Shown here: positions 1-64,000 of the stretch, piece by piece | How the letters are laid out: each line of letters starts with the position of its first letter | Numbering within the stretch: the stretch's first letter is position 1 | From: Gemmatimonadales bacterium | Lineage (GTDB): Bacteria > Gemmatimonadota > Gemmatimonadetes > Gemmatimonadales > GWC2-71-9 | NCBI GenBank assembly: GCA_049680185.1 | Contig: JBAUHI010000032.1 | Coordinates: forward strand, 3,767-67,766 | DNA length: 64,000 bases | Direction: 5' to 3' | Program-made: the position numbers and the translations under genes | Notes under the pieces: generated by a model | Seen by the model: the letters and a program-made list of their open reading frames with translations, nothing else | What the model was told of the DNA's origin: nothing | Database searches by the model: none

Positions 1-1622
1 CCATTCTGGATCAGGTTGACCAGCACCTGCTGGACGCCCGTGGGATCGGCGTCGAGGTCGAGAACGTGGTCGGGCAACTGGGTCACGAGTCGGACCTTCA
101 GCTGCTCCGCGACGGGCTTGAGTCCCGCCACGACGCCGAGCACCAACGACTTGACCGGTACCCGCTCCCGGTGGACATCGCGACCCCGCACAACGGCCAG
201 GAGATCCCTGACGATCGCGCGGGCGCGTTGGGCCTGCTGATGCACCACCAGCAGCAGCTCGCGATCTTCCGCGGCGAGGTGCGGGATGGCCGCCACTTCA
301 TCGGTCAGGTGCAGGATCGCCGTGAGCGGGTTGTTGAGCTCGTGCGCCACGCCCGACACCAGTCGGCCGACAGACGAGAGCTTGGCCTCCTGGAGCAGCT
401 CCGCCTGAGTGGCAATAAGTCGCTGGTATGCGGTGCGAAGCTCCTGCCCGTCGGCGCGGACCCGGACGGCCATCTGGTCGAAGGCCGAGGCGAGGGCGGC
501 GATCTCGTCGGTGCCGGGATAGCCCACCGCGGCGACATCGACCCTGCCGGCCGCCATCTCGATGGCCGCGGCCCTGATCCTGCCCAACGGGCGTACCAGG
601 CTCAGTGCCAGGGCGCGCAGGACGGCGAACCCGATCGCCATGGCCGCCAGCAGCGCGACGAGCGCGAGCAGTGCGGTGTGCTCCAGGTCGCGAGCGTAGT
701 CGCGGAATGGCGAAGTCGCCACCAACACCAGCCCTGGCGACCGGGCACCGACAAGCGACCGTGTGGCCACCACCTGATCGATCCCCTGACGGCTGGTGAA
801 CCAGCCATCAGGGCCGGTGAGGATCCGACCGATATCGTCGATGCCCGCATCCTCCAGCAGCATCGGTGCCCCGGCGCCCGCGACGATCCGGCCCGTGCCG
901 CGGTCGACGACGAACGCGGTCGTATGATCGCCGATGGCACCCATCGCCTGGGTCAACGCCGCAGCGTCCCCGGCGGTGGCGGCAAGGATATCGCCGAGCC
1001 TTTGACCGCGGATGGCCTCGAGGCGCGACTGTGCCTGGGTGAGGCTGATGAGGAAGACCGGCATCCCGAAGCCGAGCGCCACGGCAGCACCGACCACCAT
1101 CAGCCTGCCGTAGAGCCCGGTCCCCGTGAGTCCGCCGACGGGAAGTGCCGAGCGGCGGATCGATGCTTCGGCCAGCAGGTAGGCCGCCGCGCCGAGGATC
1201 ACGCCCAGCACCACTCCCTGCACCAGCACCTTGGCCGCTTCGACGTACGGCAACGCCGCGAAAAGCCGGAGCTGGATGGCGCCGAGGGCATAGCCGCCGG
1301 AGCTCACCGTGAGGGCGAGCAGTCCGGCCCGGCGCGGCAACAATGCGATGTCGCGAGAGGCCCCGGAATGGCCGGACTCGTGGCGCCAGGCCATCCGACG
1401 CCAGAGCAGCCAGGTCCCGAGCACCACGCCGAGCCATCCGACCACCGGCACTTCCCAGGCATAGCAGATGACGACCCAGCGGAGCTGGTCGGCGTTGACA
1501 CGCCACCAGACCGCAGAGAACGCGATCCCGACCACCCACCAGCAGAGCGTGCTGGTGAGCCAGAGGCGGAGCGCGAGTCGGCGGCCGAGGGAGTCGAGAG
1601 GGGTGCGCATGAGGCTCTTCAT
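1..1622 (-). CDS. sensor histidine kinase, 3' end cut by window edge
   Basis: Absent from the ORF track because this frame has no stop inside the window. My reverse-strand translation from ATG 1622 (alternative ATG 1610) reads MKSLMRTPLDSLGRRLAL. A HAMP-like LVRPLGRIRAAAIEMAAG lies near 540-600. The HisKA H-box VAHELNNPL is encoded at about 325-350. No closed minus-strand ORF is listed in this frame, so it is open to position 1. Confidence 0.8.
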   Translation of the reverse strand, partial: MKSLMRTPLDSLGRRLALRLWLTSTLCWWVVGIAFSAVWWRVNADQLRWVVICYAWEVPVVGWLGVVLGTWLLWRRMAWRHESGHSGASRDIALLPRRAGLLALTVSSGGYALGAIQLRLFAALPYVEAAKVLVQGVVLGVILGAAAYLLAEASIRRSALPVGGLTGTGLYGRLMVVGAAVALGFGMPVFLISLTQAQSRLEAIRGQRLGDILAATAGDAAALTQAMGAIGDHTTAFVVDRGTGRIVAGAGAPMLLEDAGIDDIGRILTGPDGWFTSRQGIDQVVATRSLVGARSPGLVLVATSPFRDYARDLEHTALLALVALLAAMAIGFAVLRALALSLVRPLGRIRAAAIEMAAGRVDVAAVGYPGTDEIAALASAFDQMAVRVRADGQELRTAYQRLIATQAELLQEAKLSSVGRLVSGVAHELNNPLTAILHLTDEVAAIPHLAAEDRELLLVVHQQAQRARAIVRDLLAVVRGRDVHRERVPVKSLVLGVVAGLKPVAEQLKVRLVTQLPDHVLDLDADPTGVQQVLVNLIQN

Positions 1623-1671
1623 CAAGATGCACCTTGCGGCACGGCTGGGCCAGCCTGATATCTTCCCTCCC

Positions 1672-2046
1672 ATGGATCGCACATTCGCAGCACTTGGCGC
1701 CCTGTCCGCCGCGATCGCCGTGGCGGCCGGCGCCTTCGGGGCCCACGCGCTCAAGGGACACCTCTCCCCTGATGATCTGGCCGTTTTCGAGACGAGCGCG
1801 AGGTACCAGATGTATCACGCGCTGGCACTCCTGGCCGTGGCGTGGGCAGCATCCCGATGGCCCGGCGGGGCGATGAATGCCGCAGGCTGGCTCTTCGTCA
1901 TCGGGACCCTGCTCTTCTCCGGCAGCCTCTACGCCTTGGCGCTCTCAGGCGTGCGCTGGCTCGGCGCGGTCACGCCGCTCGGCGGACTTGCCTTCCTGGC
2001 GGGGTGGCTCTGCCTCGCAGTCGGCGCCTGGCGCGGCCGACCGTGA
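1672..2046 (+). CDS. DUF423 (YgdD-like) small membrane protein
   Basis: In-frame ATG 1672 within ORF 1468..2046. Reads MDRTFAALGALSAAIAVAAGAFGAHALKGH followed by hydrophobic helices. The upstream part of the ORF is Arg/Ser-rich and overlaps the divergent kinase start. Confidence 0.75.
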   Translation: MDRTFAALGALSAAIAVAAGAFGAHALKGHLSPDDLAVFETSARYQMYHALALLAVAWAASRWPGGAMNAAGWLFVIGTLLFSGSLYALALSGVRWLGAVTPLGGLAFLAGWLCLAVGAWRGRP

Positions 2047-2633
2047 CCGACGGCGGGACCGAGTACGGCACCCTCCTGGTCCAGCTCGACCGCTGGTCCG
2101 CCGACGCGCATGCCCGGCATCCAGGGGTCATCCCCTGCCGCCTCGGATGTACCGCATGCTGCCATGGTCCGTTCGACATCTCCGCGGCCGATGCCGAGCT
2201 ACTGGGTCAGGGGCTGCAGATGCTGGAGCCGGGAGTGCGGGCCGGTGTGCGCGAGCGGGCCGGACGGCTTTTGACCGCGATGCAACGGGCAGCACCGGAA
2301 TGGGGGCCGCCCTGGCATATCGAGGACATCGGCGAGGATCGGTTCGACGAGCTGGTCGAGTCGCTGGCGAGTGAACCGTGCCCGCTCCTGGGCGCCGATG
2401 GCGGGTGCCTCGTGTATGCGCACCGGCCGGCGGTCTGCCGGATGATGGGACTCGGGATGCGGACACCGGAGGGCGATATCGACAACGCCTGCCCCATCCA
2501 GCACCAGTTCCCCGAATACACCGCACTCCCGCCGCAGCGGTTCGACCTGGCGGCGTTCGAGCGAGAGGAAGAGCGGCTGATCGTGCGGGCGGGCGGTGCC
2601 GAGACCACCATCGCGGCCGTGGCGGGAGCATAG
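2043..2633 (+). CDS. YkgJ/UPF0153 family cysteine-cluster (Fe-S or Zn) protein
   Basis: GTG 2043 overlaps the upstream stop as GTGA. CRLGCTACCHGPFD and CPLLGADGGCLVYAHRPAVCR match the CxxCxxCC-type YkgJ pattern. Confidence 0.7.
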   Translation: MTDGGTEYGTLLVQLDRWSADAHARHPGVIPCRLGCTACCHGPFDISAADAELLGQGLQMLEPGVRAGVRERAGRLLTAMQRAAPEWGPPWHIEDIGEDRFDELVESLASEPCPLLGADGGCLVYAHRPAVCRMMGLGMRTPEGDIDNACPIQHQFPEYTALPPQRFDLAAFEREEERLIVRAGGAETTIAAVAGA

Positions 2634-2715
2634 GCAGCACTGCCGGTCAGGATGCCACAAGCAAGGGGCTCCGATGGGATATCGGGGCCCCTTAATGTGC
2701 TACGGCCGATCTCCA

Positions 2716-3087
2716 TCAGCTGACCAAGTGCTGCAGGCCCCGGTTGTACGTGAAGAGGGTGAACAGCGCGACGATGACCACGACGGCGATGATGATCGGG
2801 AAGACGAAGGCGCCGCTGAAGATCCGGCTGTCATTCTTCAGGTGCATGTAGAACGCGGCCACCAAGGCGAACTTGGCCGCGGAGAGCAGCACCAGCAGGA
2901 GGATGAAGTTCGGGTCGACGAACGAAGCGATGGCACCCTTGATGCTGCCGTCGTGGATCGAGTAGGTCACGACCTCGAGCGCGGTCAGCGCGAACAGGAT
3001 CAGCGCGATGGCGGTGTAGGTCTTCCACCCGGAGTGGCCGCGGGCCTCGGCGGGGGCGGGGGCGGCGGCGGCAGCGTGCGCATTCAT
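2716..3087 (-). CDS. ctaF: cytochrome c oxidase subunit IV (bacterial CtaF-like)
   Basis: ATG 3087 (MNAHAAAA), 14 nt after the ctaE stop. Small multi-helix membrane protein with AAFYMHLKND. Last gene of the cta operon. Confidence 0.75.
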   Translation of the reverse strand: MNAHAAAAAPAPAEARGHSGWKTYTAIALILFALTALEVVTYSIHDGSIKGAIASFVDPNFILLLVLLSAAKFALVAAFYMHLKNDSRIFSGAFVFPIIIAVVVIVALFTLFTYNRGLQHLVS

Positions 3088-3101
3088 GGCGGTCGGACCC
3101 C

Positions 3102-3692
3102 TCACTTCATCAGGTAGACGACAGGGAAGATCACGATCCACACCACGTCGACGAAATGCCAGTACAGTGCCGCGATCTCCAGGTTCAGCGCCTTCTCAGG
3201 CGTCAGCTTGCCGCGGAGGCCCTGGATGAAGAGCGTGATGAGCCAGAGCACGCCCACCGACACGTGGGTGCCGTGGAACCCGGTCAGGGTGAAGAAGCTC
3301 GCCCCGAACAGGTTGGTATGGATGGTCAGGCCCTTCTGGACGAAATGCGTGAACTCGTAGACCTGCATCCCGACGAAGAAGAGCCCGCACAGGATGGTGA
3401 GCCCCAGGAAGCTCAGGAACTGCCCCCGCTTGCCGTGCTGCAGGCCGTTCAAGGCCAGCACCACGAAGAATGAGCTGAACAGGAGGAGAGCGGTGCCGAT
3501 GGTCACCAGCCCGATCTCGAGGATGTCGCTCGGGAACGGGCCGACCTTGCTCTGCCCCCGATAGATCACGTAGGTCGAGATCAGGGAGGCAAAGAAGAGG
3601 CACTCCGACCCGATGAAGATCCAGATCGCCAGCTTTCGGCTGTCGAGGCCGGTCGTGGTCGGCGGGTGCAATGCGTGCGCGTCGTGGGTCAC
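3102..3692 (-). CDS. ctaE: cytochrome c oxidase subunit III
   Basis: GTG 3692 lies 16 nt after the ctaD stop and is preceded by GGAG. Contains TLTGFHGTHVSVGVLW and ALYWHFVDVVW motifs. Confidence 0.85.
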   Translation of the reverse strand: MTHDAHALHPPTTTGLDSRKLAIWIFIGSECLFFASLISTYVIYRGQSKVGPFPSDILEIGLVTIGTALLLFSSFFVVLALNGLQHGKRGQFLSFLGLTILCGLFFVGMQVYEFTHFVQKGLTIHTNLFGASFFTLTGFHGTHVSVGVLWLITLFIQGLRGKLTPEKALNLEIAALYWHFVDVVWIVIFPVVYLMK

Positions 3693-3708
3693 ATCGATCT
3701 CCGAGGGG

Positions 3709-5544
3709 TCATTCGACCGGTTCGAACGCCCAGTTGAACACAGACACGAGGAGCAACGCCGCCCCCGCCAGGATGATCGGAAGCTTGACCCCGACCAGGA
3801 AGCCAACGAGGAAGATCAGGATCCCCCACGCCGCGAAGAACGGCCAGTAGCTCGACGGGGGCATGTGGATCCCCGCTCCCGATCCGCGGACCGGCTCGGG
3901 CAACGTGCCGCCGGCCTTCCGCTTGGCCGCCCAGAGCGGATCGCGTCCGTCGACCGTCGGGATCTGCTCGAAGTTGTGCGGCGGCGGCGGCGAGGGAATG
4001 GACCACTCGAGGGTGGCGCCGCCCCACGGATCGGCCGGGACCGGTGTCGTCGGGCGGGTGCGCCAGGTCTTGATGATGTTGATCAGGAAGACCAGGAATG
4101 AGGTGCCCAGGATGAGCGACCCGGCGGTGGCGACCGCATTCCAGAACGAGAACCCGAGTCCGGTCGGGTAAGTGTAGACCCTGCGTGGCATCCCGTTGAG
4201 TCCCAAGAAATGCATCGGGAAGAACGTCAGGTTGAACCCGATCAGCATGAGCCAGAAATGCACCTTGCCCAAGCGCTCATCCAGCATCCGGCCGAACATC
4301 TTGGGGAACCAGTAATAGGCGCCCGCCGTCAGCGCGAAGATCGACCCGCCGAAGAGCACATAGTGGAAGTGCGCCACGACGAAGTAGGTGTCGGTCTGCT
4401 GCAGGTCGGCCGGGGGCACCGCGTGCATCACGCCGGAGAGGCCGCCGATGATGAACATCGCGATGAACCCGAGCGCGAACATCATCGGCACCCGGAAGCG
4501 GAGACTGCCGCCCCAGATGGTGGCGATCCAGTTGAAGATCTTGACGCCGGTCGGGATCGCGATCAACATCGTGGTGAGCGAGAACACCGTGTCCGCGATC
4601 GGTCCCATCCCGACGGCGAACATGTGGTGGCTCCACACCCCGAACCCGAGGAACGCGATGAAGATGCCGGAGAACACCATCGCGGTGTAGCCGAAGATCG
4701 GCTTGCGCGAGAAGACCGGGAGCACTTCCGATACGATCCCGAAGGCCGGCAGGATCAGGATGTACACCTCGGGATGTCCGAAGATCCAGAACAGGTGCTG
4801 CCAGAGGACCGGATCGCCACCACCGGTCGGCACGTAGAAGCTGGTACCGAAGAATCGGTCCATCATCAGCAGGATCAGCGCGACCGTGATGACCGGGAAC
4901 GCCAGCAGCAGCAGCACCTGCGTGATGAGGCTCATCCACGTGAAGATCGGCATCCGGAGGAGCTTCATCCCGGGCGCCCGCATGTTGATGATCGTCGTGG
5001 CGAAATTGACCGCCGCCGCCAGCGAGGCGATGCCCAGCATCTGGAGGCCGAGGAGCCAGAAGTCGATGTTGATGGCCGGCGAATACTGGATGCTCGTCAG
5101 GTTGGCATATCCGAACCAGCCGGCGTTCGGCGCCGCGTGGAACAGGAAGCTCGAGTTGATGAACAGCCCGCCCAGCAGGAACACCCAGTAGCTGAAGGCG
5201 TTGAGCCGGGGGAACGCCACGTCCCGGGCACCGATCTGCAGCGGGATCATGAAATTGAAGAACATCGCCGACAACGGCATCACCGCGAGGAAGATCATCG
5301 TGGTGCCGTGCATCGTGAAGACCTGGTTGTACACCTCGGGCGACAGGAACGTGTTGTCCGGCCGCCCCAGCTGCCAGCGGAGCAGCAGCGCTTCGAGCCC
5401 ACCGATCAGGAAGAAGAGGAACGCGGTCGCACCGTAGAGGATGCCGATGCGCTTGTGATCGACGGTGGTGATCCAGCTCCACACGCCCGTCGCCTCGTGG
5501 GAGGCGCCGGCGGCGTGGTCGCGGGGAAGGGCGGCAGTGGCCAT
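3709..5544 (-). CDS. ctaD: cytochrome c oxidase subunit I
   Basis: 611 aa. Heme-copper oxidase signature WIFGHPEVYILILPAFGIVSEV, HHMFAVGM and FVVAHFHYVLFGG. Two extra C-terminal helices. Confidence 0.95.
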   Translation of the reverse strand: MATAALPRDHAAGASHEATGVWSWITTVDHKRIGILYGATAFLFFLIGGLEALLLRWQLGRPDNTFLSPEVYNQVFTMHGTTMIFLAVMPLSAMFFNFMIPLQIGARDVAFPRLNAFSYWVFLLGGLFINSSFLFHAAPNAGWFGYANLTSIQYSPAINIDFWLLGLQMLGIASLAAAVNFATTIINMRAPGMKLLRMPIFTWMSLITQVLLLLAFPVITVALILLMMDRFFGTSFYVPTGGGDPVLWQHLFWIFGHPEVYILILPAFGIVSEVLPVFSRKPIFGYTAMVFSGIFIAFLGFGVWSHHMFAVGMGPIADTVFSLTTMLIAIPTGVKIFNWIATIWGGSLRFRVPMMFALGFIAMFIIGGLSGVMHAVPPADLQQTDTYFVVAHFHYVLFGGSIFALTAGAYYWFPKMFGRMLDERLGKVHFWLMLIGFNLTFFPMHFLGLNGMPRRVYTYPTGLGFSFWNAVATAGSLILGTSFLVFLINIIKTWRTRPTTPVPADPWGGATLEWSIPSPPPPHNFEQIPTVDGRDPLWAAKRKAGGTLPEPVRGSGAGIHMPPSSYWPFFAAWGILIFLVGFLVGVKLPIILAGAALLLVSVFNWAFEPVE

Positions 5545-5578
5545 CGTATCTGTCAGGCTCTCGTGAGGGTCGACGCGC

Positions 5579-6625
5579 TCAACGATGCGCGCGGACGTAG
5601 TGGACGAGTGCAGCGATCTCGGGTTCGGTCAGCGGGCGAGGGAGCTTCATCAACGCGCCCGGCTTTGCCGCCTGCGGGTCCCGGAGCCAGATCGACATGG
5701 TCGAATCGCTCTCGGGGAACAATCCCGCCACGATGGTCCCACGACTGGCCACGTGGGACAGGTTGGGGCCCATCATCGACATGATGTGCTCGGTAGGTTG
5801 CCCGGCCATCGCGTGGCAGCCGACGCATCCCGCCGTGATGAAGAGTGCCTTCCCGACCTTGAAGAGCGAATCGGTGGAATCGCCGGCGAAGGGCATCAAC
5901 TGCGCCTGTTCCCACTGGGCGAACGTCGCCGAGTCCTGGACCACGATCCGGAAGCCCATCCGCCCGTGTTCCTCGCCGCAGAACTCGGCGCATTGCGATG
6001 GGTAGGTGCCGACGGTGTCGGCCTTGAACCAGAAGTGGTTGGTGTGCCCCGGGATCATGTCGCGCTTCCCGGCGAACTGCGGAACCCAGAAGCTGTGGAT
6101 CACGTCCGCCGAGGTGAGGCGGAGGTCCACCGTGCGGCCGAGCGGCACGTGCATCTCGTCGGCCGTGACCACCGTGTCCTTCCCCATCGGGTAGCGGAAC
6201 TCGAACCACCATTGGTGGCCGATCACGTCGACCTGCACCGAATTGCCGCCGGGCAGTTCCGACGTCTTGAAGATCGTCTTGACGGTGGGGACCGCGATGA
6301 TGGCCAGGATGATGGCCGGGATGATGGTCCAGGTGATCTCGAGGACGAGATTGCCGTGGGTCTGCTTCGGCTCGGGATCGCCGGGACGCTCCCGGAACTT
6401 GATCATCGCAAAGACCAGGGCGCCCTCGACGAGGATGAACACGCCGGTCGCCCACCACACCGTGGTGAACAGCAGGTGATCCACCATCCGGGCAAAGTCG
6501 CCCTTGGGGAGCAATGTGGTCTGGGGATAGTGTTCGGCGCAGCCGGCCACGACCAGCGCCAACAGCGGCGCCAGCCAGCGTGACCAACGGCCGGAACGGA
6601 ACGACGGTTCGGCGGAACGAGGCAT
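5579..6625 (-). CDS. ctaC: cytochrome c oxidase subunit II with fused C-terminal cytochrome c (caa3 type)
   Basis: ATG 6625 (MPRSAEP). Lipobox-like LVVAGC. CuA site HSFWVP..CAEFCGEEHGRM. Heme c site CVGCHAM. Confidence 0.9.
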   Translation of the reverse strand: MPRSAEPSFRSGRWSRWLAPLLALVVAGCAEHYPQTTLLPKGDFARMVDHLLFTTVWWATGVFILVEGALVFAMIKFRERPGDPEPKQTHGNLVLEITWTIIPAIILAIIAVPTVKTIFKTSELPGGNSVQVDVIGHQWWFEFRYPMGKDTVVTADEMHVPLGRTVDLRLTSADVIHSFWVPQFAGKRDMIPGHTNHFWFKADTVGTYPSQCAEFCGEEHGRMGFRIVVQDSATFAQWEQAQLMPFAGDSTDSLFKVGKALFITAGCVGCHAMAGQPTEHIMSMMGPNLSHVASRGTIVAGLFPESDSTMSIWLRDPQAAKPGALMKLPRPLTEPEIAALVHYVRAHR

Positions 6626-6925
6626 CAAGCGATCATCCTTGGGCGGTACCGGGCCAGGGGCCGGTGGAAAACACGCAGGCAGAATAGCCGCCGCAATGCA
6701 CCACGTCAAGGAATTCATCATCAGAATGAAGACGGCCTGAAACGAAGATGAAGACGACGGACGAGGCGGCCGGAAGGCGCCCGGAGCCCGAGGAAGATCG
6801 GGACATCCAGACCTGGATCCGAATCGATCGATCGGAAACTTTCAAGGCCTGCTGTTCGTTCCCGACTCCAACGTTGTTCGTATCGATCGGGCCACCCGCC
6901 ACCACCTACCCGGAACGAGCCTCCC

Positions 6926-7417
6926 ATGACCGCCGCTGAACGCCAGGCACTCATCCGCCAATACGCCGCCGGTCCCGCCAAGATCAAGGCGGCCCTCGCG
7001 CAGGTCCCCGCCGACGCACTGCAGTGGCGCCCGGGCCCGGGGAAATGGTCGGTCCATGAGATCGTGATCCACTGCGCCGACAGCGAGGTCCAGGCCCACA
7101 CGAGGATCCGGGCACTCCTGGCCGATGCCGATCCGGTCATCCACGCCTATGACCAGGACCGCTGGGCCGTCGCACTCGACTACCACCGACGCCCGCTCGC
7201 ACCGGCGCTCGCCACCATCGAGGCGGTCCGCGCCAACACCGTCGCGCTCATCGAATCGCTCACTGACGGGCAGTGGGCCCGTACCGGGCGCCATACGGAG
7301 TCAGGCCCCTTCTCGGCAGAAAAGTGGCTCACGATCTACGCCAAGCACCTCGATCAGGAGCGGCACGAAGGACAGATCCTGCGGAACCTGGAAGCGTGGC
7401 GCGGGCGGGGGAAGTAG
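6926..7417 (+). CDS. DinB-family (DinB_2) metal-dependent protein
   Basis: 163 aa. Four-helix DinB pattern with His residues in WSVHEIVIHCADSE and AKHLDQERHEGQI. Confidence 0.7.
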   Translation: MTAAERQALIRQYAAGPAKIKAALAQVPADALQWRPGPGKWSVHEIVIHCADSEVQAHTRIRALLADADPVIHAYDQDRWAVALDYHRRPLAPALATIEAVRANTVALIESLTDGQWARTGRHTESGPFSAEKWLTIYAKHLDQERHEGQILRNLEAWRGRGK

Positions 7418-7655
7418 GAGGAGGAGACGAGAGGAGAGGAGGCGATGGACGTGAGGAGGAGGTAAGGAATCAATGGTGGACTCGTGAGTCGCCGGCGACG
7501 TCATCCTGACACCGAGAGCCGCGCGGCCGAAGGATCGGCCAATCTGCCGATCGATCCTTCGGCCCTTCGGGCCTCAGGATGACGTGCTCGGAAAAGCCTC
7601 CCGCTCGCCTCTTCGCCTCCTCCCCTCTTCCTGCCTTTTCTCTTGATTCCCCCTC
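7418..7655. repeat. nested palindrome: purine-rich arm, GTCATCCTGA/GAAGGATCGG hairpin, pyrimidine-rich arm
   Basis: 7418-7469 is GAGGAGGAG-type purine tract. 7498-7538 is the left half of the core element and 7547-7585 its reverse complement. 7597-7655 is a CCTCCTC-type pyrimidine tract. It fills the gap between convergent genes. Confidence 0.85.
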
Positions 7656-7660
7656 GCGCG

Positions 7661-8299
7661 CTACTCGATCGGCACGTCGAACCGTACCTCGCGCTCGACC
7701 GGATACGAATAGTGCCACCACTCCATGTCGTACTGCTGGAACCCTTCCGCTTCCATCGCATGGCGGAGCAGGTCGCGGTCCGTGCGAGCCAGTCCGGTCG
7801 CGTTGGCCTCGTGGGCCTCGGGTGAGAAGGTGTCGAAGGGCGTCCCCATCTCGAGCGGACGCCCGGACTTCAAGTCGCGTAGGGTCAGGTCGATCGCCAG
7901 GCCCAAGTTATGGCGGCTCCGGCTGGCGATGTAGCCACCGGTCACCAGTTCCGGTCGGCCTACCCGCGAGGCCCACGCCACCATCTCGGCGGTGGCGCGG
8001 GCGGGCCGGTAGCTGTCGTAGATGAGGAGTCCGAGGCCCTGCCGGCGGAGCCGTGCCTCGACCCGCACCAGTGCGGCAGCGGCCTCGCGTCGAGTGAAGG
8101 CGCGATCGGCGGTGTATCCGGGAAGAGGCGCACCGGTGAAGTTGGAGTCGGTACGGTAGCGCAGGTCGACTGTGATGGTCGGATCGAGGGTGCGAACGTC
8201 GACCATCAGTGAATCGAATACGCGCTGATCGACCACAAGCGGCGTGGTGTCGGCAGGGGACTGCGGCGCGACGGCGAGGAGCAGGAGGAGAGGGAGCAT
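7661..8299 (-). CDS. D-alanyl-D-alanine dipeptidase (M15D, VanX/DdpX-like), secreted
   Basis: In-frame ATG 8299 gives signal-like MLPLLLLLAVAPQSPA. Zn-site motifs SRHNLGLAIDLTL and EWWHYSY. The longer ORF start at 8380 reads through the tandem repeat. Confidence 0.8.
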   Translation of the reverse strand: MLPLLLLLAVAPQSPADTTPLVVDQRVFDSLMVDVRTLDPTITVDLRYRTDSNFTGAPLPGYTADRAFTRREAAAALVRVEARLRRQGLGLLIYDSYRPARATAEMVAWASRVGRPELVTGGYIASRSRHNLGLAIDLTLRDLKSGRPLEMGTPFDTFSPEAHEANATGLARTDRDLLRHAMEAEGFQQYDMEWWHYSYPVEREVRFDVPIE

Positions 8300-8329
8300 G
8301 GGGGGAATATGGCTCGGATCGCCCCGGAC

Positions 8330-8496
8330 GTCATCCTGAGCAGAGCGAAAGATCGGCTGGCCTTCAGGGGTCCTCGTCATCCTGAGCAGAGCGAACGATC
8401 GGCTGGCCTTCAGGGGTCCTCGTCATCCTGAGCAGAGCGAAGGATCGGCTGGCCTTCAGGGGTCCTCGTCATCCTGAGCAGAGCGAAGGATCGGCC
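8330..8496. repeat. tandem array, 46-bp unit x 3.6
   Basis: Units at 8330, 8376, 8422 and 8468: GTCATCCTGAGCAGAGCGAANGATCGGCTGGCCTTCAGGGGTCCTC. They are identical except unit position 21 (A, C, G, G). The last unit is truncated 3 nt before the GIY-YIG stop codon. Confidence 0.95.
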
Positions 8497-8498
8497 CG

Positions 8499-8789
8499 CT
8501 ACCGAAGTTCTCCCAACTCGTCTGCACCAAGATCTCGCCACTCAGGGTTCGTGGCCTCGATGAGATCGACCTTCCGTTGACGCCGCCAACCCTTGAGCTG
8601 CCGCTCCCGCTCGACCATTGCCCGGGAAGACGGCGTCAACTCGAAATAGACCAGCCGATCGACCGAGTACCGATGAGTGAATCCCTCTCTCAGCCCCAGA
8701 CGGTGCTCTGCGACACGCTTGCGCAGGTCGGACGTCGAGCCGATGTACAACACCCGATTTCGATTGGCGAGGATGTAGACGTAGTACAC
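8499..8789 (-). CDS. GIY-YIG nuclease family protein (small stand-alone, COG2827-like)
   Basis: VYYVYILANRNRVLYIGSTSDLRKRVAEHRLG...RERQLKGWRRQRKVDLIEATNPEWRDL. I place the start at GTG 8789. The 59 upstream codons of ORF 8499..8966 are a translation of the flanking repeats (DVILSEAKDRP, HVILTPSAASGKDRP). Confidence 0.8.
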   Translation of the reverse strand: MYYVYILANRNRVLYIGSTSDLRKRVAEHRLGLREGFTHRYSVDRLVYFELTPSSRAMVERERQLKGWRRQRKVDLIEATNPEWRDLGADELGELR

Positions 8790-8805
8790 AGAGTCCTTGG
8801 TGGCG

Positions 8806-8893
8806 GGCCGATCCTTCCCGCTCGCTGCGCTCGGTGTCAGGATGACGTGCGCCGGAGCGACGGGCCGATCCTTCGCTTCGCTCAGGATGACGT
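8806..8893. repeat. two tandem right-half copies of the GTCATCCTGAG element (reverse complement orientation)
   Basis: 8806-8849 is GGCCGATCCTTC..GGTGTCAGGATGACGTG. 8862-8893 is GGGCCGATCCTTCGCTTCGCTCAGGATGACGTC. The reverse complement of the second matches the left-half unit at 8330-8496. Confidence 0.9.
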
Positions 8894-9022
8894 CGATCCT
8901 AAGGTCGGCTTCGGCATGTCGATAACCGAAATCGCGCACGGAGGCCCCGAAGATCGCCCACCGCATTGCGCCCCTCCGCTCCGGCCTGCATTATCGGGAA
9001 CCCATTTCTCCCGGATACCCCA

Positions 9023-10333
9023 ATGACCGATCGCCGCACCTTCCTCGCCGCCCTCGCCGCCCCGGCCGCCGCACGCGCCCTCAGCGTGCCCGCCGCCCAC
9101 CCCGCCGCGTCCCCGATCCTGGACGTCACCGACCCCCGGCCCCGGATGCCCGATCAGATCGGCGTCCGGGACGACGAGAAGTTCTGGAAGGAGCTGCGAC
9201 GCGAGTTCACGATCCCCAAGGACGAGGTGTTCTTCAATACCGGCACGATGGGATCGAGCCCCCGGATCGTGCAGGAGACGGTCATCGATCACATGCGCCA
9301 CGTCGACCGCGATGTGGCCCACTGGGACTACAAGGGCGACCACGAGCAGTACTTCACCGGCTACTTCAACGAACGCGGCTTTCGCGACCAACTGGGCCAG
9401 GTGCTCAACTGCAGCGGCAAGGACGTGGCCCTCTGTCAGAACGCCACGTTCGGGATGAACTTCGTCGCCAACGGGCTCGAACTCACTGCCGGTGACGAGG
9501 TGATCGTCACCGACCAGGCCCACCCCGGCGGCCGCAAAGGATTCGACCTCCGCGCCAAGCGGGAAGGGATCGTGGTGAAGGAAGTGAAGGTCCCCGACCC
9601 CGTCGCCTCACCCGACCAGCTCATCGACGGATTCACGGCCCTCACCACACCCAGGACCAAGGTCTGGGCCATCCCCCATATCTCCTCCGGCCGCGCCATC
9701 CGCTATCCGGTGGAGAAGCTCTGCGCCCTGGCCCACGACCGCGGCATCTTCTCCGCTGTGGACGGCGCCCAGGCGCTCGGCCATCTCGCCGTCGACGTGC
9801 AGGCGATGGGCTGCGACGCGTACTTCGGTTCTCCCCACAAGTGGATCCTGGCGCCCAAGGGCACCGGGTTCCTCTACGTCCGCCCCGAACGCCAGAAGGG
9901 ACTCTGGGCGACGCTCGCCTCGTTCGCATGGGATGATCAGGACGACCGGATGTTCGCCCTGATGCAATACGGCACCGGCAACCTGAGCCTGCTCAAGGGG
10001 CTCGGGAAGGCGATCGAGTTCCACCTCCAGATCGGCCCGAAGCGCGTCCAGGACCGGATCCTCGGTATGGCGGACCGGCTCCGGACCGCCCTCCAGGGTG
10101 TCCCGGGCGCCACCTTCGCCTCGCCGCTCCATCCCGACCTCACCTGCGCGTCGACGGTCTACGGGCTGAAGGGTGTCACCGGCGACGCGATCCAGGACTA
10201 CCTCTGGGACCACGGCAAGATCCGGGTCCGCAGCGAGGGCCCGGTCGGCGTTCGACACTGCTGCCACATCTACAACTCGCCGGCCGATGTGGACCGGGCG
10301 GTGGCGCTTCTGCGGTCGATGCCGCGGACGTAG
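9023..10333 (+). CDS. class V aminotransferase-fold PLP enzyme with Tat signal
   Basis: ATG 9023 gives MTDRRTFLAALAAPAAARALS, a twin-arginine motif. PLP-lysine context SPHKWILAPKGTGFLY. Confidence 0.8.
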   Translation: MTDRRTFLAALAAPAAARALSVPAAHPAASPILDVTDPRPRMPDQIGVRDDEKFWKELRREFTIPKDEVFFNTGTMGSSPRIVQETVIDHMRHVDRDVAHWDYKGDHEQYFTGYFNERGFRDQLGQVLNCSGKDVALCQNATFGMNFVANGLELTAGDEVIVTDQAHPGGRKGFDLRAKREGIVVKEVKVPDPVASPDQLIDGFTALTTPRTKVWAIPHISSGRAIRYPVEKLCALAHDRGIFSAVDGAQALGHLAVDVQAMGCDAYFGSPHKWILAPKGTGFLYVRPERQKGLWATLASFAWDDQDDRMFALMQYGTGNLSLLKGLGKAIEFHLQIGPKRVQDRILGMADRLRTALQGVPGATFASPLHPDLTCASTVYGLKGVTGDAIQDYLWDHGKIRVRSEGPVGVRHCCHIYNSPADVDRAVALLRSMPRT

Positions 10334-10385
10334 CAACTGCCTGAACCATCCCTCGCTGCGCCCGGGGTGGCGCAGCACAACACAC

Positions 10386-10578
10386 CACGGAGGCACGGAG
10401 GAACACGGAGCGGCACGGAGAACTACAGGTAACATGGGTGGCCAGCGGAAGCCCGTTCGTGAGGCAGCGTGACCGCGCTACCGTAACCCACGATCCCGGC
10501 CTGGAAGTTCGACCGACCACCCACACCACCAGCAGTCCTCCGTGCCTTGGCAGTTATTCTCCGTGCCTCCGTGTTCCG
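10386..10578. repeat. inverted CACGGAGG-type oligomer arms around a ~110-nt spacer
   Basis: Left arm 10386-10424 is CACGGAGGCACGGAGGAACACGGAGCGGCACGGAGAAC. Right arm 10536-10578 is GTCCTCCGTGCC..TTCTCCGTGCCTCCGTGTTCCG. Confidence 0.8.
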
Positions 10579-10680
10579 CGGTTGTTGTCGAGTCACGATC
10601 CTGGACAGCAAGAGCAGACCATTCCTCGACCGCTTCCGGCGCCCGCCACTCCTCCCCCTATCGCACCCACCGGGCGGGGT

Positions 10681-10741
10681 TATAATAGAAGGAGATATCA
10701 GCGGTCCCGGGCGGGAAGATGCCCGGGATCGTCTCCTTTTA
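10681..10741 (+). promoter_or_regulatory. greA leader: perfect -10 box, GC hairpin, T tract
   Basis: TATAAT at 10681-10686. Hairpin GGAGA..TCCCGGGC-gggaagat-GCCCGGGA..TCTCC at 10691-10736, followed by TTTTA. greA ATG is at 10761. Confidence 0.45.
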
Positions 10742-10760
10742 CTGTCAACGGACTATTCCC

Positions 10761-11231
10761 ATGATCCGTGAGATGCGAAACAAGCTCGGCAAGGAGATCG
10801 AAGACCTCTCCCACGAGCTCACCGTGACCCTCCCCCAGGCCATCGCCACCGCGGTCGCGATGGGCGACCTGCGCGAGAACTCGGAATACAAGGCCGCCCT
10901 GGAGCGCCAGCAGTTCGTCCAGGCCCGACTGGGCCAGCTCCATCAGCGCCTGAACCAGCTCCACCAGCTTTCGGCCATCGAGACCCCCGCCAACGAAGTG
11001 GGCCTGGGGTCGACGGTCACCGTGCTCGACGTCAAGACCAAGGAGAAGGAAGTTTTCGTGCTGGTCTTCGGCGAAATGGCCGATGTGGACTCAGGTCACA
11101 TCACCATCGCATCCCCGCTCGGTCGAGCGCTCAAAGGCCGCAAGGTGGGCGATCAAGTGGAACTCATCCTCCCCACGATGCGCCGCCAGCTCAAGGTCGT
11201 GGGCCTGGAAGCGGTCACGAAGGAGGCGTAG
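10761..11231 (+). CDS. greA: transcription elongation factor GreA
   Basis: ATG 10761 (MIREMRNKL). Coiled-coil acidic tip GDLRENSEYKAALERQ. C-terminal domain ITIASPLGRALKGRKVGD. Confidence 0.85.
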   Translation: MIREMRNKLGKEIEDLSHELTVTLPQAIATAVAMGDLRENSEYKAALERQQFVQARLGQLHQRLNQLHQLSAIETPANEVGLGSTVTVLDVKTKEKEVFVLVFGEMADVDSGHITIASPLGRALKGRKVGDQVELILPTMRRQLKVVGLEAVTKEA

Positions 11232-11599
11232 TGGACTTCCCCAAGAAACAGCTCCTCGTCGTCGGCGATCGGGTGCTCATCACGCCCGAAGAGGGAGAAG
11301 AGCGCACCCGCGTCGGGCTCTACCTCCCCGCCACCGCCCTCGACTCCCAACAGGTCCAGAGCGGCACGGTCATCGGCACCGGCCCCGGCGAGCCGATCGA
11401 CGACGTCTCCGCCCTCGACGCCGAACCGTGGAAGCTCGGCACCAAGGACCAACGCTTTCGTCCGATGCAGGCGCGGATCGGAGATCACGCGATCTTCTTC
11501 CGCAAGGCCGCGGTCGAGATCACTTTCGAGGAAAAGCGCTATCTCGTAGTCCCCCTCGCGGCGATCCTGGTGCTGGTGCGACAGGATATGCCTGTCTGA
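11231..11599 (+). CDS. GroES/Cpn10-fold family protein
   Basis: GTG 11231 overlaps the greA TAG by 1 nt. LLVVGDRVLITPEEGEERTRVGLYLP resembles the Cpn10 N-terminal strand and mobile-loop region. There is a long internal insertion relative to canonical GroES. Confidence 0.55.
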   Translation: MDFPKKQLLVVGDRVLITPEEGEERTRVGLYLPATALDSQQVQSGTVIGTGPGEPIDDVSALDAEPWKLGTKDQRFRPMQARIGDHAIFFRKAAVEITFEEKRYLVVPLAAILVLVRQDMPV

Positions 11600-11618
11600 C
11601 GGACGATCTGCGCGTGAC

Positions 11619-11704
11619 ACGTCATCCTGAGGACGCGCAGCGTTCGAAGGATCGGCCCATCACCTAGCCGATCCTTCGGCGCCTCCGGCGCCTCAGGATG
11701 ACGT
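11619..11704. repeat. compact hairpin copy of the GTCATCCTGAG/GAAGGATCGG element
   Basis: CACGTCATCCTGAGGACGCGCAGCGTTCGAAGGATCGGCCC..loop..GCCGATCCTTCGGCGCCTCCGGCGCCTCAGGATGACG. Followed by a pyrimidine tract at 11719-11747. Confidence 0.9.
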
Positions 11705-11755
11705 TTCGTCGAGCTGAGTCCTCCTCACCTCTTCCCCTCCTGTCCCCAGACTTCG

Positions 11756-12106
11756 ATGCCCGCCTCCCGACCCCCCTCGTCCCGCCAGTACCGCGCCGCC
11801 ATGTGGCTCATGGTGGTGCTGGCCGCCCTGGCGCTGGTTCCGACCGTCGCTGGCGCCCGCGGGGTCGTACCGCGCGCGGTCGGGGCCGCTTCGGGCGCGT
11901 TGGCCTTTGCCGCACTCGTCCTTGCCGGGCTCCTCGGCCTCAAGGGCGTGCGGCTCGCGGCGGCGGCCCGGGACGAAGCCGCCGAGCAGGCCGCGATGGT
12001 GATCCTGGCGGCCATGCTCAAGGACAAGACCCGTGAGGAGCTGGAGCCGCTCGCGCGATTGAAAGGTGCCGCCGGACAGGCGGCGCGGATGATCCTGGAC
12101 CGCTGA
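11756..12106 (+). CDS. hypothetical membrane protein
   Basis: 116-aa ORF with two hydrophobic helices (MWLMVVLAALALV, ALAFAALVLAGLLGL). Its stop overlaps the next start as TGATG. No recognisable family. Confidence 0.5.
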   Translation: MPASRPPSSRQYRAAMWLMVVLAALALVPTVAGARGVVPRAVGAASGALAFAALVLAGLLGLKGVRLAAAARDEAAEQAAMVILAAMLKDKTREELEPLARLKGAAGQAARMILDR

Positions 12107-12660
12107 TGTGCTACCTCCTCCGTCTCGCGAGCCCGCTCACCTTGAGCGAGATCCGCTCGATGCTTCCCGCCGGGATGACCGCCGACCTGCGCGACGCCTC
12201 CGAACTCCGCCCCTGGCGCACCCTGCTCCCCGAGACCCAGACCGTCGCCGCCCTGCTCCACGGCGGTTGCTCTTGCGACCTCGTCCGTCCCGCCCCTCCG
12301 GACGCCAAGATCGACGGCGCCGAGATCCGCAGGCGTTACCGCGCGCTCGGCGCCAGCCGGACCACGGTCATCGATGCACTGGATCGCCACGCCCGGAACC
12401 GCTCCCTGCGGCAGTACGCCCCGGGACACTGGCCAGTGGCACTCAATCGCTTCGTGGCCGAGCATGCCAGGAACGCCGGGGACGCGGGGACAGGATACCT
12501 GCTGGAGTATGAGGCGGATGGACGAATGGACGGATGGGCGGATGCTCTCGGGCGCGTCCCCACCCGACCATCCGTCCATGCGCCCATCCGCCTGGCCGTA
12601 CCCGTCCGCCACGACCACGCATGGCTGGTGCCTGACCGGGTGATCATCGTGACTCCGTAG
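12106..12660 (+). CDS. hypothetical protein
   Basis: 184-aa ORF translationally coupled to the upstream gene. No motif recognised. The C-terminal region contains an in-frame palindromic repeat (12513-12592). Confidence 0.5.
   Translation: MCYLLRLASPLTLSEIRSMLPAGMTADLRDASELRPWRTLLPETQTVAALLHGGCSCDLVRPAPPDAKIDGAEIRRRYRALGASRTTVIDALDRHARNRSLRQYAPGHWPVALNRFVAEHARNAGDAGTGYLLEYEADGRMDGWADALGRVPTRPSVHAPIRLAVPVRHDHAWLVPDRVIIVTP
12513..12592. repeat. GGATGG-type palindrome inside a CDS
   Basis: GGCGGATGGACGAATGGACGGATGGGCGGATG at 12513-12544 versus CCCGACCATCCGTCCATGCGCCCATCCGCC at 12563-12592, an imperfect reverse complement. Confidence 0.8.
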
Positions 12661-12715
12661 CGCATTCAGCGCGCCGGCCCGCAGGCACTATATTCGTTCC
12701 CCGGCAGTCTCTGCC

Positions 12716-14752
12716 GTGGAGCCAATGACATCCGAACCAGCCGGCGCCTTGCCGCCGGAACCGAACGACCCCGGACCCGACGCCGCCGAGCCCTCGACGC
12801 TGCGCCGGCTCAAGCACGCGCTCTTCGGCCGCCCCCGCGACCTGACCGACACCGGCCTTTTCCACCGGCTCTCTCTCATCCCCTTCCTGGCCTGGGTGGG
12901 ACTTGGCGCCGACGGGTTGTCGTCGTCCTCCTACGGCCCCGAAGAGGCGTTCCGCGCGCTGGGACAGCACACCTACCTGGCGCTCGGCCTCGCGGTCGTC
13001 ACCGCCTTTACCGTCCTCCTCATCTCGGCGGCGTACAGCCGGCTGATCGAAGAGTTCCCCACCGGCGGCGGCGGGTATGTGGTGGCCACCAAGCTCCTGG
13101 GGCCGAGCGCCGGCGTCATCTCCGGCAGCGCGCTGCTGGTCGACTACGTGCTGACCATCACGACGTCGCTCGCTGCGGCCGGCGACGCGCTCTTCAGCCT
13201 GCTCGGCCCCCAGTGGGTGCCGCTCAAGCTCCCGCTCGAATGCGTGCTGCTGGTGATGCTCACCGGGCTCAACATCCGGGGCGTACGGGAATCGGTCATC
13301 GCGCTGCTCCCGATCTTCCTCCTGTTCGTCATCACCCACATCATCGTGATCGGCGGCGGGATCGTGGCACACCTGGGCCGGGTGCCCGAGGTGGTCCAGC
13401 AGGTCCACACCGGGTACTCGAACGGGATGTCGATGCTCGGCGCCGTGGGGATGACCCTGCTCTTCGTGCGGGCGTACTCCCTGGGCGGCGGCACCTATAC
13501 CGGGATCGAGGCCGTGTCGAACGGTCTTCCCATCATGCGCGACCCCAAGGTCAGGACCGGCAAGCGCACGATGCTCTATATGGCGACCTCATTGGCGTTC
13601 ACCGCCGGCGGGTTGATCGTCTGCTACCTGCTCTGGGGCATCGGGCCGGTCGAGGGCAAGACGATGAACGCCGTGCTGGTGGAGCGGATGGTCGGCGGGA
13701 TGCCGTTCGGCCATCTCTTCTTCATCCTGACGCTCTTTTCGGAAGGGGCCCTGCTGCTCGTGGCCGCCCAGGCGGGCTTCATCGACGGCCCCCGAGTGCT
13801 CGCCAACATGGCGGTCGACTCGTGGGTCCCGCACCGCTTTGCCGCACTCTCCGAACGGCTCACCACCCAGAACGGGATCGTCCTGATGGGCATCGCCGCG
13901 CTCGCGGCGCTGCTCTACACCCAGGGACAGGTGAGCCACCTGATCGTGATGTACAGCATCAACGTGTTCCTCACCTTCTCGCTCTCGATGTTCGCGATGC
14001 TCAAGCATTGGCGCGCGGCCAAGGGACGCGCCGACCGCGGTCGCCGGATGACGCTCTTTGCTGCCGGCTTCGCGATGTGCGTCACCATCCTCGGCATCAC
14101 GCTCGTCGAGAAGTTCAGCGAGGGCGGCTGGGTCACCATCACGGTCACCGCGGTGCTGATCGGCGTCTGTCTCTGGATCCGCCGCCACTACCGCAGGTCC
14201 AGCGCCTCGGTCGAAGAGCTCTACCGCCAGCTGGGCGACCTCCCCACCACCGTCAAGCCCGGCGCCACGCCCGCGGTCCTGGACCCGAAGGCGCCGACCG
14301 CCGTGATGCTCGTGGCCTCATTCGGCGGGATCGGGATCCACACGCTGCTGAACATCTTCCGCGCCTTCCCGGGCCACTTCAAGAATGTCGTGTTCATCTC
14401 CGTTGGCGTCGTCGACTCCGGGGAGTTCAAGGGAGAACACGCCGTCCACGAGCTCAAGGCGCGCACCGACGAGATGCTGGCCCGCTATGTGAGCCTGGCC
14501 CAGGGACTTGGCGTTGCTGCGGCGTCTCGGATGGCCATCGGCACCGAGGTGGTGGAGACCGCGGAGCATCTCTGCCTCGACGTCGGGAAGGATTTTCCGC
14601 GGAGCACCTTCTTTGCCGGGAAGATGATCTTCCAGCGGGAGACCTGGTATCAGGGCATCCTCCACAACGAGACCGCCTTCGCCATCCAGAAGCGACTGCA
14701 GTGGGCGGGAAAGACCATGGTGACGATGCCGGTCCGGGTTCGGGAGGCATGA
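12716..14752 (+). CDS. APC-superfamily permease with ~220-aa C-terminal cytoplasmic domain
   Basis: 678 aa. About 12 predicted helices starting FLAWVGLGADGLSSSSYGPEE, then a soluble tail. The start could instead be ATG 12725. Confidence 0.8.
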   Translation: MEPMTSEPAGALPPEPNDPGPDAAEPSTLRRLKHALFGRPRDLTDTGLFHRLSLIPFLAWVGLGADGLSSSSYGPEEAFRALGQHTYLALGLAVVTAFTVLLISAAYSRLIEEFPTGGGGYVVATKLLGPSAGVISGSALLVDYVLTITTSLAAAGDALFSLLGPQWVPLKLPLECVLLVMLTGLNIRGVRESVIALLPIFLLFVITHIIVIGGGIVAHLGRVPEVVQQVHTGYSNGMSMLGAVGMTLLFVRAYSLGGGTYTGIEAVSNGLPIMRDPKVRTGKRTMLYMATSLAFTAGGLIVCYLLWGIGPVEGKTMNAVLVERMVGGMPFGHLFFILTLFSEGALLLVAAQAGFIDGPRVLANMAVDSWVPHRFAALSERLTTQNGIVLMGIAALAALLYTQGQVSHLIVMYSINVFLTFSLSMFAMLKHWRAAKGRADRGRRMTLFAAGFAMCVTILGITLVEKFSEGGWVTITVTAVLIGVCLWIRRHYRRSSASVEELYRQLGDLPTTVKPGATPAVLDPKAPTAVMLVASFGGIGIHTLLNIFRAFPGHFKNVVFISVGVVDSGEFKGEHAVHELKARTDEMLARYVSLAQGLGVAAASRMAIGTEVVETAEHLCLDVGKDFPRSTFFAGKMIFQRETWYQGILHNETAFAIQKRLQWAGKTMVTMPVRVREA

Positions 14753-14817
14753 CTGGCACTTCCGCACGCCATGGACGTAGTGTTGTGACACCCCCTTACC
14801 TGATCATCGGGATCTCC

Positions 14818-16485
14818 ATGCGCCGCGTCATTCTCCTCGCGTCACTCATCATCGCCCCCGCCCTGGGCCTTGCGGCCCAGACCCGCGTCTTTACCCACGC
14901 CGACACGCTGCGCGGTTCCAATACCCCCGAGCGCGCCTGGTGGGACGCCACATTCTACGACCTCCACGTCCGGGTAGATCCTGCCGACAGCAGCATCATC
15001 GGCGCGAACGGCATCACCTACCGGGTGCTCTCCCCCGGAAAGGTGATGCAGATCGACCTCCAGCCGCCGCTCGACATCGACAGCATCATCCAGGACGGGC
15101 GGCACCTTGCGTCCCGGCGCGATGGCAACGCGTTCTTCGTATCGCTCAAGGCCAAGCAACGAACGGGCCAGCGCAAGACGGTGTGGGTCTACTACCACGG
15201 CAGCTGGCGCCCCACCGCGGCCGACACCGGCCGGCGCCGGTTTGGCGGCCCCTTCCACTGGAACACCGACTCGCTCGGTCGGCCGTGGATCGCCACGGCG
15301 GACGAAGGCCCCGGTGCGAGCACCTGGTGGCCGGTCAAGGATCTCCCCGCGGACGAGCCCGACAGCCAGCGGATCGCCATCACCGTGCCCGATCCGATGA
15401 TCGACGTCTCCAACGGCCGGCTCCGTTCCACCACTCACAATCCCGATGGCACCACGACCTTTGAATGGTTCGTCGCAGATCCGATCAACACCTACGACGT
15501 GGCGATCAACGCGACCGCGGGCTATGTCGCCGTGCGCGATACGTTCACCGGCACCAACGGACCCCTCACCATCGAGTTCTGGTCGCTGGCCGCGCACCGT
15601 GCCGAGGCCGAAGCGCTGATCCCCCAGGTCAAGACCATGCTGGGCTGCTTCGAACATTGGTTCGGACCCTATCCCTGGTATCCCGACGGCTACAAGCTGA
15701 TCGAGGCTCCCTACCTCGGGATGGAGCACCAGAGCGGGATCGCGTACGGCAACCGATACCTCCCGGGGTACATCGGCCGCGACCTCTCCGGCACCGGCGA
15801 GGGGCTGGGATGGGACTACATCGTGGTGCACGAAAGCGCCCACGAATGGTTCGGCAACAACATCAGCGCCAAGGACCACGCCGACATGTGGATCCACGAG
15901 AGCTTCGCGATGTACGCCGAGGCGCTCTATCTCGAGTGCACCAAGGACCACGCCGCGGGGGACCGTTACCTCGTCGGCGTCAGGAAGAACATCAAGAACG
16001 ACGAGCCGATCATCGGCACCTACGGTGTCAATGACACGCCCCGTTCGCAGGACCGGTACTTCAAGGGCGCCAACATGCTGATGACGTTGCGCGCCGCAGT
16101 GAATGACGACGCGAAGTGGCTGGCGACGCTGCGCGGCCTCAACGCCACCTTCTGGCACCAGACGGTGACGGCCAAGGATATTCGCGATTACATGAGCGCC
16201 CATACTGGCGTCGACCTCCAGAAGATCTTCGTCCAGTACCAGGAAACGACGATGATCCCGGCGCTCCAGTACAAGAGCGACGGGACGACGCTTTCCTACC
16301 GCTGGAACAACGTCATTCCCGGCTTCGCGATGCCGGTCGGCGTGGCGCTCGGCCCCGACAGCACCGCCTATACCCGCCTGACCCCGACCGCCGACTGGCA
16401 GACGATGCCCTCGACCTTGAGCGACAGCGCTCAAGTGTGGGTGGATCCGGAGTTCTACGTGACGGCGGAGCTGGTCAAGAACTGA
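14818..16485 (+). CDS. M1-family zinc metallopeptidase, secreted
   Basis: ATG 14818 (MRRVILLASLIIAPALGLAAQ) inside the artefactual 1090-aa ORF 13213..16485. Contains GMEHQS, HESAHEWFGN and WIHESFAMY (HExxH-18-E). Confidence 0.85.
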   Translation: MRRVILLASLIIAPALGLAAQTRVFTHADTLRGSNTPERAWWDATFYDLHVRVDPADSSIIGANGITYRVLSPGKVMQIDLQPPLDIDSIIQDGRHLASRRDGNAFFVSLKAKQRTGQRKTVWVYYHGSWRPTAADTGRRRFGGPFHWNTDSLGRPWIATADEGPGASTWWPVKDLPADEPDSQRIAITVPDPMIDVSNGRLRSTTHNPDGTTTFEWFVADPINTYDVAINATAGYVAVRDTFTGTNGPLTIEFWSLAAHRAEAEALIPQVKTMLGCFEHWFGPYPWYPDGYKLIEAPYLGMEHQSGIAYGNRYLPGYIGRDLSGTGEGLGWDYIVVHESAHEWFGNNISAKDHADMWIHESFAMYAEALYLECTKDHAAGDRYLVGVRKNIKNDEPIIGTYGVNDTPRSQDRYFKGANMLMTLRAAVNDDAKWLATLRGLNATFWHQTVTAKDIRDYMSAHTGVDLQKIFVQYQETTMIPALQYKSDGTTLSYRWNNVIPGFAMPVGVALGPDSTAYTRLTPTADWQTMPSTLSDSAQVWVDPEFYVTAELVKN

Positions 16486-16514
16486 CCGACGGTGGTCGCG
16501 GCAGCATCCAGCGC

Positions 16515-16548
16515 ACCGGCCGTCCCGCGTGGGGCGGCCGGTCGCTTT
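16515..16548 (+). terminator. candidate intrinsic terminator after the M1 peptidase gene
   Basis: ACCGGCCGTCCC-gcgt-GGGGCGGCCGGT stem followed by CGCTTTCC. The T tract is weak. Confidence 0.4.
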
Positions 16549-16557
16549 CCATCCACC

Positions 16558-16585
16558 GTGAACATTTCCAGACCGGGAGACGTCC
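16558..16585 (+). promoter_or_regulatory. candidate ECF-type promoter
   Basis: GTGAAC, a 17-nt spacer, then CGTCC, about 40 nt upstream of the ECF sigma start. Resembles the GAAC..CGTC pattern of autoregulated ECF promoters. Confidence 0.4.
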
Positions 16586-16624
16586 CTATGACAACTTCCG
16601 CCCGGTGCCCAGGATGGAGCGTTG

Positions 16625-17194
16625 ATGCCTGAAAGAGGTCGGTCGGGGGAGGAAACGCTTCGGCTCCATCTGGTGGTGCTCCGGTGCCAGGCGGGGGACG
16701 AGCGAGCGTTCGCCCAGCTCTTCGAGTGGTTCGGCGAGCGCACCCTCCGACACCTGCGGGCGTTGGTCGATGAGGAGGCGGAGGATGCACAGCAGGAGCT
16801 CTGGCTGGCGGTATATCGCGGCCTCGGTGGATTGAGCGATCCGGCAGCCTTCCGGACCTGGCTCTTCCAGACCACCCGGCACCGGGCCTTTGACCTGCTG
16901 CGGCGCCGGAAGCGGGAACAGCGACTGCTCGAGCTGACCGCGGCGGAGCAGACGATCGACGGTGAGGCCATCGACGACGGCTCCACCCTCGGCCCCGATG
17001 ACCTGGAGCTGGCGGAGACGATGGCGGCGCTCTCGCCGATCCACCGGGAGGTCCTGCTTTTGCGATATCAGAACGACTTGAGCTACGCGGAGATCGCGCT
17101 GGTGGCCGGCTGTTCGATCGGGACCGTCAAATCCCGGCTGCACCAGGCCAAGGCGCGATTGCGGGAGACCATCAACCGAAGGGGAACATCATGA
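16625..17194 (+). CDS. ECF (sigma-70 family) RNA polymerase sigma factor
   Basis: Region 2 EDAQQELWLAVYRGL..FRTWLFQTTRHRAFDLLRR. Region 4 LSYAEIALVAGCSIGTVKSRLHQAK. A TTG at 16622 is an alternative start. Confidence 0.85.
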   Translation: MPERGRSGEETLRLHLVVLRCQAGDERAFAQLFEWFGERTLRHLRALVDEEAEDAQQELWLAVYRGLGGLSDPAAFRTWLFQTTRHRAFDLLRRRKREQRLLELTAAEQTIDGEAIDDGSTLGPDDLELAETMAALSPIHREVLLLRYQNDLSYAEIALVAGCSIGTVKSRLHQAKARLRETINRRGTS

Positions 17195-17571
17195 AGACCG
17201 AGAGCGCGAGCGCGGGACCGACCTGGGAAGTGATCGATGCCGAGAAGCGCCGCGACCGTTTCCTCCGGCGGGTGAACTTCGCAGCGTGGGGCGCCGTATG
17301 CGCCGTCGTGCTTGTGTACGCGGTGGCGATCGGCACGATCATCGTCTGGGCGGTCAAGAGAAGCGCGGTGGGGGCCGGGTCGCTGCTGGATGCGTTGCCC
17401 ATGCTCCTTCCCTTGGTCACGATCATCGGTGTGGTCTGCCTCCTCATTGCTGTCCTGACGACGATCGCCATCTTCCTCCGCTTCCGGACCGCGAGCCTGG
17501 CGGAGATCCAGCTCCGACTCGCGGCGCTCGAGCGGATGCTCGCGTCACCACCCGACCAAACCCGAAATTGA
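17191..17571 (+). CDS. membrane protein, possible anti-sigma factor
   Basis: ATGA overlap with the sigma gene. 126 aa with two or three hydrophobic helices. No zf-HC2 motif, so the anti-sigma role is inferred from position only. Confidence 0.55.
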   Translation: MKTESASAGPTWEVIDAEKRRDRFLRRVNFAAWGAVCAVVLVYAVAIGTIIVWAVKRSAVGAGSLLDALPMLLPLVTIIGVVCLLIAVLTTIAIFLRFRTASLAEIQLRLAALERMLASPPDQTRN

Positions 17572-17627
17572 GGCTCTCAGGTGTTCCGCTCAGCGCTCCC
17601 GAGGAGGGCGCATCTGCAGTCCCGCCC

Positions 17628-20051
17628 CTACCGTCCGAAGAAGCTCAGCCCGAAGTGCATCTGCCGGTCGGCGGCGTAGCGCGAATTGAGCGACCAGGTG
17701 AAATGCGCCGCCAGGTTGAAGGGTGAGAGGAACGGCGTCAGGTTGCCCAACCCGAACCCGACCTCGCCGTAGCCGCGTGGCGCGGTGAGGAGCATCTGGT
17801 CGGCGGGCTGGGGCGCGTGGTCCACGAAGTCGGTCCAGAACACGCCCCCCTGCACGCTCAGCGTGAACGGCAGCCGGTCGATCAGCGGCAGGTGACTCCG
17901 TGAAAAGAGCAGCCGGTCGAAGTCGTGCTGCACGGTGATCATCGCCGCGCGGTTGCCGGCGTAGTTCGTGTCGCCCAGGGTATTGAACCCGCCACTCTGG
18001 TAGGTGAGCGCCTTCATCCCGAAGTCGACGGTGAAATACCGTTGCGCCGGCATGGTCCCCGACCCGATCCCCGCCGCCGCAGTGATGGTGGTGACGCCCA
18101 GCCCCAGGGTCCGCTGCCGCCGCTGTACCTGCAGCGAATAGCGCTGGTAGGTGAAGTCGTCCGGAATGATGGTCGGCGCCGCGAGCTCGGCGCCGAGGCT
18201 CACGCGCGTCCAGGTGGCCGCTGGCAGGCGATCGGTGCGGGTGCCGGTGCGCCGCATCGGCCGCGAGTCGTAGGAAATGGTCGCACCCAGGGTGCGGAGC
18301 TGGCCGTCGGTGATCGGGATGTTGGGCCGGATCGGTCGGCGGGAACGGAACACCGAATAGTCGGTGACCACTGGCAGCGTGGATTGCGCCTCGTCATCGT
18401 AGCGCAGTTCCAGGTCGGTGAAATCGGCCACTTTGGTGGTGAGTGAGAGCGTGGTCCCCCGTTCCCGGTAGTAATCGAGGGGATCGATCCCGAAGAGCAG
18501 CGCGCGCACCGTCGGATTGTACGATCCCGAGACGAACGTCGGGCGGGTCACCACCTGATCGTGGTACTGGAGCCCCAGCCACGTCCGCTGGTCGGCAGAG
18601 AGGCGCGTTCGGCCGGACACTGAGAACTCGCCTGCGTCGCTCCCGGTGGCATACCCCACGCTGCCATCGGCACCGAGCCCGGGATGCGAGTCCCATCCCG
18701 CACCGATCCCGAGGTAGGCGCCTTCGACGCGATTGAAGTGGAAAAAGGCGGGGTCGGTCAGCAGGCGGATCGAGGTGGCGATGCCGCGTCGGGCGCGGGT
18801 CGGGAGATCTGGCGGGCGGCGCGCGATCGAGTCGATCCGCAGCCAGGCGGCGCGCTCCGCCGGCGAGAGCGGAAAGGCCGAGTCAGTGGCGGCCCAGAGG
18901 GTGCTGTCGGGACGGTCGGCGGCGAGATCCACGGCGATACGCACCTCGCCCAGGTCGGCGGGGGCGTTGCCGCGGTCGAACTCGAAGTCGCTCAATTCCG
19001 CCAGATGCTCGAATGCGAGATCGTGCGGGAAGCGCGGCAACGGGATCGAGAGGTGGAGCTCGCCGCTCAGGGTGATGCGATACGGCATCCAGCGGCCCGC
19101 GGCCCCCGGACGCAGGAGCTGGCGGTAGCGGAGGTCCCGGAGTGCGGTGAAATGCACCGCCCGGTCGAAGCCGACGTCGATCCCCGCCAGGTCGAAGCTG
19201 GAGTCGGCGATGTCGACCGTGCCGATGAAGAGCGGCGTGGCCTCCGAGCGCGGTGTGAGCGCCAGGCGGAAGACCCGCTGGCCGTCGACCGTCAGGGTAT
19301 CGAGGAGATCGTAGCGATAGTTGTCGAGCGCATCATCTGCGATCGGCGACACCACCGAAAATTGCCGGAACTCGATCCGTTCCCGCTGGAAATTGGCGAT
19401 CTCGCCAGCCGTCACGAGGTTCTGGCTGGCGCGGAGGTTGCCGGTCTGGCGGCGGGCCAGGATCGTTTCCTGGTAGTGATCCGGCCGCTGCCAGTAGATG
19501 CGGCTCCGAGACTCCGTCATCAGCATCACCGCCGCCGCCGAATCCTGCGACTTGGCGAGGTCGCGGACGGTGAACTTGACGTACGCCTGGTACTGGTAGT
19601 CGTGGGTGGTGGTGACGAGCTCGTGCTTGCGAGCGATCGCGGCGCGGATGATCCGGGTCGCTGCATCGTCGGTGCCGCGGATCGTGATCGGCGCCAATGA
19701 GAACGCGACCGGGTGGAGGTACACCGACAGTCGGACGCCTGCGCTGGCGGAGTCGACGCGGATCGTCGCAGGCCGATAGCCGATCTGGCGGATATCGATG
19801 TCGACCGGGACGGTCTCGGCCTGCAGTCGGAAGCAGCCGGCGTCGTCGGTCAACGTCGAGCGACCGGTGCCGACCACCCGGACCGTGGCGAGCCGGATCG
19901 GAGCACTGACCATCGTGTCGCGGACACACCCGGTGATCGTCACCGGCGCTGGTCCCTGCGCCTGGACGGCACCGGACGTGATGGTGGAGAGCGCCAACCA
20001 CAAGAGCGTGATCCGACCTGCCAGCCCACCTCGGTCTCTGCACTTCGGCAA
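17628..20051 (-). CDS. CarboxypepD_reg plus DUF5686-like outer-membrane protein
   Basis: 807 aa. N-terminal signal. VTITGCVRDTMVSAPIRLATVRVVGTGRSTLTDDAGCFRL is carboxypeptidase-regulatory-like. The remainder is beta-rich. TTG start at 20051. Confidence 0.7.
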   Translation of the reverse strand: MPKCRDRGGLAGRITLLWLALSTITSGAVQAQGPAPVTITGCVRDTMVSAPIRLATVRVVGTGRSTLTDDAGCFRLQAETVPVDIDIRQIGYRPATIRVDSASAGVRLSVYLHPVAFSLAPITIRGTDDAATRIIRAAIARKHELVTTTHDYQYQAYVKFTVRDLAKSQDSAAAVMLMTESRSRIYWQRPDHYQETILARRQTGNLRASQNLVTAGEIANFQRERIEFRQFSVVSPIADDALDNYRYDLLDTLTVDGQRVFRLALTPRSEATPLFIGTVDIADSSFDLAGIDVGFDRAVHFTALRDLRYRQLLRPGAAGRWMPYRITLSGELHLSIPLPRFPHDLAFEHLAELSDFEFDRGNAPADLGEVRIAVDLAADRPDSTLWAATDSAFPLSPAERAAWLRIDSIARRPPDLPTRARRGIATSIRLLTDPAFFHFNRVEGAYLGIGAGWDSHPGLGADGSVGYATGSDAGEFSVSGRTRLSADQRTWLGLQYHDQVVTRPTFVSGSYNPTVRALLFGIDPLDYYRERGTTLSLTTKVADFTDLELRYDDEAQSTLPVVTDYSVFRSRRPIRPNIPITDGQLRTLGATISYDSRPMRRTGTRTDRLPAATWTRVSLGAELAAPTIIPDDFTYQRYSLQVQRRQRTLGLGVTTITAAAGIGSGTMPAQRYFTVDFGMKALTYQSGGFNTLGDTNYAGNRAAMITVQHDFDRLLFSRSHLPLIDRLPFTLSVQGGVFWTDFVDHAPQPADQMLLTAPRGYGEVGFGLGNLTPFLSPFNLAAHFTWSLNSRYAADRQMHFGLSFFGR

Positions 20052-20160
20052 ATCCGCTCCTCGTCAGGTGGTCGACCATCGCTGGGGAACGTAAGGCCAC
20101 CGGGCATGCGAAGCGGCCCGCCGACGCGCCACAGCGGGCTGACCCGATCGGACCGGCATC

Positions 20161-20217
20161 TTGACAGGGCGCCATATCTTCGGTATATATTCGGTATCGT
20201 ACCGAACATGAGCCGAA
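20161..20217 (+). promoter_or_regulatory. sigma-70-type promoter with overlapping palindromic operator
   Basis: TTGACA at 20161-20166, 17-nt spacer, TATATA at 20184-20189. Perfect palindrome TTCGGTAtcgTACCGAA at 20190-20206. Extra half-sites TTCGGTA at 20179-20185 and CCGAA at 20213-20217. Confidence 0.6.
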
Positions 20218-20228
20218 GGAAGTGAGCC

Positions 20229-20387
20229 ATGCACGCCCCTGCCCCCCGCCCTTATCCACCGGCCAAGACCGACCGCAACCCGGAAACGCTGCTGCTGATC
20301 AAGGTGTGCCCGGAGTGCGCCGGGCCGGTGGTCCGGTCATCGGGATGCATCGCGTGCGTGCAGTGCGGATGGGGCAGATGCGGGTGA
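20229..20387 (+). CDS. small Cys-rich zinc-ribbon-like protein (52 aa), below ORF-track size cutoff
   Basis: My translation: MHAPAPRPYPPAKTDRNPETLLLIKVCPECAGPVVRSSGCIACVQCGWGRCG. GAAGGAAG lies 8 nt upstream of the ATG. Mostly G/C third positions. Sits directly downstream of the promoter/operator. Confidence 0.55.
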   Translation: MHAPAPRPYPPAKTDRNPETLLLIKVCPECAGPVVRSSGCIACVQCGWGRCG

Positions 20388-20455
20388 GGGGGCGCGTGAG
20401 GCGCATGCACAGCCGCGTGGGCGCGTAACGCAGCGAAGAGCGGGTTACAACGAGC

Positions 20456-21451
20456 ATGGCCACCCAACTCCCCCTCCTCGACTCCCCTGCCCCCTGGCAG
20501 GAGCTCGCGCGCCACGCGCGGGGCGCCTCCTACGTGCGGATCGAGTCGCGTCGGGTGCTGAACGGACCGGAGTCGACGGGAATGGGCTTCTGGTCCATCA
20601 ATCCATATATCGGATGCGAGTTCGGGTGCACCTACTGCTACGCGCGGGATACGCATCGATGGGCGGTGGAGCGGGCGGGTGAGGCGCATCAGCCGCATGA
20701 CGCGCTCCCACCCTGGCTCGCCTTCGAAAAGGTGATCCTGGTCAAGTCCGATGCGCCGGCGGTCTTCTCCCGCGGTCTTGTCCCGGCCCGCGTCATCGGC
20801 GACACGATCCTGATCGGCACGGCCACCGATCCGTACCAACCGGCCGAAAAGATGTTCGGGATCACCCGCGGCATCCTCGAGCGCCTCCTCGGCTATCGCG
20901 GCCTCACGCTCGGCATCATCACGAAGTCACCCTTGGTGGTGCGCGACGTCGAGCTCCTCGCCCGGCTCTCGACGCTGCACCAGCTCAAGGTGAGCATCTC
21001 CCTGGCCTCGCTCGACCGGCAGATCGTGCGACGACTGGAGGCGCGCTCCCCTGCCCCGCTCGCCCGGCTGCGGGCCTTGAAGGCGCTCACCGATGCCGGC
21101 ATCGAAGCGGGGTTGATGGTGGCACCGATCGTCCCCGGTATCACCGACGGACGGGCCGCGCTCCTGGCGCTGCTCGCGGCCGGGAAGGAAGCGGGAGCGC
21201 GCTACGCGTACGGGTCGGCGCTCCGACTCGGGCCCGCGGCGCGTGACCGTTTCCTTCCCCATCTGGCGCAGGAGTTCCCCGCGCTCAGTGATCGCTACGC
21301 GCGACGGTACGGCAGGTCCGACCGCGCCGGGAAGGACTACGAATCGGCCCTGGCCGCACGGTTCCATGCGTTGAAGGAGCAGCTTGGGTATCGTGATCTC
21401 GGCGAGTGGAAGCACCGGAGCCAGCCGGAACGAGAAGGTTCGCGCGCCTGA
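20456..21451 (+). CDS. radical SAM protein, SplB-like (COG1533 DNA repair photolyase family)
   Basis: 331 aa. CEFGCTYCYARDTH is a CxxxCxxC cluster near the N-terminus. Overall pattern matches the SplB-like family. Confidence 0.8.
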   Translation: MATQLPLLDSPAPWQELARHARGASYVRIESRRVLNGPESTGMGFWSINPYIGCEFGCTYCYARDTHRWAVERAGEAHQPHDALPPWLAFEKVILVKSDAPAVFSRGLVPARVIGDTILIGTATDPYQPAEKMFGITRGILERLLGYRGLTLGIITKSPLVVRDVELLARLSTLHQLKVSISLASLDRQIVRRLEARSPAPLARLRALKALTDAGIEAGLMVAPIVPGITDGRAALLALLAAGKEAGARYAYGSALRLGPAARDRFLPHLAQEFPALSDRYARRYGRSDRAGKDYESALAARFHALKEQLGYRDLGEWKHRSQPEREGSRA

Positions 21452-21539
21452 CAGGTATCACGAGGCTCCGCGATCAGGGCAGTGAGGCCGAACACAGGCT
21501 CGGATCAGAGCACCATCAAACCAACAAGGAAAGCGACCG

Positions 21540-22040
21540 ATGAACATCACCACCCTGCTGCTCCCGGAGTTCGACCGCGAAATGGCCTCCACCCGGAAAG
21601 TCCTCGGGCGCGTCCCCGAGGCGAAGGCCGCCTGGAAGCCGCACCCCAAGTCCTTTTCCTTGGGCGACCTCGCGGTCCACGTCGCAACGCTCCCGTACTG
21701 GGGCACCGTGACCTTCCGCGACACCGAATTCGACTATACCGAAAAGGTCGCCAAGGACCTGGCTCGGAAGTTCGAGGGGACCGCGGCACTGCTCACAATG
21801 TTCGACAACAACGCGGCCTCTGCCCGAGCCGAGCTGGCCAAGATGACCGATGCCGGCTGGTCGGTCCCGTGGACCTTCAAGTACGAGGGCCAGGTCGTGT
21901 TCACCAAGTCGAAGTATGAGACCTACCGCACCGACACCCTCGACCACCTGATCCATCATCGGGCACAGTTGACGGTGTATCTGCGGCTCAACGACGTGCC
22001 GCTGCCGAACCTCTACGGACCGACGGCGGACGAGAAGTAA
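21540..22040 (+). CDS. DinB-superfamily protein
   Basis: 166 aa. Contains LGDLAVHVATLPYW and LDHLIHHRAQLTVYLR. Confidence 0.75.
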   Translation: MNITTLLLPEFDREMASTRKVLGRVPEAKAAWKPHPKSFSLGDLAVHVATLPYWGTVTFRDTEFDYTEKVAKDLARKFEGTAALLTMFDNNAASARAELAKMTDAGWSVPWTFKYEGQVVFTKSKYETYRTDTLDHLIHHRAQLTVYLRLNDVPLPNLYGPTADEK

Positions 22041-22155
22041 GGTGGGCGAAGAGCGGGCGAGGAGCGGGCGAGGAGCGGACGGGAAGCGGGCAACAAGCGG
22101 GCGTAGTGGGGGCGGTGATCATGCACACCTACTCTGCCCGCTTCTTGCCCGCGCC
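22041..22155. repeat. GAAGAGCGGGCG-type oligomer tract with short complementary arm
   Basis: 22041-22105 is GGTGGGCGAAGAGCGGGCGAGGAGCGGGCGAGGAGCGGACGGGAAGCGGGCAACAAGCGGGCG. 22133-22155 is CTGCCCGCTTCTTGCCCGCGCC. It fills the gap between convergent genes. Confidence 0.8.
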
Positions 22156-22878
22156 CTACAGCATGATCTTGGCGAGCTCCGGGCCCTTCATGTCGGGGCC
22201 GCCATTGTCCATCGGCTCAACGCTCAACGCCGCACCCATCACCTTGGCACTTCCCGGCGGCATCCCGGTGGTGAACGTCGCCACCTTGCCGGGAACCACC
22301 TCGAGCACCACGCCCTGCCGCATCCCGCCGTCGGTGATGAACCAGAACTGATACTTCTGCCCCACCCTGGCCGGCGGCAGGCCATGCACCACCACCGACC
22401 AGCGGTGGGTGTGCTCATCGGCAAGGATCATCATCCCGCCCTGCTCCCCGTTCATCGCAAAGCTGGCATTGAGCACCCGACTCGCGTGGCGCGCCACGGA
22501 CATCGTGTCCTGGAGTGCCGCCAAGGCGGTCCGCTGCGATGCGACATCCACCTCGAGCGCCCCGATCCGCCGCTCCAGCTGGAAGACGAGCCCCACCGCC
22601 ACCAGGAGTGACGCCGCCAGTACCAGCGGCAGGATCCACCCACGCGTGCGCCGACGTCCCAGTGCCCGATCCAGCGCTTCGCGACGGAACCCGGGACGCG
22701 GCGCCACCGGTGCCACCCCCATCGGTAGCCACGCCAGTTCCGCCTCCAGCTCGGCCACCGCCGCGCGACAATCAGGACACCGCTTGAGGTGGTCGCGGAA
22801 GCTCCGCGCCTCCTCCGCGTCGAGCGCCTGCGCCACCCAGGCCGAGCGGTGTTCGAAGAACCAATCGTGTGCGGTCAT
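22156..22878 (-). CDS. anti-sigma factor (zf-HC2 N-terminus, RskA-like C-terminus)
   Basis: ATG 22878 (MTAHDWFFEH) overlaps the sigma stop as ATGA. HLKRCPDCRAAVAELE is the H-x3-C-x2-C motif. One TM helix. C-terminal FWFITDGG..ALSVEP. Confidence 0.8.
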   Translation of the reverse strand: MTAHDWFFEHRSAWVAQALDAEEARSFRDHLKRCPDCRAAVAELEAELAWLPMGVAPVAPRPGFRREALDRALGRRRTRGWILPLVLAASLLVAVGLVFQLERRIGALEVDVASQRTALAALQDTMSVARHASRVLNASFAMNGEQGGMMILADEHTHRWSVVVHGLPPARVGQKYQFWFITDGGMRQGVVLEVVPGKVATFTTGMPPGSAKVMGAALSVEPMDNGGPDMKGPELAKIML

Positions 22879-23498
22879 TGCACCCACTCCTTGAGCGGCG
22901 CCAGTGATCGACGCAGCTTGTCGAACGCGAGTCGCAGTCGGGTCTTGACCGTCCCCATCGGGATCGAGAGTTCCTGCGCGATCTCCGAATGGGTCAGGCC
23001 GTGGAAATACGCCAGGCGCACGGCAGCGCGCTGATCCTCCGGCAGCTGGAGCAATGCCGCGTGGATCCGTTCGTGCACGTGCCAACCGGGCGTCGCCGCT
23101 TCATTGACCTCCGGCGCCGCGGTCGCGAGTTCGCCCAGCACGCCGAGCGAGTGGGCCTGGTCGGCAGTGCGGAGGCGGCGGCCTCGGCGGCGGAGGCGGT
23201 CGATGGCCCGGTTCCGCGCCACCCGGATGAGCCATGGCATCAATCCACGGGGATCAGGCTCCACTTCCCCGATGCGGTCCCACACCGTGCCGAACACCTC
23301 AAAGACCACCTCTTCGGACTCTTCCCGATCGCGCAGGATCGATTGCGTCACACCGAGGAGCCAGGGAGAGGCCAGGTCGATCAACTCCGAAAGCGCCCCC
23401 TCATCCCGTGCGAGGAGGCGCTCCCGGAGGGAGGCCGGTGCGGTGGTCGAGAGCACCGCCAGCACCGGCGTGGAGCGAATATCCCGTTCGGGCGTCAC
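22875..23498 (-). CDS. ECF RNA polymerase sigma factor
   Basis: GTG 23498 overlaps the upstream stop as GTGA. Contains WLIRVARNRAIDRLRRR and LTHSEIAQELSIPMGTVKTRLRLA. Confidence 0.85.
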   Translation of the reverse strand: MTPERDIRSTPVLAVLSTTAPASLRERLLARDEGALSELIDLASPWLLGVTQSILRDREESEEVVFEVFGTVWDRIGEVEPDPRGLMPWLIRVARNRAIDRLRRRGRRLRTADQAHSLGVLGELATAAPEVNEAATPGWHVHERIHAALLQLPEDQRAAVRLAYFHGLTHSEIAQELSIPMGTVKTRLRLAFDKLRRSLAPLKEWVQ

Positions 23499-24001
23499 GG
23501 CTTCTTCATCATCCCCGTGTCGTGCTTCATCATGCCGTCGCCGTGCTTCATCATCCCCATGCCGTGAAGCGGCGCCTTGCCGACCACCGCGTGATGTGCT
23601 TTGGACCAGACGACGACGGTGTTGTACTCCCACACCTTGGCGCTCGCGGGTACGGTAAAGGTGCCGCCGCCCTGGCCGCCGGGGAGCTCGCCGAGCTCGA
23701 GCGCCGTGTCGTCGACCTTGCCGTCCTTGGTGAGGTAGACGAAGCCGTCGGGGGAGCCGGTAGACGTGAAGTCCTTGCTGATCTCGAGGAGGTGTTTGCC
23801 GTCCTTGACCGACATCGTGAAGGTCCCGGCGGCCGTGTGGGGTGCCACCCCTTCGAACGCGACCGCCGGCATCGCGTGATCCTTCATCATCATCTTGCTG
23901 TGGTCCATCTTGCCCGAATCCATCCCCATCCCGCCGCCAGCCTGGGCTGCGAGCGGTGCTGCGAGGAGGAGGAGAGCGAGGGGGGTCAGACGCATTCGCA
24001 T
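23495..24001 (-). CDS. secreted DM13-domain protein with Met/His-rich termini
   Basis: Signal MRMRLTPLALLLLAAPLAAQA. GMGMDSGKMDHSKMMMKDHAM near the N-terminus. DM13-like core GTFTMSVKDGKHLLEISKDFTSTGSPDGFVYL. C-terminal HGMGMMKHGDGMMKHDTGMMKKP. Confidence 0.75.
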   Translation of the reverse strand: MRMRLTPLALLLLAAPLAAQAGGGMGMDSGKMDHSKMMMKDHAMPAVAFEGVAPHTAAGTFTMSVKDGKHLLEISKDFTSTGSPDGFVYLTKDGKVDDTALELGELPGGQGGGTFTVPASAKVWEYNTVVVWSKAHHAVVGKAPLHGMGMMKHGDGMMKHDTGMMKKP

Positions 24002-24082
24002 ATGAGGCTCCTGTAGGGTGTGGGGGAACTTTCAGAGAATGCCGCTCGCCCGGGTAACGCTGGCCGGGCGAGAGCGGTTCTG

Positions 24083-24490
24083 TCATCGCTTCGAGGTCGG
24101 GGACCGGGACCTGGTCCGGCGAAATGGCGCCCTCGCGATCGCTTCGCCGTGAGCGTTCGACCAGATGATCATCGTGTCATACATCCTGAGGTCCGTCCCA
24201 TCGGGGATCGGGAAGGTCCCTCCCCCGATGTCCTTGATCTCTGCCACTTGCAGCGCCGTCGAGTCGACGACTCCACGCACGGCCAGATAGATGAAGGCAT
24301 CGGGGGCACCCCTGGTCTCGAAGTCATCCGAGAGTCTGATCCAGTGCCTCGCGCCATGCGTCACCATCTGGTAGCTCCCCGAGACACTGTTGGGGGCATA
24401 CGCAGTAAAGAAGACCGGGCGGCTCATCCGCTGTGCCGCGAGCGGGGTCGCAACGAGGAGCAGGACGAGGGGAACGATGGGCAGGCGCAT
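24083..24490 (-). CDS. secreted DM13-domain protein
   Basis: Signal MRLPIVPLVLLLVATPLAAQ. Core SGSYQMVTHGARHWIRLSDDFETRGAPDAFIYL, paralogous to the downstream gene. Confidence 0.7.
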   Translation of the reverse strand: MRLPIVPLVLLLVATPLAAQRMSRPVFFTAYAPNSVSGSYQMVTHGARHWIRLSDDFETRGAPDAFIYLAVRGVVDSTALQVAEIKDIGGGTFPIPDGTDLRMYDTMIIWSNAHGEAIARAPFRRTRSRSPTSKR

Positions 24491-24624
24491 TCAGTGGTCC
24501 TCGATCCAGGGGTAGTTCTAAGATCGTCCGGCGGTGAAATAGTGCCACCCCCCCTTCGTTCTCCTGTCACATACGGCGCCTCACCCCTTGGCCCCCTCGT
24601 CACAGCGCTCTTCCTCACCCCCGA

Positions 24625-24650
24625 CCCCTCTCCACGTTCGTGGAGAGGGG
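24625..24650. repeat. perfect 11-bp stem hairpin CCCCTCTCCAC-gttc-GTGGAGAGGGG
   Basis: Read directly. It lies in the divergent region between the DM13 operon and the 24775 gene. Confidence 0.9.
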
Positions 24651-24774
24651 GGCAGATCTCGACCGGTGGACTCCCCCTCCCACAGGGAACGGGGCGGGCG
24701 CCGAAGGGTAGGCACACCGATGGCGCAGAGCGACCGCTCCTCATACAATCCCTTATCCCTCACCGTGACCGGCC

Positions 24775-25194
24775 ATGGCAGCCCTGACCAGCATCACCCA
24801 GCTCCGCATCGTGCATTGGGCGCTCATCGCGTCGTCGGTGCTCATCACCGCCGTCGTCTGGGGTGCTCGCTCGATACCCGGCGCCGCACCGCCGGCGAAC
24901 CTGGCCACGGCGAGCATCCTCTACGTCGGCATCGCCGTAGGCGTGCTGGCCCTGACGATCGCGATGGCGGCGTGGCGCACGATCGTGCCCTACCAGCCCC
25001 CCAGTGAGCTGCGGGAGTGGCTCCAGAACGCCGGCCCCCGGATGATCATCACGTGGGGCCTCTGCGAAGGCGCCGCCGTGGTGGGCGGCATCACCTACTT
25101 CACGACAGGCAACGCGTGGGCATGTGGCGTGCTATCCGTTGCCGCCATCCTCGCAGTCATTTACCACTCACCGAGGAAGCTTGCCACATCGTGA
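24775..25194 (+). CDS. hypothetical membrane protein
   Basis: 139 aa with four hydrophobic helices. No family recognised. Confidence 0.55.
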   Translation: MAALTSITQLRIVHWALIASSVLITAVVWGARSIPGAAPPANLATASILYVGIAVGVLALTIAMAAWRTIVPYQPPSELREWLQNAGPRMIITWGLCEGAAVVGGITYFTTGNAWACGVLSVAAILAVIYHSPRKLATS

Positions 25195-25364
25195 CTTTGA
25201 GCTCCCCCGCCTATCCCACTCAGGACCCGAAGCTCGCTGTCACAAATGACGACACCTGTGCCTCCAGACCCAGCCCTACAGTGGGCGATTCTGAGGAGTT
25301 GATGCCGAAGCTGTTCGATAGTTGACACTCCAGCTCCACGCTCGCCCTCTCTGGTTGCCTTGCT

Positions 25365-25393
25365 GATGGTCACGTCATATGCTCCGTTGCCGC
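25365..25393 (+). promoter_or_regulatory. candidate sigma-70 promoter for the M42 peptidase gene
   Basis: TTGCCT at 25365-25370, 17-nt spacer, TATGCT at 25388-25393, in a locally AT-richer gap. Confidence 0.3.
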
Positions 25394-25448
25394 GATCATA
25401 TCTGTGCCAAGCGACCGACACCTTCACCGTCACCCCCTGGCGATCACC

Positions 25449-26594
25449 ATGCCTTCGTTCCTCCACACCCTCCTCGACTCCCCTGGCCCCTCCGGCTTCG
25501 AGACCGCTCCCGCTCGCCTCTGGCGCAAGGAGGCGGAGTCATTCGCCGATGACGTCCACGGCGATGTCCACGGGAATTCGTACGCGAGCGTCTTCGCAAC
25601 AGGCGAGAAGCGGGTGAAGAGCGGGCGGAAAGCGGGTGGACCGACTGGCACCGCCCACGACTCACGACCCACGACGCCGACGATCATGTTCGCCGGCCAC
25701 ATCGACGAGATCGGCCTGATGGTGGTCCACATCGACGAGAAAGGGTTCCTCACCTTCGACGGCATCGGCGGGTGGGACACCCAGGTCTTCGTGGGGCAAC
25801 GCGTCACGATCCTTGGCCGCAAGGGCCCCGTTCCCGGCGTCATCGGCAAGAAGGCGATCCACCTGATCGACAAGGACGATCGCGACAAGGTCTCCAAGAC
25901 AGACGACCTCTGGATCGACATCGGCGCCCGGAAGAGGGCCGAGGCGGAAAGCAAAGTCCGGGTGGGAGACGCCGGGGTGCTCACCTCGAAGGTGGAAGAA
26001 CTCCCCAACGGCAGGCTCGTAAGCCGAGCACTCGACAACCGCGTCGGCGCCTATGTGGTGCTCGAAGCGCTGCGCTTGATCGCCAAGGGTAAGTCACGCG
26101 CCACCCGCCACCCACCACAGGTGAACGTGACGGCGGTGGCAACGACGCAAGAAGAGATCGGTTACACCGGTGGCGGCGCCCGCACCTCCGCCACCACACT
26201 CGACGCCACGGTCGCCATCGCGGTCGACGTGACCCATGCCACCGACTATCCCGGCATCGAAAAGCGGAAGCACGGCGACTTCAAGCTCGGTGGCGGTCCG
26301 GTCCTCTCTCGCGGCTCCGCGGTCAATCCCGCCGTGTTCGATCTGCTGGTGGCGGCGGCAGAGCGGGAGAAGATCCCCTACACCGTGGAGGCGGCCCCCC
26401 GCGCCACCCATACCGACGCCGACAACATCTTCACCGCCCACCGCGGCGTCGCGACGGGCCTCGTGAGCGTCCCGCTCCGGTATATGCACTCGCCCAACGA
26501 GATGGTGGCCATGGAAGACCTGGAGCGCGCCGCTCGACTCCTGGCCGCATTCGCTAGGAGCGTGGGGCCGGAGACGAGTTTTGTGCCTCGGTGA
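25449..26594 (+). CDS. M42-family aminopeptidase (FrvX/TET-like)
   Basis: ATG 25449 (MPSFLHTLLDSPGPSGFE). Contains FAGHIDEIGLMV, ALDNRVG and TTQEEIGYTGG. Carries an unusual ~24-codon insertion at 25605-25676. Confidence 0.85.
   Translation: MPSFLHTLLDSPGPSGFETAPARLWRKEAESFADDVHGDVHGNSYASVFATGEKRVKSGRKAGGPTGTAHDSRPTTPTIMFAGHIDEIGLMVVHIDEKGFLTFDGIGGWDTQVFVGQRVTILGRKGPVPGVIGKKAIHLIDKDDRDKVSKTDDLWIDIGARKRAEAESKVRVGDAGVLTSKVEELPNGRLVSRALDNRVGAYVVLEALRLIAKGKSRATRHPPQVNVTAVATTQEEIGYTGGGARTSATTLDATVAIAVDVTHATDYPGIEKRKHGDFKLGGGPVLSRGSAVNPAVFDLLVAAAEREKIPYTVEAAPRATHTDADNIFTAHRGVATGLVSVPLRYMHSPNEMVAMEDLERAARLLAAFARSVGPETSFVPR
25605..25676 (+). repeat. in-frame repeat-like insertion inside the M42 gene
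   Basis: GAGAAGCGGGTGAAGAGCGGGCGGAAAGCGGGTGG..CACCGCCCACGACTCACGACCCACGAC. The left part matches the oligomer tract at 22041-22105. Encodes EKRVKSGRKAGGPTGTAHDSRPTT. Confidence 0.6.
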
Positions 26595-26775
26595 GCTTGC
26601 AGCTATCGGCTGTCAGGTGCTCTAGAAACACACGAGCCTCCGTGGACCTCCACGGGGGCTCGCTGATTTAGTTCTGCCTGATAGCTGATAGCTGTTAGCT
26701 GATATCTGTTAGCTGCTAGCTGCTCGCTGCTCGCTGCTCGCTGCTCGCTGCTCGCTGCTAGCTGCAAGCTGCAAG
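26595..26775. repeat. AGCTGATAGCTG/GCTGCTC oligomer palindromic element
   Basis: The outermost GCTTGCAGCT (26595-26604) pairs with AGCTGCAAGC (26764-26773). Central hairpin GAGCCTCCGTG-gacctc-CACGGGGGCTC at 26635-26661. Long right arm of CTGATAGCTG and (GCTGCTC)n at 26678-26775. Confidence 0.85.
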
Positions 26776-28332
26776 CTACCCGCCCGCCTTTGCCACCGCC
26801 TCGCGCACATCCTTGTCGCTGTCCAACGCAAGTTCCGCCAGCGCCGCCTGCGCCACGGGGCCGCCGGCCAGCTGCAGCCCCTCGATGGCCCAGATCCGCT
26901 GCGCCACCGGCTTCCGCTTGAAGAGCTTTCCGCCGGGACTCGCCATCCGGATCAGCGCTTGCACCCCCTCGGCCGATCCGCTCCGCCCCACCGAGTAGCA
27001 CACCTCGCGAAGGACCTCGGGCACGCTCTCTTCTTCCAGGATCGACACCAACCGGAGTCCGAGCGCCGGGAGCTTCTTCCCGTCGATCACCAACACGGCC
27101 TGCAAGCGCACCCCCGGCGCTGGATCCCGGAGTGCCGTGCGCAGTGGCTCGACGGTGCCGGGGGTGCCGATCTTGGCGAGCGCCACGATCGCGGCGCGCT
27201 TGACCCGCTCATCGGGGTGGGTCACATGTCGCGCCAGCACCGGCACCGCCGTCACGAGCTTGAGCTCACCGCACAGCTCCGCCACGTTCCGGATCACGAA
27301 CCAGTCGCCATGTTCCAGCGTCTTGACGACGACATCCGATCCGTGGGCCGACTCGACCAGCGCGTCAAAATAGTGGCGCCGCTCGATGATGGTGGGTGCT
27401 GAGGCCAGAAGGTCGAGCAACACGTCGGTGGCACTGTCGCCCATCCGGGCCATCACCAGCAATGCGTCGCGCTTGCGCTCGGGTTGCGGCACGAAACGCG
27501 CGATCTCCTCCAGCGTCCTCCGTGGGAGGAGCCGCTTGAGCGCGATGTTGTACATCCGTGCCACTTCCTTCGACCCCGCCTGCGGCTCCGCCTCCACCAC
27601 CCGCACCGCCGCACGGAGGATCCCGTCCCAGTCGGCCTTGAGCGCCGCGGCGTCAGCGCTCCCGGCCAACTCGCTGAGCAAGTGGGTCACGGCGGCGCCG
27701 GCGGGATCCGCGGCGATCGCCAGCGAGAGCTCGTCGATCCGGGCGGTCACGTCGTTGGCCGAAGGGACATAGTGCATCATCCCGCCGTCCTCGGGTGTCA
27801 TCCCACCAGGGCCGAGTGCCGGCAGCTCGACCGAACCACGCGGCGGTGCCGACCCGATCACCTTCCGTGGCACCTCTCGTGGCGGGCCTGCCGTCGCTGC
27901 ATCGGTGGACCCCAGCGCTGACACGGCCGGGCCCGACGACTCTGCCGCCGCCAGCCGGAACTGGCTCGCGCCCGGCTCGCCGACCGCGGTGATGAACTCT
28001 TGGATGTGACGATAGGTGCCGGCGGGCGCCGCAAGCGCCCGCAGGAGCGAGAGGAGCGGTCCCGCGCCGGTGCCTTCCGGCAGGATGATCTCGCCGACGC
28101 CGTGCTGCAGCATCTGGCGAGCGAACGCCGCTGCCTCGGTGGCTTCTTCCGGTGCCAGGATGCCCTGGTACGCCAGCCCCTCGGACGTGGCGCCCAACTC
28201 CACCGGGCTCACACCCAGCGTGGTCACGAGCGCGCGGAACGCCGCCTTGTGCTCCTCCTTCGCGCCAGGACGATCGCGCAGAAGGACGACGACATTCCAG
28301 ATCTCGGAGACCACCGACAGGGGAGCGCTCAT
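26776..28332 (-). CDS. HEAT-repeat protein
   Basis: 518 aa. The C-terminal half has PVLARHVTHPDERVKRAAIVALAKIG, LRDPAPGVRLQAV and DSDKDVREAVAKA repeats. The N-terminal half is unassigned. Confidence 0.65.
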   Translation of the reverse strand: MSAPLSVVSEIWNVVVLLRDRPGAKEEHKAAFRALVTTLGVSPVELGATSEGLAYQGILAPEEATEAAAFARQMLQHGVGEIILPEGTGAGPLLSLLRALAAPAGTYRHIQEFITAVGEPGASQFRLAAAESSGPAVSALGSTDAATAGPPREVPRKVIGSAPPRGSVELPALGPGGMTPEDGGMMHYVPSANDVTARIDELSLAIAADPAGAAVTHLLSELAGSADAAALKADWDGILRAAVRVVEAEPQAGSKEVARMYNIALKRLLPRRTLEEIARFVPQPERKRDALLVMARMGDSATDVLLDLLASAPTIIERRHYFDALVESAHGSDVVVKTLEHGDWFVIRNVAELCGELKLVTAVPVLARHVTHPDERVKRAAIVALAKIGTPGTVEPLRTALRDPAPGVRLQAVLVIDGKKLPALGLRLVSILEEESVPEVLREVCYSVGRSGSAEGVQALIRMASPGGKLFKRKPVAQRIWAIEGLQLAGGPVAQAALAELALDSDKDVREAVAKAGG

Positions 28333-28366
28333 AGGATGCGGCCAGCCGACCGCCGCCAGAAGCTAT

Positions 28367-29170
28367 TCACGCCCCAAGACCCCGGCAACGAGCGGCCAGC
28401 GCCTCGACGAGGTCGCCCCATCGCAGCGACCGGGCCGGCGCCTCCAGACGGCGGATGAGCGCTGCACCCGCCGGGAGCGGTGCCAGCCCGGCGCGGCCGA
28501 GCACCTGATCGATCGGCGCATCGGCAACGACCCGACCGCCATCGAGCGCGATGCCACGATCAGCGAGTTCGGCCGCAAAGCCGGGGTCATGGGTCACGGC
28601 GATGATGGCGGTACCCTGCGACCTGCGGGCGCGGAGCGCCGTCACGACGCGGGCCCGCGCCGAACGGTCAAGGGTCGCCGTCGGCTCGTCCAGCAGCAGG
28701 AGCCTCGGCTCCAGCGCCAGCACTCCTGCCAGCGCCACCAACCGGCGCTTAGGCAACGGAAGATCGTACGGATGGACCGCCGCCACATCCAGGAGGTCGA
28801 GCTCCGCCAGCGATCGCTCGACCGCCGCATCGATCCGCGCGGCGTCCCACCCGAGCGTCTCGGGGCCGAACCGCACATCGTCCCGGACCATCCGACGAAA
28901 GAGCTGATCCTCCGGCCGCTGGAAGAGGAACCCCACGGTTCCCGTCAGGTCCTCGGGATGGAGTCCCCCGGTCGACCGGCCACCGATCTCGATCGTCCCC
29001 GACCGCGGCTGCCGGAATGCCATCAGGAGCCGGAGAAGCGTCGTCTTTCCGGCACCATTGGGCCCCAGCAGCGCGATGCCCTCCCCAGCGGCGACCTCGA
29101 ACGACACGCCAGCAAGCGTCTCCCGCTCGGCGTACCCGAAGCATAGGTCCCGCACGCGGACAAAGGTCAT
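28367..29170 (-). CDS. ECF-transporter ATPase (EcfA-type), canonical
   Basis: Contains GPNGAGKTTLL, RRLVALAGVLA, LLLLDEPTATLD and IIAVTHD. 4-nt overlap with the upstream ATPase gene. Confidence 0.85.
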   Translation of the reverse strand: MTFVRVRDLCFGYAERETLAGVSFEVAAGEGIALLGPNGAGKTTLLRLLMAFRQPRSGTIEIGGRSTGGLHPEDLTGTVGFLFQRPEDQLFRRMVRDDVRFGPETLGWDAARIDAAVERSLAELDLLDVAAVHPYDLPLPKRRLVALAGVLALEPRLLLLDEPTATLDRSARARVVTALRARRSQGTAIIAVTHDPGFAAELADRGIALDGGRVVADAPIDQVLGRAGLAPLPAGAALIRRLEAPARSLRWGDLVEALAARCRGLGA

Positions 29171-30012
29171 GTTCGCATGACCCTGGCGGCTGCGCCCTCC
29201 AGAGTGAGCGGCACGCCGCCACGTGCCATCCCGGGCGCGTGCTCCGTCGCCGCGCGCCAGAGTTCTCCCACGGTGGTGCTCCCCGCGCCCAGCGCCCAGC
29301 AGCCATCGCTCGCGAGTACGGCAGCAGGTGCACCGTCCAACGCGACCTGTCCGTGCTCGAGCACGATGATCCGATCGGCCACCTCCAGCACGCCATCCGC
29401 ATCCTCGGTGGCGATCACCACCGCGGCACCGCGCCGCGCCTCCTCACGGAAGAGGGCGTACGCTCCGGCCCGCGCCGCAGGATCGAGTGCCGAGGCGGGC
29501 TCATCGAGCAGCCAGACCGCCGGTGCCAGCACCAGCATCGCCGCGAGTACCACCCGCTGCAGCTCTCCGCCGGACAGCTCGTTGGGCACTCGCTGGGCCA
29601 GGTGGCCGGCGCCGACCCGCGCCAGCGCATGCATCACGGCCGCCTCGATCCGGTCGCGCTCCCATCCGAGGTTGGCCGGCGCGAATGCCACCTCGTCAAA
29701 TACCGATTCGGCAAGTCCCGACAGCTGCAGGTGCGGCTGGGCCGAGACGTAGCCGATGCGTCCGGCGAGCGCCGCCCGGTGCGCGATGTCGCCGGGGTCG
29801 AGCTCGCCGACCCGGACCGAACCGGTCCGCTTGCCGCCGGTCAGGATCGGCGCAAAGCCTCCAGCCGCGAGCAAGAGAGTGCTCGAGCCGGCGCCGAGCT
29901 TCCCGAAGAGCCAGGTGACCTGACCGGCTGCGAAGGAGATCGACAGGTCACGGAGCGCTGGCGTACCTGCACCCGGATAGGAAAAGCTCACGCCATCGAA
30001 TCGGATCATCAT
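29167..30012 (-). CDS. ECF-transporter ATPase paralog with degenerate nucleotide site
   Basis: The Walker A position reads GKLGAGSSTLL, with Ser where the conserved Lys is expected. The H-loop reads VVIATEDADG, with Glu in place of His. Signature LSGGELQRV and Walker B WLLDEPASALD are retained. Confidence 0.8.
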   Translation of the reverse strand: MMIRFDGVSFSYPGAGTPALRDLSISFAAGQVTWLFGKLGAGSSTLLLAAGGFAPILTGGKRTGSVRVGELDPGDIAHRAALAGRIGYVSAQPHLQLSGLAESVFDEVAFAPANLGWERDRIEAAVMHALARVGAGHLAQRVPNELSGGELQRVVLAAMLVLAPAVWLLDEPASALDPAARAGAYALFREEARRGAAVVIATEDADGVLEVADRIIVLEHGQVALDGAPAAVLASDGCWALGAGSTTVGELWRAATEHAPGMARGGVPLTLEGAAARVMRT

Positions 30013-30767
30013 CGGGAGACCCGCCAGATGACCGCCACGACGACTGCAAGCACCGAGCCCCAGCGCACCACCCGGTCGAGTGGCGTGTCCACCGGCGGCG
30101 CGAGCGGTGTCCGCCGCGCGCCCGGTGCGGTCACCGCGGCAATGGCGCGGCCCTCGAGCGCCACGGCCCGGTCGTCGGCGTCCGCGAGCGCCCCGAGGAT
30201 GAGCGGCAGGGTGAGGGGGACGAGCGACGTGACACGCTGCACGATCGAGCCCTGTACCCGGAGCCCACGCGACCGCTGCGCGTCGCGGATCAACGTCGCC
30301 CGCTGACGCAACCGGGGGATCGTCTGCAACGTGGCGGCGACGAGATAGGCCGCCGCGAAGGGCCAGCGCCGTGCTGCAGCCGCGTCGACGAAACGCGAGG
30401 CACGGAATCCGCGGAGGGCCAGCATCGACGCTACCACGATCGCCGTGAGGCGGGCACCCTGCGCCAGTGCCTCGTCGAGCCCCGCGATCGACAGCGTCAC
30501 CGGTCCCCAGGTGGTGAACGGCGCATCACCGAGTACGCCCTGCACCAGGAGGAGCAGGAGCCAGAGCGGCAGTACGATGATGAGCGAGGGCGTGAGCGAT
30601 CCGGGGTCGCCGAGAACGGCGGCGACCGCGATGACGAGCAACGCCAGGACGACCGGCCCGATCGACGCTGGCAGCAGGAACGCCAGGACCACCACGGCGA
30701 CGGTGACCGTGAGCGACGTGAACGGGTGCGCCCGGGCCACGAGCGACCCGGACGCGGTCGACGTCAC
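30009..30767 (-). CDS. ECF-transporter transmembrane component (EcfT/CbiQ family)
   Basis: GTG 30767 overlaps the upstream stop as GTGA. Multi-helix protein with a conserved Arg-rich coupling region (RDAQRSRGL, ADADDRAVALEGR). Confidence 0.75.
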   Translation of the reverse strand: MTSTASGSLVARAHPFTSLTVTVAVVVLAFLLPASIGPVVLALLVIAVAAVLGDPGSLTPSLIIVLPLWLLLLLVQGVLGDAPFTTWGPVTLSIAGLDEALAQGARLTAIVVASMLALRGFRASRFVDAAAARRWPFAAAYLVAATLQTIPRLRQRATLIRDAQRSRGLRVQGSIVQRVTSLVPLTLPLILGALADADDRAVALEGRAIAAVTAPGARRTPLAPPVDTPLDRVVRWGSVLAVVVAVIWRVSR

Positions 30768-31342
30768 GCGTGACGCCCGGTGGCGTCGATGGCGATCGGG
30801 AAGCGACTCGCCATCCGCGCCGGGAGCGCCAGCAGCACCGCTGCCACCAACCCGAATGCGATCCCCTTGTCGACGAGGTCCGTCGAAATGCTCGCGAGCG
30901 TCACGGCCCGCTCGAGCGACAGGCCGAGGGAACGAAAGAGGGCGCCAAGCGCGGTGACGCCGGGCGCGGTGACGCCCTTGAAGAGCGAATAGGCAATGAC
31001 CGACGAGAGCGTGCCGCCGAGCAGGCCGCAAAAGGCGCCCCACCCGACCGCGCGCAGGATCGAGCGGAATCCCGAACGCCCCGCCGCGGCCGCGGCGACC
31101 AGCACGATCAGCACCTGGATCGGCAGGAATGCGAGCCACATCATCTGACCCGACAGGAGTGCCGTAAGCACCTGACTCAGGGCGCCGGTGAGCACCCCGG
31201 CCAGCGGGCCGAGGAGCGTCGTGACCAGGATGGTGCCGACGGAGTCGAGATAGATCGGCAGCCCGAGTTCCTGGACGATCTTTCCCATCGCCACGTTTAG
31301 GGCGATGCAGGTCGGCACCAGGGCCAGGAGGCGTGTATTCAC
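30764..31342 (-). CDS. ECF-transporter substrate-specific (S) component, substrate unknown
   Basis: 192 aa, six hydrophobic helices, LGLPIYLDSVGTILV motif. First gene of a four-gene unit with 4-nt overlaps. Confidence 0.7.
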   Translation of the reverse strand: MNTRLLALVPTCIALNVAMGKIVQELGLPIYLDSVGTILVTTLLGPLAGVLTGALSQVLTALLSGQMMWLAFLPIQVLIVLVAAAAAGRSGFRSILRAVGWGAFCGLLGGTLSSVIAYSLFKGVTAPGVTALGALFRSLGLSLERAVTLASISTDLVDKGIAFGLVAAVLLALPARMASRFPIAIDATGRHA

Positions 31343-31401
31343 CGGATGGATTCTATCGGGTGCGGGCGGCAGTGGAAATGGGGCGTTATCTTCCCGAAAC
31401 T

Positions 31402-32673
31402 ATGCGCTTCCATGCTGCCATCGCACTCGTCCTCGCCCTCGGCGCCACGGCACCGCTCCACGCCCAGCAGGCCGCCGAGGCCCGGGATCTTCTGAACGAC
31501 GTCAAGTTCCTTGCCTCGGACGCCCTCCAGGGCCGCAAGATCGGCACCCCGGGCGCCGACACCGCCGCAGCCTACCTGGCCCGACGGTTCGAGGCCGCCG
31601 GCCTGCAACCCGCGCCGGGCGGCTGGTTCCAGCGCTTCACCGTCGACCCCAACGCGCCGGCGACCCAGCACAGCGGCATCGGCGGCGCCACCGGGGAGAA
31701 CGTGATCGGGATCGTGCCCGGCCGTGACCCGCACCTCCAGGACCAGGTGATCGTGGTCGGCGCGCACTACGATCATCTGGGACTCGGCGGGTTCGGTGCC
31801 CTCGACCCCGACAGCACCGGCAAGGTCCACAACGGCGCCGACGACAACGCCTCGGGTTCCGCCGCACTCGTGGCGATCGCCCGCCATGTTGCCGCCCACC
31901 GACCCGCGCGCACCGTCGTGTTCATCGCGTTCAGCGGTGAGGAGGAGGGACTCCTCGGGAGCGACTGGTACGTCAAGCATCCGCTCTACCCGCTCGAGCA
32001 CACCGTCGCGATGATCAACCTCGACATGGTCGGACGGCTCCGCAACGCCCGGCTCATCGTGTACGGCTCCGCCACCGCCACCGAATGGCCGGCGCTCCTC
32101 GACTCGCTCAACCGGACCGCGCGCTTCGACCTGAAGGAACATGGCGACGGGTACGGACCCAGCGACCAGTCGTCGTTCTACGCGCGGCACCTGCCGGTGC
32201 TCTACCTGTTCACCGACCTGCATGCCGACTACCACCGGTCCACCGACGACTGGCAGAAGATCAACGCCGACGGGCTCGCCCGTGTGGCCGATTTTGCCGC
32301 CGCGATCGCGACGGCCGTGGCCGACCGGCACAGCGGACTGACGTTCGTCGATGTGCCGCAGCCGAGCGTCCAGGCCGACACCATGCCGGTCGTCACCTCG
32401 GGCTACGGCGCCTACCTCGGCACCATCCCGGACATGAGCGAGAGCCCTGGCGGCGTCGCGATCACCGGTGTCCATGCCGGAAGTCCGGCGGAGAAGGCCG
32501 GCCTGCTCGGCGGTGACGTGATCATCAAGATGGACGGCCACACCGTCGCCGACCTGATGGGAATGACCGAGGTACTGCGGGCCCACAAGGCGGGAGATAC
32601 CATCGAGATCGTCGTGCGGCGCAATGCCACCGACATCGTGACCCACGCCACCCTCGGCGTCCGGCACGACTGA
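31402..32673 (+). CDS. M28-family metallopeptidase with C-terminal PDZ domain, secreted
   Basis: ATG 31402 (MRFHAAIALVLALGATAPLHA). Contains AHYDHLG, GADDNASGSAAL and FSGEEEGLLGS. PDZ-like GVHAGSPAEKAGLLGGDVIIKMDG. Confidence 0.85.
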   Translation: MRFHAAIALVLALGATAPLHAQQAAEARDLLNDVKFLASDALQGRKIGTPGADTAAAYLARRFEAAGLQPAPGGWFQRFTVDPNAPATQHSGIGGATGENVIGIVPGRDPHLQDQVIVVGAHYDHLGLGGFGALDPDSTGKVHNGADDNASGSAALVAIARHVAAHRPARTVVFIAFSGEEEGLLGSDWYVKHPLYPLEHTVAMINLDMVGRLRNARLIVYGSATATEWPALLDSLNRTARFDLKEHGDGYGPSDQSSFYARHLPVLYLFTDLHADYHRSTDDWQKINADGLARVADFAAAIATAVADRHSGLTFVDVPQPSVQADTMPVVTSGYGAYLGTIPDMSESPGGVAITGVHAGSPAEKAGLLGGDVIIKMDGHTVADLMGMTEVLRAHKAGDTIEIVVRRNATDIVTHATLGVRHD

Positions 32674-33128
32674 TGCCGGTGCTCGATGGCGACCGGCTCG
32701 TCGGCGCACTCCGGGGCGCCTTTGCCCGTGAGGTGGGCCGGACCGCCCTGCTCCAACTGGCCGCCGACCGGATCCGCGCCGCCGGCGCGCCGTACACCTC
32801 CGCCTACCTCTATATGCTGGTCGGCGGGGAGCTGGTGCTAGAGGCCCACAGCGGCCGGGACACCGAGCACACCCGCATCCCCGTCGGCACGGGCGTCTGC
32901 GGCACCGCGGTGGCCACCGGACTCGACCAGAACGTGGGAGACATCCGCTCCCGCGAGAACTACCTCGCCTGCAATCTCGACACCCGCTCGGAACTCGTGG
33001 TGCTCATCCGCCTGGGCAGCACCATCCTCGGCCAGATCGACATCGACAGCGACGCCGTCGACCCGTTCACGCCGGAGGAAGAGGCCGAGGTACGAAAGGT
33101 GGCGGATGCGTTGGGGGTGTTGATCTAG
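32673..33128 (+). CDS. GAF-domain protein, free methionine-R-sulfoxide reductase-like
   Basis: TGATG coupling to the upstream gene. GVCGTAV, YLACN, SELVVLI and GQIDIDSD match the fRMsr/YebR pattern. Confidence 0.65.
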   Translation: MPVLDGDRLVGALRGAFAREVGRTALLQLAADRIRAAGAPYTSAYLYMLVGGELVLEAHSGRDTEHTRIPVGTGVCGTAVATGLDQNVGDIRSRENYLACNLDTRSELVVLIRLGSTILGQIDIDSDAVDPFTPEEEAEVRKVADALGVLI

Positions 33129-33348
33129 GAAGCGATCGGCTAACGGCGGCTATCAGCTATCGGCTATCAGCTATCGGCTGACAGCCAACTGCTCTGGCTA
33201 TCGGTTGTCAGCGATCAGCGGGCCCGAACGCGAGCAAGCCCCCGGCGTCTACGTCGGAGGCTTGGTTGTCACAGGAGCGTGCTGATAGCTGATGGCTGAT
33301 AGCTGATAGCTGCTAGCTCCTAGCTGATAACTGCTAGCCTCGAAGACC
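33129..33348. repeat. AGCTGATAGCTG oligomer palindromic element (second copy of family)
   Basis: Left arm 33131-33219 (CTATCAGCTATCGGCTATCAGCTATCGGCTGACAGCC...). Central hairpin AAGCCCCCG..CGGAGGCTT at 33236-33263. Right arm 33281-33339 (GCTGATAGCTGATGGCTGATAGCTGATAGCTG...). Confidence 0.85.
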
Positions 33349-34680
33349 CTACTCATCCACCTGCGCCTCGAGCGCGGCCCGCTCTTCCTCCGGCAACACC
33401 AGCCGCCGGTTGCGGCTCTCGTGGTCCAGCACTTCGGCGTACCGGCCCCATTCGATCACCGTCCGCATCAGCCCGTTGGCGCGGCTGAACGGGAAGCAGA
33501 TCGTCAGGTCGGCCAGGACCTCGTCCGCCTCGATGGATCCGTCGTTCTCCTTGATCATCCCCACCACCCGCGCGAACAGCGGATGCTCCATCACCTGCAC
33601 CCGGGTGAGTGCCTTCCGCTCCGCACTGTCGCCTGCCACCAGCTGCTGGCCCGCGGGTGTGAGTCGCACGTCATCGCCCGGCGTCACGACCCACGCCAGT
33701 TGCTCGGCTGCGCGTACGACGGACGTCATCCGGTCATAGTCGACCCCCAGCTCCTCGGCGATGTCGAACACCGAGTCCCCACCCTGGGCCCGGTCGGCAA
33801 GGTGGTCCAGCAGACCCATCACTTCCGAGACGTGCACCCGAGGGAAAGGGACCAAGCGCGCCGCGACGCCGCCGGCCGCTCGCTCCGGCTCGGGAAGGAG
33901 CGTTGCCGTGAGGATCGCGTAAAGCCGATCGACCGCGGCACCGAACAGGGGGCCTCGCGGATCCCGGGGATATGGGAGGGGATTGTCGAGCACCTCGCGG
34001 ATGTGCCCCGGATTGGTGCCGAAGACCACGATCCGGCCCGCCAGGTACACCGCCTCGTCGACGCTGTGCGTCACCACCACGATGGTGCTGACGCCGGTGT
34101 CGGGATCCTGCCACAGATCCACCACCTGTGAACGCAGGTTCTCCGCCGTCAGGGCGTCGAGCGCCCCGAACGGCTCGTCCATGAAGAGGATCTCCGGCTC
34201 CACGGCCAGCGCCCGGGCAAAGCCGACCCGCTGCTTCATCCCGCCGGAAAGCTCGCGAGGATACGCCTGCTCGAATCCATCGAGACCTACCGCCTCGATC
34301 GCGTGGTTGATGGCCTTCGCGTGATCCGTGCCCTCGCGTCCCCTGGCCGCGAGTCCCATCGCCACGTTCTGTTCCACCGTGAGCCACGGCAGGAGGGCAA
34401 AGGATTGGAAGACCATCGCCGAGGATGCGAGGACCCCTTCCACCGGCTGGCCGCGGTAGAGCACCTGGCCGGCGGTCGGACGGGTGAGTCCGGCCAGCAG
34501 CCGGAGCAACGTACTCTTGCCGCACCCCGACGGGCCGACGAACGCCACCACTTCGCGTTCGCGAATGGTGAGCGAGATGTCGCGCAGCGCCTCGAACTCC
34601 GCCTGCTTGGGGAGCCGGAAGCGCTGGATGACCCCGCGCGCCTCGAGCAGGATGTTGTTCGCTGCGGCAGGAGCGGTCAT
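33349..34680 (-). CDS. ABC transporter ATP-binding protein (NitT/TauT-like) with C-terminal accessory domain
   Basis: ATG 34680 (MTAPAAANN) overlaps the permease stop as ATGA. Contains GPSGCGKSTLL, LSGGMKQRVGFARAL and LFMDEPFGALD. About 190 extra C-terminal residues. Confidence 0.85.
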   Translation of the reverse strand: MTAPAAANNILLEARGVIQRFRLPKQAEFEALRDISLTIREREVVAFVGPSGCGKSTLLRLLAGLTRPTAGQVLYRGQPVEGVLASSAMVFQSFALLPWLTVEQNVAMGLAARGREGTDHAKAINHAIEAVGLDGFEQAYPRELSGGMKQRVGFARALAVEPEILFMDEPFGALDALTAENLRSQVVDLWQDPDTGVSTIVVVTHSVDEAVYLAGRIVVFGTNPGHIREVLDNPLPYPRDPRGPLFGAAVDRLYAILTATLLPEPERAAGGVAARLVPFPRVHVSEVMGLLDHLADRAQGGDSVFDIAEELGVDYDRMTSVVRAAEQLAWVVTPGDDVRLTPAGQQLVAGDSAERKALTRVQVMEHPLFARVVGMIKENDGSIEADEVLADLTICFPFSRANGLMRTVIEWGRYAEVLDHESRNRRLVLPEEERAALEAQVDE

Positions 34681-36482
34681 TGGGTCACTCCGTACTGGTT
34701 CTGGGCCAGGATGGCCAGCGGGCGCCACACCAGCCGGTTCCACCCCACGACGATCACGCTCATCACCGCGATGCCGCCCGCCAGGAGCGGGAAGTCGGCA
34801 TGCACCGTGGCGAGCGAAATGAGACTGCCAAGCCCCGGCGCGATGTGGGTCGTCCCGCCAGCCTGGACGTATTCCGCCACGATCGATCCATTCCAGGCGC
34901 CACCTGCGGCGGTGACCCATCCGGTCACGAGGGCCGGGAACGCCGCCGGCAGGTACAGCTGGCGCCAGCGCGCCCATCCGGTCATCTGGAACACATCGGC
35001 GGCCTCCGCGAGTTGGGGCGGCAGTGCCGCGACCGCGGAGATCACGTTGAAGAGGATATACCACTGTGCCGAGAGCACCATCAACGTCACGGCACCGATC
35101 CCCATCCCGGCCCCGACACTGAGCAGTCCGAGGATGACGAGCGGAAAGAGCATCGGCGCCGGGAATGAGGCCACGATCTGGATGACCGGCTGGAGCACCC
35201 GGGAGATCCGGGGTGAACGACCGATCAGGACGCCCACCGGGAGCGCCCACGCGGTCGAGAGCGCCACGGCCGTGAGGACCCGGGCGAAGGTGTATCCCGC
35301 CGAGCGCACGACGAGGAGCCACTGGCCGCCACTCAAGTGCGCGAGGAGCCGCACCAGCTGCAGCACTCCGAACCCGGCCCCCACCGCGACGATCACTGCC
35401 AGCACCGTCAACGTCACCCGCAGGACGCCATCACGCCCCGCACGGGGGCCCGGGAACCGGCGCAGGACACGGTCAGCGTGTCGCAGTGAACGACGGAACG
35501 GCATCGTGGCGACCCGGGCCGTTGCCACCGCCCGATGGCGCACCCTCCGGGCCTGCACCCGAAGCCGCGAGCGCCGCAGGAATTCCAGCAGCCAGTTGGT
35601 GGCCTGTCCCTCGCCCGCGGAATCATCGAGCCGGAACTTCTGGGCCCAGACCACCATCGGCCGCCAGAACAACCGGTCGACCGCGACGATCATCGTCGTC
35701 ATCGCCAGCAATGCCAGCAGTATCGCGCGCCGATCCCCGGCCTCGATGGCAGCGCTCATGTAGGCGCCGATCCCGGGCAGCCGAAAATCCCGGCCCCCGA
35801 GCTCGAACGCCTCGTTGACCATCAGGAAGAACCACCCGCCGGCCATCGACAACATCCCGTTCCAGACCAGACCCGGGGCCGCAGCCGGGACCTCGAGCCG
35901 CTTGAAGATGTCCCACGATCCCCACCCTGCCACCTGCGCCGCCTCGCGCAGCGGCTCCGGCACACTCTTGAGCGAGTTGTAGAAACTCAACGCCAGATTC
36001 CACGCCTGCGCCGTGAAGATCATCAAGATCGCGGCGAGCTCGAGCCCTGCATTGCGGTCGGGGAAGAGCGCCACCAACCCCAGCACCAGTCCCGGCAGGA
36101 ATCCGAGCACCGGGATGCTCTGCAGGATGTCCAGCACCGGGAGGAGGAAGCGCTCCGCGCGCGCCGAGGAGGCCGCCGCCCAGCCGAACCCGAACGCGAA
36201 GACGTAGGACACCACCAACGCCAGCACCCCGCGCGCCAGTGAAAAGAGCGTGTACCGCGGCAACGCCCCCGGCGACAGGTCGATCCGGACCGCCTGGTTG
36301 AGCGGCGCCTCGAACTGGTGTGCGAAGCTGACCACGGCGCCGATCACTGCCGCCACCAGGCAGAGTACCACCACGTCGGCGAACGACACCACCGACGTCC
36401 GCACCGGCGCCTGCTCGGCGACGTGCTCGGGCGGCGCCCCTTCGGGCGACGGAACGGGTTCGGTGTCCAGGGGTACTGTCAT
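34677..36482 (-). CDS. ABC transporter permease, duplicated (two fused permease domains)
   Basis: 601 aa. Two repeats of the binding-protein-dependent permease pattern (LPVLDILQSIPVLGFLP and LQPVIQIVASFPAPMLFP). Confidence 0.8.
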   Translation of the reverse strand: MTVPLDTEPVPSPEGAPPEHVAEQAPVRTSVVSFADVVVLCLVAAVIGAVVSFAHQFEAPLNQAVRIDLSPGALPRYTLFSLARGVLALVVSYVFAFGFGWAAASSARAERFLLPVLDILQSIPVLGFLPGLVLGLVALFPDRNAGLELAAILMIFTAQAWNLALSFYNSLKSVPEPLREAAQVAGWGSWDIFKRLEVPAAAPGLVWNGMLSMAGGWFFLMVNEAFELGGRDFRLPGIGAYMSAAIEAGDRRAILLALLAMTTMIVAVDRLFWRPMVVWAQKFRLDDSAGEGQATNWLLEFLRRSRLRVQARRVRHRAVATARVATMPFRRSLRHADRVLRRFPGPRAGRDGVLRVTLTVLAVIVAVGAGFGVLQLVRLLAHLSGGQWLLVVRSAGYTFARVLTAVALSTAWALPVGVLIGRSPRISRVLQPVIQIVASFPAPMLFPLVILGLLSVGAGMGIGAVTLMVLSAQWYILFNVISAVAALPPQLAEAADVFQMTGWARWRQLYLPAAFPALVTGWVTAAGGAWNGSIVAEYVQAGGTTHIAPGLGSLISLATVHADFPLLAGGIAVMSVIVVGWNRLVWRPLAILAQNQYGVTQ

Positions 36483-36523
36483 CGTTCCGGAATCTAGCGT
36501 TCGATGGCGGGCGCTTGTAGCTG

Positions 36524-37399
36524 GTGGCGGGCGGTCGGCGACGGGTAGATTGGGGCGTGATCGAGACCTTCGTTCGGCACGTCAATGGCGTCGAGCTCTT
36601 CGAGCGCCGCCGCGGTTCCGGCCCCATGGTCGTGGCCCTCCACGGCGGCCCGGGTGCCAGCCACGACTACCTGCTGCCCGGCTTCGACGCCCTGGCGGTC
36701 GACCGCACCGTCGTGCTGTACGACCAGCGCGGCGGCGGGCGATCGCCGCTGGCACGGGACGCGCATGCCGGATGGAAGGAGCACGTCGCCGACCTCCACG
36801 CCCTGAAAGAGCTCTGGGGCGATGCGCCGCTCGACCTCGTGGGCTATTCCTGGGGCGGCCTGCTGGCGATGCTGTACGCCATCGAGCACCCCTGCAGCGT
36901 GGCCCGCCTGGCGCTCGTCTCCCCCGCCCCGGCATATCGCGAGGCCCGCCTGGAATACGAACACCGCTACGCCGCGATCACCAACGGCGAATGGGCCCAG
37001 GCGGAACGCCGCCAGCTTCGCGAATCGGGATTGCAGACCCGGGACCTCGCCGCCTACCAGCGACGGCTCTTCGAGCTCGCCGTGGTCGCATACTTCAAGG
37101 ACCCGACCAAGGTCACCGAGCTCACCGGGTTCCGGCTGGTCGAGCGCATCCAGAAGGAAGTGTGGGCCTCCCTCGGCGACTACGACCTCCGGCCCGCACT
37201 CCAGAAGCTGGAGATCCCCGCCGTCGTGCTCCATGGGCGCGATGACGTGATCCCCTGGGAGGCGGCCCGCGAAACGGCAGAGTGCCTGCACGCAGAGTTC
37301 CACCTGATCCCCGACTGCGGGCACGTTCCGTATGTGGAAGGGTTCGAGACGTTCCGCAGTGTGCTCGATGCGTTCCTGCCTCGGACCCAACGTGGCTGA
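36524..37399 (+). CDS. alpha/beta hydrolase (proline iminopeptidase-like)
   Basis: Contains HGGPG and GYSWGG (a G-x-S-x-G nucleophile elbow), plus a C-terminal CGHVPYVE. GTG 36557 is an alternative start. Confidence 0.8.
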   Translation: MAGGRRRVDWGVIETFVRHVNGVELFERRRGSGPMVVALHGGPGASHDYLLPGFDALAVDRTVVLYDQRGGGRSPLARDAHAGWKEHVADLHALKELWGDAPLDLVGYSWGGLLAMLYAIEHPCSVARLALVSPAPAYREARLEYEHRYAAITNGEWAQAERRQLRESGLQTRDLAAYQRRLFELAVVAYFKDPTKVTELTGFRLVERIQKEVWASLGDYDLRPALQKLEIPAVVLHGRDDVIPWEAARETAECLHAEFHLIPDCGHVPYVEGFETFRSVLDAFLPRTQRG

Positions 37400-38051
37400 A
37401 CGGGTCGACCCATTCACGCTCGTCTTCGGGGCCCTCGCGGAACAGCGATTCCCGGGGCTCGCCGACTCGCTTCGCAGCACCGGACGAGACGAGATCGACC
37501 GTGAGGCCTTTGTGCTCGACCGGGCTGTCATCGAGCTCCTCCAGGACTTGGTGCCCGAGCCGCACGACGATGACCTGGTCGCGGAGTTCATCGCGATACT
37601 GCATCACGCCTACCTCTACTGGCGCGCCGGCTGTCCGCAGGTCGCGTTCGACCGTGCCCAGGCGGCACAGATCCTTTCGCCCGTCGGTGCGACGGACTCG
37701 GCCTCCGTCCATCCGACCATCCGCCCGACCACGTACTACCGCTTCCCCGAACGCCTGGTCTGGACCGAGCTCACACCGGGCGCGCCCCACGAACCGCTCG
37801 ACGGATTCTTTCTCAGGCCCGCCGGCAACGGGATCATCAGCGTGCTGGGGATCTTCGGGGTCCACGCCGCACGGCCGGGGTTCGGCGTCGCCGAGGCGGT
37901 GGGAACTCGTCCCTCGTCGTTGACGCGGCTGGACGGATCGCCCAGCTTCTCGCCGGTGCTCCCGGGCGGTGATGCGGCCGGCCTCCACTCGCTCGTGGGC
38001 ACCGACGAACTGCTCGAGCTCGCATCCCGGTCCGTCAACGAGGCTGCATGA
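37392..38051 (+). CDS. hypothetical protein, translationally coupled into the PolX operon
   Basis: GTG 37392 overlaps the hydrolase stop by 8 nt, and its own stop overlaps the PolX ATG as ATGA. No motif recognised. Contains a GGATGG-family half element at 37703-37730. Confidence 0.55.
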   Translation: MAERVDPFTLVFGALAEQRFPGLADSLRSTGRDEIDREAFVLDRAVIELLQDLVPEPHDDDLVAEFIAILHHAYLYWRAGCPQVAFDRAQAAQILSPVGATDSASVHPTIRPTTYYRFPERLVWTELTPGAPHEPLDGFFLRPAGNGIISVLGIFGVHAARPGFGVAEAVGTRPSSLTRLDGSPSFSPVLPGGDAAGLHSLVGTDELLELASRSVNEAA

Positions 38052-39778
38052 GCACGGTCGACAAGGACGCCGTCGCGGAGACGCTGGAACAGATCGCGGC
38101 ACTCCTCGAACTGAAAGGGGAGAACGCCTTCCGCGTCCGTGCCTTCCGTGGCGCGGCCCGCACGGTCGGCGCGCTGGCCGGGACCGTGGCCGCATCCTTG
38201 GAGGACGGATCGCTCGCCGCCGCGAAGGGCGTGGGCCCCGCCACGCTGCAGGTGGTGCAGGAGCTCGTGGCCTCCGGCAGGAGCACCATGCTTGATGAGC
38301 TTCGAGGCCAGGTGCCGCCGGGCCTCGTCGAAATGCTCCAGCTCCCCGGACTCGGCGTCTCCAAGGTCCGCCAGATCCAGGAGACGCTGCACATCGAGAC
38401 CATCGCTGAGCTGGAGGCCGCAGCGCGAGACGGCTCGCTCGCGGCGTTGCCGCGCTTTGGCGCCCGCACCGCCGCCAATGTGCTCGCCAGCATCGACTTC
38501 CTCCGCCGTTCGAGCGCGTACACGCTCTGCCACCACGCGGCGGCGGAAGCGGCGGCGCTCGCGGACGTGCTCGCGGCCTTGCCCGGTGTGGATCACGTGG
38601 TGGTCGCGGGCGATGTGCGCCGCCGGATGGAGGTCGCGCTGGGACTGAGCGTGGTGGTGATCGGTGACGTCCCACCGGCCGACTTCTTCAAGCGCCTCGC
38701 GGCGGTGCCCGGGATCGTCGAGTTCTCCGGGCACGATGAGCGGCGAGTGACGTTGCGGCAAAGCGGCGGGTCGCTGGCACAGGTCATCGTGACCACGCCC
38801 GCGAACGCCGGCGCCGTGCTCGTCCGCGCCACCGGCAGCGAGTCCCACATTGCGGCGCTGGAGGCGCACGCGCATTCGGTGGGCCACACGCTCGATGGCG
38901 CCGCCCTTTGGCACGGCAGCGCCTTCGTCCCCACACCCGATGAAGCGACGTTCTATCGCGCGCTGGGCCTGACGGAGATCCCCCCGGAGCTTCGCGAAGG
39001 AGAGTGCGAGGTCGCCGCCGCCGCGGGCACCCTGCCCACGTTGGTGACGCGCAGCGACCTCCGCGGTTTCCTCCACTGCCACTCCAGCTGGTCTGACGGC
39101 ACCACCAGCATCGAAGAGATGGCACTCGCCTGCAAGGCCGCCGGGTACTCGTATGTCGGACTCACGGACCACAGCCAGGCCGCGGCGTACGCCGGCGGGC
39201 TCAAGCCCGATGCCTTGGCACGCCAAGCTGATGAGGTGGACGCGCTCAACGCCCGCCTTTCCGGCATCCGGATCCTCAAGGGGATCGAGGCCGACATCCT
39301 GGCCGATGGCGCCCTCGATTATTCTGCCGCAGTCCTCGATCGACTCGACTTCGTCATCGGCTCGGTGCACAGCCGATTCCAGATGGGGCAGGACGAGATG
39401 ACCGCGCGGATGCTCCAGGCACTCGACGATCCCCACCTCACCATCGTAGGGCACCCGACCGGACGCCTGCTGCTGGCACGGGAAGGGTATGCCGTCGATC
39501 TCGACGCACTCATCGAGAAGGCGGCCAGGGTCGGTGCGGCGATCGAGATCAACGCCGATCCACACCGCCTCGATCTCGACTGGCGCATGCTGCGCAAGGC
39601 CCGCGCGGCGGGGCTCATCATCTCGATCGGCGCCGACGCCCACGATGTCGGCGGCATCGGGAACATGGAGTGGGGCGTGGGCATCGCGCGAAAAGGGTGG
39701 CTCACCGCCGCCGACATCCTCAACACCAGGAGTGCCGAGGATTTCCTGGCGTTCGCGAAGGCGCGGAGAGGCCACTGA
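38048..39778 (+). CDS. polX: DNA polymerase X family protein with C-terminal PHP domain
   Basis: 576 aa. N-terminal Hh[19 protein letters not shown] and [15 protein letters not shown] motifs [15 protein letters not shown] and GSVHSRF. Confidence 0.9.
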
Positions 39779-40425
39779 CCCGCCGAGCCCGCCCGCCGGC
39801 GCCGCCGGCAAAGATCTTCACGCGGCTCCGGCGGGCCTACCCCGACGCGCATTGTGCCTTGGACCATCAGAGCGCCTACCAGCTTCTGGCCGCCACCATC
39901 CTCTCGGCCCAGTGCACCGATGTGCGGGTGAACATGGTGACACCCGACCTCTTCCGCACCTACCCCACGCCTTCCAAGCTCGCGGCGGCGCGCCAGGACG
40001 ACGTCGAACGGATCATCCGGTCCACCGGATTCTTCCGCAACAAGGCCCGGAACCTGATCGCGATGGCGCAGGCGCTGGTGGCGGACCACGGCGGCAAGGT
40101 CCCGGATACGATGGCGGAGCTGCACGCCCTGCCCGGCGTCGGTCGCAAGACGGCGAACGTGGTCCTCGGCAACGCCTTCAACATCAACGAAGGCGTGGTG
40201 GTCGATACCCACGTCGGGCGCCTCTCGCGCCTCCTCGGCCTCACCCGCCACACCGATCCCGTGAAGGTCGAACAGGACCTGATGGCGCAGTTCCCGCGGG
40301 CCCGGTGGGCGGTGCTCTCGCACTTGCTCATTTCCCACGGACGCGCCGTGTGCATCGCCCGGCGGCCGCGGTGCAACGACTGCGTGCTGGCGGATATCTG
40401 TCCGTCATCCCAGGTCGATCGCTGA
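39775..40425 (+). CDS. nth: endonuclease III
   Basis: Contains [13 protein letters not shown] and [13 protein letters not shown], plus Fe-S cluster [17 protein letters not shown] (C-x6-C-x2-C-x5-C). The start is uncertain: CTG 39775 (CTGA overlap with PolX), GTG 39697 (82-nt overlap) or TTG 39859 (truncating). Confidence 0.85.
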
Positions 40426-40503
40426 CATCATCGGCCCCGAACGCGTAGATTGCCCCGGTGCGAGCGCTTGCCCCATCACTGACCCATTGACCCCCTGACA
40501 CTC

Positions 40504-41289
40504 GTGCCTGCCTCCCCTTCCGTCGCTTGGTCCCAGGTCGCCCGCGCCTACCAGCGCAACATCCTCCCCGGGTTCACTCCGGCGGCGGCGGCCTTGTGCA
40601 CTGCCCTGCGGGTCGGCGCCGGTGATCGAGTGCTGGATGTCGCCTGCGGCCCTGGAACGCTGTCGCTCGCAGCCCTGCGTCAGGGCGCGGAGCAGGTCAC
40701 CGGCGTCGATTTCGCGGCCGAGATGGTAGCGCTCGCCCAGGGCGCGACGGTCGGGAGCAACGCCGAGTTCTTCCTCGGCGATGCCACGGGGCTGCCGGTA
40801 CAGGATGGTTCGTTCGATGTGGCGGCTTCGAGCTTCGGCCTCATCTTCGCGCCCGATCCCCGGCGCGCGATGAGCGAACTCCATCGCGCACTCGTGCCTG
40901 GCGGACGGGCCGGGCTCATCGCCTGGCTGCGGGGCGATACCACCAACGCGTACTACGACCGGGTGTATCACCACCTCCCGCGGCCCACCACCACCCACGA
41001 CCCCTACGCTTGGGGTGATCGCGCCACCGCCCGCACCTGGTTCGGTGAATGGTTCGGCTACCTCGAACTGGCGACCATCACCGTGCCCTACGAAGGTCCG
41101 TCCCCCGCGGCGGTGTGGGAGGTGCTCCGCACCTCGACCGGCAGGGTGGCCGTGGCCTACGCGGCCCTCGACCGCGCCGCGCAGGAGCGGATGGATCGAG
41201 AGATGATCGATTTCTTCGAGCGGTTCCGCCGCCCCGAGGGCGGCATCTATTGGCCCCGCGAGGCGTTGATGATCACGGGGACGAAGTAG
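40504..41289 (+). CDS. class I SAM-dependent methyltransferase
   Basis: Motif I VLDVACGPGT. DGSFDVAASSFGLIF. GTG start. Confidence 0.8.
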   Translation: MPASPSVAWSQVARAYQRNILPGFTPAAAALCTALRVGAGDRVLDVACGPGTLSLAALRQGAEQVTGVDFAAEMVALAQGATVGSNAEFFLGDATGLPVQDGSFDVAASSFGLIFAPDPRRAMSELHRALVPGGRAGLIAWLRGDTTNAYYDRVYHHLPRPTTTHDPYAWGDRATARTWFGEWFGYLELATITVPYEGPSPAAVWEVLRTSTGRVAVAYAALDRAAQERMDREMIDFFERFRRPEGGIYWPREALMITGTK

Positions 41290-41490
41290 GTGAACGATGA
41301 AAAGTGAAAGGTGAACTGGATCTGGATGCGCTCGGCGGCCCGCTGATCACACGTCATCCTGAGGGGCCTTCAGGCCCCGAAGGACCGGCCTGCATAACGA
41401 CCCGATCCTTCGCTCTGCTCAGGATGACGTGCCTGTCCCGTCGGTCCCTTCCGATCCCACCCGTTCACCGTTGACCGTTTACCGTTCACC
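41289..41490. repeat. nested palindrome: GTGAAC-type outer arms around a GTCATCCTGAG/GAAGGA hairpin
   Basis: Outer left arm 41289-41319 is GGTGAACGATGAAAAGTGAAAGGTGAACTGG. Inner element at 41351-41430. Outer right arm 41457-41490 is CACCCGTTCACCGTTGACCGTTTACCGTTCACCC. Confidence 0.85.
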
Positions 41491-41493
41491 CAG

Positions 41494-43557
41494 ATGCCCA
41501 ACCGCCTCTCCACCGCCCGCTCAGCGTACCTCACGTCGGCCGCACATCAACCGGTCCACTGGCACCCGTGGGGCCCGGAGGCATTTGCCGCCGCGCGGTC
41601 GACCGGCCGTCCCATCCTGCTCGACATCGGCGCCGTCTGGTGCCACTGGTGCCACGTGATGGACGGCGAGAGCTACGAGGATCCGGCGCTCGCCGGGCTC
41701 CTCAACACCGAATTCGTGTGCATCAAGGTGGACCGTGACGAGCGGCCCGACATCGATGCGCGCTATCAGCGTGCCGTCCAGGCGCTCACCGGGCAGGGCG
41801 GCTGGCCGCTCACCGCGTTCCTCACGGCACAGGGCGAAGTGTTCTACGGCGGCACGTACTTCCCGCCCGAAGGACTCCACGGACGCCCAGGCTTTCGCTC
41901 GGTGCTCACCGAGGTGGCCCGCATCCACCGCGAGGAGCAGGGCCGGGTCGAGGCGCAAGCGCTCGCCATCAAACGGGCGCTGGCGCATGCCGAAGATCCC
42001 GCCGGCCCCATCGACCCGACCAACGGACTCCTCGACACGGCCGAAGCGGAGCTTGCCCGCCATTTTGACGCGCGGCACGGCGGGTTCGGCCGGGCGCCGA
42101 AATTCCCCCACCCCGCGGCCATCTCGTTCCTCATCGATCGCTGGTATGACTCCGGCCGCTCCGACCCCGGCGCGATGGCCCGTGACACCCTGCGCGGAAT
42201 GGCCCGAGGCGGATTTCACGACCAGGTGGGCGGTGGATTCCATCGGTACAGCGTGGACCCGGAATGGATCGTCCCGCATTTCGAAAAGATGGCGTATGAC
42301 AACGCCGAGCTCCTCAAGGCCTATCTCGATGGCCACGCCGCGTTCGACGATCCGTACTTTGGCGACGTTGCGCGGGACACCCTGGCCTGGATCCGGGAGG
42401 TGCTCGCCGATCCTGATGGCGGGTTCGGCACCAGCCAGGACGCCGACGTCGGCCTGGAGGACGACGGCAACTACTTCACCTGGACGATCGACGAAGCGCG
42501 GGCGGCGCTCACCGCCGACGAGTTCGAGGTCGTCGCGGCCCACTATGACATCGGCACCGCTGGCGAGATGCACCACGACCCCGCACGCAACGTGCTGTGG
42601 ATCGCCGAAGACACCCTCGCCATCGCGCATCGGACCGGACGACCGGCACCGGTGGTCGCCGACCTTCTCTCCCGCGGCAGGACAAAGCTCGCCGCGGCAC
42701 GACGCCTCCGACCTGCACCGTTCATCGACCGCACCCGCTACACCGGCTGGAACGCGATGCTCGCGAGTGCACTGCTCAGTGCCGCAGCACATCTCGACGA
42801 TCCTTGGGCCCGCACCCATGCGCTCCGAACGCTGGAACGGATCGGCCAGGAGTCACCCGATCCCGATGCCGTGCTGCACGTCACCGGCGGGATCAGCGGC
42901 CTTCTCGACGACCAGGTGCAGGTGGCGGCAGCCGCACTCGATGCCTACGAGACCACCGGTACTGAGCATTGGCTCGCATGGGCGGAAGCGATCATGGACC
43001 GGGTCTGGCGCGACTACCGCGACGAGGCCGCGGGAGGGCTGTTCGACATCGCGCATGCTCGCGGCGGGGAGGGACTCCTCCCCGAACGCACCAAACCCAT
43101 CCAGGACAGCCCCACCCCATCACCCAACGGGGTCGCCGCACTCACCTATGCCAGGCTCGCGGCCCTGACCGGCAGAGCGCACTGGCAGACGCGCCACCTC
43201 GAGCTCGTCCGGACGTTCGGCGGACAGGCGGCCGGACTCGGACTCTTCGGCGCCACCTTCCTCCGTGCGCTCGAATGGTCGCTCCTCCCGATGACGCACC
43301 TGGTCGTCGTCGGCCCCAAGGGGCACGCCGAGTCCGACCGGATGCATCGGTGGGCGTTGACGACATTCATCCCGCGCAAGGTGGTCCACCGCCTGACGAG
43401 CATCGCCGGCGTGCGCCCACTGCCACCGGCCCTGCAGGCGATGGTCAACGGGACGACCCCCCGTGCGTATGCCTGTCGGGGCGAGACCTGCCAGGCTCCC
43501 GCCGGCGATGATGCCACCTGGGCGGCGACCCTCGCGGCGCTGCGTCCCGTACACTAG
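41494..43557 (+). CDS. thioredoxin-domain protein, YyaL/DUF255 family
   Basis: 687 aa. WCHWCHVM in a thioredoxin-like N-terminus (ILLDIGAVWCHWCHVMDGESYED), followed by an alpha/alpha-toroid-like remainder. Confidence 0.85.
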   Translation: MPNRLSTARSAYLTSAAHQPVHWHPWGPEAFAAARSTGRPILLDIGAVWCHWCHVMDGESYEDPALAGLLNTEFVCIKVDRDERPDIDARYQRAVQALTGQGGWPLTAFLTAQGEVFYGGTYFPPEGLHGRPGFRSVLTEVARIHREEQGRVEAQALAIKRALAHAEDPAGPIDPTNGLLDTAEAELARHFDARHGGFGRAPKFPHPAAISFLIDRWYDSGRSDPGAMARDTLRGMARGGFHDQVGGGFHRYSVDPEWIVPHFEKMAYDNAELLKAYLDGHAAFDDPYFGDVARDTLAWIREVLADPDGGFGTSQDADVGLEDDGNYFTWTIDEARAALTADEFEVVAAHYDIGTAGEMHHDPARNVLWIAEDTLAIAHRTGRPAPVVADLLSRGRTKLAAARRLRPAPFIDRTRYTGWNAMLASALLSAAAHLDDPWARTHALRTLERIGQESPDPDAVLHVTGGISGLLDDQVQVAAAALDAYETTGTEHWLAWAEAIMDRVWRDYRDEAAGGLFDIAHARGGEGLLPERTKPIQDSPTPSPNGVAALTYARLAALTGRAHWQTRHLELVRTFGGQAAGLGLFGATFLRALEWSLLPMTHLVVVGPKGHAESDRMHRWALTTFIPRKVVHRLTSIAGVRPLPPALQAMVNGTTPRAYACRGETCQAPAGDDATWAATLAALRPVH

Positions 43558-43584
43558 AATCCGCGCTGGAGGCGTTCCGTCCGC

Positions 43585-44034
43585 ATGACACCAGAGTCCG
43601 GCCCACTCGGCGTGCGTCTCACCGCTTCCCAGCGGCGGCGCCTGACCGTGGCACTGAGCAGGGCGGAGGACGCACTCGACGCTGTCCGCCACGCCAGCAC
43701 CGCGTCGGAACCGCTCCGGCTCAGCGAGGAAGCGGCCGACGTGCCGGATGGGTTCCCCGGCCCCCTGCGTGCCTTGGCGCACGGTCTTGAGGAGGAGATC
43801 CGCGGCCTGGCGGATGGTCTGGGCCTGTCGCCGCTCACCTCATCGCGCCGGCGGCATCTCCTGTCCTTGTGCACCACCGGGGCCATCGGACTCTACGAGA
43901 GCCGGACGCGCGGACTCCGCGGCTATGGTGCGGTGGATCCGTTGATGGGCGAGGTCGTGGATCCGGTGCTGTCACGGATCGAGAACGGACTCTACCAGAT
44001 CGCCGAGGCATTGAGCGATCGAACGGAGGGATGA
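43585..44034 (+). CDS. hypothetical protein
   Basis: 149-aa ORF. Its stop overlaps the next ATG as ATGA. No motif recognised. Confidence 0.5.
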   Translation: MTPESGPLGVRLTASQRRRLTVALSRAEDALDAVRHASTASEPLRLSEEAADVPDGFPGPLRALAHGLEEEIRGLADGLGLSPLTSSRRRHLLSLCTTGAIGLYESRTRGLRGYGAVDPLMGEVVDPVLSRIENGLYQIAEALSDRTEG

Positions 44035-44414
44035 TGCACGGGATCAAGGGTGAGCAGACGCTGATGCGGATCCATCTCGGCGAACGGGACAAGTGGAAGG
44101 GCAAGCCCCTTCACGAGGCCATCGTCGAGCTCCTGCGTGCCCGTGGTTTTGCCGGCGCCACGGTGTTCCGCGCCGTGATGGGGTTCGGCGCCAGCTCCCA
44201 CATCCGGAGCGACAAGATCGAACTCCTGTCGATGGACCTCCCGCTCGTGGTCGAATGCGTCGACACTGAGGAGCATATCCAGGGTATCCTCCCCGAACTC
44301 GACGGGATGATCGGCGGCGGGCTCATCACCCTCGAACGGGCGCGCGTCATCATGTACCGCGCCGACCTGCCGCCCGAGCAGCGCACCGACAGCTGGCCCA
44401 TCGACCGGATCTGA
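44031..44414 (+). CDS. DUF190 (PII-like fold) protein
   Basis: ATG 44031 (MMHGIKGEQTLMRIHLGERDKWKGKPLHEAIVELLRARGFAGATVFRAVMGFG) matches the DUF190 pattern. Confidence 0.7.
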   Translation: MMHGIKGEQTLMRIHLGERDKWKGKPLHEAIVELLRARGFAGATVFRAVMGFGASSHIRSDKIELLSMDLPLVVECVDTEEHIQGILPELDGMIGGGLITLERARVIMYRADLPPEQRTDSWPIDRI

Positions 44415-44532
44415 CCGTTACAGCACCTGGTCGAGCAGGGCGATTTGCAGATGGCTAGATTGCTGACCGCCGGCTATGTCCCGCTTGTCGCTTCTCGTTT
44501 CCCCTGACCCCAACCTCCGACCCCCGACCCCC

Positions 44533-44979
44533 ATGAAGACCGCCACCATCGATACCGCCCGCGGCGTCATCACCGCCGAACTCTTTGCCGACGAGACGCC
44601 CAAGACCGTCGCGAACTTCGAGAAGCTCGCCAACGACGGCTTTTACGACGGGACCCGCTTCCATCGTGTCATCCCGAACTTCGTCATCCAAGGGGGCGAC
44701 CCGCTCTCCAAGGATCCGAACAACCCGCGCGTCGGCACCGGCGGCCCCGGCTACACCATCAAGTGCGAGACCGACCGGAACACCCACAAGCACGTTGCCG
44801 GCACGATGTCGATGGCGCATGCGGGCCGCGACACCGGCGGCAGCCAGTTCTTCATTGCCCACGGACCTCAGCCCCACCTCGACAAGGTCCACACGGTGTT
44901 CGGCCAGGTCACCTCGGGGATGGACGTGGTCAACGCCATCAAGCCCAATGACGTGGTGAACTCCATCCGCGTCGTCTGA
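44533..44979 (+). CDS. peptidyl-prolyl cis-trans isomerase (cyclophilin type)
   Basis: ATG 44533. Contains [30 protein letters not shown] and [12 protein letters not shown]. Confidence 0.9.
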
Positions 44980-45398
44980 TGCAGATCGTCCTGGCCTCCC
45001 TCGCCGATTACGCGCTGGTGGATCAGCAGGGCCGGCTTTCAGTGATCGGGATCTTCAGCCAGGTGTGGGTCTCCCAATTCCCCGCCGAGCACCGGCGGAC
45101 CCACCTCGTCATCCGGGTCATCGGCCGGCGGACCGAGATCGGCGAGCACAAGATCAGGATCCGTTTCCTCGACCCGGACGCCCGGGAGCTCCTGGGCGGC
45201 GAAGGGACCTTCCGCTTCGGTGAGCCGCCGGCCGGTGTCACCTTCGTCGAGGCCGCCGTCATCCTGGCGTATGACCTCCCGCTCCCGCGGGCGGGCCGCT
45301 ACGATGTCGAACTCACCCTCGACGCCGGCGAGTCCACACACCTTCCACTCACCGCGGCGTTGGTCCCGGCACCGGCCGCCCGATCTCCAGACGCATGA
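44979..45398 (+). CDS. hypothetical protein
   Basis: 139-aa ORF, TGATG-coupled to the PPIase gene. Beta-rich sequence with no motif I can name confidently. Confidence 0.5.
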   Translation: MQIVLASLADYALVDQQGRLSVIGIFSQVWVSQFPAEHRRTHLVIRVIGRRTEIGEHKIRIRFLDPDARELLGGEGTFRFGEPPAGVTFVEAAVILAYDLPLPRAGRYDVELTLDAGESTHLPLTAALVPAPAARSPDA

Positions 45399-45429
45399 AG
45401 GGACCCTAAAGGCTTGTCATTGCTGTACT

Positions 45430-45458
45430 TTGACAAACACCAACGGGCCTCGTAGACT
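45430..45458 (+). promoter_or_regulatory. sigma-70-type promoter upstream of the FadL-family gene
   Basis: TTGACA at 45430-45435, exactly 17 nt, TAGACT at 45453-45458, in an AT-richer gap about 60 nt upstream of ATG 45520. Confidence 0.55.
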
Positions 45459-45519
45459 AACGTTGCGGGGCCAAAAGTTCGCCATTCGTACTCGCTACAT
45501 TTTCCCTTGGAGTCACTCT

Positions 45520-46887
45520 ATGCGACGGTACCAGGTCTGGATGGCCGCCGGGATCTTCGCGGGCACCGCGCTCGCCGCGGCCCCCTCGCGCGTGGTCGCG
45601 CAGGGCTACGGTCTGTACGAGCACGATGCGTGCGCCATGGCCCGTGCCGGCACCGGCGTCGCGGCGCCCTGCGCGGATGGGTCGGCGATGTTCTTCAACC
45701 CCGCCGGACTCGCTGACATCTCCGGCAAGGTCGCCACCGTCGGTGGCGTCCTGATCAACACCTCCGGCAATTTTACGGCGGACGCCACGGGCAAGGTCAG
45801 CGACCTGACCGACGGCCACTACCCGGCGCCCAACGTCTACCTCGCGATGCCGCTCGGTACCAGCAAGTATGCCATCGGCCTGGGTCTCTTTGCCCCGTAC
45901 GGCCTGACGACGGAGTGGCCCACGACCGCCGCCGGCCGCTTCGACGGCTACAAGAGCAAGATCCAGAGCATCTACCTGCAGCCCACCATCGCAATGAAGC
46001 TGAACGACCGGTGGAACTTCGGCGCAGGGTTCGACCTCAACTTCATGAGCCTGGAGCTGGACCAGCGCCTCGACCTGTCGAGCCAGCAGGCCGCGCCCGG
46101 AGTCACCTTCGCCATGCTCGGCATACCGGCGGGCACCGACTTCGGCTCCGCCAGCCTCTCGGGCAACGGCACCGGCGTCGGCTACCACCTCGGCGTCCAG
46201 TTCAAAGCCTCGGATCGGGTCTCCTTCGGCCTCCGTTACATGTCGCGCCAGCTGGTGAAGTTCACCAGCGCCACGGCGAACTTCACTCAGGTGCCCACCG
46301 GGATCCTCCTGCCGGGCGGCAACCCATTCGGCGTACCCGCCGGGACCCCGCTCGACGCACTCGTGGCGGGCCAGTTCCTGCCAGACAGCGCGCTTTCGAG
46401 CCAGGGCGGCAGTACCTACCTCCGCATCCCGGAGCAGTTGGTGCTGGGCACTGCGTACAAGATCACTCCCAAGCTGACCGGGCTCTTCGACCTTCAGTGG
46501 ACCAACTGGGCGGTGTTCGATACCCTCACGGTCAAACTGGATCGGGCGGGGACCGAGGTGCTCCCCCAGGACAACAGCGCGGTGATCGACTGGCGGCTCG
46601 GCGGTGAGTACCAGCTCAACCCGTCGACCGTGTTGCGCGCCGGGATCCTGGCCCACAAGGGCGCCTCTCCCGACCAGAACGTGACGCCCAACCTCCCCGA
46701 AGGGAACCGGACCGAGCTCACGGCCGGCTTCGGCACCAAGCTCACGCCGATGCTCGGGTTCGATTTCGCGCTGCAATACATCGACCAAGCCGACCGCCGC
46801 GGACGATCCGGCCCGCCGGGACCCAACGACGGGCTCTACACGTTCAGCGCGTACCTGGTCGGTGCATCGTTCGTCTACCGCTTCTGA
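45520..46887 (+). CDS. outer-membrane hydrophobic-compound channel (OMPP1/FadL/TodX family)
   Basis: ATG 45520 (MRRYQVWMAAGIFAGTALAAAPS). FFNPAGLA near the N-terminus. Beta-barrel periodicity. C-terminal ...FVYRF. Confidence 0.8.
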   Translation: MRRYQVWMAAGIFAGTALAAAPSRVVAQGYGLYEHDACAMARAGTGVAAPCADGSAMFFNPAGLADISGKVATVGGVLINTSGNFTADATGKVSDLTDGHYPAPNVYLAMPLGTSKYAIGLGLFAPYGLTTEWPTTAAGRFDGYKSKIQSIYLQPTIAMKLNDRWNFGAGFDLNFMSLELDQRLDLSSQQAAPGVTFAMLGIPAGTDFGSASLSGNGTGVGYHLGVQFKASDRVSFGLRYMSRQLVKFTSATANFTQVPTGILLPGGNPFGVPAGTPLDALVAGQFLPDSALSSQGGSTYLRIPEQLVLGTAYKITPKLTGLFDLQWTNWAVFDTLTVKLDRAGTEVLPQDNSAVIDWRLGGEYQLNPSTVLRAGILAHKGASPDQNVTPNLPEGNRTELTAGFGTKLTPMLGFDFALQYIDQADRRGRSGPPGPNDGLYTFSAYLVGASFVYRF

Positions 46888-46903
46888 TCCGGAGACCCAA
46901 GCC

Positions 46904-48157
46904 ATGATGCGTCGTCATCTTCGTACCATCCTGGCCCTGGGCCTCATCGGGCTCACGGCCGGCTGCTTCAGCAACGAAAAGCTCAATTCCCCCTCGGCCC
47001 CCACCGGCGGCGCACTCTTCAGCCGGATGGTGTTCATGGGGAACAGCATCACCGCCGGCTTCCAGTCGGCGGGCATCAATGACAGCACCCAACGCCAGGG
47101 GTACGGGTTCCTCATCGCCCAGGCCGCAGGTGCACCGTATTACTACGCCTCACTGATGGGCCGCGGCTGTCCGGCACCATTCGATGACAACTCCACCCAG
47201 CACCGGGTAGGTGGCGGCGGGCCGGCCGACTGCGACCTCCGCTCGCCGGCGCCGCTCCCGTGGCTCAGCAACGTTGCGGTCCCCGGCGCACGGGCAGTCG
47301 AGACGTTCGACAACTTCGCCACACCGGTCTCGGCGTCGAACGCGCTCACCACGTTCATCCTCGGCGGCCGCACCCAGGTCCAGGCGATGCGCGCGGCGAA
47401 CCCCACGCTCGTGTCGGTTTGGATCGGCGCCAATGACGTGCTCGCCTCGCTCACCAACGGCGCCAACCCCGGCACCCCCCTGGCGGTCACATCCACCGCC
47501 ACCTTCGGTGCGCAGTACGACTCCCTGGCCGCCCAGCTTGACTCCACCGGTGCGAAGGTGGTGCTGATCGGCGTCCCGGACGTGACCAATATCCCGTACG
47601 CATCGTTCGGCGCCACGTATTGGTGCCTCAAGAACGCACCCGCATGCGGGCCGGCGTTCGGCGCGTCGTCACCCTTCCCGCCCACGTTCGCGGTCGACGT
47701 CAGCTGCGCCCCGAGCGCGGCCGTGCCGATCGAGGCGGGTGACTCGATCCTGGTACCCTGGACCGTCGGTGTGCCGCTTATCGGCGCCGCCGCACTGGGG
47801 GCGAGCGATACCCTCGACTGCTCGAACGACGTCGAGGTGGTGACACCGAGCGAGTTCGCCAATCTCAAGGCCGCGGTGGCGGCATTCAACGCCAAGATCT
47901 CGGCGACCGCCACGGCGCACGGGTGGGCCTACTTCGACCCCAACCCGACGCTCCTGGCGCTGCAGGCCGATCCGACGAAGGTGGCGCCGTTCCCGAGCCT
48001 GCCGGGGACTGCAGGGAATCCTGGACCCAACGTGTTGTTCGGGTCGATGTTCACGCTCGATGGCGTGCATCCGAGCGCCGCGGCGCACAAGATCATCGCC
48101 GATTCGCTGCTGTCGACCATCAACGCAAATTTCGGGACCTCTGTGCCACTGCCCTGA
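46904..48157 (+). CDS. SGNH/GDSL-family hydrolase lipoprotein
   Basis: ATG 46904 with GGAG upstream. Lipobox LTAGC. Block I FMGNSITAG. Block V LDGVHPSAAAH. Confidence 0.8.
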   Translation: MMRRHLRTILALGLIGLTAGCFSNEKLNSPSAPTGGALFSRMVFMGNSITAGFQSAGINDSTQRQGYGFLIAQAAGAPYYYASLMGRGCPAPFDDNSTQHRVGGGGPADCDLRSPAPLPWLSNVAVPGARAVETFDNFATPVSASNALTTFILGGRTQVQAMRAANPTLVSVWIGANDVLASLTNGANPGTPLAVTSTATFGAQYDSLAAQLDSTGAKVVLIGVPDVTNIPYASFGATYWCLKNAPACGPAFGASSPFPPTFAVDVSCAPSAAVPIEAGDSILVPWTVGVPLIGAAALGASDTLDCSNDVEVVTPSEFANLKAAVAAFNAKISATATAHGWAYFDPNPTLLALQADPTKVAPFPSLPGTAGNPGPNVLFGSMFTLDGVHPSAAAHKIIADSLLSTINANFGTSVPLP

Positions 48158-48177
48158 TCGAGCCGAACGCACATACG

Positions 48178-48217
48178 ACGCCCCGCGGACCGAGTGGTTC
48201 GCGGGGCGTTCGTTTCC
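48178..48217 (+). terminator. intrinsic terminator after the SGNH hydrolase gene
   Basis: Perfect 10-bp stem ACGCCCCGCG-12 nt-CGCGGGGCGT followed by TCGTTTCC. Confidence 0.6.
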
Positions 48218-48306
48218 GGTTAGAATCAGGGCGTGCAGGTAGGTCGCGGGGGCATGAGACCCACCCGCGACCTGCGACCCCTGACCGCCACCCGAGACCC
48301 GATCCC

Positions 48307-48882
48307 ATGCTCACCCGCCCTGCTGCCCTCGCCTTGATGCACGAATACACCGCCAACGAGGCCCTCCGCCGCCACATGTACGCGGTGGAGCTCGCGATGC
48401 GCGCAATGGCCCGGCGCGCCGGCGCCGATCAGGACGCCTGGGGCACCGTCGGCCTCCTCCACGACTTCGACTACGAGCGCTTCCCCAACGACGCACATTC
48501 CGCCACTGCAGAGCATCCAGCCGAGGGGGTTCGGATCCTGGCCGGACTGGGGGCACCGGAGGAGTGGCAGCAGGCGATCCTCGGCCACGCTGCCTACACT
48601 GGCGTTTCCCGCATCACACCAATGGCCATTGCGCTCTTCGCGGTGGATGAGCTGTCAGGATTCGTCGTGGCCTGTGCGCTCGTCCGCCCGTCCAGGAGCC
48701 TCAAGGACCTCGAGGTCGCAAGCGTCAAGAAGAAGCTCAAGGACAAGGGATTCGCGCGTGGCGTGAGCCGGGACGACATCACCACCGGCGCCGCAGAGCT
48801 CGCGGTGCCGCTGGAGGAACTCATCGCGATCGTGCTGGAAGCGCTCCGCCCCGACGAGCAGCTGCTGGGATTGGGCATGTGA
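48307..48882 (+). CDS. HD-domain phosphohydrolase
   Basis: ATG 48307 (MLTRPAALALMHEY). HD motif GLLHDFDYERF. HPAEGVRIL. Confidence 0.8.
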   Translation: MLTRPAALALMHEYTANEALRRHMYAVELAMRAMARRAGADQDAWGTVGLLHDFDYERFPNDAHSATAEHPAEGVRILAGLGAPEEWQQAILGHAAYTGVSRITPMAIALFAVDELSGFVVACALVRPSRSLKDLEVASVKKKLKDKGFARGVSRDDITTGAAELAVPLEELIAIVLEALRPDEQLLGLGM

Positions 48883-50327
48883 CCGTGGTGCCGGATCCCC
48901 ACCCCGCCCAGGTCCCGCGGTCGCCGGAGCATCCATCCGACCAGCTCGTCACCCGGGCGCTCGACCGGGCCACCGGCTCGCGGGCCATCCCCGGTAATCG
49001 AGTCGATCTGCTGCTCGATGGTCCGGTGGCGTATCCCGTGATGCTGGACCTGATCGCACGGGCGCGGCAGTGGATCCATTTCGAGAACTACATCATCCAT
49101 GACGACCCGACGGGCTGGCGGTTCGCCGAGGCACTCGCCGAGCGTGCGCGCGCAGGCGTCCGGGTCCGGGTACTCGCCGATTGGCTTGGGTCGCACGGGA
49201 CCGGTCGGAACTATTGGAACTTCCTGCGCAATGCTGGCGCCGAGGTCCGGCTATTTGGCCCGCCACGCTGGGACCTCTTTCGCAACTTCCTGCGCGATCA
49301 TCGCAAACTGGTGAGCGTCGACGGCGTTTCGGCAGTGACCGGTGGCCTCTGCATCGGCGATGAATGGGCGGGACGTCTGGATCGCGGAGTCCAACCCTGG
49401 CGCGACACGGCGGTCCGGATCGACGGACCGGCGGTCCCCGCCCTCGAGAATGCCTTTGCCCGCACCTGGTCGGCTGCCGGGGGCCAGATCGCTCCGACGG
49501 AGGGAATGTCGACGCAGGCCGAACAGGGCGATGCGGCCGTCCGAGTCATTGCCGGTGAGCCCGGCCAGGCCCGTTCCTACCGCACCATCCAGCTCCTCGT
49601 GGCCGGCGCCGCGGATCGGATCTGGATCACTGACGCCTATCTGGTGCTGCCACCGCCGATGTTGCAGGGTCTCCTCGACGCGGCCGGCGGCGGAGCCGAT
49701 GTTCGACTCCTCGTCCCCGGTGCCAGCGACCTGCCCATCGTCCGGAACCTGACCCGCACGGGCTACCGCGACCTTCTGAATGCCGGCGTGCGCATCCTGG
49801 AGTGGGGCGGACCGATGCTGCACGCCAAGTCCCTGGTCGTTGACGGGCGGTTCGGGCGGGTCGGGAGCAGCAACCTCAACGCATCCAGCCTGCTGGGCAA
49901 CTACGAGCTCGATGTGTTGATCGAAGATCGGGAATTCTGCGTGGCGCTCGAGGCCCAGTTCCGCATCGATTCGTCCCGCAGCTCGGAGATCATCCTCCGC
50001 CCTCGCCGGGGGCCGGAGCGCCTGCGGCCCTACCTTCCCCCCGCCTTCGCGCGGGTGCCGGGCCCCGAGGGCGCGCAACATCCACCCCTCGGCCCGCACG
50101 TGCGCACGCCGATGGAACGACGCGGGCGCACGGCGGTCCTCTTGCGTACCGTGGCCAGTGCAGCACGGCGGTCGATCTACGGGCCGCTGTTGCTCGCGTT
50201 CGTACTGCTGGCAGGGGTCGCACTCCTGCTCCCGCACGTCATTGCCTGGGGCGTGGGCATCCTTTCCTTATATCTCTCGGCTGCCGCCGCGACGGAGCTT
50301 TTCCGCCGGCGCCGCCGGGAGGGGTGA
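48879..50327 (+). CDS. phospholipase D / cardiolipin synthase-like protein
   Basis: Two HKD motifs, HRKLVSVDG and LHAKSLVVDG..GSSNLN. C-terminal TM helices. The GTG start overlaps the upstream stop. Confidence 0.85.
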   Translation: MTVVPDPHPAQVPRSPEHPSDQLVTRALDRATGSRAIPGNRVDLLLDGPVAYPVMLDLIARARQWIHFENYIIHDDPTGWRFAEALAERARAGVRVRVLADWLGSHGTGRNYWNFLRNAGAEVRLFGPPRWDLFRNFLRDHRKLVSVDGVSAVTGGLCIGDEWAGRLDRGVQPWRDTAVRIDGPAVPALENAFARTWSAAGGQIAPTEGMSTQAEQGDAAVRVIAGEPGQARSYRTIQLLVAGAADRIWITDAYLVLPPPMLQGLLDAAGGGADVRLLVPGASDLPIVRNLTRTGYRDLLNAGVRILEWGGPMLHAKSLVVDGRFGRVGSSNLNASSLLGNYELDVLIEDREFCVALEAQFRIDSSRSSEIILRPRRGPERLRPYLPPAFARVPGPEGAQHPPLGPHVRTPMERRGRTAVLLRTVASAARRSIYGPLLLAFVLLAGVALLLPHVIAWGVGILSLYLSAAAATELFRRRRREG

Positions 50328-50343
50328 CAAGGACCCTCAACGG

Positions 50344-50913
50344 ATGCCGCCAGCGCTGCGTACTACGACGGTGACAGACGCCGACCTCGCCGCCCGGGCC
50401 GCCCGGGGAGATGCCGACGCCTTCGGCGAGCTTATCACGCGGTACACCGCCGTGGCTCGACGACTGGCCCGTGCGGCGCTCGGCAACCACGATGACGGCG
50501 ATGACGCAGCGCAGGACGGCTTCCTGGCGGCGTGGCAGAACATCGACAAGTACGACGCGACCCGGCCGTTCGGGCCCTGGCTCTTGAGGATCGTGGTGAA
50601 CCGGGCGCGTGATCTCGGCCGGCGGCGGAAAGTGCGGCAGACCGACGAGATCCCGACCGACCGGGCGACCGAGGTCCCGAGCCCGGAACGGGAGACCGAC
50701 CGGGCGCTCCTGCGGGAGCAGTTGGCGGAGGCGCTGGACCGACTCCCCGAGCGACAACGGGTCGCGATCACCCTCTTCGACGGCGAGGGCTACCCCCACG
50801 CCGAGATCGCCAGGATGCTGGATGTACCCGAAGGGACCGTGCGGTCGGATGTCTTCCACGCGCGGCGAACGCTGCGCGAGGCCCTGGGCCAGTGGCAAGG
50901 AGGAACAGCATGA
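50344..50913 (+). CDS. ECF RNA polymerase sigma factor
   Basis: ATG 50344. Contains DAAQDGFLAAWQNIDKYD, WLLRIVVNRARDLGRRR and YPHAEIARMLDVPEGTVRSDVFHAR. Confidence 0.85.
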   Translation: MPPALRTTTVTDADLAARAARGDADAFGELITRYTAVARRLARAALGNHDDGDDAAQDGFLAAWQNIDKYDATRPFGPWLLRIVVNRARDLGRRRKVRQTDEIPTDRATEVPSPERETDRALLREQLAEALDRLPERQRVAITLFDGEGYPHAEIARMLDVPEGTVRSDVFHARRTLREALGQWQGGTA

Positions 50914-51227
50914 TCGACAATCCGTTCGATGCGGGCCCCGACGAGGCGCTCGGCGCCCTGCTCCGGGAAACGTTGTCGCGGGGCGATGATGCCGTGTTCG
51001 TGGCACGCGTCCGTCGCGACCTGCCCGCGGTGCAGGTGGGCGCGTGGGACCTCCTGGCCCGCTGGATGCGGCCTGGTCTCGTGGCCGCGGCCTTGGTGGC
51101 GCTCGCGGCCGGGCTCTGGTTGTCGCAGGGGGCCACGACTGGGACCGTGTCCTCGGCCGACCTCTTTGCCTCGGCCGACCAGGCGCCGCCTGACGTGCTC
51201 CTCACGCTCAGCATGGAGGGACGATGA
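50910..51227 (+). CDS. putative anti-sigma factor, single-pass membrane protein
   Basis: ATGA overlap with the sigma gene. 105 aa with one TM helix (LVAAALVALAAGLWL). The role is inferred from position. Confidence 0.55.
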   Translation: MIDNPFDAGPDEALGALLRETLSRGDDAVFVARVRRDLPAVQVGAWDLLARWMRPGLVAAALVALAAGLWLSQGATTGTVSSADLFASADQAPPDVLLTLSMEGR

Positions 51228-51610
51228 CCGGTACCGAGGGACCGAGGCGGACCTCGCGCCTGGGCGCGGCACTCCTGCTTGCCGCCGTATTCGTGGCGGG
51301 GGCCATCGCGGGGGGCGCTCTCGAGGCGGCGCACACATTGGGGCCGCGGCATCCACCACGTGGACCGGATGGTTTTGTGCGCCACTTGGCCGATGAGCTG
51401 ACGTTGAGCGCGCCGCAGCAGGACAGCGTGCGGGCCATCCTGCAGCGCCACAAGCCGCAGATGGACTCCGCATGGGCAGAGATGCGCCCGCGGGTTGAAA
51501 CTTTGCGGCAGACCATTCGTTCGGAGATCGCCGCACAGCTCGACAGCACGCAACGGGTGAAGTTCGACGACTTGAACCGCCGGGATGCAGCACGGCGACC
51601 GGGACAATGA
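51224..51610 (+). CDS. periplasmic Spy/CpxP-family (LTxxQ) protein
   Basis: ATGA overlap. Signal-anchor. LTLSAPQQDSVRAILQRH is an LTxxQ motif in a helical repeat. Confidence 0.65.
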   Translation: MTGTEGPRRTSRLGAALLLAAVFVAGAIAGGALEAAHTLGPRHPPRGPDGFVRHLADELTLSAPQQDSVRAILQRHKPQMDSAWAEMRPRVETLRQTIRSEIAAQLDSTQRVKFDDLNRRDAARRPGQ

Positions 51611-52908
51611 CCGACGTGAATCTCAATCGACTCCTCTTCGCTCCGGCGCTCCTGGCCACGCTTGCCGTCCCTGCCGCCGCCCAGCAGCGCAGTGTGACGC
51701 TCTCCGAGGCCATCGCGATGGCGCAGCGGGTGCAGGTGAACCTTCTGGCCGCACAGGGCGCGGTGCGGACCGCCGCCGCCGCCAAGACCGCCGTGGTAGG
51801 CGAGTACCTGCCGAACGTGAACGCCAATGCATCTGGCAGCCATTCGTACTCGGAGTTCCAGACCGCTGCATCCAGCGGTCAGATCCTCAGCGGCACCAAC
51901 ACCACGGTGAGCACGGGACTCTCGGCGAGCATCGATCTCTTCACCGGCTTCCGCCGGGGAGCGGACATGGCGGCTGCGAAGGCGGGGCAACTCTCCGCCG
52001 CGGCCGGGGTGGTCAGCGCCAAGTATGTGGTGGTGGTGAACACCACGGCGGCCTTCATCGCGGCGCTCACCCAACGACAGCTCGTCTCCGTCGACTCCGT
52101 GGCGGTGGTGCTGACGCAGACCGAGCTCAAGGCCGCGACCGACAAGATGCGCGCCGGCGCCGCCACGAAAGGCGACTCGCTCACGGCCATGGTGGCGTTC
52201 GGCAACGCGCAGCTCTCGCTCGTCAACGCCCAGGCTGCCTTGGTGGGCGCCGAGGCGTCGCTCGCCCACATCATCGGACTCGACGGCCAGGCGTCTGCCC
52301 AGGATGACTCCGCCTACTACCTCGTGATCACCAACGTGGACACCGCTGCCATCCGTCGCGATGCCTTGGCGATGGCCCCTGTCCTCCAGGCGGCGGAGGC
52401 CAGCGCCGACGCGGCCCACGCCAACTTGCGAGCCGCGAAATCCGGGTATTGGCCGACTTTGTCGGCATCCGCAAACGCGAGTTGGTCAGGGAGCGAAGGC
52501 CAGAACTACGAGCTCCTTCCCAATCGGTCCGTTGGATTGCAGCTGAGCTGGCCGCTCTTCAACCGGTTCACCCGAGAACGGAATATCATCACCAACGAGG
52601 TGGCGGCCGAGATCGCCGACGCCACCGCGATCGATGCCCGCCGCCAGCTCAACGCCTCGCTGACCCAGGCCATCGCCTCCCTGCAAGCGGCCGGGATCAG
52701 CATCAGGATCGGCCAGATCAGCATTAGTTCGGCCGATGAGGCACTCAGGGTGGTACAAGAGCGCTACCGGGCCGGCGCCGCAACCATCGTGGATGTGATG
52801 ACCGCCCAAAGTTCGCTCAACTCCGCACAAGTCACCGTGCTTCAGGCCCGCTTCAGCTATCTCAACGCCAAAGCCGCCCTCGAGGCGCTGATCGGACGGT
52901 CGCTGTGA
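51607..52908 (+). CDS. TolC-family outer-membrane efflux protein
   Basis: 433 aa. Signal sequence. Duplicated coiled-coil/beta pattern. [11 protein letters not shown]-type N-terminus. ATGA overlap. Confidence 0.85.
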
Positions 52909-53660
52909 GCGTTGATATCGACACCACCGCCGAACGGATGGCCCGACTCCCGGCCGATGTACCACGCGACGCGGTCATCGTGACCCGGAACCTCCAGCGC
53001 GAATACGTGATGGGCACCGAGGTCGTCCGGGCGCTCCGTGGCATCGACATGACGATCCGGAAGAACGAGTTCGTGGCCATCATGGGTCCGTCCGGGTCCG
53101 GCAAGTCGACGCTGATGAACATGATCGGCTGCCTGGACACGCCCTCCGCCGGAGAATATTGGCTCAACGGGCACCGCGTCTCCGAACTGGGGGATGACGC
53201 CCTGGCACAGATCCGGAACAAGGAGATCGGGTTCGTCTTCCAGACCTTCAACCTGCTCCCGCGCGCCACGGCACTCCAGAACGTGGAACTGCCGCTCGTC
53301 TACGCCGGGATGGGTGCCAAGGACCGGAAGGCCCAGGCCAGCGAGGCATTGCGGCGGGTACGCCTGGAGGATCGGATGGGGCACCGACCCAACGAACTGT
53401 CCGGCGGCCAGCGCCAGCGCGTTGCCATCGCGCGCGCGCTGGTCAACGTGCCGTCGATCCTCCTGGCCGATGAACCGACCGGCAACCTCGATTCACAGAC
53501 GGGCGTCGAGATCATGGCGCTCTTCAAGGACCTTCACAGCCAGGGCCAGACCATCGTCCTGGTGACCCACGAGCACGATATCGCGGAACAGGCGCTCCGT
53601 CAGATCCACATCCTGGACGGGCGTGTCAACCGCGACTTTGCCACCGAGAGGCCTTCCTGA
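52905..53660 (+). CDS. MacB/LolD-type ABC ATP-binding protein
   Basis: GTGA overlap. Contains [27 protein letters not shown] and [11 protein letters not shown]. Confidence 0.9.
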
Positions 53661-55258
53661 TGAAGTACACCCGTGTTCTCCTCGTAGCGGCGCTTGCCGC
53701 CTCCGCCGGCTGCAAGGCCAAGCAGGAGGTCCTGGTCTACCAGGCCATTCCCGTGAGCCGGCGCGACATCGTCGTCTCCGCCCAGGCCGCCGGGAGCATC
53801 CAGCCCGACACCACGGTCGACGTCAAGTCGCTCGCCTCGGGCGAAGTGACCAGCATCAAGGTGCAGACCGGCGAAGTGCTCCAGGCCGGCACGTTGATGG
53901 TCGAGATCGACCGCCGGCAGGCCAAGAACGCCGTCGACCAGTCCGAGGCCCAGTACGAGCAGGCGAAGGCCCAGCTCACGGTGGCCGAGGCGGCCAAGCG
54001 TCGCGCCGACACGCTCTTTGCCCAGCAGGCCATGACCGACGCCGACCACGACCAGGCCATCGTCAACTACGCGACCGCCCGGGCCAACCTCGTCACGGCC
54101 CGGGTCAACAACGAGAACAACATCATCGCGCTCTCGCAGACCGAGGTCCGCGCGCCGATCACCGGGATGGTCATCAGCCAGAACGTCGACCGAGGCAGCA
54201 TGATCGCGGCCACCGGCAAGGACGTCAGCGGCGGCACCACGCTCTTCCAGATGGCCAACATGAGCCTGGTGCAGGTCCACACCCTGGTGGACGAGACCGA
54301 CATCGGCAAGATCCAGGCAGGTCAGAGCACCACGGTGACCGTCGATGCGTACCCCAACCATCCCTTCGATGGCTACGTGATGAAGATCGAGCCAAGGGAC
54401 ACCGTGTCGCAGAACGTCACGATGTTCCCGGTGCTGGTGCGGATCGACAACAAGGACGGGATCCTTCGCCCCGGGATGAACGCCGAGGTGGAGATCCACG
54501 TCGGGCAGCGCCAGAACGTGCTGGCGGCCCCCAACGCCGCACTCCGTACCGACCGTGACTACGTCTCGGCCGCCCAGGTGCTCAACCTTGATCCCGAGAC
54601 CGTGGCGAACCAACTGGCGGCCTCCGACAGCGCCAGTCAGGCGGACGCGTCCCAGAGCTCGTCGCTGGGCGCTGCAGGGACGCCAGGCAAGGATCAGGCG
54701 GCGGGTGCCCACACGATGACCATGTCCAACGGCACCACGATCAAGCTGCCGGACGGTGTCACCGAGCAGCAGGTGAACGCGGCCTTCCAGCACATGCGGC
54801 AGGCCTTCCAGGGCGGCGGCGCGCCCTCCGCTGACGATCGCGCGCTGCTCCAGAAGGTGCGCAGCGCCAACCCGGACATGATGGGGAGCGGGCGTCGTGG
54901 CGGCGGGAATCGCGGCGGTGGCGGAGGCGGCAGCAGCACCGGGGTCGACTCACGGTTGGGCGGGAGCTTCATCGTGTTCGTCAAGCGGGGCGATTCCATC
55001 CGGCCGATGCGGGTCAAGACCGGACTCACCGACCTTGAATACAGCGAAGTGCTCTCGGGGCTCCAGGAAGGGGACTCGGTCCTGGTCTTGCCGAGCGCGA
55101 GCCTCGTGCAGAGCCAGCAGGAGTTCAAGGACCGGATCAACCGCTTTACGGGTGGCGGGAGCGTTCCCGGCATGAAGGCAACGCCGGCCAAGACCGCCAC
55201 GCCGGCCGCGGGTGGCGGCGGTGGCGGCGGTGGCGGGAACCGCGGCGGCGGACGGTAG
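53660..55258 (+). CDS. efflux periplasmic adaptor (MacA/HlyD family) lipoprotein with large low-complexity insertion
   Basis: Lipobox LAASAGC. Lipoyl and hairpin regions (VRAPITGMVISQNV). An insertion of about 135 aa at 54551-54964. Gly/Arg-rich C-terminal tail. Confidence 0.85.
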   Translation: MKYTRVLLVAALAASAGCKAKQEVLVYQAIPVSRRDIVVSAQAAGSIQPDTTVDVKSLASGEVTSIKVQTGEVLQAGTLMVEIDRRQAKNAVDQSEAQYEQAKAQLTVAEAAKRRADTLFAQQAMTDADHDQAIVNYATARANLVTARVNNENNIIALSQTEVRAPITGMVISQNVDRGSMIAATGKDVSGGTTLFQMANMSLVQVHTLVDETDIGKIQAGQSTTVTVDAYPNHPFDGYVMKIEPRDTVSQNVTMFPVLVRIDNKDGILRPGMNAEVEIHVGQRQNVLAAPNAALRTDRDYVSAAQVLNLDPETVANQLAASDSASQADASQSSSLGAAGTPGKDQAAGAHTMTMSNGTTIKLPDGVTEQQVNAAFQHMRQAFQGGGAPSADDRALLQKVRSANPDMMGSGRRGGGNRGGGGGGSSTGVDSRLGGSFIVFVKRGDSIRPMRVKTGLTDLEYSEVLSGLQEGDSVLVLPSASLVQSQQEFKDRINRFTGGGSVPGMKATPAKTATPAAGGGGGGGGGNRGGGR

Positions 55259-55264
55259 CGGCCC

Positions 55265-56476
55265 ATGCTCATCGGCGAGACCGTCACGGTCGCATTCCAG
55301 TCGATCCGGGCCAATAAGCTCCGGGCCGCACTCACGATGCTGGGGATCATCATCGGCGTCGGCGCCGTCATCACGATGGTGGCCCTCGGCTCGGGCGCCC
55401 AGAAGTCGGTCGAGGATCGGATCAACGCCCTCGGCGCCAACCTGCTCACGGTCTTCGCGGGACAGTCGTTCTCGGGCGGGTTCGCGTCGGCACAGCGAGT
55501 GAGCCTCACGACCGACGACGCGGCGGCACTCGACAGCAGCGCCACCACGCTCGAAGCCGTGGTGCCGGAGATCTCCAGCAACATGCAGATCAAGTACAGC
55601 AGCCAGAACTTCAACCTGTCGGTGACCGGGACGACGGCCAACTACGTCCAGGCCCACAATTACACGATGCCGTATGGGCGGATGTTCACCCGCGGCGACG
55701 ACGACGGGCGCCAGCGCTATGCGGTCCTGGGCGCGTCGCTGCCGGAGGAATGGGGACAGAATCCGACCTCGCTCATCCACCAGATGATCCACATCCGGGG
55801 GATCCCCTTCGAGGTCATCGGCATCCTGAGCCCCAAGGGGGCCCAGGGATTCAGCAACCCCGATGAACAGATCCTGATCCCGCTCCAGACCGCCAAGTAC
55901 CGGATCTTCGGGAGCAACCGTCTTCGCTCGATCTCGGTGGAGATCAAGGACGGCGTGCCGTCCGAACTCGCCATGGTGGACATCGAGCGCGTGATGCGCC
56001 GCAAGCACAAGATCCCGCCCGGCGCTGATGACGATTTCCAGATCCGTAACCAGTCGGACATCCTGGCCACTCAGCAGCAGGCCACCCAGGTCTTCACCGC
56101 ACTCCTGGCGAGCATCGCGGCCGTGAGCCTCCTGGTGGGCGGCATCGGCATCATGAACATCATGCTGGTCTCGGTCACCGAGCGGACCAAGGAGATAGGG
56201 ATCCGGAAGGCGCTCGGCGCCTCCCGCGGCACCATCCTATTCCAGTTCCTCATCGAGGCCCTCGTGCTCTGCCTCACCGGCGGCGTGCTGGGCATCCTGC
56301 TCGGCGTGGGCGGTGCGGTGATCCTGGCCAAGATCTTCAGTTGGAACACCCTGATCTCGCCGGTGGCCATCGCCATCGCATTCCTCTTCAGCGGCGCGGT
56401 GGGACTCTTCTTCGGACTCTGGCCCGCCAAGCGCGCAGCCAGCCTCGATCCGGTGGACGCGCTGCGGTACGAATAA
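55265..56476 (+). CDS. ABC transporter permease (MacB/FtsX family)
   Basis: 403 aa. N-terminal TM helix, periplasmic domain, C-terminal FtsX-type three helices (IGIRKALGASRGTILFQFLIEA). Confidence 0.9.
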   Translation: MLIGETVTVAFQSIRANKLRAALTMLGIIIGVGAVITMVALGSGAQKSVEDRINALGANLLTVFAGQSFSGGFASAQRVSLTTDDAAALDSSATTLEAVVPEISSNMQIKYSSQNFNLSVTGTTANYVQAHNYTMPYGRMFTRGDDDGRQRYAVLGASLPEEWGQNPTSLIHQMIHIRGIPFEVIGILSPKGAQGFSNPDEQILIPLQTAKYRIFGSNRLRSISVEIKDGVPSELAMVDIERVMRRKHKIPPGADDDFQIRNQSDILATQQQATQVFTALLASIAAVSLLVGGIGIMNIMLVSVTERTKEIGIRKALGASRGTILFQFLIEALVLCLTGGVLGILLGVGGAVILAKIFSWNTLISPVAIAIAFLFSGAVGLFFGLWPAKRAASLDPVDALRYE

Positions 56477-56676
56477 GGCGCGAGGAGATAAGAAGAAGAG
56501 AAGACGACGAGAAGAGGGGAACGGGGCTCCGCTCATGGCGGGGCCCCGTTTTCCATGAGGGAATGAGGTGATGCGAGGAAGAGGAGAACGGGACTCCGAG
56601 CAAGTTCGGGCCCGTTTCCCATCGCGCGCTCCCCTCACTTCCCCACCTCGCCTCCTCTTCTCCTCCTCCCTGTCCG
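56477..56676. repeat. purine-rich tracts, twin hairpins and a pyrimidine-rich tract
   Basis: 56477-56520 is GGCGCGAGGAGATAAGAAGAAGAGAAGACGACGAGAAGAGGGG. Hairpins at 56520-56554 and about 56588-56616. 56628-56676 is CTCCCCTCACTTCCCCACCTCGCCTCCTCTTCTCCTCCTCCC. Confidence 0.8.
56520..56554 (+). terminator. intrinsic terminator after the efflux operon
   Basis: AACGGGGCTCCG-ctcatgg-CGGGGCCCCGTT stem with one T-G position, followed by TTTT/CC. Confidence 0.6.
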
Positions 56677-56708
56677 ATTACCTTCCCGTACCTTCCACCC
56701 GCGCCCCC

Positions 56709-58991
56709 ATGCTCCCAGTCGCACTTCTACTGCAGGTGTCCGCCATGCTTCCTGCCGTGATCCCCGGCAAGGGAGCGCCGGATGTTGCCATCCCCCGGAT
56801 CGACGCGACGGCGGTGATCGACGGGAACCTGGACGAGGTGCCGTGGCAGCAGGCCGCGCGGCTCTCGGGATTCTGGGAGTACCAGCCCGCCGATGGGCGC
56901 CCGGCAGGCGAGGAGACCGAGGTCCGGGTCTGGTACTCTGCCAACGCCATCTACTTCGGGATCATCGCCCACGACGCGCAACCAGGTGCCATCCGGGCCA
57001 CCGTGGCCGATCGGGACAACATCCAGGGCGATGACAACGTCCGGATCTACCTCGACACGTTCAACGACCACCGGCGGGCCTATTTCTTCGGCGTCAATCC
57101 ACTCGGCGCCCAGGAGGACGGGGTGCGGGCCGAAGGCGGCTCATCGCCCGGGAACATCACCGGCGGCTCGACCGACCTGAACCCCGATTTCCTCTGGGAG
57201 TCCAAGGGCCACCTGACCCCGGACGGGTACGTGGTGGAGCTCCGCATTCCCTTCAAGAGCCTGCGGTTCCCCGGCGACGATCCGAAGTCGTGGGGGATCC
57301 AGGTCATCCGCACCGTCCAGCGCACCGGCTACCAGGATTCGTGGACGGATCTCCGTCGGGCCAACGCGAGCTTCCTGCTGCAGGACGGCACCTTCACCGG
57401 GATCCACGACATCCACCACGGCGTCGTGGTGGAGGCCCAGCCGTTCATCACCGGTGCCATGGAGGGCCAGCGGGACACCAGCACCGGTACCTTCGACCGT
57501 GGCGGGCTCCGGACCGAACTCGGCGCCAACCTCAAGCTGGGATTCAGCAGCTTCTCGGTCGATGCCACCGCGAATCCCGATTTCAGCCAGGTCGAGAGCG
57601 ATGCCGGACAGGTGACGCTCAACCAGCGATTCGCACTCTTCTATCCCGAAAAGCGCCCCTTCTTCCTCGAAGGGATCGAACTCTTCGCGACACCGAACCA
57701 GTTGGTGTACACCCGCCAGATCCAGGCTCCGGCTGGCGGGCTCAAGATCGCCGGCAAGGTGGGGCGGTTCACCTTCGCACATCTCACCGCCCTCGATGAG
57801 CCGGGCGGCGGCTCTGACGACGCGCTCTTCGATGTGGGACGTGTCCGGGCCGATCTCGGCGAGAATTCCAACGCCGGAGTGACCTATACGGACCGGACCG
57901 CGGGTTCGCTCTACAGCCGCGTCGCAGCCGCTGACATCCGCTACGTCTTCGGGAAGCTCTACTACTTCCAATCCCAGATCGGCGCGTCCTGGGTACGCGA
58001 TTCGACCGGCCAGCGTTCGAGCCCGATCTGGCAGGAGGAACTCGACCGCACCGGGCGCAAGTGGGGATTCAACTACCAGCTGACCGGCATCGGCCGCGGG
58101 TTCGAAGCGCGAGCCGGCTTCGTGCCGCGCAATAACATCGTCACCGCGCACGGATTCAACCGTTTTACTTGGTACGGCGCGCCCGGCGCATTGATGGAAA
58201 GCTTCACGATCTTCTTCGGGCCGCAGGCGACCTGGGACTATGGCCACTTCGATATGGCGCATCCGATCGAGGGCAGTACCAGCGCCAACATGATGCTTCG
58301 GCTCCGAGGCGGCTGGAATGTCACGGCGGTCCCGACATACGCATATGTCATCCCCGACTCGACGCTGTATGCTGGCTACGCGGTTGGGCATGGTGGTGGC
58401 CCCACGACGCCGTACACACTACCGGGAATGCTCGACGGCTGGACCGGGCAGCTCACCATCGGCACGCCGGTCTTCCAAGGGTTCAACGCCAGTGCGTCGG
58501 TATTCCGCGGGAAGGCGGCGCTCTTCGCCGAGGGGAGCCTCGGGACCGAGACCACGCTGACGGGATCGCTCTCCGTCCGACCGAGCCAGCAGGTGAGGGC
58601 CACCGGAAGCCTCATCGTCGACCGGCTGACGCGTGACCGGACCGGGGAGGAGTTCGCCCGGACCCTGATCCCTCGGCTCGAGTTGACGTTCCAGCCGAGC
58701 CGAGCGCTCTTCTTCCGCGTCGTAGGTGAGTACCGTTCCCAGCGGCTGGCGGCGCTCGAGGACCCCGCCACCGGCGATACGCTGGTCGTCAGTGGCACCC
58801 CGGCGACCGCTTCGGAGAGCAACACGTTCCGGATGGACTGGCTGGCGTCGTACCAGCCGACCCCGGGGACCGTGGCGTTCTTCGGCTATGGATCGAGCCT
58901 TGACGCCGGGATCAACACGCTGAGCTTCTCGCGACTGGTCCGGCAGAACGACGGATTCTTCGTCAAGTTCGCGTACCTGTTCCGGAAGTGA
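56709..58991 (+). CDS. CBM9-like / DUF5916-family secreted protein
   Basis: ATG 56709 (MLPVALLLQVSAMLPAV). IDGNLDEVPWQQAA..FWEYQPADG..VWYSANAIYFG matches the carbohydrate-binding family 9-like N-terminus. Long beta-rich remainder. Confidence 0.7.
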   Translation: MLPVALLLQVSAMLPAVIPGKGAPDVAIPRIDATAVIDGNLDEVPWQQAARLSGFWEYQPADGRPAGEETEVRVWYSANAIYFGIIAHDAQPGAIRATVADRDNIQGDDNVRIYLDTFNDHRRAYFFGVNPLGAQEDGVRAEGGSSPGNITGGSTDLNPDFLWESKGHLTPDGYVVELRIPFKSLRFPGDDPKSWGIQVIRTVQRTGYQDSWTDLRRANASFLLQDGTFTGIHDIHHGVVVEAQPFITGAMEGQRDTSTGTFDRGGLRTELGANLKLGFSSFSVDATANPDFSQVESDAGQVTLNQRFALFYPEKRPFFLEGIELFATPNQLVYTRQIQAPAGGLKIAGKVGRFTFAHLTALDEPGGGSDDALFDVGRVRADLGENSNAGVTYTDRTAGSLYSRVAAADIRYVFGKLYYFQSQIGASWVRDSTGQRSSPIWQEELDRTGRKWGFNYQLTGIGRGFEARAGFVPRNNIVTAHGFNRFTWYGAPGALMESFTIFFGPQATWDYGHFDMAHPIEGSTSANMMLRLRGGWNVTAVPTYAYVIPDSTLYAGYAVGHGGGPTTPYTLPGMLDGWTGQLTIGTPVFQGFNASASVFRGKAALFAEGSLGTETTLTGSLSVRPSQQVRATGSLIVDRLTRDRTGEEFARTLIPRLELTFQPSRALFFRVVGEYRSQRLAALEDPATGDTLVVSGTPATASESNTFRMDWLASYQPTPGTVAFFGYGSSLDAGINTLSFSRLVRQNDGFFVKFAYLFRK

Positions 58992-58995
58992 GGTA

Positions 58996-59040
58996 GTGGG
59001 TCGGATGGGCGGTTGGGCGGATGGGCGGATGGACAGTGAG
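58996..59040. repeat. GGATGGGCGG oligomer tract (half element)
   Basis: GTGGGTCGGATGGGCGGTTGGGCGGATGGGCGGATGGACAGTG. Same oligomer family as 12513-12544. No clear complementary arm nearby. Confidence 0.75.
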
Positions 59041-59097
59041 GTGGTGGAACCGTTCGGTGATGGCCAACGTTATCCCGTGTCACCCACCGGAGCCTGA

Positions 59098-59820
59098 ATG
59101 ACCGCCGTACCCCTCTCCGAAGCTGCCGCCGACGCGCCTGCCCCACCGGCACCGCACACTGGCGTACGCCGCCACCACTGGCTGGTGCGCCTGACGCATT
59201 GGATGAACGCGATCGTGCTCACAGGGCTGATCGCGAGCGGCCTCCAGATCTACGGCGCGTTCACCCGCTTCGGGCTCAAGGGCGGGATGCGCATCGGCCC
59301 CAATCCGTTCGAAGGGTATGGCTTCCCGCACTGGATGCGGCTCGGCGGCTGGCTGGCTGGCGGCCTGAATTGGCACTTTGCGCTCGGCTGGTTCTTCCTC
59401 TTCTCCGGCCTCGCCTACGTCCTGTATCTGGGCATCTCCGGCGAATGGCGATCCCTCCTCTTTCGTCCCCGCGACATCGGCCCAGCGGTCCAGATGCAGC
59501 TGTACTATCTGGGCCTCCGGAAAACGCACCCGCCACAGGGAAAGCACAACGCCCTCCAGAAAGGTGCGTACACGTTCATCGTGGCACTCGGCGCCCTGTC
59601 GGCGTTGACCGGCGTCGCGATCTACAAGCCGGTCCAGTTCCATTGGCTCACGGCACTCTTCGGCGGCTACGAGTTCGCCCGGTACTGGCACTTCGTGGCG
59701 GTCTGGGTCTTCGTGGCCTTCACGCTCACCCACGTGGCCCTCGTCTTCGCCGTCGATCCGGCGTCACTGCGTGCCATGCTCACCGGCTGGTACCGCGGGA
59801 GGTTCCCGAATCATGACTGA
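59098..59820 (+). CDS. b-type cytochrome membrane subunit
   Basis: 240 aa. HHWLVRLTHWMNAIVL and other conserved His residues in four to five helices. Overlaps the downstream molybdoenzyme gene by 8 nt. Confidence 0.75.
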   Translation: MTAVPLSEAAADAPAPPAPHTGVRRHHWLVRLTHWMNAIVLTGLIASGLQIYGAFTRFGLKGGMRIGPNPFEGYGFPHWMRLGGWLAGGLNWHFALGWFFLFSGLAYVLYLGISGEWRSLLFRPRDIGPAVQMQLYYLGLRKTHPPQGKHNALQKGAYTFIVALGALSALTGVAIYKPVQFHWLTALFGGYEFARYWHFVAVWVFVAFTLTHVALVFAVDPASLRAMLTGWYRGRFPNHD

Positions 59821-60523
59821 GCCCCTCACTCGACGCGACCTGTTCCGGATGGGCCTCGTGGCGGGCGCAGGCGCGCTCGTGTCCGGCTGCGGATGGGACG
59901 GCGGCCCCCTCAAGCCCGGGCTCGCCGCGATGGCGCGGCTCAACGACCGGGTGGGCGAGGCGCTCATCTCCCCGCACCGCCTGGCCCGGGAGTATCCGGT
60001 GTCGGAGCGCTCTGGGAGCGCATTTCCGATGTACTACGTGAGCGACGAGCTCCCGGTGCTTGCCGACCCCGCAGGGTGGCGCCTCACGGTCGCAGGGCTG
60101 GTCGCCAACCCGCTTACGCTCACGCTGGCCCAGATCCAGGCCCTCCCGCGGACGACGTACACCGTCAAGCACCATTGCGTGGAAGGGTGGACGGCCATCG
60201 CGACATGGACCGGCGTGCCACTCACGACGATCACCGCGATGGCGGCACCGACGCGAGCGGCCCGGTACGTGCGGTTCGACTCCTTCGATGCCGGGTACTA
60301 CAACGGCTGGGATCTGCAGACGGCGATGCATCCGCAGACGATGCTGGCCTACGGGTATAACGACCAGCCACTGAAGCCGGATCACGGCGCACCGCTCCGG
60401 CTCTACTCCCCGCTCAAGCTCGGATACAAGCTGACGAAGTTCGTCACCACGGTGACCTTCACCGCCGATCGCCCCGGAGGCTACTGGGAGGACCAGGGAT
60501 ACCCGTGGCTGGGAGGGCTGTGA
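59813..60523 (+). CDS. molybdopterin-dependent oxidoreductase (sulfite oxidase/YedY-MsrP-like fold), Tat lipoprotein
   Basis: ATG 59813 gives MTEPLTRRDLFRMGLVAGAGALVSGC, a twin-Arg motif plus lipobox. Contains VKHHCVEGWT and GAPLRLYSP. Confidence 0.8.
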   Translation: MTEPLTRRDLFRMGLVAGAGALVSGCGWDGGPLKPGLAAMARLNDRVGEALISPHRLAREYPVSERSGSAFPMYYVSDELPVLADPAGWRLTVAGLVANPLTLTLAQIQALPRTTYTVKHHCVEGWTAIATWTGVPLTTITAMAAPTRAARYVRFDSFDAGYYNGWDLQTAMHPQTMLAYGYNDQPLKPDHGAPLRLYSPLKLGYKLTKFVTTVTFTADRPGGYWEDQGYPWLGGL

Positions 60524-60632
60524 TACCGGTGGACGGTGAAGAGTGAACAGTGAACAGTGAACGGGGGCCTCCGTGGGATCTGCCAAGCTCCCGTTCACCG
60601 TTCCCCGTTCACCGTTGACGCCCTTGCCCGTT
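60521..60632. repeat. GTGAACGGTGAA-type palindromic element, copy 1
   Basis: Begins with TGATACCGGTGGACGGTGAAGAGTGAACAGTGAACAGTGAACGGG. Loop contains GCCTCCGTGG. Right arm is CCCGTTCACCGTTCCCCGTTCACCGTTGAC. Confidence 0.9.
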
Positions 60633-60874
60633 CATCCCTCTTCCAGTTCCACCGTCGCAGCTCCTGACCCGCCATACCTGACCCGGACGATCCAGGCCCG
60701 GCAGCAGACCTCGCAGTCCTCGACGTACTCCTGGGCGGTCCCGCCGCCCGGATCCAGGGCAATGACGCACGACGCCCCGCACCAGGGACACTGCACCTCC
60801 GCCTCGGTATCGGCGGTGCCGTCGCCCAGGGGGAACGCATCGTCGAGTGGGTCGTCGTCGGAAAAGTCGATCAT
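60632..60874 (-). CDS. CPXCG-motif cysteine-rich small protein
   Basis: 80 aa. VQCPWCGASCVIALDPGGGTAQEYVEDCEVCCRAWIV matches the CPxCG...EDCxVCC family pattern. Confidence 0.75.
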   Translation of the reverse strand: MIDFSDDDPLDDAFPLGDGTADTEAEVQCPWCGASCVIALDPGGGTAQEYVEDCEVCCRAWIVRVRYGGSGAATVELEEG

Positions 60875-60993
60875 GATACCGGTGAACGGTAAACGGTGAA
60901 GGGTGAACAGTGAACGGTGAACGGGGCGCCCAGCGGATCTTCGTGGGCGACCCGTTCACCGTTTCCATTTCACCGTTCACCGTTCCCGTTCAC
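60874..60993. repeat. GTGAACGGTGAA-type palindromic element, copy 2 (direct repeat of copy 1)
   Basis: Begins with TGATACCGGTGAACGGTAAACGGTGAAGGGTGAACAGTGAACGGTGAACGGGG. Right arm is CCCGTTCACCGTTTCCATTTCACCGTTCACCGTTCCCGTTCAC. Confidence 0.9.
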
Positions 60994-61007
60994 GCTATAT
61001 TCGCTCA

Positions 61008-62348
61008 ATGCGCCGTCCACTGACCGTCGCCAGCGGCCTCACGGCCGCGATGCTGCTCGCCCGGGCGTTCGGCACCCCGGCGCTGACCGATCCGACCGGC
61101 GCCCCGCTCCCCGCGTCACTCCACCTGTACTTCCCGCCCCTCAACATCCTGCTTGCTCCGGCCTTCGACCTCTGGGACGGCGTCTCGATGCTGGGGATGC
61201 GCCAGCTGGTGGCGTTCTTCCTCTGGAGCGCGGTGGCGATCGTGGTGTGGCGGGTGGGCGGACAGGCGTACAGGCGCACGGGCGCACGGGCCGCGTCCGC
61301 GCAGCGTCGGATCGTCCGTGCACTGTTCACTGAGCTGGCGATCATCGTCGGCGGCGTGTTCGCCCTCCTGCTCTTCGGGCTCGTAGGCCTGGTGTGGCAC
61401 CGACCGATGGTCTCCCTCGCAGGCGTGCCCGCCGGCCAGCTGGTGGTCGACCTGCACACCCACACCAATGTCTCACACGATGTCCACGGGACGCTGATGC
61501 GCGGGTTCGACGCCGACGCGGCCCGACGCTGGCACCAGCGCGCCGGATTCGACGCGTTCTTCGTCACCGACCACAACCTCATCGACGGGATCCCCGCCAA
61601 CGGCGGCCCGGTCGACGCCACGCCCGCCCTCTGCCCCGGCGAGGAGGTGAGTGCCGCCGACCAGCACGTGGTCCTCCTCGGCAACACCACCCTGGTGGAC
61701 AACCACGATTACGGCGACTCCCTCCCCGGGATCCTGCGGCTCTTCCGGGACGCGGGCCCGCGCTATGGTGCTGTGGCGATCGCCTCGATCCCGGAATACG
61801 ACAAGAACCATTTCCACGACCTGACCACGTTCGCCGATGCCGGGGTGCGCGGGTTCGAGATCGTCAACGGGGCGCCCAAGGCCAATGAGCTTACGCTGGC
61901 GCACCGCGATACGGTCATCGCGTTGGCCCGTGCACGGGATCTTCTGCTCTTGGGCGTGAGCGACAGTCACGGATGGGGTGCCACGGTGGAGGGGTGGACG
62001 CTGGTGCGGGTGGGTAGCGCACCGACGCACGGAGGCTCAGACGCTCAGGAAGCACCGGGAGCGGTCATTCCGAGCGTCCGAGCGTCAGTGCGCCTGTCCA
62101 CTTTCCCGCCGGTCTGCACCGCGATCCTGACCGCCCTTGAGCGCGGCTACGACGCCACCCAGATCGCCGCCCGCCACCGGCTGCGTCCCGATGCGTGGTG
62201 GCCCCGCTGGCTCACGCCGTTCGCGGTGGTCTGGGAGGGATGGCGGGCCATGGGCCTGGCCCAGGCATTCGGCTGGCTGCTGTGGATCTGGGGACTCGCA
62301 CTCATTGCGGCCCACCGCCCGGTCACTTCGTCAGGCGACAGACCTTGA
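61008..62348 (+). CDS. membrane-anchored PHP-domain-like metal phosphoesterase
   Basis: 446 aa. N-terminal and C-terminal TM helices. VVDLHTHTNVSHD and FFVTDHN motifs. Confidence 0.65.
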   Translation: MRRPLTVASGLTAAMLLARAFGTPALTDPTGAPLPASLHLYFPPLNILLAPAFDLWDGVSMLGMRQLVAFFLWSAVAIVVWRVGGQAYRRTGARAASAQRRIVRALFTELAIIVGGVFALLLFGLVGLVWHRPMVSLAGVPAGQLVVDLHTHTNVSHDVHGTLMRGFDADAARRWHQRAGFDAFFVTDHNLIDGIPANGGPVDATPALCPGEEVSAADQHVVLLGNTTLVDNHDYGDSLPGILRLFRDAGPRYGAVAIASIPEYDKNHFHDLTTFADAGVRGFEIVNGAPKANELTLAHRDTVIALARARDLLLLGVSDSHGWGATVEGWTLVRVGSAPTHGGSDAQEAPGAVIPSVRASVRLSTFPPVCTAILTALERGYDATQIAARHRLRPDAWWPRWLTPFAVVWEGWRAMGLAQAFGWLLWIWGLALIAAHRPVTSSGDRP

Positions 62349-63084
62349 TCTGACCTGGCGGGGTCGGATGGGCCGGCACGTCGAACACGGCAACGTACGT
62401 GGCATCACCATCCAGACGCTGCAGGCCACGCTCCCGATAACCCATCGCCCCCATCTCGCACGTGAGCAGCGAAGTCGGGGTTCCATGACGTGAGATCGGT
62501 CGGTCCACGTCCACGACGGCGACCCGCCCTCCCGGTGCGATGGCCGGCGCCAGGTTAAACAGGAACTCGTAGGGATTGGCGATCTCGTGGTACATATGCG
62601 ACATGAGCGCCAGGTCTACCGATGCGGGCGGCAGTTCCGGATCGGACGCCGCACCCAGCACCAGCGTCACCCCCCGGACCTTCTCGTGCTCCAGGCGTGC
62701 CTGCAGCCGGCCCAGATAGGTCTCGTCGATGTCCTCGCCGTAGATCACCGACCTGGGGCCCAGTCGCTGGGCCAGCCGAACGGTGTAGTAGCCTGAACCG
62801 GCGCCGATGTCGGCGACGCGGATCCCCGGCTTGAGGTCCAGGTAGTCGAACACCTTGTACGACTCTCCCTCCCGGTCACGGGCCGCCTCGCTGTTCCACC
62901 CCGGGCTGATGATCGGCGCCACCGGCCGGGCCGGGAGCGGAAAGGACGGCTGCTGCTGGGCCACCACCGCCCGACCGACGCCGGCCAGCAGCAGCACCCC
63001 GACCGTGAAGGATCGCCCACGACCCTCATGCACTCGCCCTCCCTTGCCTCCGGGCCACCCCGGACCGAGAATACGACATTCCAT
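62323..63084 (-). CDS. class I SAM-dependent methyltransferase with N-terminal signal/anchor
   Basis: Contains VADIGAGSGYYTVRLA and VDLALMSHMYHE. The start is uncertain (ATG 63084 or GTG 63033). Its 3' end overlaps the convergent gene by 26 nt. Confidence 0.75.
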   Translation of the reverse strand: MECRILGPGWPGGKGGRVHEGRGRSFTVGVLLLAGVGRAVVAQQQPSFPLPARPVAPIISPGWNSEAARDREGESYKVFDYLDLKPGIRVADIGAGSGYYTVRLAQRLGPRSVIYGEDIDETYLGRLQARLEHEKVRGVTLVLGAASDPELPPASVDLALMSHMYHEIANPYEFLFNLAPAIAPGGRVAVVDVDRPISRHGTPTSLLTCEMGAMGYRERGLQRLDGDATYVAVFDVPAHPTPPGQIKVCRLTK

Positions 63085-63110
63085 TAACGCCTATTCAAGG
63101 TCCCATTCCA

Positions 63111-64000
63111 ATGCCTCGAACGCAATTCCTCGGTACCGGCCTCGCCGTCCCCGACCACGTGGTCACCAACGACGACCTGTCAAAGGTGATGGATACCTCG
63201 GACGAATGGATCCGGGTCCGCACCGGGATCGAACAACGCCGTTGGGTGCAGGAAGGCGAGACCGGCGCCGGCCTCGGCCACAAGGCGGCGATCCAGGCAC
63301 TCGCCGCCGCGGGCGTCCAAGCCGGCGAGCTCGACGCGATCGTCTATGCCACCACTACGCCCGACCACTACGCGCCCGGCAACGGGGTGTACCTGCAGCA
63401 GCTGCTGGGCGTCGGCACGATCCCCGCGATCGACATCCGGATGCAATGCAGCGGGTTCATCTATGCGCTGTCGGTCGCCGACGCATGGATCCGCACCGGC
63501 ACCTACCGACGGATCCTGGTCGTGGGCCAGGAGATCCAGTCGACCGGCATGGATGTGAGCACCCGGGGCCGCAACACCGCCGTGATCTTTGCCGATGGTG
63601 CCGGTGCGGTGGTCCTGGGCCCGACCGACGACCCCTCGCGGGGCATCCTGTCGTTCGACCTGCATTCCCAAGGGGAACACGCCGACCTGCTGTGGGTCGA
63701 CGTGCCCGGCTCGATGTACCACCCGCGTATCTCGGAGACCCAGATCCGGGAAGGAAAGCACTTCCTCCAGATGGACGGCAAGGAGGTCTTTCGTCACGCC
63801 TCGACCCGGATGCCGGAATCGGTGCGGGCGGCGCTGGCAAGCGCCGGTCACACGACAGGTGACATTTCGCTCCTCATTCCGCACCAGGCCAATCTGCGGA
63901 TCTCGGAGATGGTGGCCAAGGCGCTGGCCCTCGCCCCCGATCGGGTCTACAACAACATCCAGCGCTACGGGAATACCACGGCGGCGACGATCCCCATCTG
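63111..64000 (+). CDS. fabH: beta-ketoacyl-ACP synthase III, 3' end cut by window edge
   Basis: Not in the ORF track because there is no stop in the window. My translation from ATG 63111: MPRTQFLGTGLAVPDHVVTNDDLSKVMDTSDEWIRVRTGI. Active-site Cys in MQCSGFIYAL, His in IPHQANLRI, Asn in YGNTTAATIP. Confidence 0.9.
   Translation, partial: MPRTQFLGTGLAVPDHVVTNDDLSKVMDTSDEWIRVRTGIEQRRWVQEGETGAGLGHKAAIQALAAAGVQAGELDAIVYATTTPDHYAPGNGVYLQQLLGVGTIPAIDIRMQCSGFIYALSVADAWIRTGTYRRILVVGQEIQSTGMDVSTRGRNTAVIFADGAGAVVLGPTDDPSRGILSFDLHSQGEHADLLWVDVPGSMYHPRISETQIREGKHFLQMDGKEVFRHASTRMPESVRAALASAGHTTGDISLLIPHQANLRISEMVAKALALAPDRVYNNIQRYGNTTAATIPI

Follow-up and report, generated by a model that had tools for sequence, protein, structure and literature searches.

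Relationship to known systems

The closest described systems defend the bacterial envelope with sacrificial methionine, and are known so far from a few Proteobacteria. In these, the MXKDX proteins MrpX and BcrX are hypochlorite sinks that are controlled by ECF sigma factors and regenerated by MsrP (PMC4436054, PMC8315932). The locus described here comes from a soil bacterium (Gemmatimonadales) and lies in a 64 kb stretch of DNA, the whole of which we refer to as the window. It resembles SigF/NrsF-MrpX-MsrPQ (YedY1Z1) of Azospira suillum and BcrS/AbcS-BcrXQP of Brucella melitensis in having an ECF pair, a secreted Met-rich protein and a periplasmic molybdenum reductase-type enzyme with a membrane haem partner, with the common sigma control being putative here (PMC4436054, PMC8315932). 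As in the SigF system, the Met-rich gene directly adjoins the sigma gene, and relatives of its product match the same MXKDX repeat model as MrpX. The parts themselves are different. The sigma is not ECF16-like and is nearest to SigK and RpoE(ChrR). The anti-sigma is a single-pass protein with a ZAS (zf-HC2) domain and RskA_C, whereas NrsF is a six-helix DUF1109 protein. Here the Met-rich repeats form tails attached to a folded DM13 domain and do not make up a free peptide like MrpX. A cytochrome b561 (PF01292) takes the place of MsrQ as haem partner, 35 kb separate the reductase operon from the locus, and the host belongs to Gemmatimonadota instead of Proteobacteria.

Two other sigma systems share individual features. 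Mycobacterium tuberculosis SigK-RskA (ECF19) controls secreted proteins and a thiol-oxidoreductase (mpt70/83, dipZ). The SigK subfamily (PRK09646) is the best NCBIfam match of our sigma, the RskA_C domain is shared, and the sigma and anti-sigma genes overlap; however, the match, at 114.4 bits, falls short of the 226 cut-off, and the putative targets here are DM13 and MsrP-like genes. A conserved cysteine pair in SigK forms a redox-sensing disulfide (PMC7826278). The sigma here has no cysteines, so a switch of that type cannot exist in it. Rhodobacter sphaeroides RpoE-ChrR, which mounts the singlet-oxygen response, provides the closest solved sigma structure (1.3e-21, followed by M. tuberculosis SigK at 2.4e-18) and also has a ZAS-type anti-sigma domain, but ChrR is a cytoplasmic protein that has a cupin domain, and the anti-sigma here is membrane-spanning with RskA_C.

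The remaining comparisons concern the DM13 proteins. Pseudomonas syringae CopA and Escherichia coli PcoA (MDHSxM repeats), CusF and SilE/PcoE resemble one of them in carrying MDH, HxxM and MxxH motifs in secreted disordered Met-rich segments; unlike them, it has no cupredoxin, CusF or SilE domain. Among eukaryotes, Knickkopf and Skeletor have the same Pfam domain and are also extracellular. Animal DM13 co-occurs with cytochrome b561 modules. The bacterial proteins differ in being single-domain with Met-rich tails, in lacking DOMON and, in the clade of the window, in having no conserved Cys. The eukaryotic proteins have DM13-DOMON architectures, with a redox-related function at most predicted for them, and the literature on DM13 generally goes no further than predicting redox roles (PMC4140639).

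Gene organization

The original prediction described four minus-strand genes, two for DM13 proteins followed by a sigma and an anti-sigma, and ORFs and Pfam matches bear out all four. DM13-1 (24083-24490, 135 aa, single-domain) and DM13-2 (23495-24001, 168 aa) match Pfam DM13 at 31.0 and 33.7 bits, respectively, against a cut-off of 25. They are followed by the ECF (group 4) sigma (22875-23498, 207 aa, with a GTG start and Pfam Sigma70_r2, r4_2 and ECF domains) and the anti-sigma (22156-22878, 240 aa, zf-HC2 and RskA_C). The overlaps that had been described are also present in the sequence; GTGA joins the DM13-2 stop to the sigma start, and ATGA joins the sigma stop to the anti-sigma start. 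A single operon, as was proposed, fits DM13-2, sigma and anti-sigma but is not supported for DM13-1. The 81 nt spacer between the two DM13 genes contains a conserved ECF-type promoter, GAACC-N16-CGTT(A), at 24056-24080 on the minus strand, 55 nt 5' of the DM13-2 start codon. Since this promoter lies within the spacer, the conserved unit is DM13-2/sigma/anti-sigma, and we presume that the promoter is autoregulatory for it.

The operon probably ends at a long GC-rich hairpin (22081-22156, minus strand), which starts with the stop codon of the anti-sigma gene and is flanked by convergent genes. It folds at -48.6 kcal/mol with a z-score of -2.9 and has no U-tract. Rfam microRNA matches to this hairpin are all under the gathering score and are ascribed to chance. 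A scan of 21900-24900 returned neither sigma-70 promoters nor intrinsic terminators.

The DM13 proteins

DM13-1 and DM13-2 are paralogues with 37% identity, and each has a hydrophobic leader ending in PLAAQ, which we read as a predicted signal peptide. DM13-1 is without Met-rich tails. An orthologue, P0019, is 74% identical and stands in the same tandem arrangement at one other locus (L088); none was found at five others (L003-L007). By this distribution, DM13-1 is a duplicate restricted to a sublineage.

DM13-2 has Met/His-rich tails at residues 21-46 and 145-168, built of units such as MMKDH, MMKHG, MMKHD and MMKKP, and both of the Met/His peptides originally quoted from it are found in the protein. 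The tails contain 14 Met in 50 residues, compared with 2.1% Met in 27 other proteins of the window (binomial P ~2e-12), and 5 His (10% of tail residues). The AlphaFold2 model gives pLDDT >90 for a core of residues 41-145 and <50 for the tails, depicting a DM13 beta-sandwich between two predicted disordered segments. His occurs in most of the repeats, and one motif, MDHSKM, fits the classic copper-binding repeat; both points count against an oxidant-scavenging role.

The redox-active core that was originally suggested is not supported. DM13 (PF10517) has what we take to be a nearly invariant cysteine, proposed as a redox or ligand residue. In DM13-1, DM13-2 and 14/14 members of the window clade, Ser stands at the position where the family usually has this Cys, and there is no Cys anywhere in DM13-1 or DM13-2. 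Of 31 wider relatives, 17 have Cys at this position and 11 have Ser. No haem- or metal-binding motif is found among the residues that are invariant in the core (D, F, P, D, L, G, F and A). DM13 is the only Pfam domain in DM13-2. A Foldseek comparison of its modelled structure to the PDB gave no significant match (best E=0.058), and resemblances to Cu,Zn-SOD were likewise not significant (E>=0.1, TM ~0.4). The DM13 profile matched no sequence of a solved structure.

Met-rich tails across the family

A DM13 profile search recovered 3449 representative relatives (clusters), which makes bacterial DM13 a large family without an assigned function. Family-wide, 24% of the residues in the tails are Met, and every member has it. 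His ranges from 0 to 10 per protein, and some members have 0-1 His in 49-92 tail residues. Among close orthologues of DM13-2, the tails are conserved. The pentapeptide MXKDX repeat model (TIGR02953) is matched by 12/31 family relatives with a best E of 2.5e-10, and several relatives were named pentapeptide MXKDX repeat by JGI; DM13-2 of the window does not match this model even at E<=1. A literature search found no paper connecting bacterial DM13 with sigma factors, copper or MXKDX. This locus supplies a context in which DM13 function can be tested. Many bacterial DM13 proteins carry MrpX-like Met-rich repeats, and here they are under an ECF sigma that appears to drive an MsrP-like reductase as well.

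The sigma and anti-sigma factors

The sigma has only the sigma-2 and sigma-4 regions and an anti-sigma gene that overlaps its own, as expected of an ECF (group 4) sigma. It scores 40.9 bits to Sigma70_r2, 61.9 bits to r4_2 and 91.5 bits to TIGR02937, the last against a cut-off of 42.9. The RskA-type assignment of the anti-sigma was sound, with zf-HC2 at 30.9 bits (cut-off 22.2) and RskA_C at 49.4 bits (cut-off 29.4). Its N-terminal zinc-binding motif HxxxCxxC is H30-x3-C34-x2-C37, and a hydrophobic stretch at residues ~80-100 is the one predicted transmembrane helix. The periplasmic RskA_C domain is enriched in Met, which accounts for 10 of 138 residues.

Conservation of gene order and promoter

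The association of these genes, which the original prediction had left to a check of synteny, is conserved. A Met-rich DM13 gene is followed by the sigma and then the RskA anti-sigma in 9 distinct loci from two Gemmatimonadota clades, with DM13 identity down to 34% and intergenic gaps that are either overlaps or a few nt. A genome-collection scan with a narrower DM13 alignment returned only 4 loci, all from Gemmatimonadota. In every DM13-sigma-anti-sigma locus examined, GAACC-N16-CGTT stands 5' of the Met-rich DM13 gene. Across 6 aligned loci, AACC and CGTT are invariant and the spacing is fixed. The promoter is also found at L083-L087 and L088, and one locus (L004) has a second copy 77 nt 5' of a thioredoxin-like gene.

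More distant Met-rich DM13 genes (L079, L080/81 and L082) have no sigma alongside, and hence the linkage of DM13 to sigma is clade-specific rather than family-wide. Two of these unlinked genes, in other genomes (L079 and L082), are preceded by an ECF-type promoter, GATCC-N16-CGTT.

The exact GAACC-N16-CGTT motif has 3 matches in the window, with 0.43 expected. One of them (6586-6610) falls within the coding sequence for cytochrome oxidase subunit II and was treated as chance. The copy at 59047-59071 on the plus strand, GAACC-N16-CGTT(ATCC), is the only intergenic and correctly oriented one besides the DM13-2 promoter. Many ECF groups share promoters of the AAC/CGT type, and the window encodes a further ECF sigma that is itself preceded by GAACA-N16-CGTC, so another sigma could read this second promoter.

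The cytochrome b561/MsrP-like operon

The plus-strand promoter at 59047-59071 lies 27 nt 5' of a gene for a membrane di-haem cytochrome b561 of the prokaryotic type (59098-59820, plus strand; Pfam Ni_hydr_CYTB, PF01292, 98.7 bits). The next gene (59771-60523, plus strand) encodes a periplasmic molybdoenzyme that resembles MsrP (YedY) and has a twin-arginine leader (Pfam Oxidored_molyb, 128 bits), for which ATG at 59813 is likely the true start. The cytochrome is presumably the quinol-linked electron donor to this enzyme. The best NCBIfam match of the molybdoenzyme is MsrP (NF003767) at 98.9 bits, under the cut-off of 207, and SorA scores 55.7 bits. Its best PDB match is E. coli YedY 1XDQ (4.7e-21), against no better than 1e-8 for sulfite oxidases, and a CVE(A/G)W motif aligns in the YedY comparison. 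The sub-threshold MsrP score and a haem partner that is not of the ferric-reductase type of MsrQ are points against taking this operon as a methionine sulfoxide repair system.

The promoter and the sigma recur at orthologous operons. [GA]AACC-N16-CGTT is present in the 165 nt 5' of the cytochrome b gene in 20/42 close relatives; the background rate of 0.0027 for a stretch of that length gives ~0.11 expected loci of 42. That only about half of the close loci have the motif weighs against common control. At L017, an apparent operon behind AAACC-N16-CGTT encodes a redoxin, an ORF of 136 aa (or 114 aa from an internal Met), a sigma, an RskA anti-sigma, cytochrome b561 and the molybdoenzyme; this sigma is 60% identical to ours and the anti-sigma 48%. 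At L071 and L074, sigma and RskA_C genes are divergent from genes for a secreted MKKPD/MMKKD-repeat protein, cytochrome b561 and the molybdoenzyme, and L073 likewise has a divergent sigma beside cytochrome b561 and the molybdoenzyme. Only at L071 and L074 did Met-rich ORFs turn up beside a cytochrome b operon. The Met-rich protein of L071 was considered as a DM13 protein and rejected, its globular part being unrelated to DM13. Most cytochrome b loci have neither a sigma nor a Met-rich gene nearby.

A proposed oxidant-scavenging and repair circuit

Oxidant scavenging and repair is the most likely function of the locus and is favoured over a dedicated copper system. That it is an analogue of SigF/NrsF-MrpX-MsrPQ put together from different parts we regard as having about an even chance of being right. 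The original prediction spoke of copper or redox sensing with the DM13 proteins as effectors. Redox sensing fits better than copper, but in the form of methionine oxidation and repair, as suggested by the promoter shared with the cytochrome b561/MsrP-like operon, the linkage of sigma/RskA pairs to such operons and the MXKDX-type repeats of relatives. As to effectors, the proposal suits the Met-rich DM13-2, the first gene behind the conserved promoter; DM13-1 is upstream of it.

The autoregulated ECF sigma and its membrane anti-sigma would act as an envelope-stress switch, of which DM13-2 is the first co-transcribed target. A periplasmic oxidant, whether hypochlorite-like, peroxide, singlet-oxygen-derived or copper-catalysed, would inactivate the single-pass ZAS/RskA_C anti-sigma, probably via regulated proteolysis. 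The freed sigma, we infer, would transcribe from GAACC-N16-CGTT promoters its own operon and the distant cytochrome b561/MsrP-like operon, and in relatives such promoters would also drive thioredoxin-like genes. The exposed Met of DM13-2 would be oxidised sacrificially, or might bind Cu(I) and then become oxidised. The MsrP-like molybdoenzyme would re-reduce them, with electrons passing from the quinone pool through cytochrome b to the enzyme.

Such a circuit would suggest that envelope defence by sacrificial methionine and a reductase has arisen independently from a different sigma/anti-sigma family, a different haem partner and a carrier domain that is folded. An RskA-type ECF group would thereby gain a likely class of signal and a likely regulon. 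To our knowledge, such groups are essentially uncharacterised outside mycobacteria.

A scavenger role leaves the retention of a conserved folded DM13 core unexplained. One speculative reading, which we think has a small chance of being correct, is that DM13 is a presentation or docking module in a periplasmic cytochrome b/molybdoenzyme methionine-redox cycle, with the fold holding the Met tails at the membrane-proximal reductase or relaying electrons to them. If true, this would be the first function for the DM13 domain and might bear on the animal DM13 proteins; the result would, moreover, be a new oxidant-scavenging system under ECF/RskA control that is widespread in Gemmatimonadota and arose in parallel to SigF/NrsF-MrpX-MsrPQ.

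Alternative functions

The strongest alternative is a copper or silver module, in which the Met/His tails would bind Cu(I)/Ag(I) in the periplasm, acting as buffer or chaperone much as Met-rich regions do in CopA/PcoA, CusF or SilE/PcoE, and the ECF pair would sense periplasmic copper. The MDHSKM, HxxM and MxxH motifs, the His content of the tails and their retention in close orthologues are all in its favour, and Cu(I) binding by the tails is possible from their sequence. E. coli MsrPQ is induced under copper stress and repairs CusF at its Met residues (PMC9302797), so a copper trigger would be compatible with an MsrP-like regulon member. However, no copper ATPase, multicopper oxidase, Cus/Cop or copper chaperone gene is found beside any DM13-sigma locus or in the window, and the linked genes are instead thioredoxin-like and MsrP-like. 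No copper-binding family model matches DM13-2, and in the tails of the family His is dispensable while Met is universal. The copper-sensing module originally envisaged is not sustained by this gene context or by the variable His, and we consider it rather unlikely.

DM13-2 could instead be a co-sensor, a periplasmic partner of RskA_C whose oxidation or metal loading controls cleavage of the anti-sigma, much like CnrX with CnrY or RseB with RseA. ECF units of three genes that include a periplasmic sensor have a precedent in CnrYXH, and the translational coupling of DM13-2 to the sigma through GTGA and the fixed gene order of the 9 loci would suit such a unit. It is at odds with homologous sigma/RskA pairs that have no adjoining DM13 gene (L017, L071) and with the solitary Met-rich DM13 genes behind ECF-type promoters, which show the pattern of a regulon member and not of an obligatory sensor subunit. 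We consider this role quite improbable.

An electron-transfer role, with a cofactor-bearing DM13 core shuttling periplasmic electrons and the Met tails as incidental low-complexity sequence, has in its favour the Pfam name 'Electron transfer DM13', the redox predictions of the literature (PMC4140639) and the putative co-regulation with cytochrome b, and is very improbable given the Cys-free window proteins, the core without an invariant haem or metal motif, the lack of a significant structural match to a redox protein and tails that are a conserved peculiarity of the whole family.

The Conserved Unit and Its Promoter

The original prediction placed four minus-strand genes here, and an ORF check reproduced their coordinates exactly; the GTGA and ATGA overlaps between genes and the two Met/His peptides described for the second DM13 protein are also present in the sequence. 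Pfam assigns the first two genes, DM13-1 (24083–24490) and DM13-2 (23495–24001), to DM13 at 31 and 33.7 bits (cut-off 25), the third, sigma (22875–23498), to Sigma70_r2/r4_2/ECF, and the fourth, anti-sigma (22156–22878), to zf-HC2 plus RskA_C. A Gemmatimonadales metagenome-assembled genome has an identical DM13 protein among its annotations. The order of Met-rich DM13, sigma and RskA anti-sigma recurs at nine distinct loci in two Gemmatimonadota clades, across which DM13 identity falls to 34% and the outer neighbors vary. DM13-1 is a paralog of DM13-2 without the tails (37% identity). It is confined to one sublineage, the tandem pair being found also in L088, a related locus on another contig, and missing from loci L003–L007.

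When the sequences 5' of the Met-rich DM13 gene were aligned, AACC and CGTT proved invariant at a fixed spacing of 16 nt. In the window (~67% G+C), the resulting GAACC-N16-CGTT(A), by its sequence a typical ECF promoter, lies at 24056–24080 within the 81-nt spacer between DM13-1 and DM13-2. It is kept at the same position in L088 and is found also in L083–L087. Since this promoter sits between the two DM13 genes, the conserved unit is DM13-2/sigma/anti-sigma, presumably autoregulated; its probable end is a strong hairpin located where the anti-sigma gene stops. A 9-bp GC-rich inverted repeat, CTCGCCCGG/CCGGGCGAG (24041–24075, minus strand), spans the promoter spacer and −10 element. It folds at −28 kcal/mol (z-score −2.3), is weakly conserved in other loci, and could be a terminator hairpin for DM13-1 or an operator. 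In L005, short tandem repeats with units GACGTAA and GACCCGCGAC-like (2700–2880) occupy the ~195-nt leader from the promoter to the DM13 start codon. In the second DM13–sigma clade (L003, L084–L087), a TonB-dependent receptor always precedes the operon, and in L003 and L085–L087 a chromate-transporter-family gene and a two-component system follow it.

The Met-Rich Tails and the DM13 Family

Of the 50 residues in the two tails of DM13-2, 14 are Met, compared with a background frequency of 2.1% (P ~2e-12). An AlphaFold2 model has a confident all-beta core (residues 41–145, pLDDT >90) and disordered tails, and neither sequence nor structure searches returned a significant fold match to DM13 among solved structures. 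The tails are kept, at differing length, in 11 close orthologs of 54–90% identity. A profile search collected 3449 representative DM13 relatives; in the top 150, Met-rich tails at the N or C terminus are present on most single-domain proteins of 150–220 aa and absent from the multi-domain ones. Across 31 diverse members, Met accounts for 24% of tail residues, Asp for 13%, Lys for 11% and His for 7%; the Met enrichment is constant, but the number of His per protein varies between 0 and 10. Of these 31, 12 fit TIGR02953, the model for pentapeptide MXKDX repeats, and several DM13 relatives bear the MXKDX name at JGI. DM13-2 of the window does not reach the model; its units MMKDH, MMKHG, MMKHD and MMKKP are of the MXKDX type. 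Neither DM13-1 nor DM13-2 contains Cys, the usual family Cys being Ser across the whole window clade. More distant Met-rich DM13 genes are solitary, and three still have GATCC-N16-CGTT upstream. Because solitary genes carry this motif, the Met-rich DM13 protein is predicted to be an ECF target and not an obligatory sensor subunit.

A Second Promoter Copy and Linked Operons

The window contains three exact matches to GAACC-N16-CGTT, compared with an expectation of 0.43. The copy in coxII was discounted as lying inside a coding region. The second intergenic copy precedes, by 27 nt, a cytochrome b561 gene and the twin-arginine molybdoenzyme gene behind it (together 59098–60523, plus strand). The molybdoenzyme is nearest MsrP/YedY, scoring 98.9 bits with NCBIfam MsrP, below the equivalog cut-off, versus 55.7 for SorA; its best solved structure is E. 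coli YedY (4.7e-21), with sulfite oxidases at 1e-8 or weaker. Its partner is not MsrQ. When metagenomes were scanned with the cytochrome b as query, 69 loci were recovered; 20 of 42 close relatives have [GA]AACC-N16-CGTT in the 165 nt 5' of the gene, against ~0.11 expected from background. No such motif precedes the aa3-type cytochrome c oxidase operon (2716–6721, minus strand; subunit II with a fused cytochrome c domain), the large DsbH/DUF255 thioredoxin-like gene (41494–43557, plus strand) or the MacAB/TolC-like efflux set (51607–56476, plus strand). A looser GTTCC-N16-CGTA (6858–6882, plus strand) precedes a DinB_2-family gene (6926–7417) by 44 nt, and DinB-family genes adjoin the anti-sigma gene in the window (21540–22040) and in L004.

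On other contigs, sigma/RskA pairs of this type are physically linked to such operons. In L017, one apparent operon runs from the motif through a thioredoxin-like redoxin, a small ORF, sigma (60% identical to that of the window), RskA anti-sigma (48%) and cytochrome b561 to the molybdoenzyme. L071 and L074 belong to a distant lineage, and in both an ECF sigma and RskA_C anti-sigma pair stands beside a divergent operon encoding a secreted MKKPD/MMKKD-repeat protein, cytochrome b561 and the molybdoenzyme. The L071 protein (3364–3843, plus strand, 159 aa; CATCC-N16-CGTA ~33 nt upstream of its start), encoded by the first gene of its operon, has its repeats attached to a small globular domain that shows no relation to DM13; therefore, the carrier domains of Met-rich repeats differ between lineages. 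The divergent sigma is present in L073, where no Met-rich ORF was detected. L004 has an extra motif copy 5' of a thioredoxin-like gene adjoining its DM13 operon.

AAC/CGT promoters are common to many ECF groups, and the window encodes another ECF sigma (16622–17571 with the next gene, plus strand; 190 aa, 29% identical to the DM13-locus sigma) that has GAACA-N16-CGTC upstream (~16560–16590). Hence, the putative reading of the cytochrome b promoter by the DM13-locus sigma rests on motif identity and linkage in other genomes. The product of the gene after this other sigma, a small membrane protein that matches DUF2207_C weakly, may serve as the anti-sigma of that factor.

Proposed Function

The characterized MXKDX proteins, MrpX of Azospira and BcrX of Brucella, act in the periplasm as hypochlorite sinks; both are under ECF control, and MsrP/MsrQ regenerates them (PMC4436054, PMC8315932). 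The same logic appears here, but built from different parts: the sigma is SigK/RpoE-like without the SigK cysteines, the anti-sigma is a single-pass ZAS/RskA_C protein, the repeats are borne by a DM13 sandwich, and the MsrP-like enzyme is paired with a PF01292 cytochrome b. All functional statements are drawn from sequence and context. We consider it highly likely that the operon is autoregulated with DM13-2 as its target, and reasonably likely that the regulon is shared with the cytochrome b/MsrP-like operon; scavenging and repair of methionine oxidation as the function has about an even chance. Copper binding by the tails is a real alternative, or may overlap with that role. The MDHSKM and HxxM/MxxH motifs in the DM13-2 tails are genuine, and E. 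coli MsrPQ is induced by copper stress and repairs CusF (PMC9302797); however, there is no copper gene beside any locus or in the window. The periplasmic domain of the anti-sigma is enriched in Met, with GM and MP invariant and MGA(A) near-invariant, which hints, speculatively, that Met oxidation could be the sensing step.

The Region Upstream of DM13-1

Directly 5' of DM13-1 (~24500–24561, minus strand), GAACG-N16-ATTT followed by GGACGATCTT resembles a degenerate version of the promoter and 5' leader of DM13-2, which suggests that DM13-1 arose by a tandem duplication that included the promoter. In L005–L007, too, a GATCTT box comes after the −10 element. Farther upstream, the divergent intergenic region contains a perfect 11-bp hairpin, CCCCTCTCCAC-GAAC-GTGGAGAGGGG (24625–24650, minus strand). 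L088, L089 and L090 have CCCTCTCCC-TGC-GGGAGAGGG in the same place, so the stem has been preserved while its sequence changed.

Follow-up and report, generated by a model that had tools for sequence, protein, structure and literature searches.

The M42 aminopeptidase gene and its setting

The window, by which we mean the whole 64 kb stretch of DNA analysed here, comes from a MAG of Gemmatimonadales, an uncultured soil bacterium, and its features are collected in Table 1. The product of the gene that hosts the inserts matches the Pfam family PF05343 (Peptidase_M42, E=1.3e-83) with 280.9 bits, the gathering cut-off being 23.2, over profile positions 10-292 of 292, and its phmmer matches in the PDB are TET aminopeptidases (down to 1.5e-54). 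The AF2 model of the protein has a mean pLDDT of 85.8 and superimposes in Foldseek on the TET structures 5ds0, 1vhe, 9qr6 and 1y0r with TM values of 0.8-0.9. The conserved M42 residues H84, D86, D196, E235, E236, D260 and H347, presumably in metal-ligand roles as in PhTET2, are all kept and are invariant across 117 sequences. An independent assembly (L001) contains 2128 nt identical to the window locus. A Pfam scan of six neighbouring proteins and of the second array-bearing gene described below matched no transposase family.

Table 1. Position, strand and basis of the array features and host gene in the window
Feature	Position	Strand	Basis
11-mer array GAGCGGGCGAG x5.5, intergenic, directly 3' of the stop of a DinB-family gene	22041-22155		TRF, pattern test
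Intact M42/TET-type aminopeptidase gene, 381 aa, host of inserts	25449-26594	+	Pfam, PDB phmmer, AF2/Foldseek
Site-1 insert, 24 extra codons (EKRVKSGRKAGGPTGTAHDSRPTT), in frame	25605-25676	+	Alignments, loop length
Site-1 left arm, three 11-nt units AAGCGGGTGAA / GAGCGGGCGGA / AAGCGGGTGG	25608-25640	+	TRF, pattern test
Site-1 right arm, three 7-nt units CCCACGA/CTCACGA	25654-25675	+	TRF, pattern test, unit search
Site-2 insert, ~+7 aa, KSRATRHPPQ, heptamer array CACCCGC x3.4	26091-26120	+	TRF (26095-26118), lag-7 scan
Intergenic inverted arrays that flank a terminator-like hairpin, with convergent genes on either side	26595-26788		TRF, arm search
GCGACCY heptamer array, intergenic, with short complementary GGTCGCG upstream	48240-48301		TRF, unit search
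8-mer array GGCGCACA x4.4 in hypervariable loop of gene 61008-62348	61257-61291	+	TRF, lag-8 scan, alignment
In-frame inverted 8-mer array hairpin in gene 61008-62348	62010-62110	+	RNA fold, alignment

Two array-built inserts in one enzyme

The first insert (site 1) sits between the strand of residues 44-48 and the metal-ligand strand of residues 78-84. The loop from GNSYA to IMFAGH comprises 32 residues in the window protein and 9 in 83 of 101 Gemmatimonadales orthologs, which agrees with the lengths of about 31 and about 8 residues proposed in the earlier note, and the PDB homologs, too, show a gap of ~24 residues against the window protein. The codons are exactly those read in that note, and the ortholog alignment that it set as a check supports the boundaries and the number of extra codons. 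The loop is short in outgroup orthologs and in every solved M42 structure, and its long form is confined to one clade, which identifies the segment as an insertion rather than an ancestral loop. It is retained in frame, as had been proposed, in a coil that the AF2 model predicts with low confidence (residues 49-77, pLDDT ~49-62), and judging by pLDDT, DSSP and the topology of the strands, it probably faces the surface. The inserts of the M42 protein carry a net positive charge and are nearly devoid of hydrophobic residues.

At the DNA level, site 1 consists of two tandem arrays separated by a spacer. TRF reports a period-11 array at 25608-25638 (AAGCGGGTGAA x2.8) and a period-7 array at 25654-25675 (CCCACGA x3.1), and the TRF tracts are imperfect (75-88% matches). 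The second unit of the left arm has CGG in place of the consensus in-frame TGA. Three CACGACN units in a row are found solely at 25649-25675 of the 64 kb (expectation 0.01). The right arm is the same as that of the related loci L162 and L163, where its partner is a left arm of GTCGTGA type. The window copy of site 1 is a chimera of an 11-mer left arm and a heptamer right arm.

The earlier note had described the insert as a repeat-like palindrome; its tandem-unit make-up is confirmed, while its palindromic character is weak in the window copy. The RNA fold of site 1 gives z -2.0 against dinucleotide shuffles and z -1.6 when the arms are shuffled one by one (24 of 300 shuffles fold equally well), and a local DNA cruciform was rejected there on a DNA fold z of +0.2. 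Under the stringent test, in which the arms are shuffled separately, the window copy and that of L163 do not qualify as palindromes. Inspection of the sequence after the right arm revealed no T-run, and hence no intrinsic terminator inside the M42 gene, and Rfam at gathering thresholds gave no match anywhere in the 64 kb window.

The same gene carries a further insertion, which the earlier note had overlooked, at site 2, where the loop measures 18 residues in the window protein and 11 in 86 of 101 orthologs; in relatives this site is enlarged by 8 to 27 aa. The insert immediately precedes the strand that ends in the catalytic residues E235 and E236, and its loop is predicted as coil, with the confidence of the AF2 model only moderately lowered. 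Its unit, CACCCGC, gives the GCGGGTG core when reverse-complemented. Pairing of the G-rich left arm of site 1 with the C-rich array of site 2 was rejected, as shuffled partners did as well in 97 of 500 trials and other windows of the M42 gene pair better than this duplex.

Arrays elsewhere in the window

Arrays of short units are abundant in the window, with 16 heptamer arrays against 0.45 expected from shuffles, nearly all of them at gene edges, and four octamer arrays where 0.1 would be expected. The 64 kb holds at least five unit families, and four arrays are genic and in frame. The intergenic array at 22041-22103 belongs to the unit family of the site-1 left arm and has an inverted partner at 22128-22155. 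Right after the M42 stop lie GCTTGCA/GCTATCG/GCTGTCA units followed by (CTGATAG/CTGCTCG) x14, and the arms at 26594-26617 and 26677-26700 are 83% complementary. The array at 48240-48301 shares its unit family with the site-1 arms of the related loci L002, L163 and L162.

Genic arrays were examined in two genes of this one 64 kb window. The second gene, 61008-62348, encodes a membrane protein unrelated to M42. Its hairpin at 62010-62110 folds as RNA at -54.9 kcal/mol (z -4.98; arm-wise shuffle z -4.1), and the insert is missing from distant homologs in the alignment; the array at 61257-61291 gave no significant hairpin in the fold test.

Site inserts in related genomes

About 14 relatives form an insert-bearing clade with fast-changing arrays at site 1, and many have arrays at site 2 as well. 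Site 1 measures 9 aa and site 2 measures 11 aa in more than 80% of the 101 orthologs, and expansion is confined to clade A (P0001-9, at both sites) and clade B (P0010-13 and P0093), the placement being that of a crude NJ tree; P0003, compared at the protein level only, is similar to the window protein at sites 1 and 2 yet falls in another part of this tree. All relatives were taken from protein databases or from intact ORFs, a sampling that out-of-frame alleles would escape. The genome scan for insert-bearing relatives contributed only L002 and L042, and a scan of metagenome contigs returned 80 loci whose matches of ~1020-1060 nt are those of baseline-length orthologs, with no new insert-bearing relatives. 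Inserts homologous to those of the window are present in more than 10 independent metagenomes. The reading as a 72-nt in-frame insertion holds, and that as a single recent event does not: site 1 has an old, clade-wide and rapidly turning-over occupant.

Site 1 holds, in most relatives, two heptamer arrays in inverted orientation, whose unit varies by lineage and whose arms remain complementary: (GTCGTGA)x4 facing (TCACGAC)x4 in L162, (GGGTCGC)x8 facing (GCGACCY)x3-4 in L002, GGACTCG facing GAGTCCC in L164 and L166, and GGGGCCT facing AGGCCCC in L042. L169 has (CCACGCA)x4 and L170 (CCCAGCA)x4, and at site 2 of L171 a GTCGCGA arm faces ACTCGCA; inverted hairpins of GTCGCGA type are found at site 1 of clade A and, independently, at site 2 of clade B. 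The relatives' hairpins are more stable than dinucleotide shuffles (z -3.2 to -6.3), and arm-wise shuffling gives z -4.4 to -7.4 in six of seven (the exception is L163, z -1.2). RNAalifold yields a consensus stem of 16 pairs, with compensatory changes at 13. The encoded peptides are unrelated between lineages, which have only the short unit families in common. From lineage to lineage the units diverge more than the coding sequence on either side, which would call for replacement events and weighs against colonisation by an intergenic element. Clade A members carry ~20-40 extra residues in total, split differently between the two sites, with P0007 and P0009 small at site 1 and large at site 2. 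An array stands directly 3' of the M42 stop in every relative, its unit again differing by lineage.

Kinship of genic and intergenic arrays, and avoidance of stops

Within the 64 kb window, AGCGGG-N5-AGCGGG-N5-AGCGGG is confined to 22052-22101 and 25609-25636 (shuffle expectation 0.00), which bears out the suggestion of the earlier note that the insert contains oligomers of the 22041-22105 type. Across 859 kb of related loci, the best non-self match of the left arm is site 2 of L164, with 34 of 42 positions (81%) in the same reading phase; the intergenic array of the window at 22045-22097 reaches 31/42, the other top matches are arrays directly 3' of the M42 stop in L164 and L166, and the background, taken as the best score per locus, has a median of 23/42. 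The best non-self matches are all AGCGGG 11-mer arrays, in line with the intergenic-type material that had been proposed. Among the 168 loci (859 kb), period-11 AGCGGG arrays are restricted to the window, L164 and L166, where they lie in the gene and also directly after stop codons. The right-arm heptamer/GGGTCGC family is likewise found between genes, at 526-600 of L163 and at 48263-48301 of the window.

Genic 11-mer arrays read in the phase AGC GGG TGA have CGG, TCG or CAG in place of TGA, whereas the intergenic copies retain GGGTGA, and the fourth unit of L162 is GTCACGG, not GTCGTGA. All 14 relatives examined at sites 1 and 2 are in frame, in a sample biased to intact ORFs. In-frame length combined with the removal of stops is a pattern expected only if the insert is translated. 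Neither element termini nor target-site duplications nor a conserved full-length consensus were found at the sites, so that transfer and convergent in-situ slippage are not cleanly separated by them; a direct duplication of flanking codons was not seen against the baseline ortholog L025, a comparison weakened by low-complexity junctions.

Comparison with known repeat systems

Rickettsia palindromic elements (RPEs) form families of ~100-150 bp in which both the full-length consensus and the encoded peptide are conserved (reviewed in PMC10969869). The Gemmatimonadota arrays resemble them as hairpin-capable repeats that are found both between genes and in frame in unrelated housekeeping genes, and that are translated and compatible with the fold; the in-frame inserts, in two M42 loops and two regions of gene 61008-62348, lie in predicted coil, which is RPE-type placement. 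They differ in being paired tandem arrays of 7-11 nt units with no fixed consensus and no conserved peptide, and the site inserts share neither over their full length. The M42 inserts are best read as putative functional analogues of RPEs with a different structure.

Long simple-sequence repeats (LSSRs, Mrazek-type) and heptamer arrays, the cyanobacterial STRR among them, offer a second comparison. Units such as GGGNATC in Xanthomonas and Nostoc (PMC4692102) and TAACTGA in Beggiatoaceae (PMC4679880) have been described, with 70-75 convergent inverted heptamer pairs in Xanthomonas (PMC4692102). The window arrays share with these heptamer LSSRs the over-representation of tandem runs (at least three units of 5-11 nt), the position near gene ends, less than ~50 nt from a stop or start and often as convergent inverted stem-loop pairs, and G-rich units with G-quadruplex potential. 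They differ by the many families of 7-, 8-, 9- and 11-mers, none of them dominant, and by inverted arrays in frame in conserved enzymes, so that coding regions are not excluded.

In Borg genes the repeats are perfect and A-rich, run in direct orientation only, and have a unit length always divisible by three (PMC9879509). Like the window arrays, they evolve fast in intergenic DNA and in ORFs, add disordered segments and differ between homologs; the window arrays, unlike them, are imperfect, GC-rich and organised as inverted pairs, with units of 7, 8 and 11 nt rather than perfect triplet-divisible direct repeats.

REP/BIME elements have a conserved imperfect palindrome of 20-40 nt as consensus and are associated with a RAYT transposase, and MITEs have terminal inverted repeats and target-site duplications. 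As small palindromic non-coding repeats at 3' ends between convergent genes, which plausibly stabilise or terminate transcripts, the arrays recall both; however, a REP consensus, terminal inverted repeats, target-site duplications and an associated RAYT or other transposase were not seen in the available sequence, and the internal tandem-unit architecture is foreign to both classes.

Origin of the inserts

We consider it probable that an intergenic element made of inverted tandem arrays colonised permissive loops and is translated there as disordered peptide. The lineage would carry a genome-wide population of tandem arrays with units of 7, 8, 9 or 11 nt, mostly paired in inverted orientation on the two sides of intergenic terminator hairpins, with their starts immediately at stop or start codons. 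Some of these arrays would have made their way into two permissive loops of the M42 protein, each at the N-terminal end of a beta-strand that has active-site residues at its other end. Within the gene the arrays would keep evolving as DNA, gaining and losing units, with arm complementarity most likely kept by hairpin-templated copying and with arms swapped for other array families found nearby in the same genome, while purifying selection on the enzyme would let pass only stop-free variants of a total length divisible by three. The product would be a low-complexity disordered loop of Gly/Ser/Arg/Lys from the left arm and Thr/His/Asp/Pro from the right arm, and the peptide as such would be a by-product. 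The window copy may represent a late chimeric state, in which the heptamer right arm was kept and the left arm replaced by an 11-mer array, and in which the hairpin would therefore be largely lost.

An unlikely competitor is pure microsatellite growth in situ, by which a lineage-specific slippage bias with a period of ~7 would expand seeds in the loop codons without transfer of sequence, the likeness to intergenic arrays reflecting shared mutational bias and composition only. Such growth would account for the lack of visible termini or target-site duplications, for a unit that differs in nearly every lineage at the same codon position, and for the array after the M42 stop, which likewise changes its unit by lineage; a heptamer excess is, moreover, a general trait of some high-GC genomes (PMC4692102, PMC4679880). 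It is at odds with the 42-nt block that is 81% identical and in the same phase between site 1 of the window and site 2 of L164, where the background is ~23/42, with the confinement of AGCGGG 11-mers to three related genomes in both genic and intergenic positions, and with the GTCGCGA-type hairpins that appear independently at different sites in the two clades; slippage alone does not produce an inverted partner arm. Less credible still is an adaptive protein feature, a selected basic and flexible surface extension of the TET particle that might bind nucleic acid, a membrane or a partner, for example, with the repetitiveness of the DNA being incidental. The positive charge and the scarcity of hydrophobic residues would suit this, as would the ~20-40 extra residues in every clade A member, shifted to site 2 in P0007 and P0009, but it is the complementarity of the arms that is conserved and not the peptide sequence, the composition follows from G-rich and C-rich arrays translated in all three phases, the same arrays are present in non-coding DNA, and an unrelated membrane protein behaves alike.

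The remaining explanations have little in their favour. A phase-variable contingency locus, in which changes by a single 7- or 11-nt unit would switch the frame and thereby turn M42 on or off, would draw on unit lengths that are indivisible by three, so that any single-unit slippage shifts the frame, and on copy numbers that differ among relatives; we regard it as very improbable given that the imperfection of the arrays suppresses slippage, that 14 of 14 relatives are in frame (with the bias to intact ORFs noted above) and that the host gene codes for a housekeeping peptidase of the cytosol rather than for a surface antigen. Hardly any weight attaches to an insert that is left untranslated, through ribosomal bypass or removal from the mRNA, or to an assembly artefact. 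Bypass is known from T4 gene 60 and the mitochondrial byp elements, which the stable hairpins within the coding sequence of the relatives resemble; against bypass or excision, the inserts are always multiples of three and stop-free despite their 7- and 11-nt units, specific substitutions erase would-be stops, and no Rfam family matches. An artefact is contradicted by the identical sequence in the independent assembly and by the recurrence of homologous inserts across metagenomes.

Going beyond colonisation of permissive loops by an intergenic element, the arrays might be a self-propagating, hairpin-templated class specific to this Gemmatimonadales lineage, with arm complementarity actively maintained; this stronger proposal we hold to be doubtful. 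If true, it would imply movement between genic and intergenic positions without a transposase-type footprint, upkeep either through a selected mRNA structure, acting on translation or decay, or through a dedicated templating mechanism, and a standing source of new disordered segments in conserved enzymes.

Significance

To our knowledge, Rickettsia provides nearly the only known case of palindromic repeats that have colonised conserved genes in frame. Here, arrays of 7-, 8- and 11-nt units persist across many lineages in an enzyme of essential type, where exclusion from the ORF would be expected, and the traces of selection are legible in the sequence, as the total length is in frame, would-be stops are removed and the arms co-vary. 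Filters that select orthologs by length can go wrong on such inserts, as can structure models, and in MAG quality control they may be taken for assembly errors. On the reading favoured here, intergenic "junk" arrays can enter a conserved enzyme and give rise to new floppy protein loops. The relatives lend themselves, as a natural series, to the questions of how protein sequence arises from non-coding repeat DNA, how the complementarity of hairpin arms is kept up, and how heptamer arrays originate in high-GC soil bacteria.

Two expanded loops in an M42/TET-type aminopeptidase

The tetrahedral aminopeptidases are the best PDB relatives of the M42 product (E down to 1.5e-54), and an AlphaFold2 model built from 117 homologs (mean pLDDT 85.8) matches TET structures with TM 0.8-0.9. 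Judged by its sequence the enzyme looks functional, because every residue that is invariant across the 117 homologs is kept (H84, D86, D196, E235, E236, D260 and H347). The exact protein (P0001) is also annotated in a Gemmatimonadales MAG.

Two segments of the protein are expanded: site 1 and site 2 (26091-26120). Among 101 Gemmatimonadales orthologs with locatable anchor motifs, the GNSYA-to-IMFAGH segment (site 1) comprises 9 residues in 83, versus 32 in the window, and the VVLEALR-to-TAVATTQEE segment (site 2) 11 residues in 86, versus 18; alignment with PDB homologs from archaea, Thermotoga and Bacillus leaves gaps of about 24 and 7 residues, respectively. Since no homologous long loop was found in unrelated lineages among these orthologs and PDB homologs, the site-1 segment is a derived insertion rather than an ancestral loop, as the earlier note had argued from its unusual length. 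In a neighbour-joining tree built from 347 gap-free columns, both sites are expanded in clade A (P0001-P0009), site-1 inserts are smaller in its sister clade B (P0010-P0013), and the outgroups show baseline loop lengths. Inserts among relatives range from +2 to +32 aa at site 1 and from +1 to +27 aa at site 2; on the sequences compared, the site-1 insertion is clade-wide and hypervariable, and not private to the window genome.

In the model, site 1 (residues 49-77) is a coil, with pLDDT of about 49-62 over most of its length, flanked by strand 44-48 and by strand 78-84, which terminates at H84; at site 2 (residues 214-225) a coil joins helix 195-213 to strand 226-232, followed by E235/E236. 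This order places both inserts at the N-terminal ends of strands and the active-site residues at the C-terminal ends, and from the topology of the alpha/beta fold both inserts would face away from the active site across the sheet.

Repeat units and folding of the inserts

The codons of site 1 read as the earlier note had written them, and its comparison with intergenic oligomers at 22041-22105 holds: three AGCGGG motifs at 11-nt spacing occur in the window only at 25609-25636 and, in intergenic DNA, at 22052-22101 (expectation 0.00 from 100 dinucleotide shuffles). The heptamer triple is found only at 25649-25675 (expectation 0.01). The palindromic character ascribed to this copy was barely borne out, with z of -2.0 for the RNA fold, +0.2 for the DNA fold and -1.6 when the arms were shuffled separately (24 of 300 shuffles equalled its fold). 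The fold is weak because the left arm, an 11-mer array, lacks complementarity to the right arm, which has kept the CCCACGA units seen in the related loci L162 and L163.

M42 gene DNA was obtained for twelve relatives, and both sites were read by codon. Site 1 consists in most of them of tandem heptamer arrays arranged as an inverted pair, and at site 2 of L171, from clade B, lies an independent hairpin of inverted heptamers (GTCGCGA opposite ACTCGCA; -60 kcal/mol in a 111-nt segment). Against dinucleotide shuffles the relatives' hairpins reach z of -4.7, -3.2, -6.3, -5.5, -4.8 and -3.3; separate shuffling of the arms, which controls for G-rich/C-rich asymmetry, gives -4.4 to -7.4, with the exception of L163 (-1.2). 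The consensus fold of seven site-1 inserts, weakened by the imperfect alignment of low-complexity arrays, has a 16-pair stem with compensatory double changes at 13 pairs.

The window site-2 unit CACCCGC (26093-26118) matches exactly, in reverse complement, the GCGGGTG core of an 11-mer (L164 2137-2178), and 11-mer arrays with this core fill site 2 in both L164 and L166. Inversion of the array in place, within the lineage of the window, L002 and P0003, could explain the match, or it could be a coincidence within low-complexity sequence. In L171 (positions 1-260; the contig of P0093) the M42 ORF begins at VTADVHGNS, and the conserved N-terminal stretch of about 35 residues is partly present upstream, in a different frame or joined to another ORF; rearrangement, frameshift or a chimeric contig could each account for this end. 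G-rich left arms carry GGG runs 4 nt apart (L163 1657-1700, with at least six tracts; L002 3160-3225; window 25611-25640). As such runs fit the G3N1-7 quadruplex motif, which experiments have shown for the heptamer repeats of Xanthomonas (PMC4692102), the coding mRNA could contain a G-quadruplex.

Coordinates and repeat units of the features described
Feature	Position or locus	Strand	Details
M42/TET-type aminopeptidase ORF	25449-26594	+	381 aa; Pfam PF05343, E=1.3e-83
Site-1 codons	25605-25676	+	EKRVKSGRKAGGPTGTAHDSRPTT
Period-11 array (TRF)	25608-25638		AAGCGGGTGAA x2.8
Period-7 array (TRF)	25654-25675		CCCACGA x3.1
Second gene	61008-62348	+	446 aa
8-mer array, second gene	61257-61291		within one hypervariable region
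Inverted 8-mer array hairpin, second gene	62010-62110		-54.9 kcal/mol
Inverted array pairs in window (examples)	10386/10538, 12515/12559, 22044/22135, 26595/26677, 33147/33281, 60536/60591, 60880/60952		
Site 1	L162		left (GTCGTGA)x4; right (TCACGAC)x4
Site 1	L002		left (GGGTCGC)x8; right (GCGACCY)x3-4
Site 1	L163		left (GGTCGCG)x6; right (CACGACY)x4
Site 1	L164, L166		left GGACTCG/GGAGTCA; right (GAGTCCC)x4
Site 1	L042		left (GGGGCCT); right (AGGCCCC)
Clade-B short inserts, heptamer arrays	L169, L170, L168		(CCACGCA)x4, (CCCAGCA)x4, (GCACGAR)x4, respectively
Unit after M42 stop codon	window, L162, L163		GCTATCA
Unit after M42 stop codon	L164, L166		AGCGGGYGAR (11-mer)
Unit after M42 stop codon	L165		GGAGCGGGT
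Unit after M42 stop codon	L002		GAGGCGAA x11
Unit after M42 stop codon	L167		GGCGGTAA x5
Unit after M42 stop codon	among the relatives		GGAACCCTG

Kinship with intergenic arrays

Defined by at least three units and at least 85% lag identity, 16 heptamer arrays were found in the window versus 0.45 expected, and four octamer arrays versus 0.1. A recurring layout is seen in non-coding DNA: one array begins a few nt from a stop (or start) codon, next comes a GC-rich hairpin or another repeat, and beyond that an inverted array. Heptamer arrays also adjoin start codons, ending 3-10 nt 5' of the ATG (41461-41490, 44510-44532 and 48263-48301); they occupy 5' leaders besides 3' flanks, and could affect translation initiation. 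In the window (26595) and in every relative (L002, L162-L167 and L169-L170) an array begins 0-5 nt past the M42 stop codon, and since its unit differs in almost every lineage, array turnover at this fixed position would be very fast.

In-gene units and intergenic arrays share unit families. Of 168 loci (859 kb), only three, the window, L164 and L166, have period-11 AGCGGG arrays, and each of the three has them both within M42 and in intergenic DNA. The best non-self match of the 42-nt left arm is site 2 of L164 (34/42, with the reading phase shared), followed by window 22056 and site 2 of L166 (31/42 each) and by the arrays past the stop codons of L164 and L166, over a per-locus background with a median of 23 and a 95th percentile of 25. 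Intergenic members of the GGGTCGC/GTCGTGA heptamer-arm family lie at 526-600 in L163 and at 48263-48301 in the window.

A palindromic GTCATCCTGAGCGAAGCGAAGGATC-type repeat is present in the window as a 46-mer (x3.6, 98% identity, 8329-8495) and at 7500-7590 and 41405-41430, as well as in L166 (1555-1715), L164 (2775-2859) and L002 (about 4290-4470). It recurs in intergenic DNA, frequently nested amid short-unit arrays, and looks like a separate dispersed family.

A second gene with array regions

The second gene is conserved, and its product has no Pfam match; in one database source a close relative bears the name PHP domain-containing protein. Two hypervariable in-frame regions are found only in close relatives and are absent from distant homologs (401-413 aa). 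The hairpin in this gene has z of -4.98 with dinucleotide shuffles and -4.1 with arm-wise shuffles; at its spot the relative P0134 has an EGRRDGAA tandem repeat of about 40 aa.

Elsewhere, a 21-nt x3 repeat (23504-23566) in gene 23495-24001 (- strand) encodes the Met/His-rich C-terminal tail, HGMGMMKHGDGMMKHDTGMMKKP, of a DM13-domain protein, adjoined by a DM13 paralog (24083-24490) and an ECF sigma factor. Unlike the 7/11-nt arrays, this repeat is triplet-compatible.

Translation and origin of the inserts

Since 7- and 11-nt units run through all three phases, an array stays open only if its unit is stop-free in every phase. Each of the three in-gene 11-mer arrays carries CGG, TCG or CAG in the unit read in the AGC GGG NNN phase, and intergenic 11-mers retain GGGTGA, which would give TGA in that phase; the fourth heptamer of L162 is GTCACGG instead of GTCGTGA, and the in-phase TGA is gone. 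All 14 genes read have insert lengths divisible by three; the relatives were found via intact proteins, so that frameshifted alleles would escape. The in-frame retention suggested by the earlier note is upheld, and stop avoidance and frame together speak against ribosomal bypass, excision from the RNA and an assembly artefact; an independent assembly contig, L001, is moreover identical to the window over 2128 nt. We regard non-translation or artefact as scarcely credible, and phase variation as hardly more so.

We consider it fairly likely that intergenic inverted tandem-array elements colonised permissive loops. Within genes the arrays would go on evolving through gain and loss of units, with arm complementarity kept, most simply, via intrastrand template switching, and arms would be swapped for neighbouring arrays; selection on the enzyme would pass in-frame, stop-free versions, the peptide being a tolerated by-product. 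Two sites per gene in two genes, together with families common to gene and flanks, hint that the arrays spread locally and not by random insertion across the genome. Growth of the arrays purely by slippage in situ is an unlikely alternative. An adaptive basic loop appears more doubtful still: K/R are abundant in the insert peptides, as are G/S/T/P/A, with hydrophobic residues nearly none, and G-rich and C-rich arrays encode such residues in any phase.

In function the arrays resemble the Rickettsia palindromic elements (RPE; reviewed in PMC10969869), and they fall outside that class because a conserved consensus and a conserved peptide are lacking. In architecture they are close to heptamer long-SSRs from Xanthomonas and Nostoc and to the TAACTGA arrays of Beggiatoaceae (PMC4679880), except that many unit families occur together here and several arrays lie within genes and in frame. 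The tandem repeats of Borgs (PMC9879509) likewise create disordered regions, but their units are perfect, triplet-compatible and direct. In a full-text search of limited coverage, no paper turned up that dealt with both Gemmatimonas and palindromic intergenic repeats. The finding is real, and in essence the inference of the earlier note is correct; compared with what was proposed there, the element has a greater age, changes more and is more general, and such inserts are not unique to M42, as the second gene contains two hypervariable array regions as well.

Follow-up and report, generated by a model that had tools for sequence, protein, structure and literature searches.

Concerted evolution as the probable origin of matching heptamer-array palindromes around an ancestral CPXCG zinc-ribbon gene in Gemmatimonadales

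The cyanobacterial STRR sequences form a tandem heptanucleotide repeat family, MITEs that fold as long hairpins include Correia/NEMIS, RUP and Nezha, and the attC sites of integron cassettes have the core consensus R''/R' = RYYYAAC ... GTTRRRY. The REP and BIME palindromes of Enterobacteria and Pseudomonas are mobilised by RAYT Y1 transposases (PMC3333891, PMC12306157, bioRxiv 10.64898/2026.03.23.713779). Heptamers have also been described as TAACTGA direct repeats in Beggiatoaceae (PMC4679880) and as G-rich units in Xanthomonas and Nostoc (PMC4692102), while selfish palindromic repeats occur in the mitochondrial and plastid DNA of Volvox (PMC2670323) and repetitive hairpin-forming elements in the organelle genomes of sponges (PMC2800124).

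Here we analyzed a stretch of 64,000 nucleotides (the window) from a soil bacterium of the Gemmatimonadales, in which the spacers on either side of a minus-strand CPXCG gene (60632-60874) are each filled by one palindrome, 112 nt long on one side and 120 nt on the other, in whose arms GTGAAC(G/A) heptamers are repeated in tandem. The coordinates and layout of both palindromes around this 80-codon gene are as the original prediction gave them, and the small Cys-rich gene that it called CPXCG was confirmed as a CPXCG zinc-ribbon gene (Cys_rich_CPXCG, Pfam PF14255, E 2.6e-15; 56.5 bits against a gathering cut-off of 25.2); the translation has two CxxC-type pairs, CPWCG and CEVCC, and 496 homologues were found. 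On the molybdoenzyme side lies a plus-strand molybdopterin oxidoreductase of MsrP/YedY-like type (59813-60523; Pfam PF00174, E 3e-37; NCBIfam MsrP, E 2.7e-28, under the curated cut-off). Its upstream partner is a cytochrome b561-type membrane subunit (59098-59820, plus strand; Pfam PF01292, E 4.4e-28), which may have an MsrQ/YedZ-like role; the identical gene pair was found in relatives. The divergent partner of CPXCG is a PHP-like membrane protein with an HTHTNVSHD motif (61008-62348, plus strand), whose orthologues could be aligned; it had no Pfam hit and matched the CehA/McbA metallohydrolases weakly (E 5e-8, under the cut-off). The genes neighbouring CPXCG (Pfam) are those for cytochrome b, the molybdoenzyme, the PHP-like protein and a methyltransferase.

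Copy 1 (60521-60632) starts on the three bases of the molybdoenzyme TGA stop (60521-60523) and its end reaches TCA (60632-60634), the minus-strand CPXCG stop. Read on the plus strand, it consists of a left arm (60521-60566) with the order TGA TAC, then CGGTGGA, CGGTGAA, GAGTGAA, CAGTGAA, CAGTGAA, CGGGG, a loop (60567-60589) and a right arm of CCGTTCA-type units (60590-60634). The first base of copy 2 (60874-60993) is also the final base of CAT (60872-60874), the CPXCG start codon, and the copy ends 14 nt ahead of the PHP-like ATG (61008); its plus-strand left arm (60874-60926) has the units CGGTGAA, CGGTAAA, CGGTGAA, GGGTGAA, CAGTGAA, CGGTGAA, CGGGG, and is followed by a loop (60927-60949) and a right arm, again of CCGTTCA-type units (60950-60993). 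Tandem Repeats Finder reported period 7 in all four arms. Both copies are predicted to fold into long hairpins, at -53.8/-59.8 kcal/mol for copy 1 (z -2.75/-3.96) and -79.9/-81.2 kcal/mol for copy 2 (z about -10.9/-10.5); the arms are only 79-85% complementary, so that selection for the hairpin is at most a possibility. The shared lead-in, originally described as non-repetitive, proved so in part: TGATAC is not a repeat, but the remainder, CGGTG(G/A)A, belongs to the heptamer units.

With at most one mismatch allowed, the window contains 16 matches to GTGAACRGTGAAC where 0.08 would be expected: 12 fall in copies 1 and 2, three belong to an element at 41290-41493, and a single one, within the PHP-like gene, stands alone at 61318-61330. 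Direct-repeat families relate the left arms of copies 1 and 2 to each other over 44 nt (86%, ungapped) and the two right arms over 30 nt (87%); within the window, TGATACCGGTGRACGGT is confined to these two copies. The element at 41290-41493 (plus strand) is a third GTGAAC-type palindrome that fills the spacer between two plus-strand genes, carries a REP-like element inserted in its loop and folds at -95.8 kcal/mol (z -6.3). On the right it ends with CCGTTTACCGTTCACC, which stands 3 nt before the ATG at 41494, with TACCGT 8 nt before that ATG, and matches the reverse complement of the copy 2 left end. This element has no TGATACC lead-in. Some other arrays begin with GGTAGTGGG (at 58990 in the window, and in relatives L009 and L015).

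Such array palindromes appear to be a widespread and apparently undescribed intergenic class in the Gemmatimonadales genomes compared. Each is built of a tandem array of a 6-11-nt unit, a loop of ~10 to >100 nt and the complementary array, and they often occupy the entire spacer, beginning at one gene's stop codon and reaching the stop or start codon of the next. The samples of L013, L016, L018 and L020-L023 contained no arrays. Like REP/BIME sequences, they are intergenic, form hairpins, are present in several copies per genome, often sit at 3' ends and between convergent genes and are substrates for rearrangement, and 3'UTR regulator or terminator roles have been proposed for the REP class. 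However, a REP is a single 20-40-nt hairpin that has a GTAG-type head and follows one consensus throughout the genome, whereas the elements here are about 110-250 nt long (112-204 nt in the window, to ~245 nt in relatives), have arms of tandem 6-11-nt units and unrelated loops, and change their unit from site to site and lineage to lineage. Copies 1 and 2 start with TGATACCGG and contain no GTAG, a result that applies to these two copies and not to the arrays beginning with GGTAGTGGG, and no RAYT was detected among the genes around the locus scanned with Pfam and NCBIfam. With the tandem heptanucleotide families they share a 7-nt unit, an intergenic position at many loci, coexisting unit families, a variable copy number and a function that is obscure or thought regulatory; those families are direct arrays, whereas here an array pairs with a complementary array into a long hairpin and many unit sequences coexist in one genome.

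The hairpin MITEs are alike in being intergenic, ~100-200 nt long and co-transcribable, in forming stable stem-loops and in occurring as families of copies. MITEs, however, have terminal inverted repeats, target-site duplications and a full-length consensus, in contrast to the periodic arms, unrelated loops and piecemeal change at orthologous sites seen here; comparison of relative L099, empty at the copy 1 site, with L003, filled, revealed no duplication. Integron cassettes likewise place a small ORF beside an imperfect palindrome of about 60-140 nt. Nevertheless, GGTGAAC and GTTCACC fall outside the attC core consensus, Rfam gave no match at gathering thresholds over the whole window, and CPXCG, unlike a cassette gene, has its own conserved upstream region and vertical inheritance, with no integrase seen nearby. 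Organelle palindromic repeats also populate intergenic DNA and seem to spread and homogenise locally, but they belong to eukaryotic organelles, their arms are not tandem oligomers and they represent other sequence families.

Since orthologues are present in five relatives, copy 2 is old. The copy 2 left arm has orthologous arms in L002, L010, L025, L098 and L100, all with GTGAACG arms and common variant units, and in the arm alignment L098 and the window have GGTGAACAGTGAACGGTGAACGGG in common. The copy 2 lead-in coincides with a conserved region upstream of CPXCG (60875-60891, minus strand), made of an 11-nt spacer and TACCGT (60886-60891), the latter a probable -10-like element. TACC(G/C)T precedes the CPXCG ATG in 8/8 clade members, at 11 nt in seven of them and at 10 nt in L002; it is kept in L099 and L003, where the spacer is just 36 nt, and in L223, which has a one-armed remnant. 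Judged by this conservation, the lead-in of copy 2 and its outermost units are native CPXCG upstream sequence. The long palindrome is centred in a native mini-palindrome, GGTAAC|CGGTTAC. The closest relative by CPXCG identity (L002, genome GCA_050733255.1, 90%) has a different lead-in, GATGATGGGAAG; therefore the lead-in evolves fast, and it is from L003, L099 and L223 that the polarity is taken. On the other side of copy 2, the PHP-like gene has a probable -10 box, TATATT (60996-61001, plus strand), 6 nt before its ATG, from which a leaderless transcript would be expected; the same position holds TATATT in L002 and L010, TACCAT in L025, L098, L100 and L003, and GGGTATATTC in distant relatives. 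Copy 2 would then lie between two back-to-back core promoters. Its loop is inverted in L002, with 26/32 positions matching in reverse complement and 22/32 in forward orientation.

The history of copy 1 is a composite one. Its left arm, lead-in included, is identical to that of copy 2 at 44/46 positions (96%) with one gap of a 7-nt unit, an identity that is mostly repeat unit with few informative positions and to which the lead-in outside the units adds just TAC beyond the stop codon, as relatives also have TGA. The same arm reaches 68-86% with eleven other family arms of the window or relatives, and only 34/44 with the complement of its own right arm. In L010, the nearest relative with a complete copy 1, this site is occupied by a purine-rich GGGAGAA/GTGAAAA array ~90 nt longer; because purine-rich left arms are seen in L010, L003, L098, L025, L100 and L011, the left arm in the window is the derived state. 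The copy 1 loop is orthologous to that of L010 (22/35, p ~5e-4) and is not significantly like the copy 2 loop (19/31, p ~0.04), and the right arm aligns with the right arm of L010 and with the end of the L002 contig, which ends in the array and covers the CPXCG side of copy 1. The alignments show copy 1 to be a mosaic, with a loop and right arm orthologous to those of L010 and a left arm paralogous to that of copy 2. The original preference for duplication over independent expansion holds for the left arms with their lead-in; it does not extend to a whole unit, as the loop and right arm were not copied from copy 2.

We consider that the bracket around CPXCG arose, with reasonable probability, by concerted evolution between adjacent hairpin repeats and not as a mobile cassette. 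In this sequence of events copy 2 would be an old GTGAACG-type element and copy 1 would descend from an element with purine-rich units (GTGAAAA, GTGAGAA, GGGAGAA). In the ancestor that the window shares with L010, the arm of copy 1 next to CPXCG would have become CCGTTCA-type, and in the window lineage the molybdoenzyme-proximal arm would then have been overwritten by a ~46-nt tract from the copy 2 left arm, which lies 350 bp away and which we read as the donor. The overwriting, presumably by gene conversion or a replication template switch, would have introduced the TACCGGTG lead-in and restored arm pairing in copy 1. At the DNA level, hairpin-prone tandem arrays may recombine, undergo slippage and turn their loops around. 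Over 4.9 kb, the sole difference from a second, independent assembly of this strain is one heptamer in the copy 2 left arm, and unit counts vary among contigs encoding a molybdoenzyme protein identical to that of L010; head-to-tail units whose number varies between close genomes place the arrays among variable-number tandem repeats.

MITE-like or REP-like transposition, in which a non-autonomous GTGAAC element was inserted independently at both spacers and at 41290, is in our opinion unlikely. Three copies of the GTGAAC unit family in the window and a further GTGAAC-type array in L010, at position 8105, would suit such an element, but loops are unrelated among the members of the family. In its favour, other unit types also recur within the window, twice each (GCTGATA, CGGATGG and the related 11-mers AGCGGGCG/AGCGGGTG); no transposase was found among the few window genes scanned. 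Filled spacers vary in length among relatives, as insertion would predict; the empty and filled sites of L099 and L003, however, display neither a target-site duplication nor defined termini, the outer copy 2 units are native promoter-proximal sequence that palindrome-free relatives also have, and the orthology of the copy 1 loop and right arm with an element having another left-arm type indicates piecemeal replacement.

An independent expansion in situ seems about equally doubtful. It would start by slippage from similar seeds, GTGA at the stop codons and GTGAACGGTAA at the CPXCG promoter, and would leave the resemblance, TGATAC included, to convergence and chance. The ancestral copy 1 units GTGAAAA and GTGAAGA are indeed 1-2 substitutions from GTGAACA and GTGAACG, GAGTGAA survives in both copies, and the TGA is a stop codon, leaving TAC alone unexplained; yet the order of variant units after the lead-in is identical in both copies, and the copy 1 left arm is nearer to that of copy 2 than to its own partner or to any orthologue. 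Unit numbers change rapidly and heptamer arrays of arbitrary sequence are common elsewhere, but the longer and quite different array of L010 speaks for replacement and not for drift.

The age of the gene bears on the remaining explanation. In 14/16 Gemmatimonadales/Gemmatimonadota genome loci, tblastn placed CPXCG directly upstream of the PHP-like gene in divergent orientation, and this arrangement recurs in six further relatives (L002, L003, L009, L098, L099 and L223). Its position and orientation are constant down to 45% PHP identity, and its own identity declines in parallel with that of the flanking genes. Four relatives (L016, L019, L021 and L013) have an array palindrome in neither spacer and L099, with a molybdoenzyme 87% identical, has no long palindromes and spacers of just 13 and 36 nt, CPXCG being placed in all five as in the window. 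The orthologous sites carry GTGAAAA units in L003, GGAGAA/GGGAAAA in L098 and L025, GGTGAGC in L223 and GGGTGTT/GGGTGCT in L009 and L015, that is, the same three-part layout with other repeat units, the outcome that the original prediction had named as contrary to it. These comparisons show the gene to be an ancestral, vertically inherited resident of the locus, at which the palindromes would have come later.

CPXCG is absent from L100 and L011, where the molybdoenzyme is followed by a single palindrome and then the PHP-like gene, and a JGI contig has a 154-nt gap from molybdoenzyme to PHP with no CPXCG gene call (an absence that rests on gene calls). The single-palindrome synteny that had been proposed as a check does exist, but these three absences are losses, because the lineages nest among CPXCG carriers; L100 nests inside the CPXCG-carrying clade in a molybdoenzyme tree (neighbour-joining, without support values). 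Its element consists of a copy-1-type outer left arm joined to a complete copy-2-type element. L100, from ERZ1759910, and L011, from MAG JBFXBG01, are short-read metagenome assemblies, in which flanking direct repeats could in principle yield a false join. The losses were plausibly deletions promoted by the flanking repeats, and the direct repeats made by the arrays would probably render an enclosed gene deletable. The cassette model of the original prediction, in which CPXCG would have entered the molybdoenzyme-PHP junction together with one palindrome, or would have landed in a single palindrome and so doubled it, is highly improbable in spite of the direct orientation of the copies, their one nearly identical arm and the relatives without the gene, given that CPXCG is ancestral at the locus even where there is no palindrome, that the flanks are unrelated among relatives and that no integrase occurs among the genes flanking CPXCG.

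As RNA, copy 1 would most likely close the molybdoenzyme and CPXCG transcripts, which converge on it, with a 3' stem-loop serving as a terminator or 3'-end protector that has no U-tract. The intrinsic terminator test found stems with no T-run after either copy on either strand, and the stems may be terminators of the U-tract-less type of high-G+C bacteria. A scan for consensus promoters and terminators returned nothing at copy 1 and no convincing sigma-70 promoter; its one -35/-10 pair had a -10 overlapping the CPXCG ATG, incompatible with the conserved N-terminus.

The result at the CPXCG locus is mainly corrective: what looks like a cassette is an old gene whose spacers were, in our reading, colonised and then homogenised by hairpin repeats. 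One small clade offers a series of states, from no palindrome through a mini-palindrome, long palindromes with different units and mismatched arms to a converted arm, an inverted loop and gene loss, showing how hairpin-forming arrays may originate, be replaced and alter gene content in a phylum that has received little study. A broader interpretation, which we advance tentatively and regard as less probable than the local one, is that array palindromes are a self-renewing class and that the CPXCG locus displays every step within one clade. Native sequence would seed them, between divergent genes at the -10 boxes standing back to back and between convergent genes at the TGA/TCA stops that face each other, and they would grow by slippage in heptamer-scale units; arm complementarity would be kept by copying the partner arm or a neighbouring element, loops would flip and bracketed genes would be recurrently deleted. 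Contigs L001, L002 and L091-L097 end inside arrays. If the class is general, array spacers would break short-read contigs and inflate ORF calls, and may explain transcript ends in a high-G+C lineage without canonical terminators.

Several other candidates were set aside. Pairing of the copy 1 right arm with the copy 2 left arm (87% complementary) could circularise the CPXCG mRNA, but in the minimum-energy structure predicted for the 486-nt CPXCG transcript region the two local hairpins are retained and predominate. GGATC, considered as a loop motif, is present in several loops but not in L002 nor in L010 copy 1, and the TGA of the heptamer as a supply of stops in three frames is contradicted by the stop-free units GGGTGTT, CGGATGGA, GGGAGAA and CCGCCCGA. 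A metagenome scan for the lead-in GATACCGGTGRACGGT gave at least 120 matches; among the matches listed none adjoins a heptamer array, and as these are chance matches the scan is uninformative on the lead-in in other family members. Lastly, GTGAACG is not special as a sequence: three tandem units gave 24 matches in viral contigs, within the range of other heptamers, with 35 for GAGTCAG and 8 for GGATGCA, both composition-matched, and 57 for the window unit GCTGATA.

The molybdoenzyme gene (59813-60523, plus strand; Pfam Oxidored_molyb, E 3e-37) and the PHP-like gene (plus strand, ATG at 61008) are separated by the minus-strand CPXCG gene, a genuine Pfam Cys_rich_CPXCG member by profile match, and by two palindromes. 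Copy 1 (112 nt) runs from the molybdoenzyme TGA stop at 60521 to the TCA at 60632-60634, the minus-strand stop of CPXCG; copy 2 (120 nt) begins on the final base of the CPXCG start codon (CAT, 60872-60874) and extends to 60993, ending 14 nt ahead of the PHP-like ATG. Sequence, repeats, predicted folds and Pfam all confirmed the original prediction that two palindromes flank CPXCG at these positions. Both are made up of tandem heptamers, Tandem Repeats Finder reporting period 7 in all four arms, and the window contains 16 sites for GTGAACRGTGAAC with at most one mismatch, where 0.08 would be expected. The left arms are connected with each other through a direct-repeat family, as are the right arms (86-87% ungapped); aligning the loops revealed no significant likeness between them. 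The predicted folds beat shuffled sequence by far (z about -11 for copy 2, -2.8 and -4.0 for copy 1), and that of copy 1 is slightly stronger as minus-strand than as plus-strand RNA (-59.8 vs -53.8 kcal/mol), since plus-strand A.C mismatches turn into G.U pairs in the minus-strand RNA. The common start of both copies, TGATACCGGTGAACGGTAAA, was described as a non-repetitive lead-in; it is indeed shared, but in heptamer phase only TGATAC is non-repeat, since CGGTG(G/A)A is already a heptamer unit. Just upstream, the cytochrome b and molybdoenzyme genes overlap (59771-59820) by 8 nt with ATG 59813 or 50 nt with GTG 59771; the 8-nt overlap recurs in relatives' called genes and would fit two translationally coupled genes of an MsrPQ-like pair.

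The alignment of PHP-like orthologues was scanned against one genome per species, giving 16 Gemmatimonadales/Gemmatimonadota loci, in 14 of which tblastn placed CPXCG right beside the PHP-like gene on its upstream side, in divergent orientation; exact-protein look-ups found this arrangement also in contigs L002, L003, L009, L098, L099 and L223. The spacers on both sides of CPXCG are wholly different among these relatives. L099 (molybdoenzyme 87% identical to the window's) has 13 nt on the molybdoenzyme side and 36 nt on the PHP side; L003 (88%) has a 123-nt GTGAAAA palindrome and 36 nt; L098 and L025 (86%) have GGAGAA/GGGAAAA palindromes of ~245 nt followed by GTGAACG palindromes of 208 and 142 nt, respectively; L223 (78%) has a 96-nt GGTGAGC palindrome and a one-armed remnant. 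L009 and L015, whose loci are without the molybdoenzyme gene, carry other arrays at that side (CCGCCCGA and GGAGTGA) and GGGTGTT and GGGTGCT on the PHP side, and in L016, L019, L021 and L013 (60-65%) the molybdoenzyme and CPXCG stops face each other 3-7 nt apart and the CPXCG/PHP spacer holds no array palindrome. The idea that CPXCG came in with one palindrome as a cassette, or was inserted into a palindrome, had been set beforehand against exactly this observation, the same layout with unrelated flanks in relatives. The synteny shows that the CPXCG gene predates the palindromes; it is old and ordinary, and what is unusual here is the fast-changing repeat landscape around it.

The order molybdoenzyme, single palindrome, PHP-like gene, proposed as a synteny check, does exist. 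In L100 (molybdoenzyme 82% identical) the molybdoenzyme stop is followed by a single 127-nt palindrome (972-1098) and then the PHP-like ATG; in its outer left arm it has purine-rich units of the copy 1 type, and the remainder is a copy-2-type element including the stretch that comes straight after the CPXCG start codon in L098. L011 (3778-4000) has a single GTGAGAA palindrome and no CPXCG between the two genes, and the JGI 3300056388 contig of P0126 has, judging from its gene calls, a 154-nt gap without CPXCG. The spacer is thus 127-226 nt in these three CPXCG-less relatives, with a single palindrome in both whose DNA could be read. However, in a neighbour-joining molybdoenzyme tree L100 is nested within ((window, L010), (L099, L003)), L100, (L098, L025), and L011 is sister to the CPXCG-bearing L013, which argues that the three absences are losses, with false short-read joins a possible alternative. 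Deletion between the flanking arrays would be the obvious route. With the gene older than the palindromes and its absences read as losses, the cassette interpretation was rejected.

Copy 2, too, is old. GTGAACG-type arms with common variant units occupy the CPXCG/PHP spacer, or its equivalent, in L002, L010, L025, L098 and L100, and the variant stretch GGTGAACAGTGAACGGTGAACGGG is common to the window and L098. In CPXCG sense, TTACC(G/C)TTCA is present in 8/8 clade members, including L099 and L003 with their 36-nt spacer and L223 with its one-armed remnant; the hexamer TACC(G/C)T within it lies exactly 11 nt ahead of the CPXCG ATG in all eight (10 in L002), being TACCGT at 60886-60891 (minus) in the window, and would represent a putative -10-like box, leaving only a very short leader. 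The window's upstream stretch ...TTTACCGTTCACCGGTATC-ATG is the reverse complement of the lead-in, therefore the latter is native at copy 2. In relatives of the same clade TATATT (or TACCAT) precedes the PHP-like ATG by 6-7 nt; in L099 the two boxes abut in opposite orientation, forming the mini-palindrome GGTAAC|CGGTTAC, at whose centre the long palindromes of relatives are exactly located. TACCGT also lies 8 nt ahead of the ATG at 41494 (41477-41482), at the end of a third GTGAAC palindrome (41290-41493), and its presence ahead of both ATGs suggests that the array variant unit GGTAAAC may double as a putative -10-like box.

Copy 1, on the other hand, is a mosaic. Among relatives whose copy 1 is complete, L010 is the nearest (93% molybdoenzyme identity), and alignment shows the loop and right arm of copy 1 to be orthologous between it and the window (loops 22/35, p about 5e-4), whereas the left arm is not: L010 is ~90 nt longer there, with a purine-rich GGGAGAA/GTGAAAA array, and purine-rich arrays hold that position also in L003, L098, L025, L100 and the outgroup L011. 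The window's left arm instead contains a 46-nt tract 44/46 identical to the copy 2 left arm, with one 7-nt unit gap, against 34/44 to the complement of the arm with which it pairs and 68-86% to eleven further family arms; the two arms of copy 1 match poorly in L010 and well in the window. Derivation of one copy from the other, as originally predicted, thus holds for the left arm and fails for the loop and right arm. This left arm was, as we infer, copied from copy 2, the direction following from the lead-in, native at copy 2 and orphan at copy 1; a short gene-conversion or template-switch tract with its outer end at the molybdoenzyme stop codon would account for it.

The arrays are unstable even between close sequences. 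An independent assembly from this strain (L001) matches the window at 99.86% along 4.9 kb, the sole difference being one heptamer (and one G) in the copy 2 left arm (60903-60926), reflecting either real unit-number heterogeneity or an assembly effect. In seven contigs (L091-L097) that encode exactly the L010 molybdoenzyme protein, copy 1 has 2 or 4 GGGAGAA and 2 or 3 CCATTCA units; many contigs, most of these seven among them, break off within arrays. In L002, the closest relative, the copy 2 loop (1815-1846) aligns with window 60927-60949 at 26/32 once reverse-complemented but at 22/32 in direct orientation, a sign that the loop has been inverted.

This architecture recurs in the window in palindromes based on CGGATGGA units (12512-12593), an 11-mer (22041-22155), CTGATAG/CTGCTAG (x14, 26589-26782) and GCTATCA/GCTGATA (33146-33338), and a one-armed array lies at 58997-59036; several unit types are present twice in the 64 kb, and most array palindromes begin at a stop codon and reach as far as the following stop or start. 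Further units of 7-10 nt occur in relatives, with other-unit palindromes at L009, L012, L015, L017, L019, L024 and L025 (GGGTGTT, GGTGACC, GGACGGAGA, GGCGGTAA and a 10-mer complete the list across both), and none in the 9-kb samples of L013, L016, L018 and L020-L023. The CPXCG-flanking pair is therefore one case of a general feature of the lineage, the host being, by its source names, an uncultured Gemmatimonadales bacterium. A second, unrelated family consists of palindromes on CGTCATCCTGAGC...GAAGGATCGG (7500-7590, 8329-8495, 11616-11707 and 41340-41440), one being a 46-nt unit x3.6 and one sitting inside the third GTGAAC palindrome, in its loop; it has no Rfam match, occurs also in L018, L020, L024 and L025, and fills the molybdoenzyme/CPXCG spacer in L018 and L020.

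As regards function, a consensus scan detected no canonical terminator and no usable promoter, neither copy being followed by a T-run, and no Rfam family matches the elements. When the CPXCG transcript region is folded as a whole, the predicted structure retains both local hairpins. Our working view is that the arrays would mainly be products of a mutational process, slippage and hairpin-guided copying in spacer DNA; least securely, those at convergent gene ends may in addition act as U-tract-less 3' stem-loops.

Like REP/BIME elements and MITEs, these elements are intergenic, hairpin-forming, multi-copy and recombination-prone, but they lack the defining features tested (size, common consensus, GTAG head, target-site duplications). 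The cyanobacterial, Beggiatoa and Xanthomonas heptamer families share the 7-nt tandem unit, but are direct arrays; full-text literature searches turned up no account of palindromes like these from Gemmatimonadota. In IMG/VR viral contigs (L224-L347) exact triple heptamers are common irrespective of their sequence (24, 35, 8 and 57 contigs for four units), therefore heptamer arrays are widespread and GTGAACG is not special. Within 13 kb, viral contig L255 carries at least 12 CTCCTGA-type arrays plus two made of another unit; L238 combines GTGAACG with GCTGATA arrays, and a few viral arrays are palindromic (L230, L233, L245, L247). Arrays shape coding sequence too, as an octamer tandem array (GGCGCACA-like) inside the PHP-like gene (61257-61291; 4249-4281 in L010) coincides with an indel stretch among its orthologues (about columns 88-110 of alignment A1).
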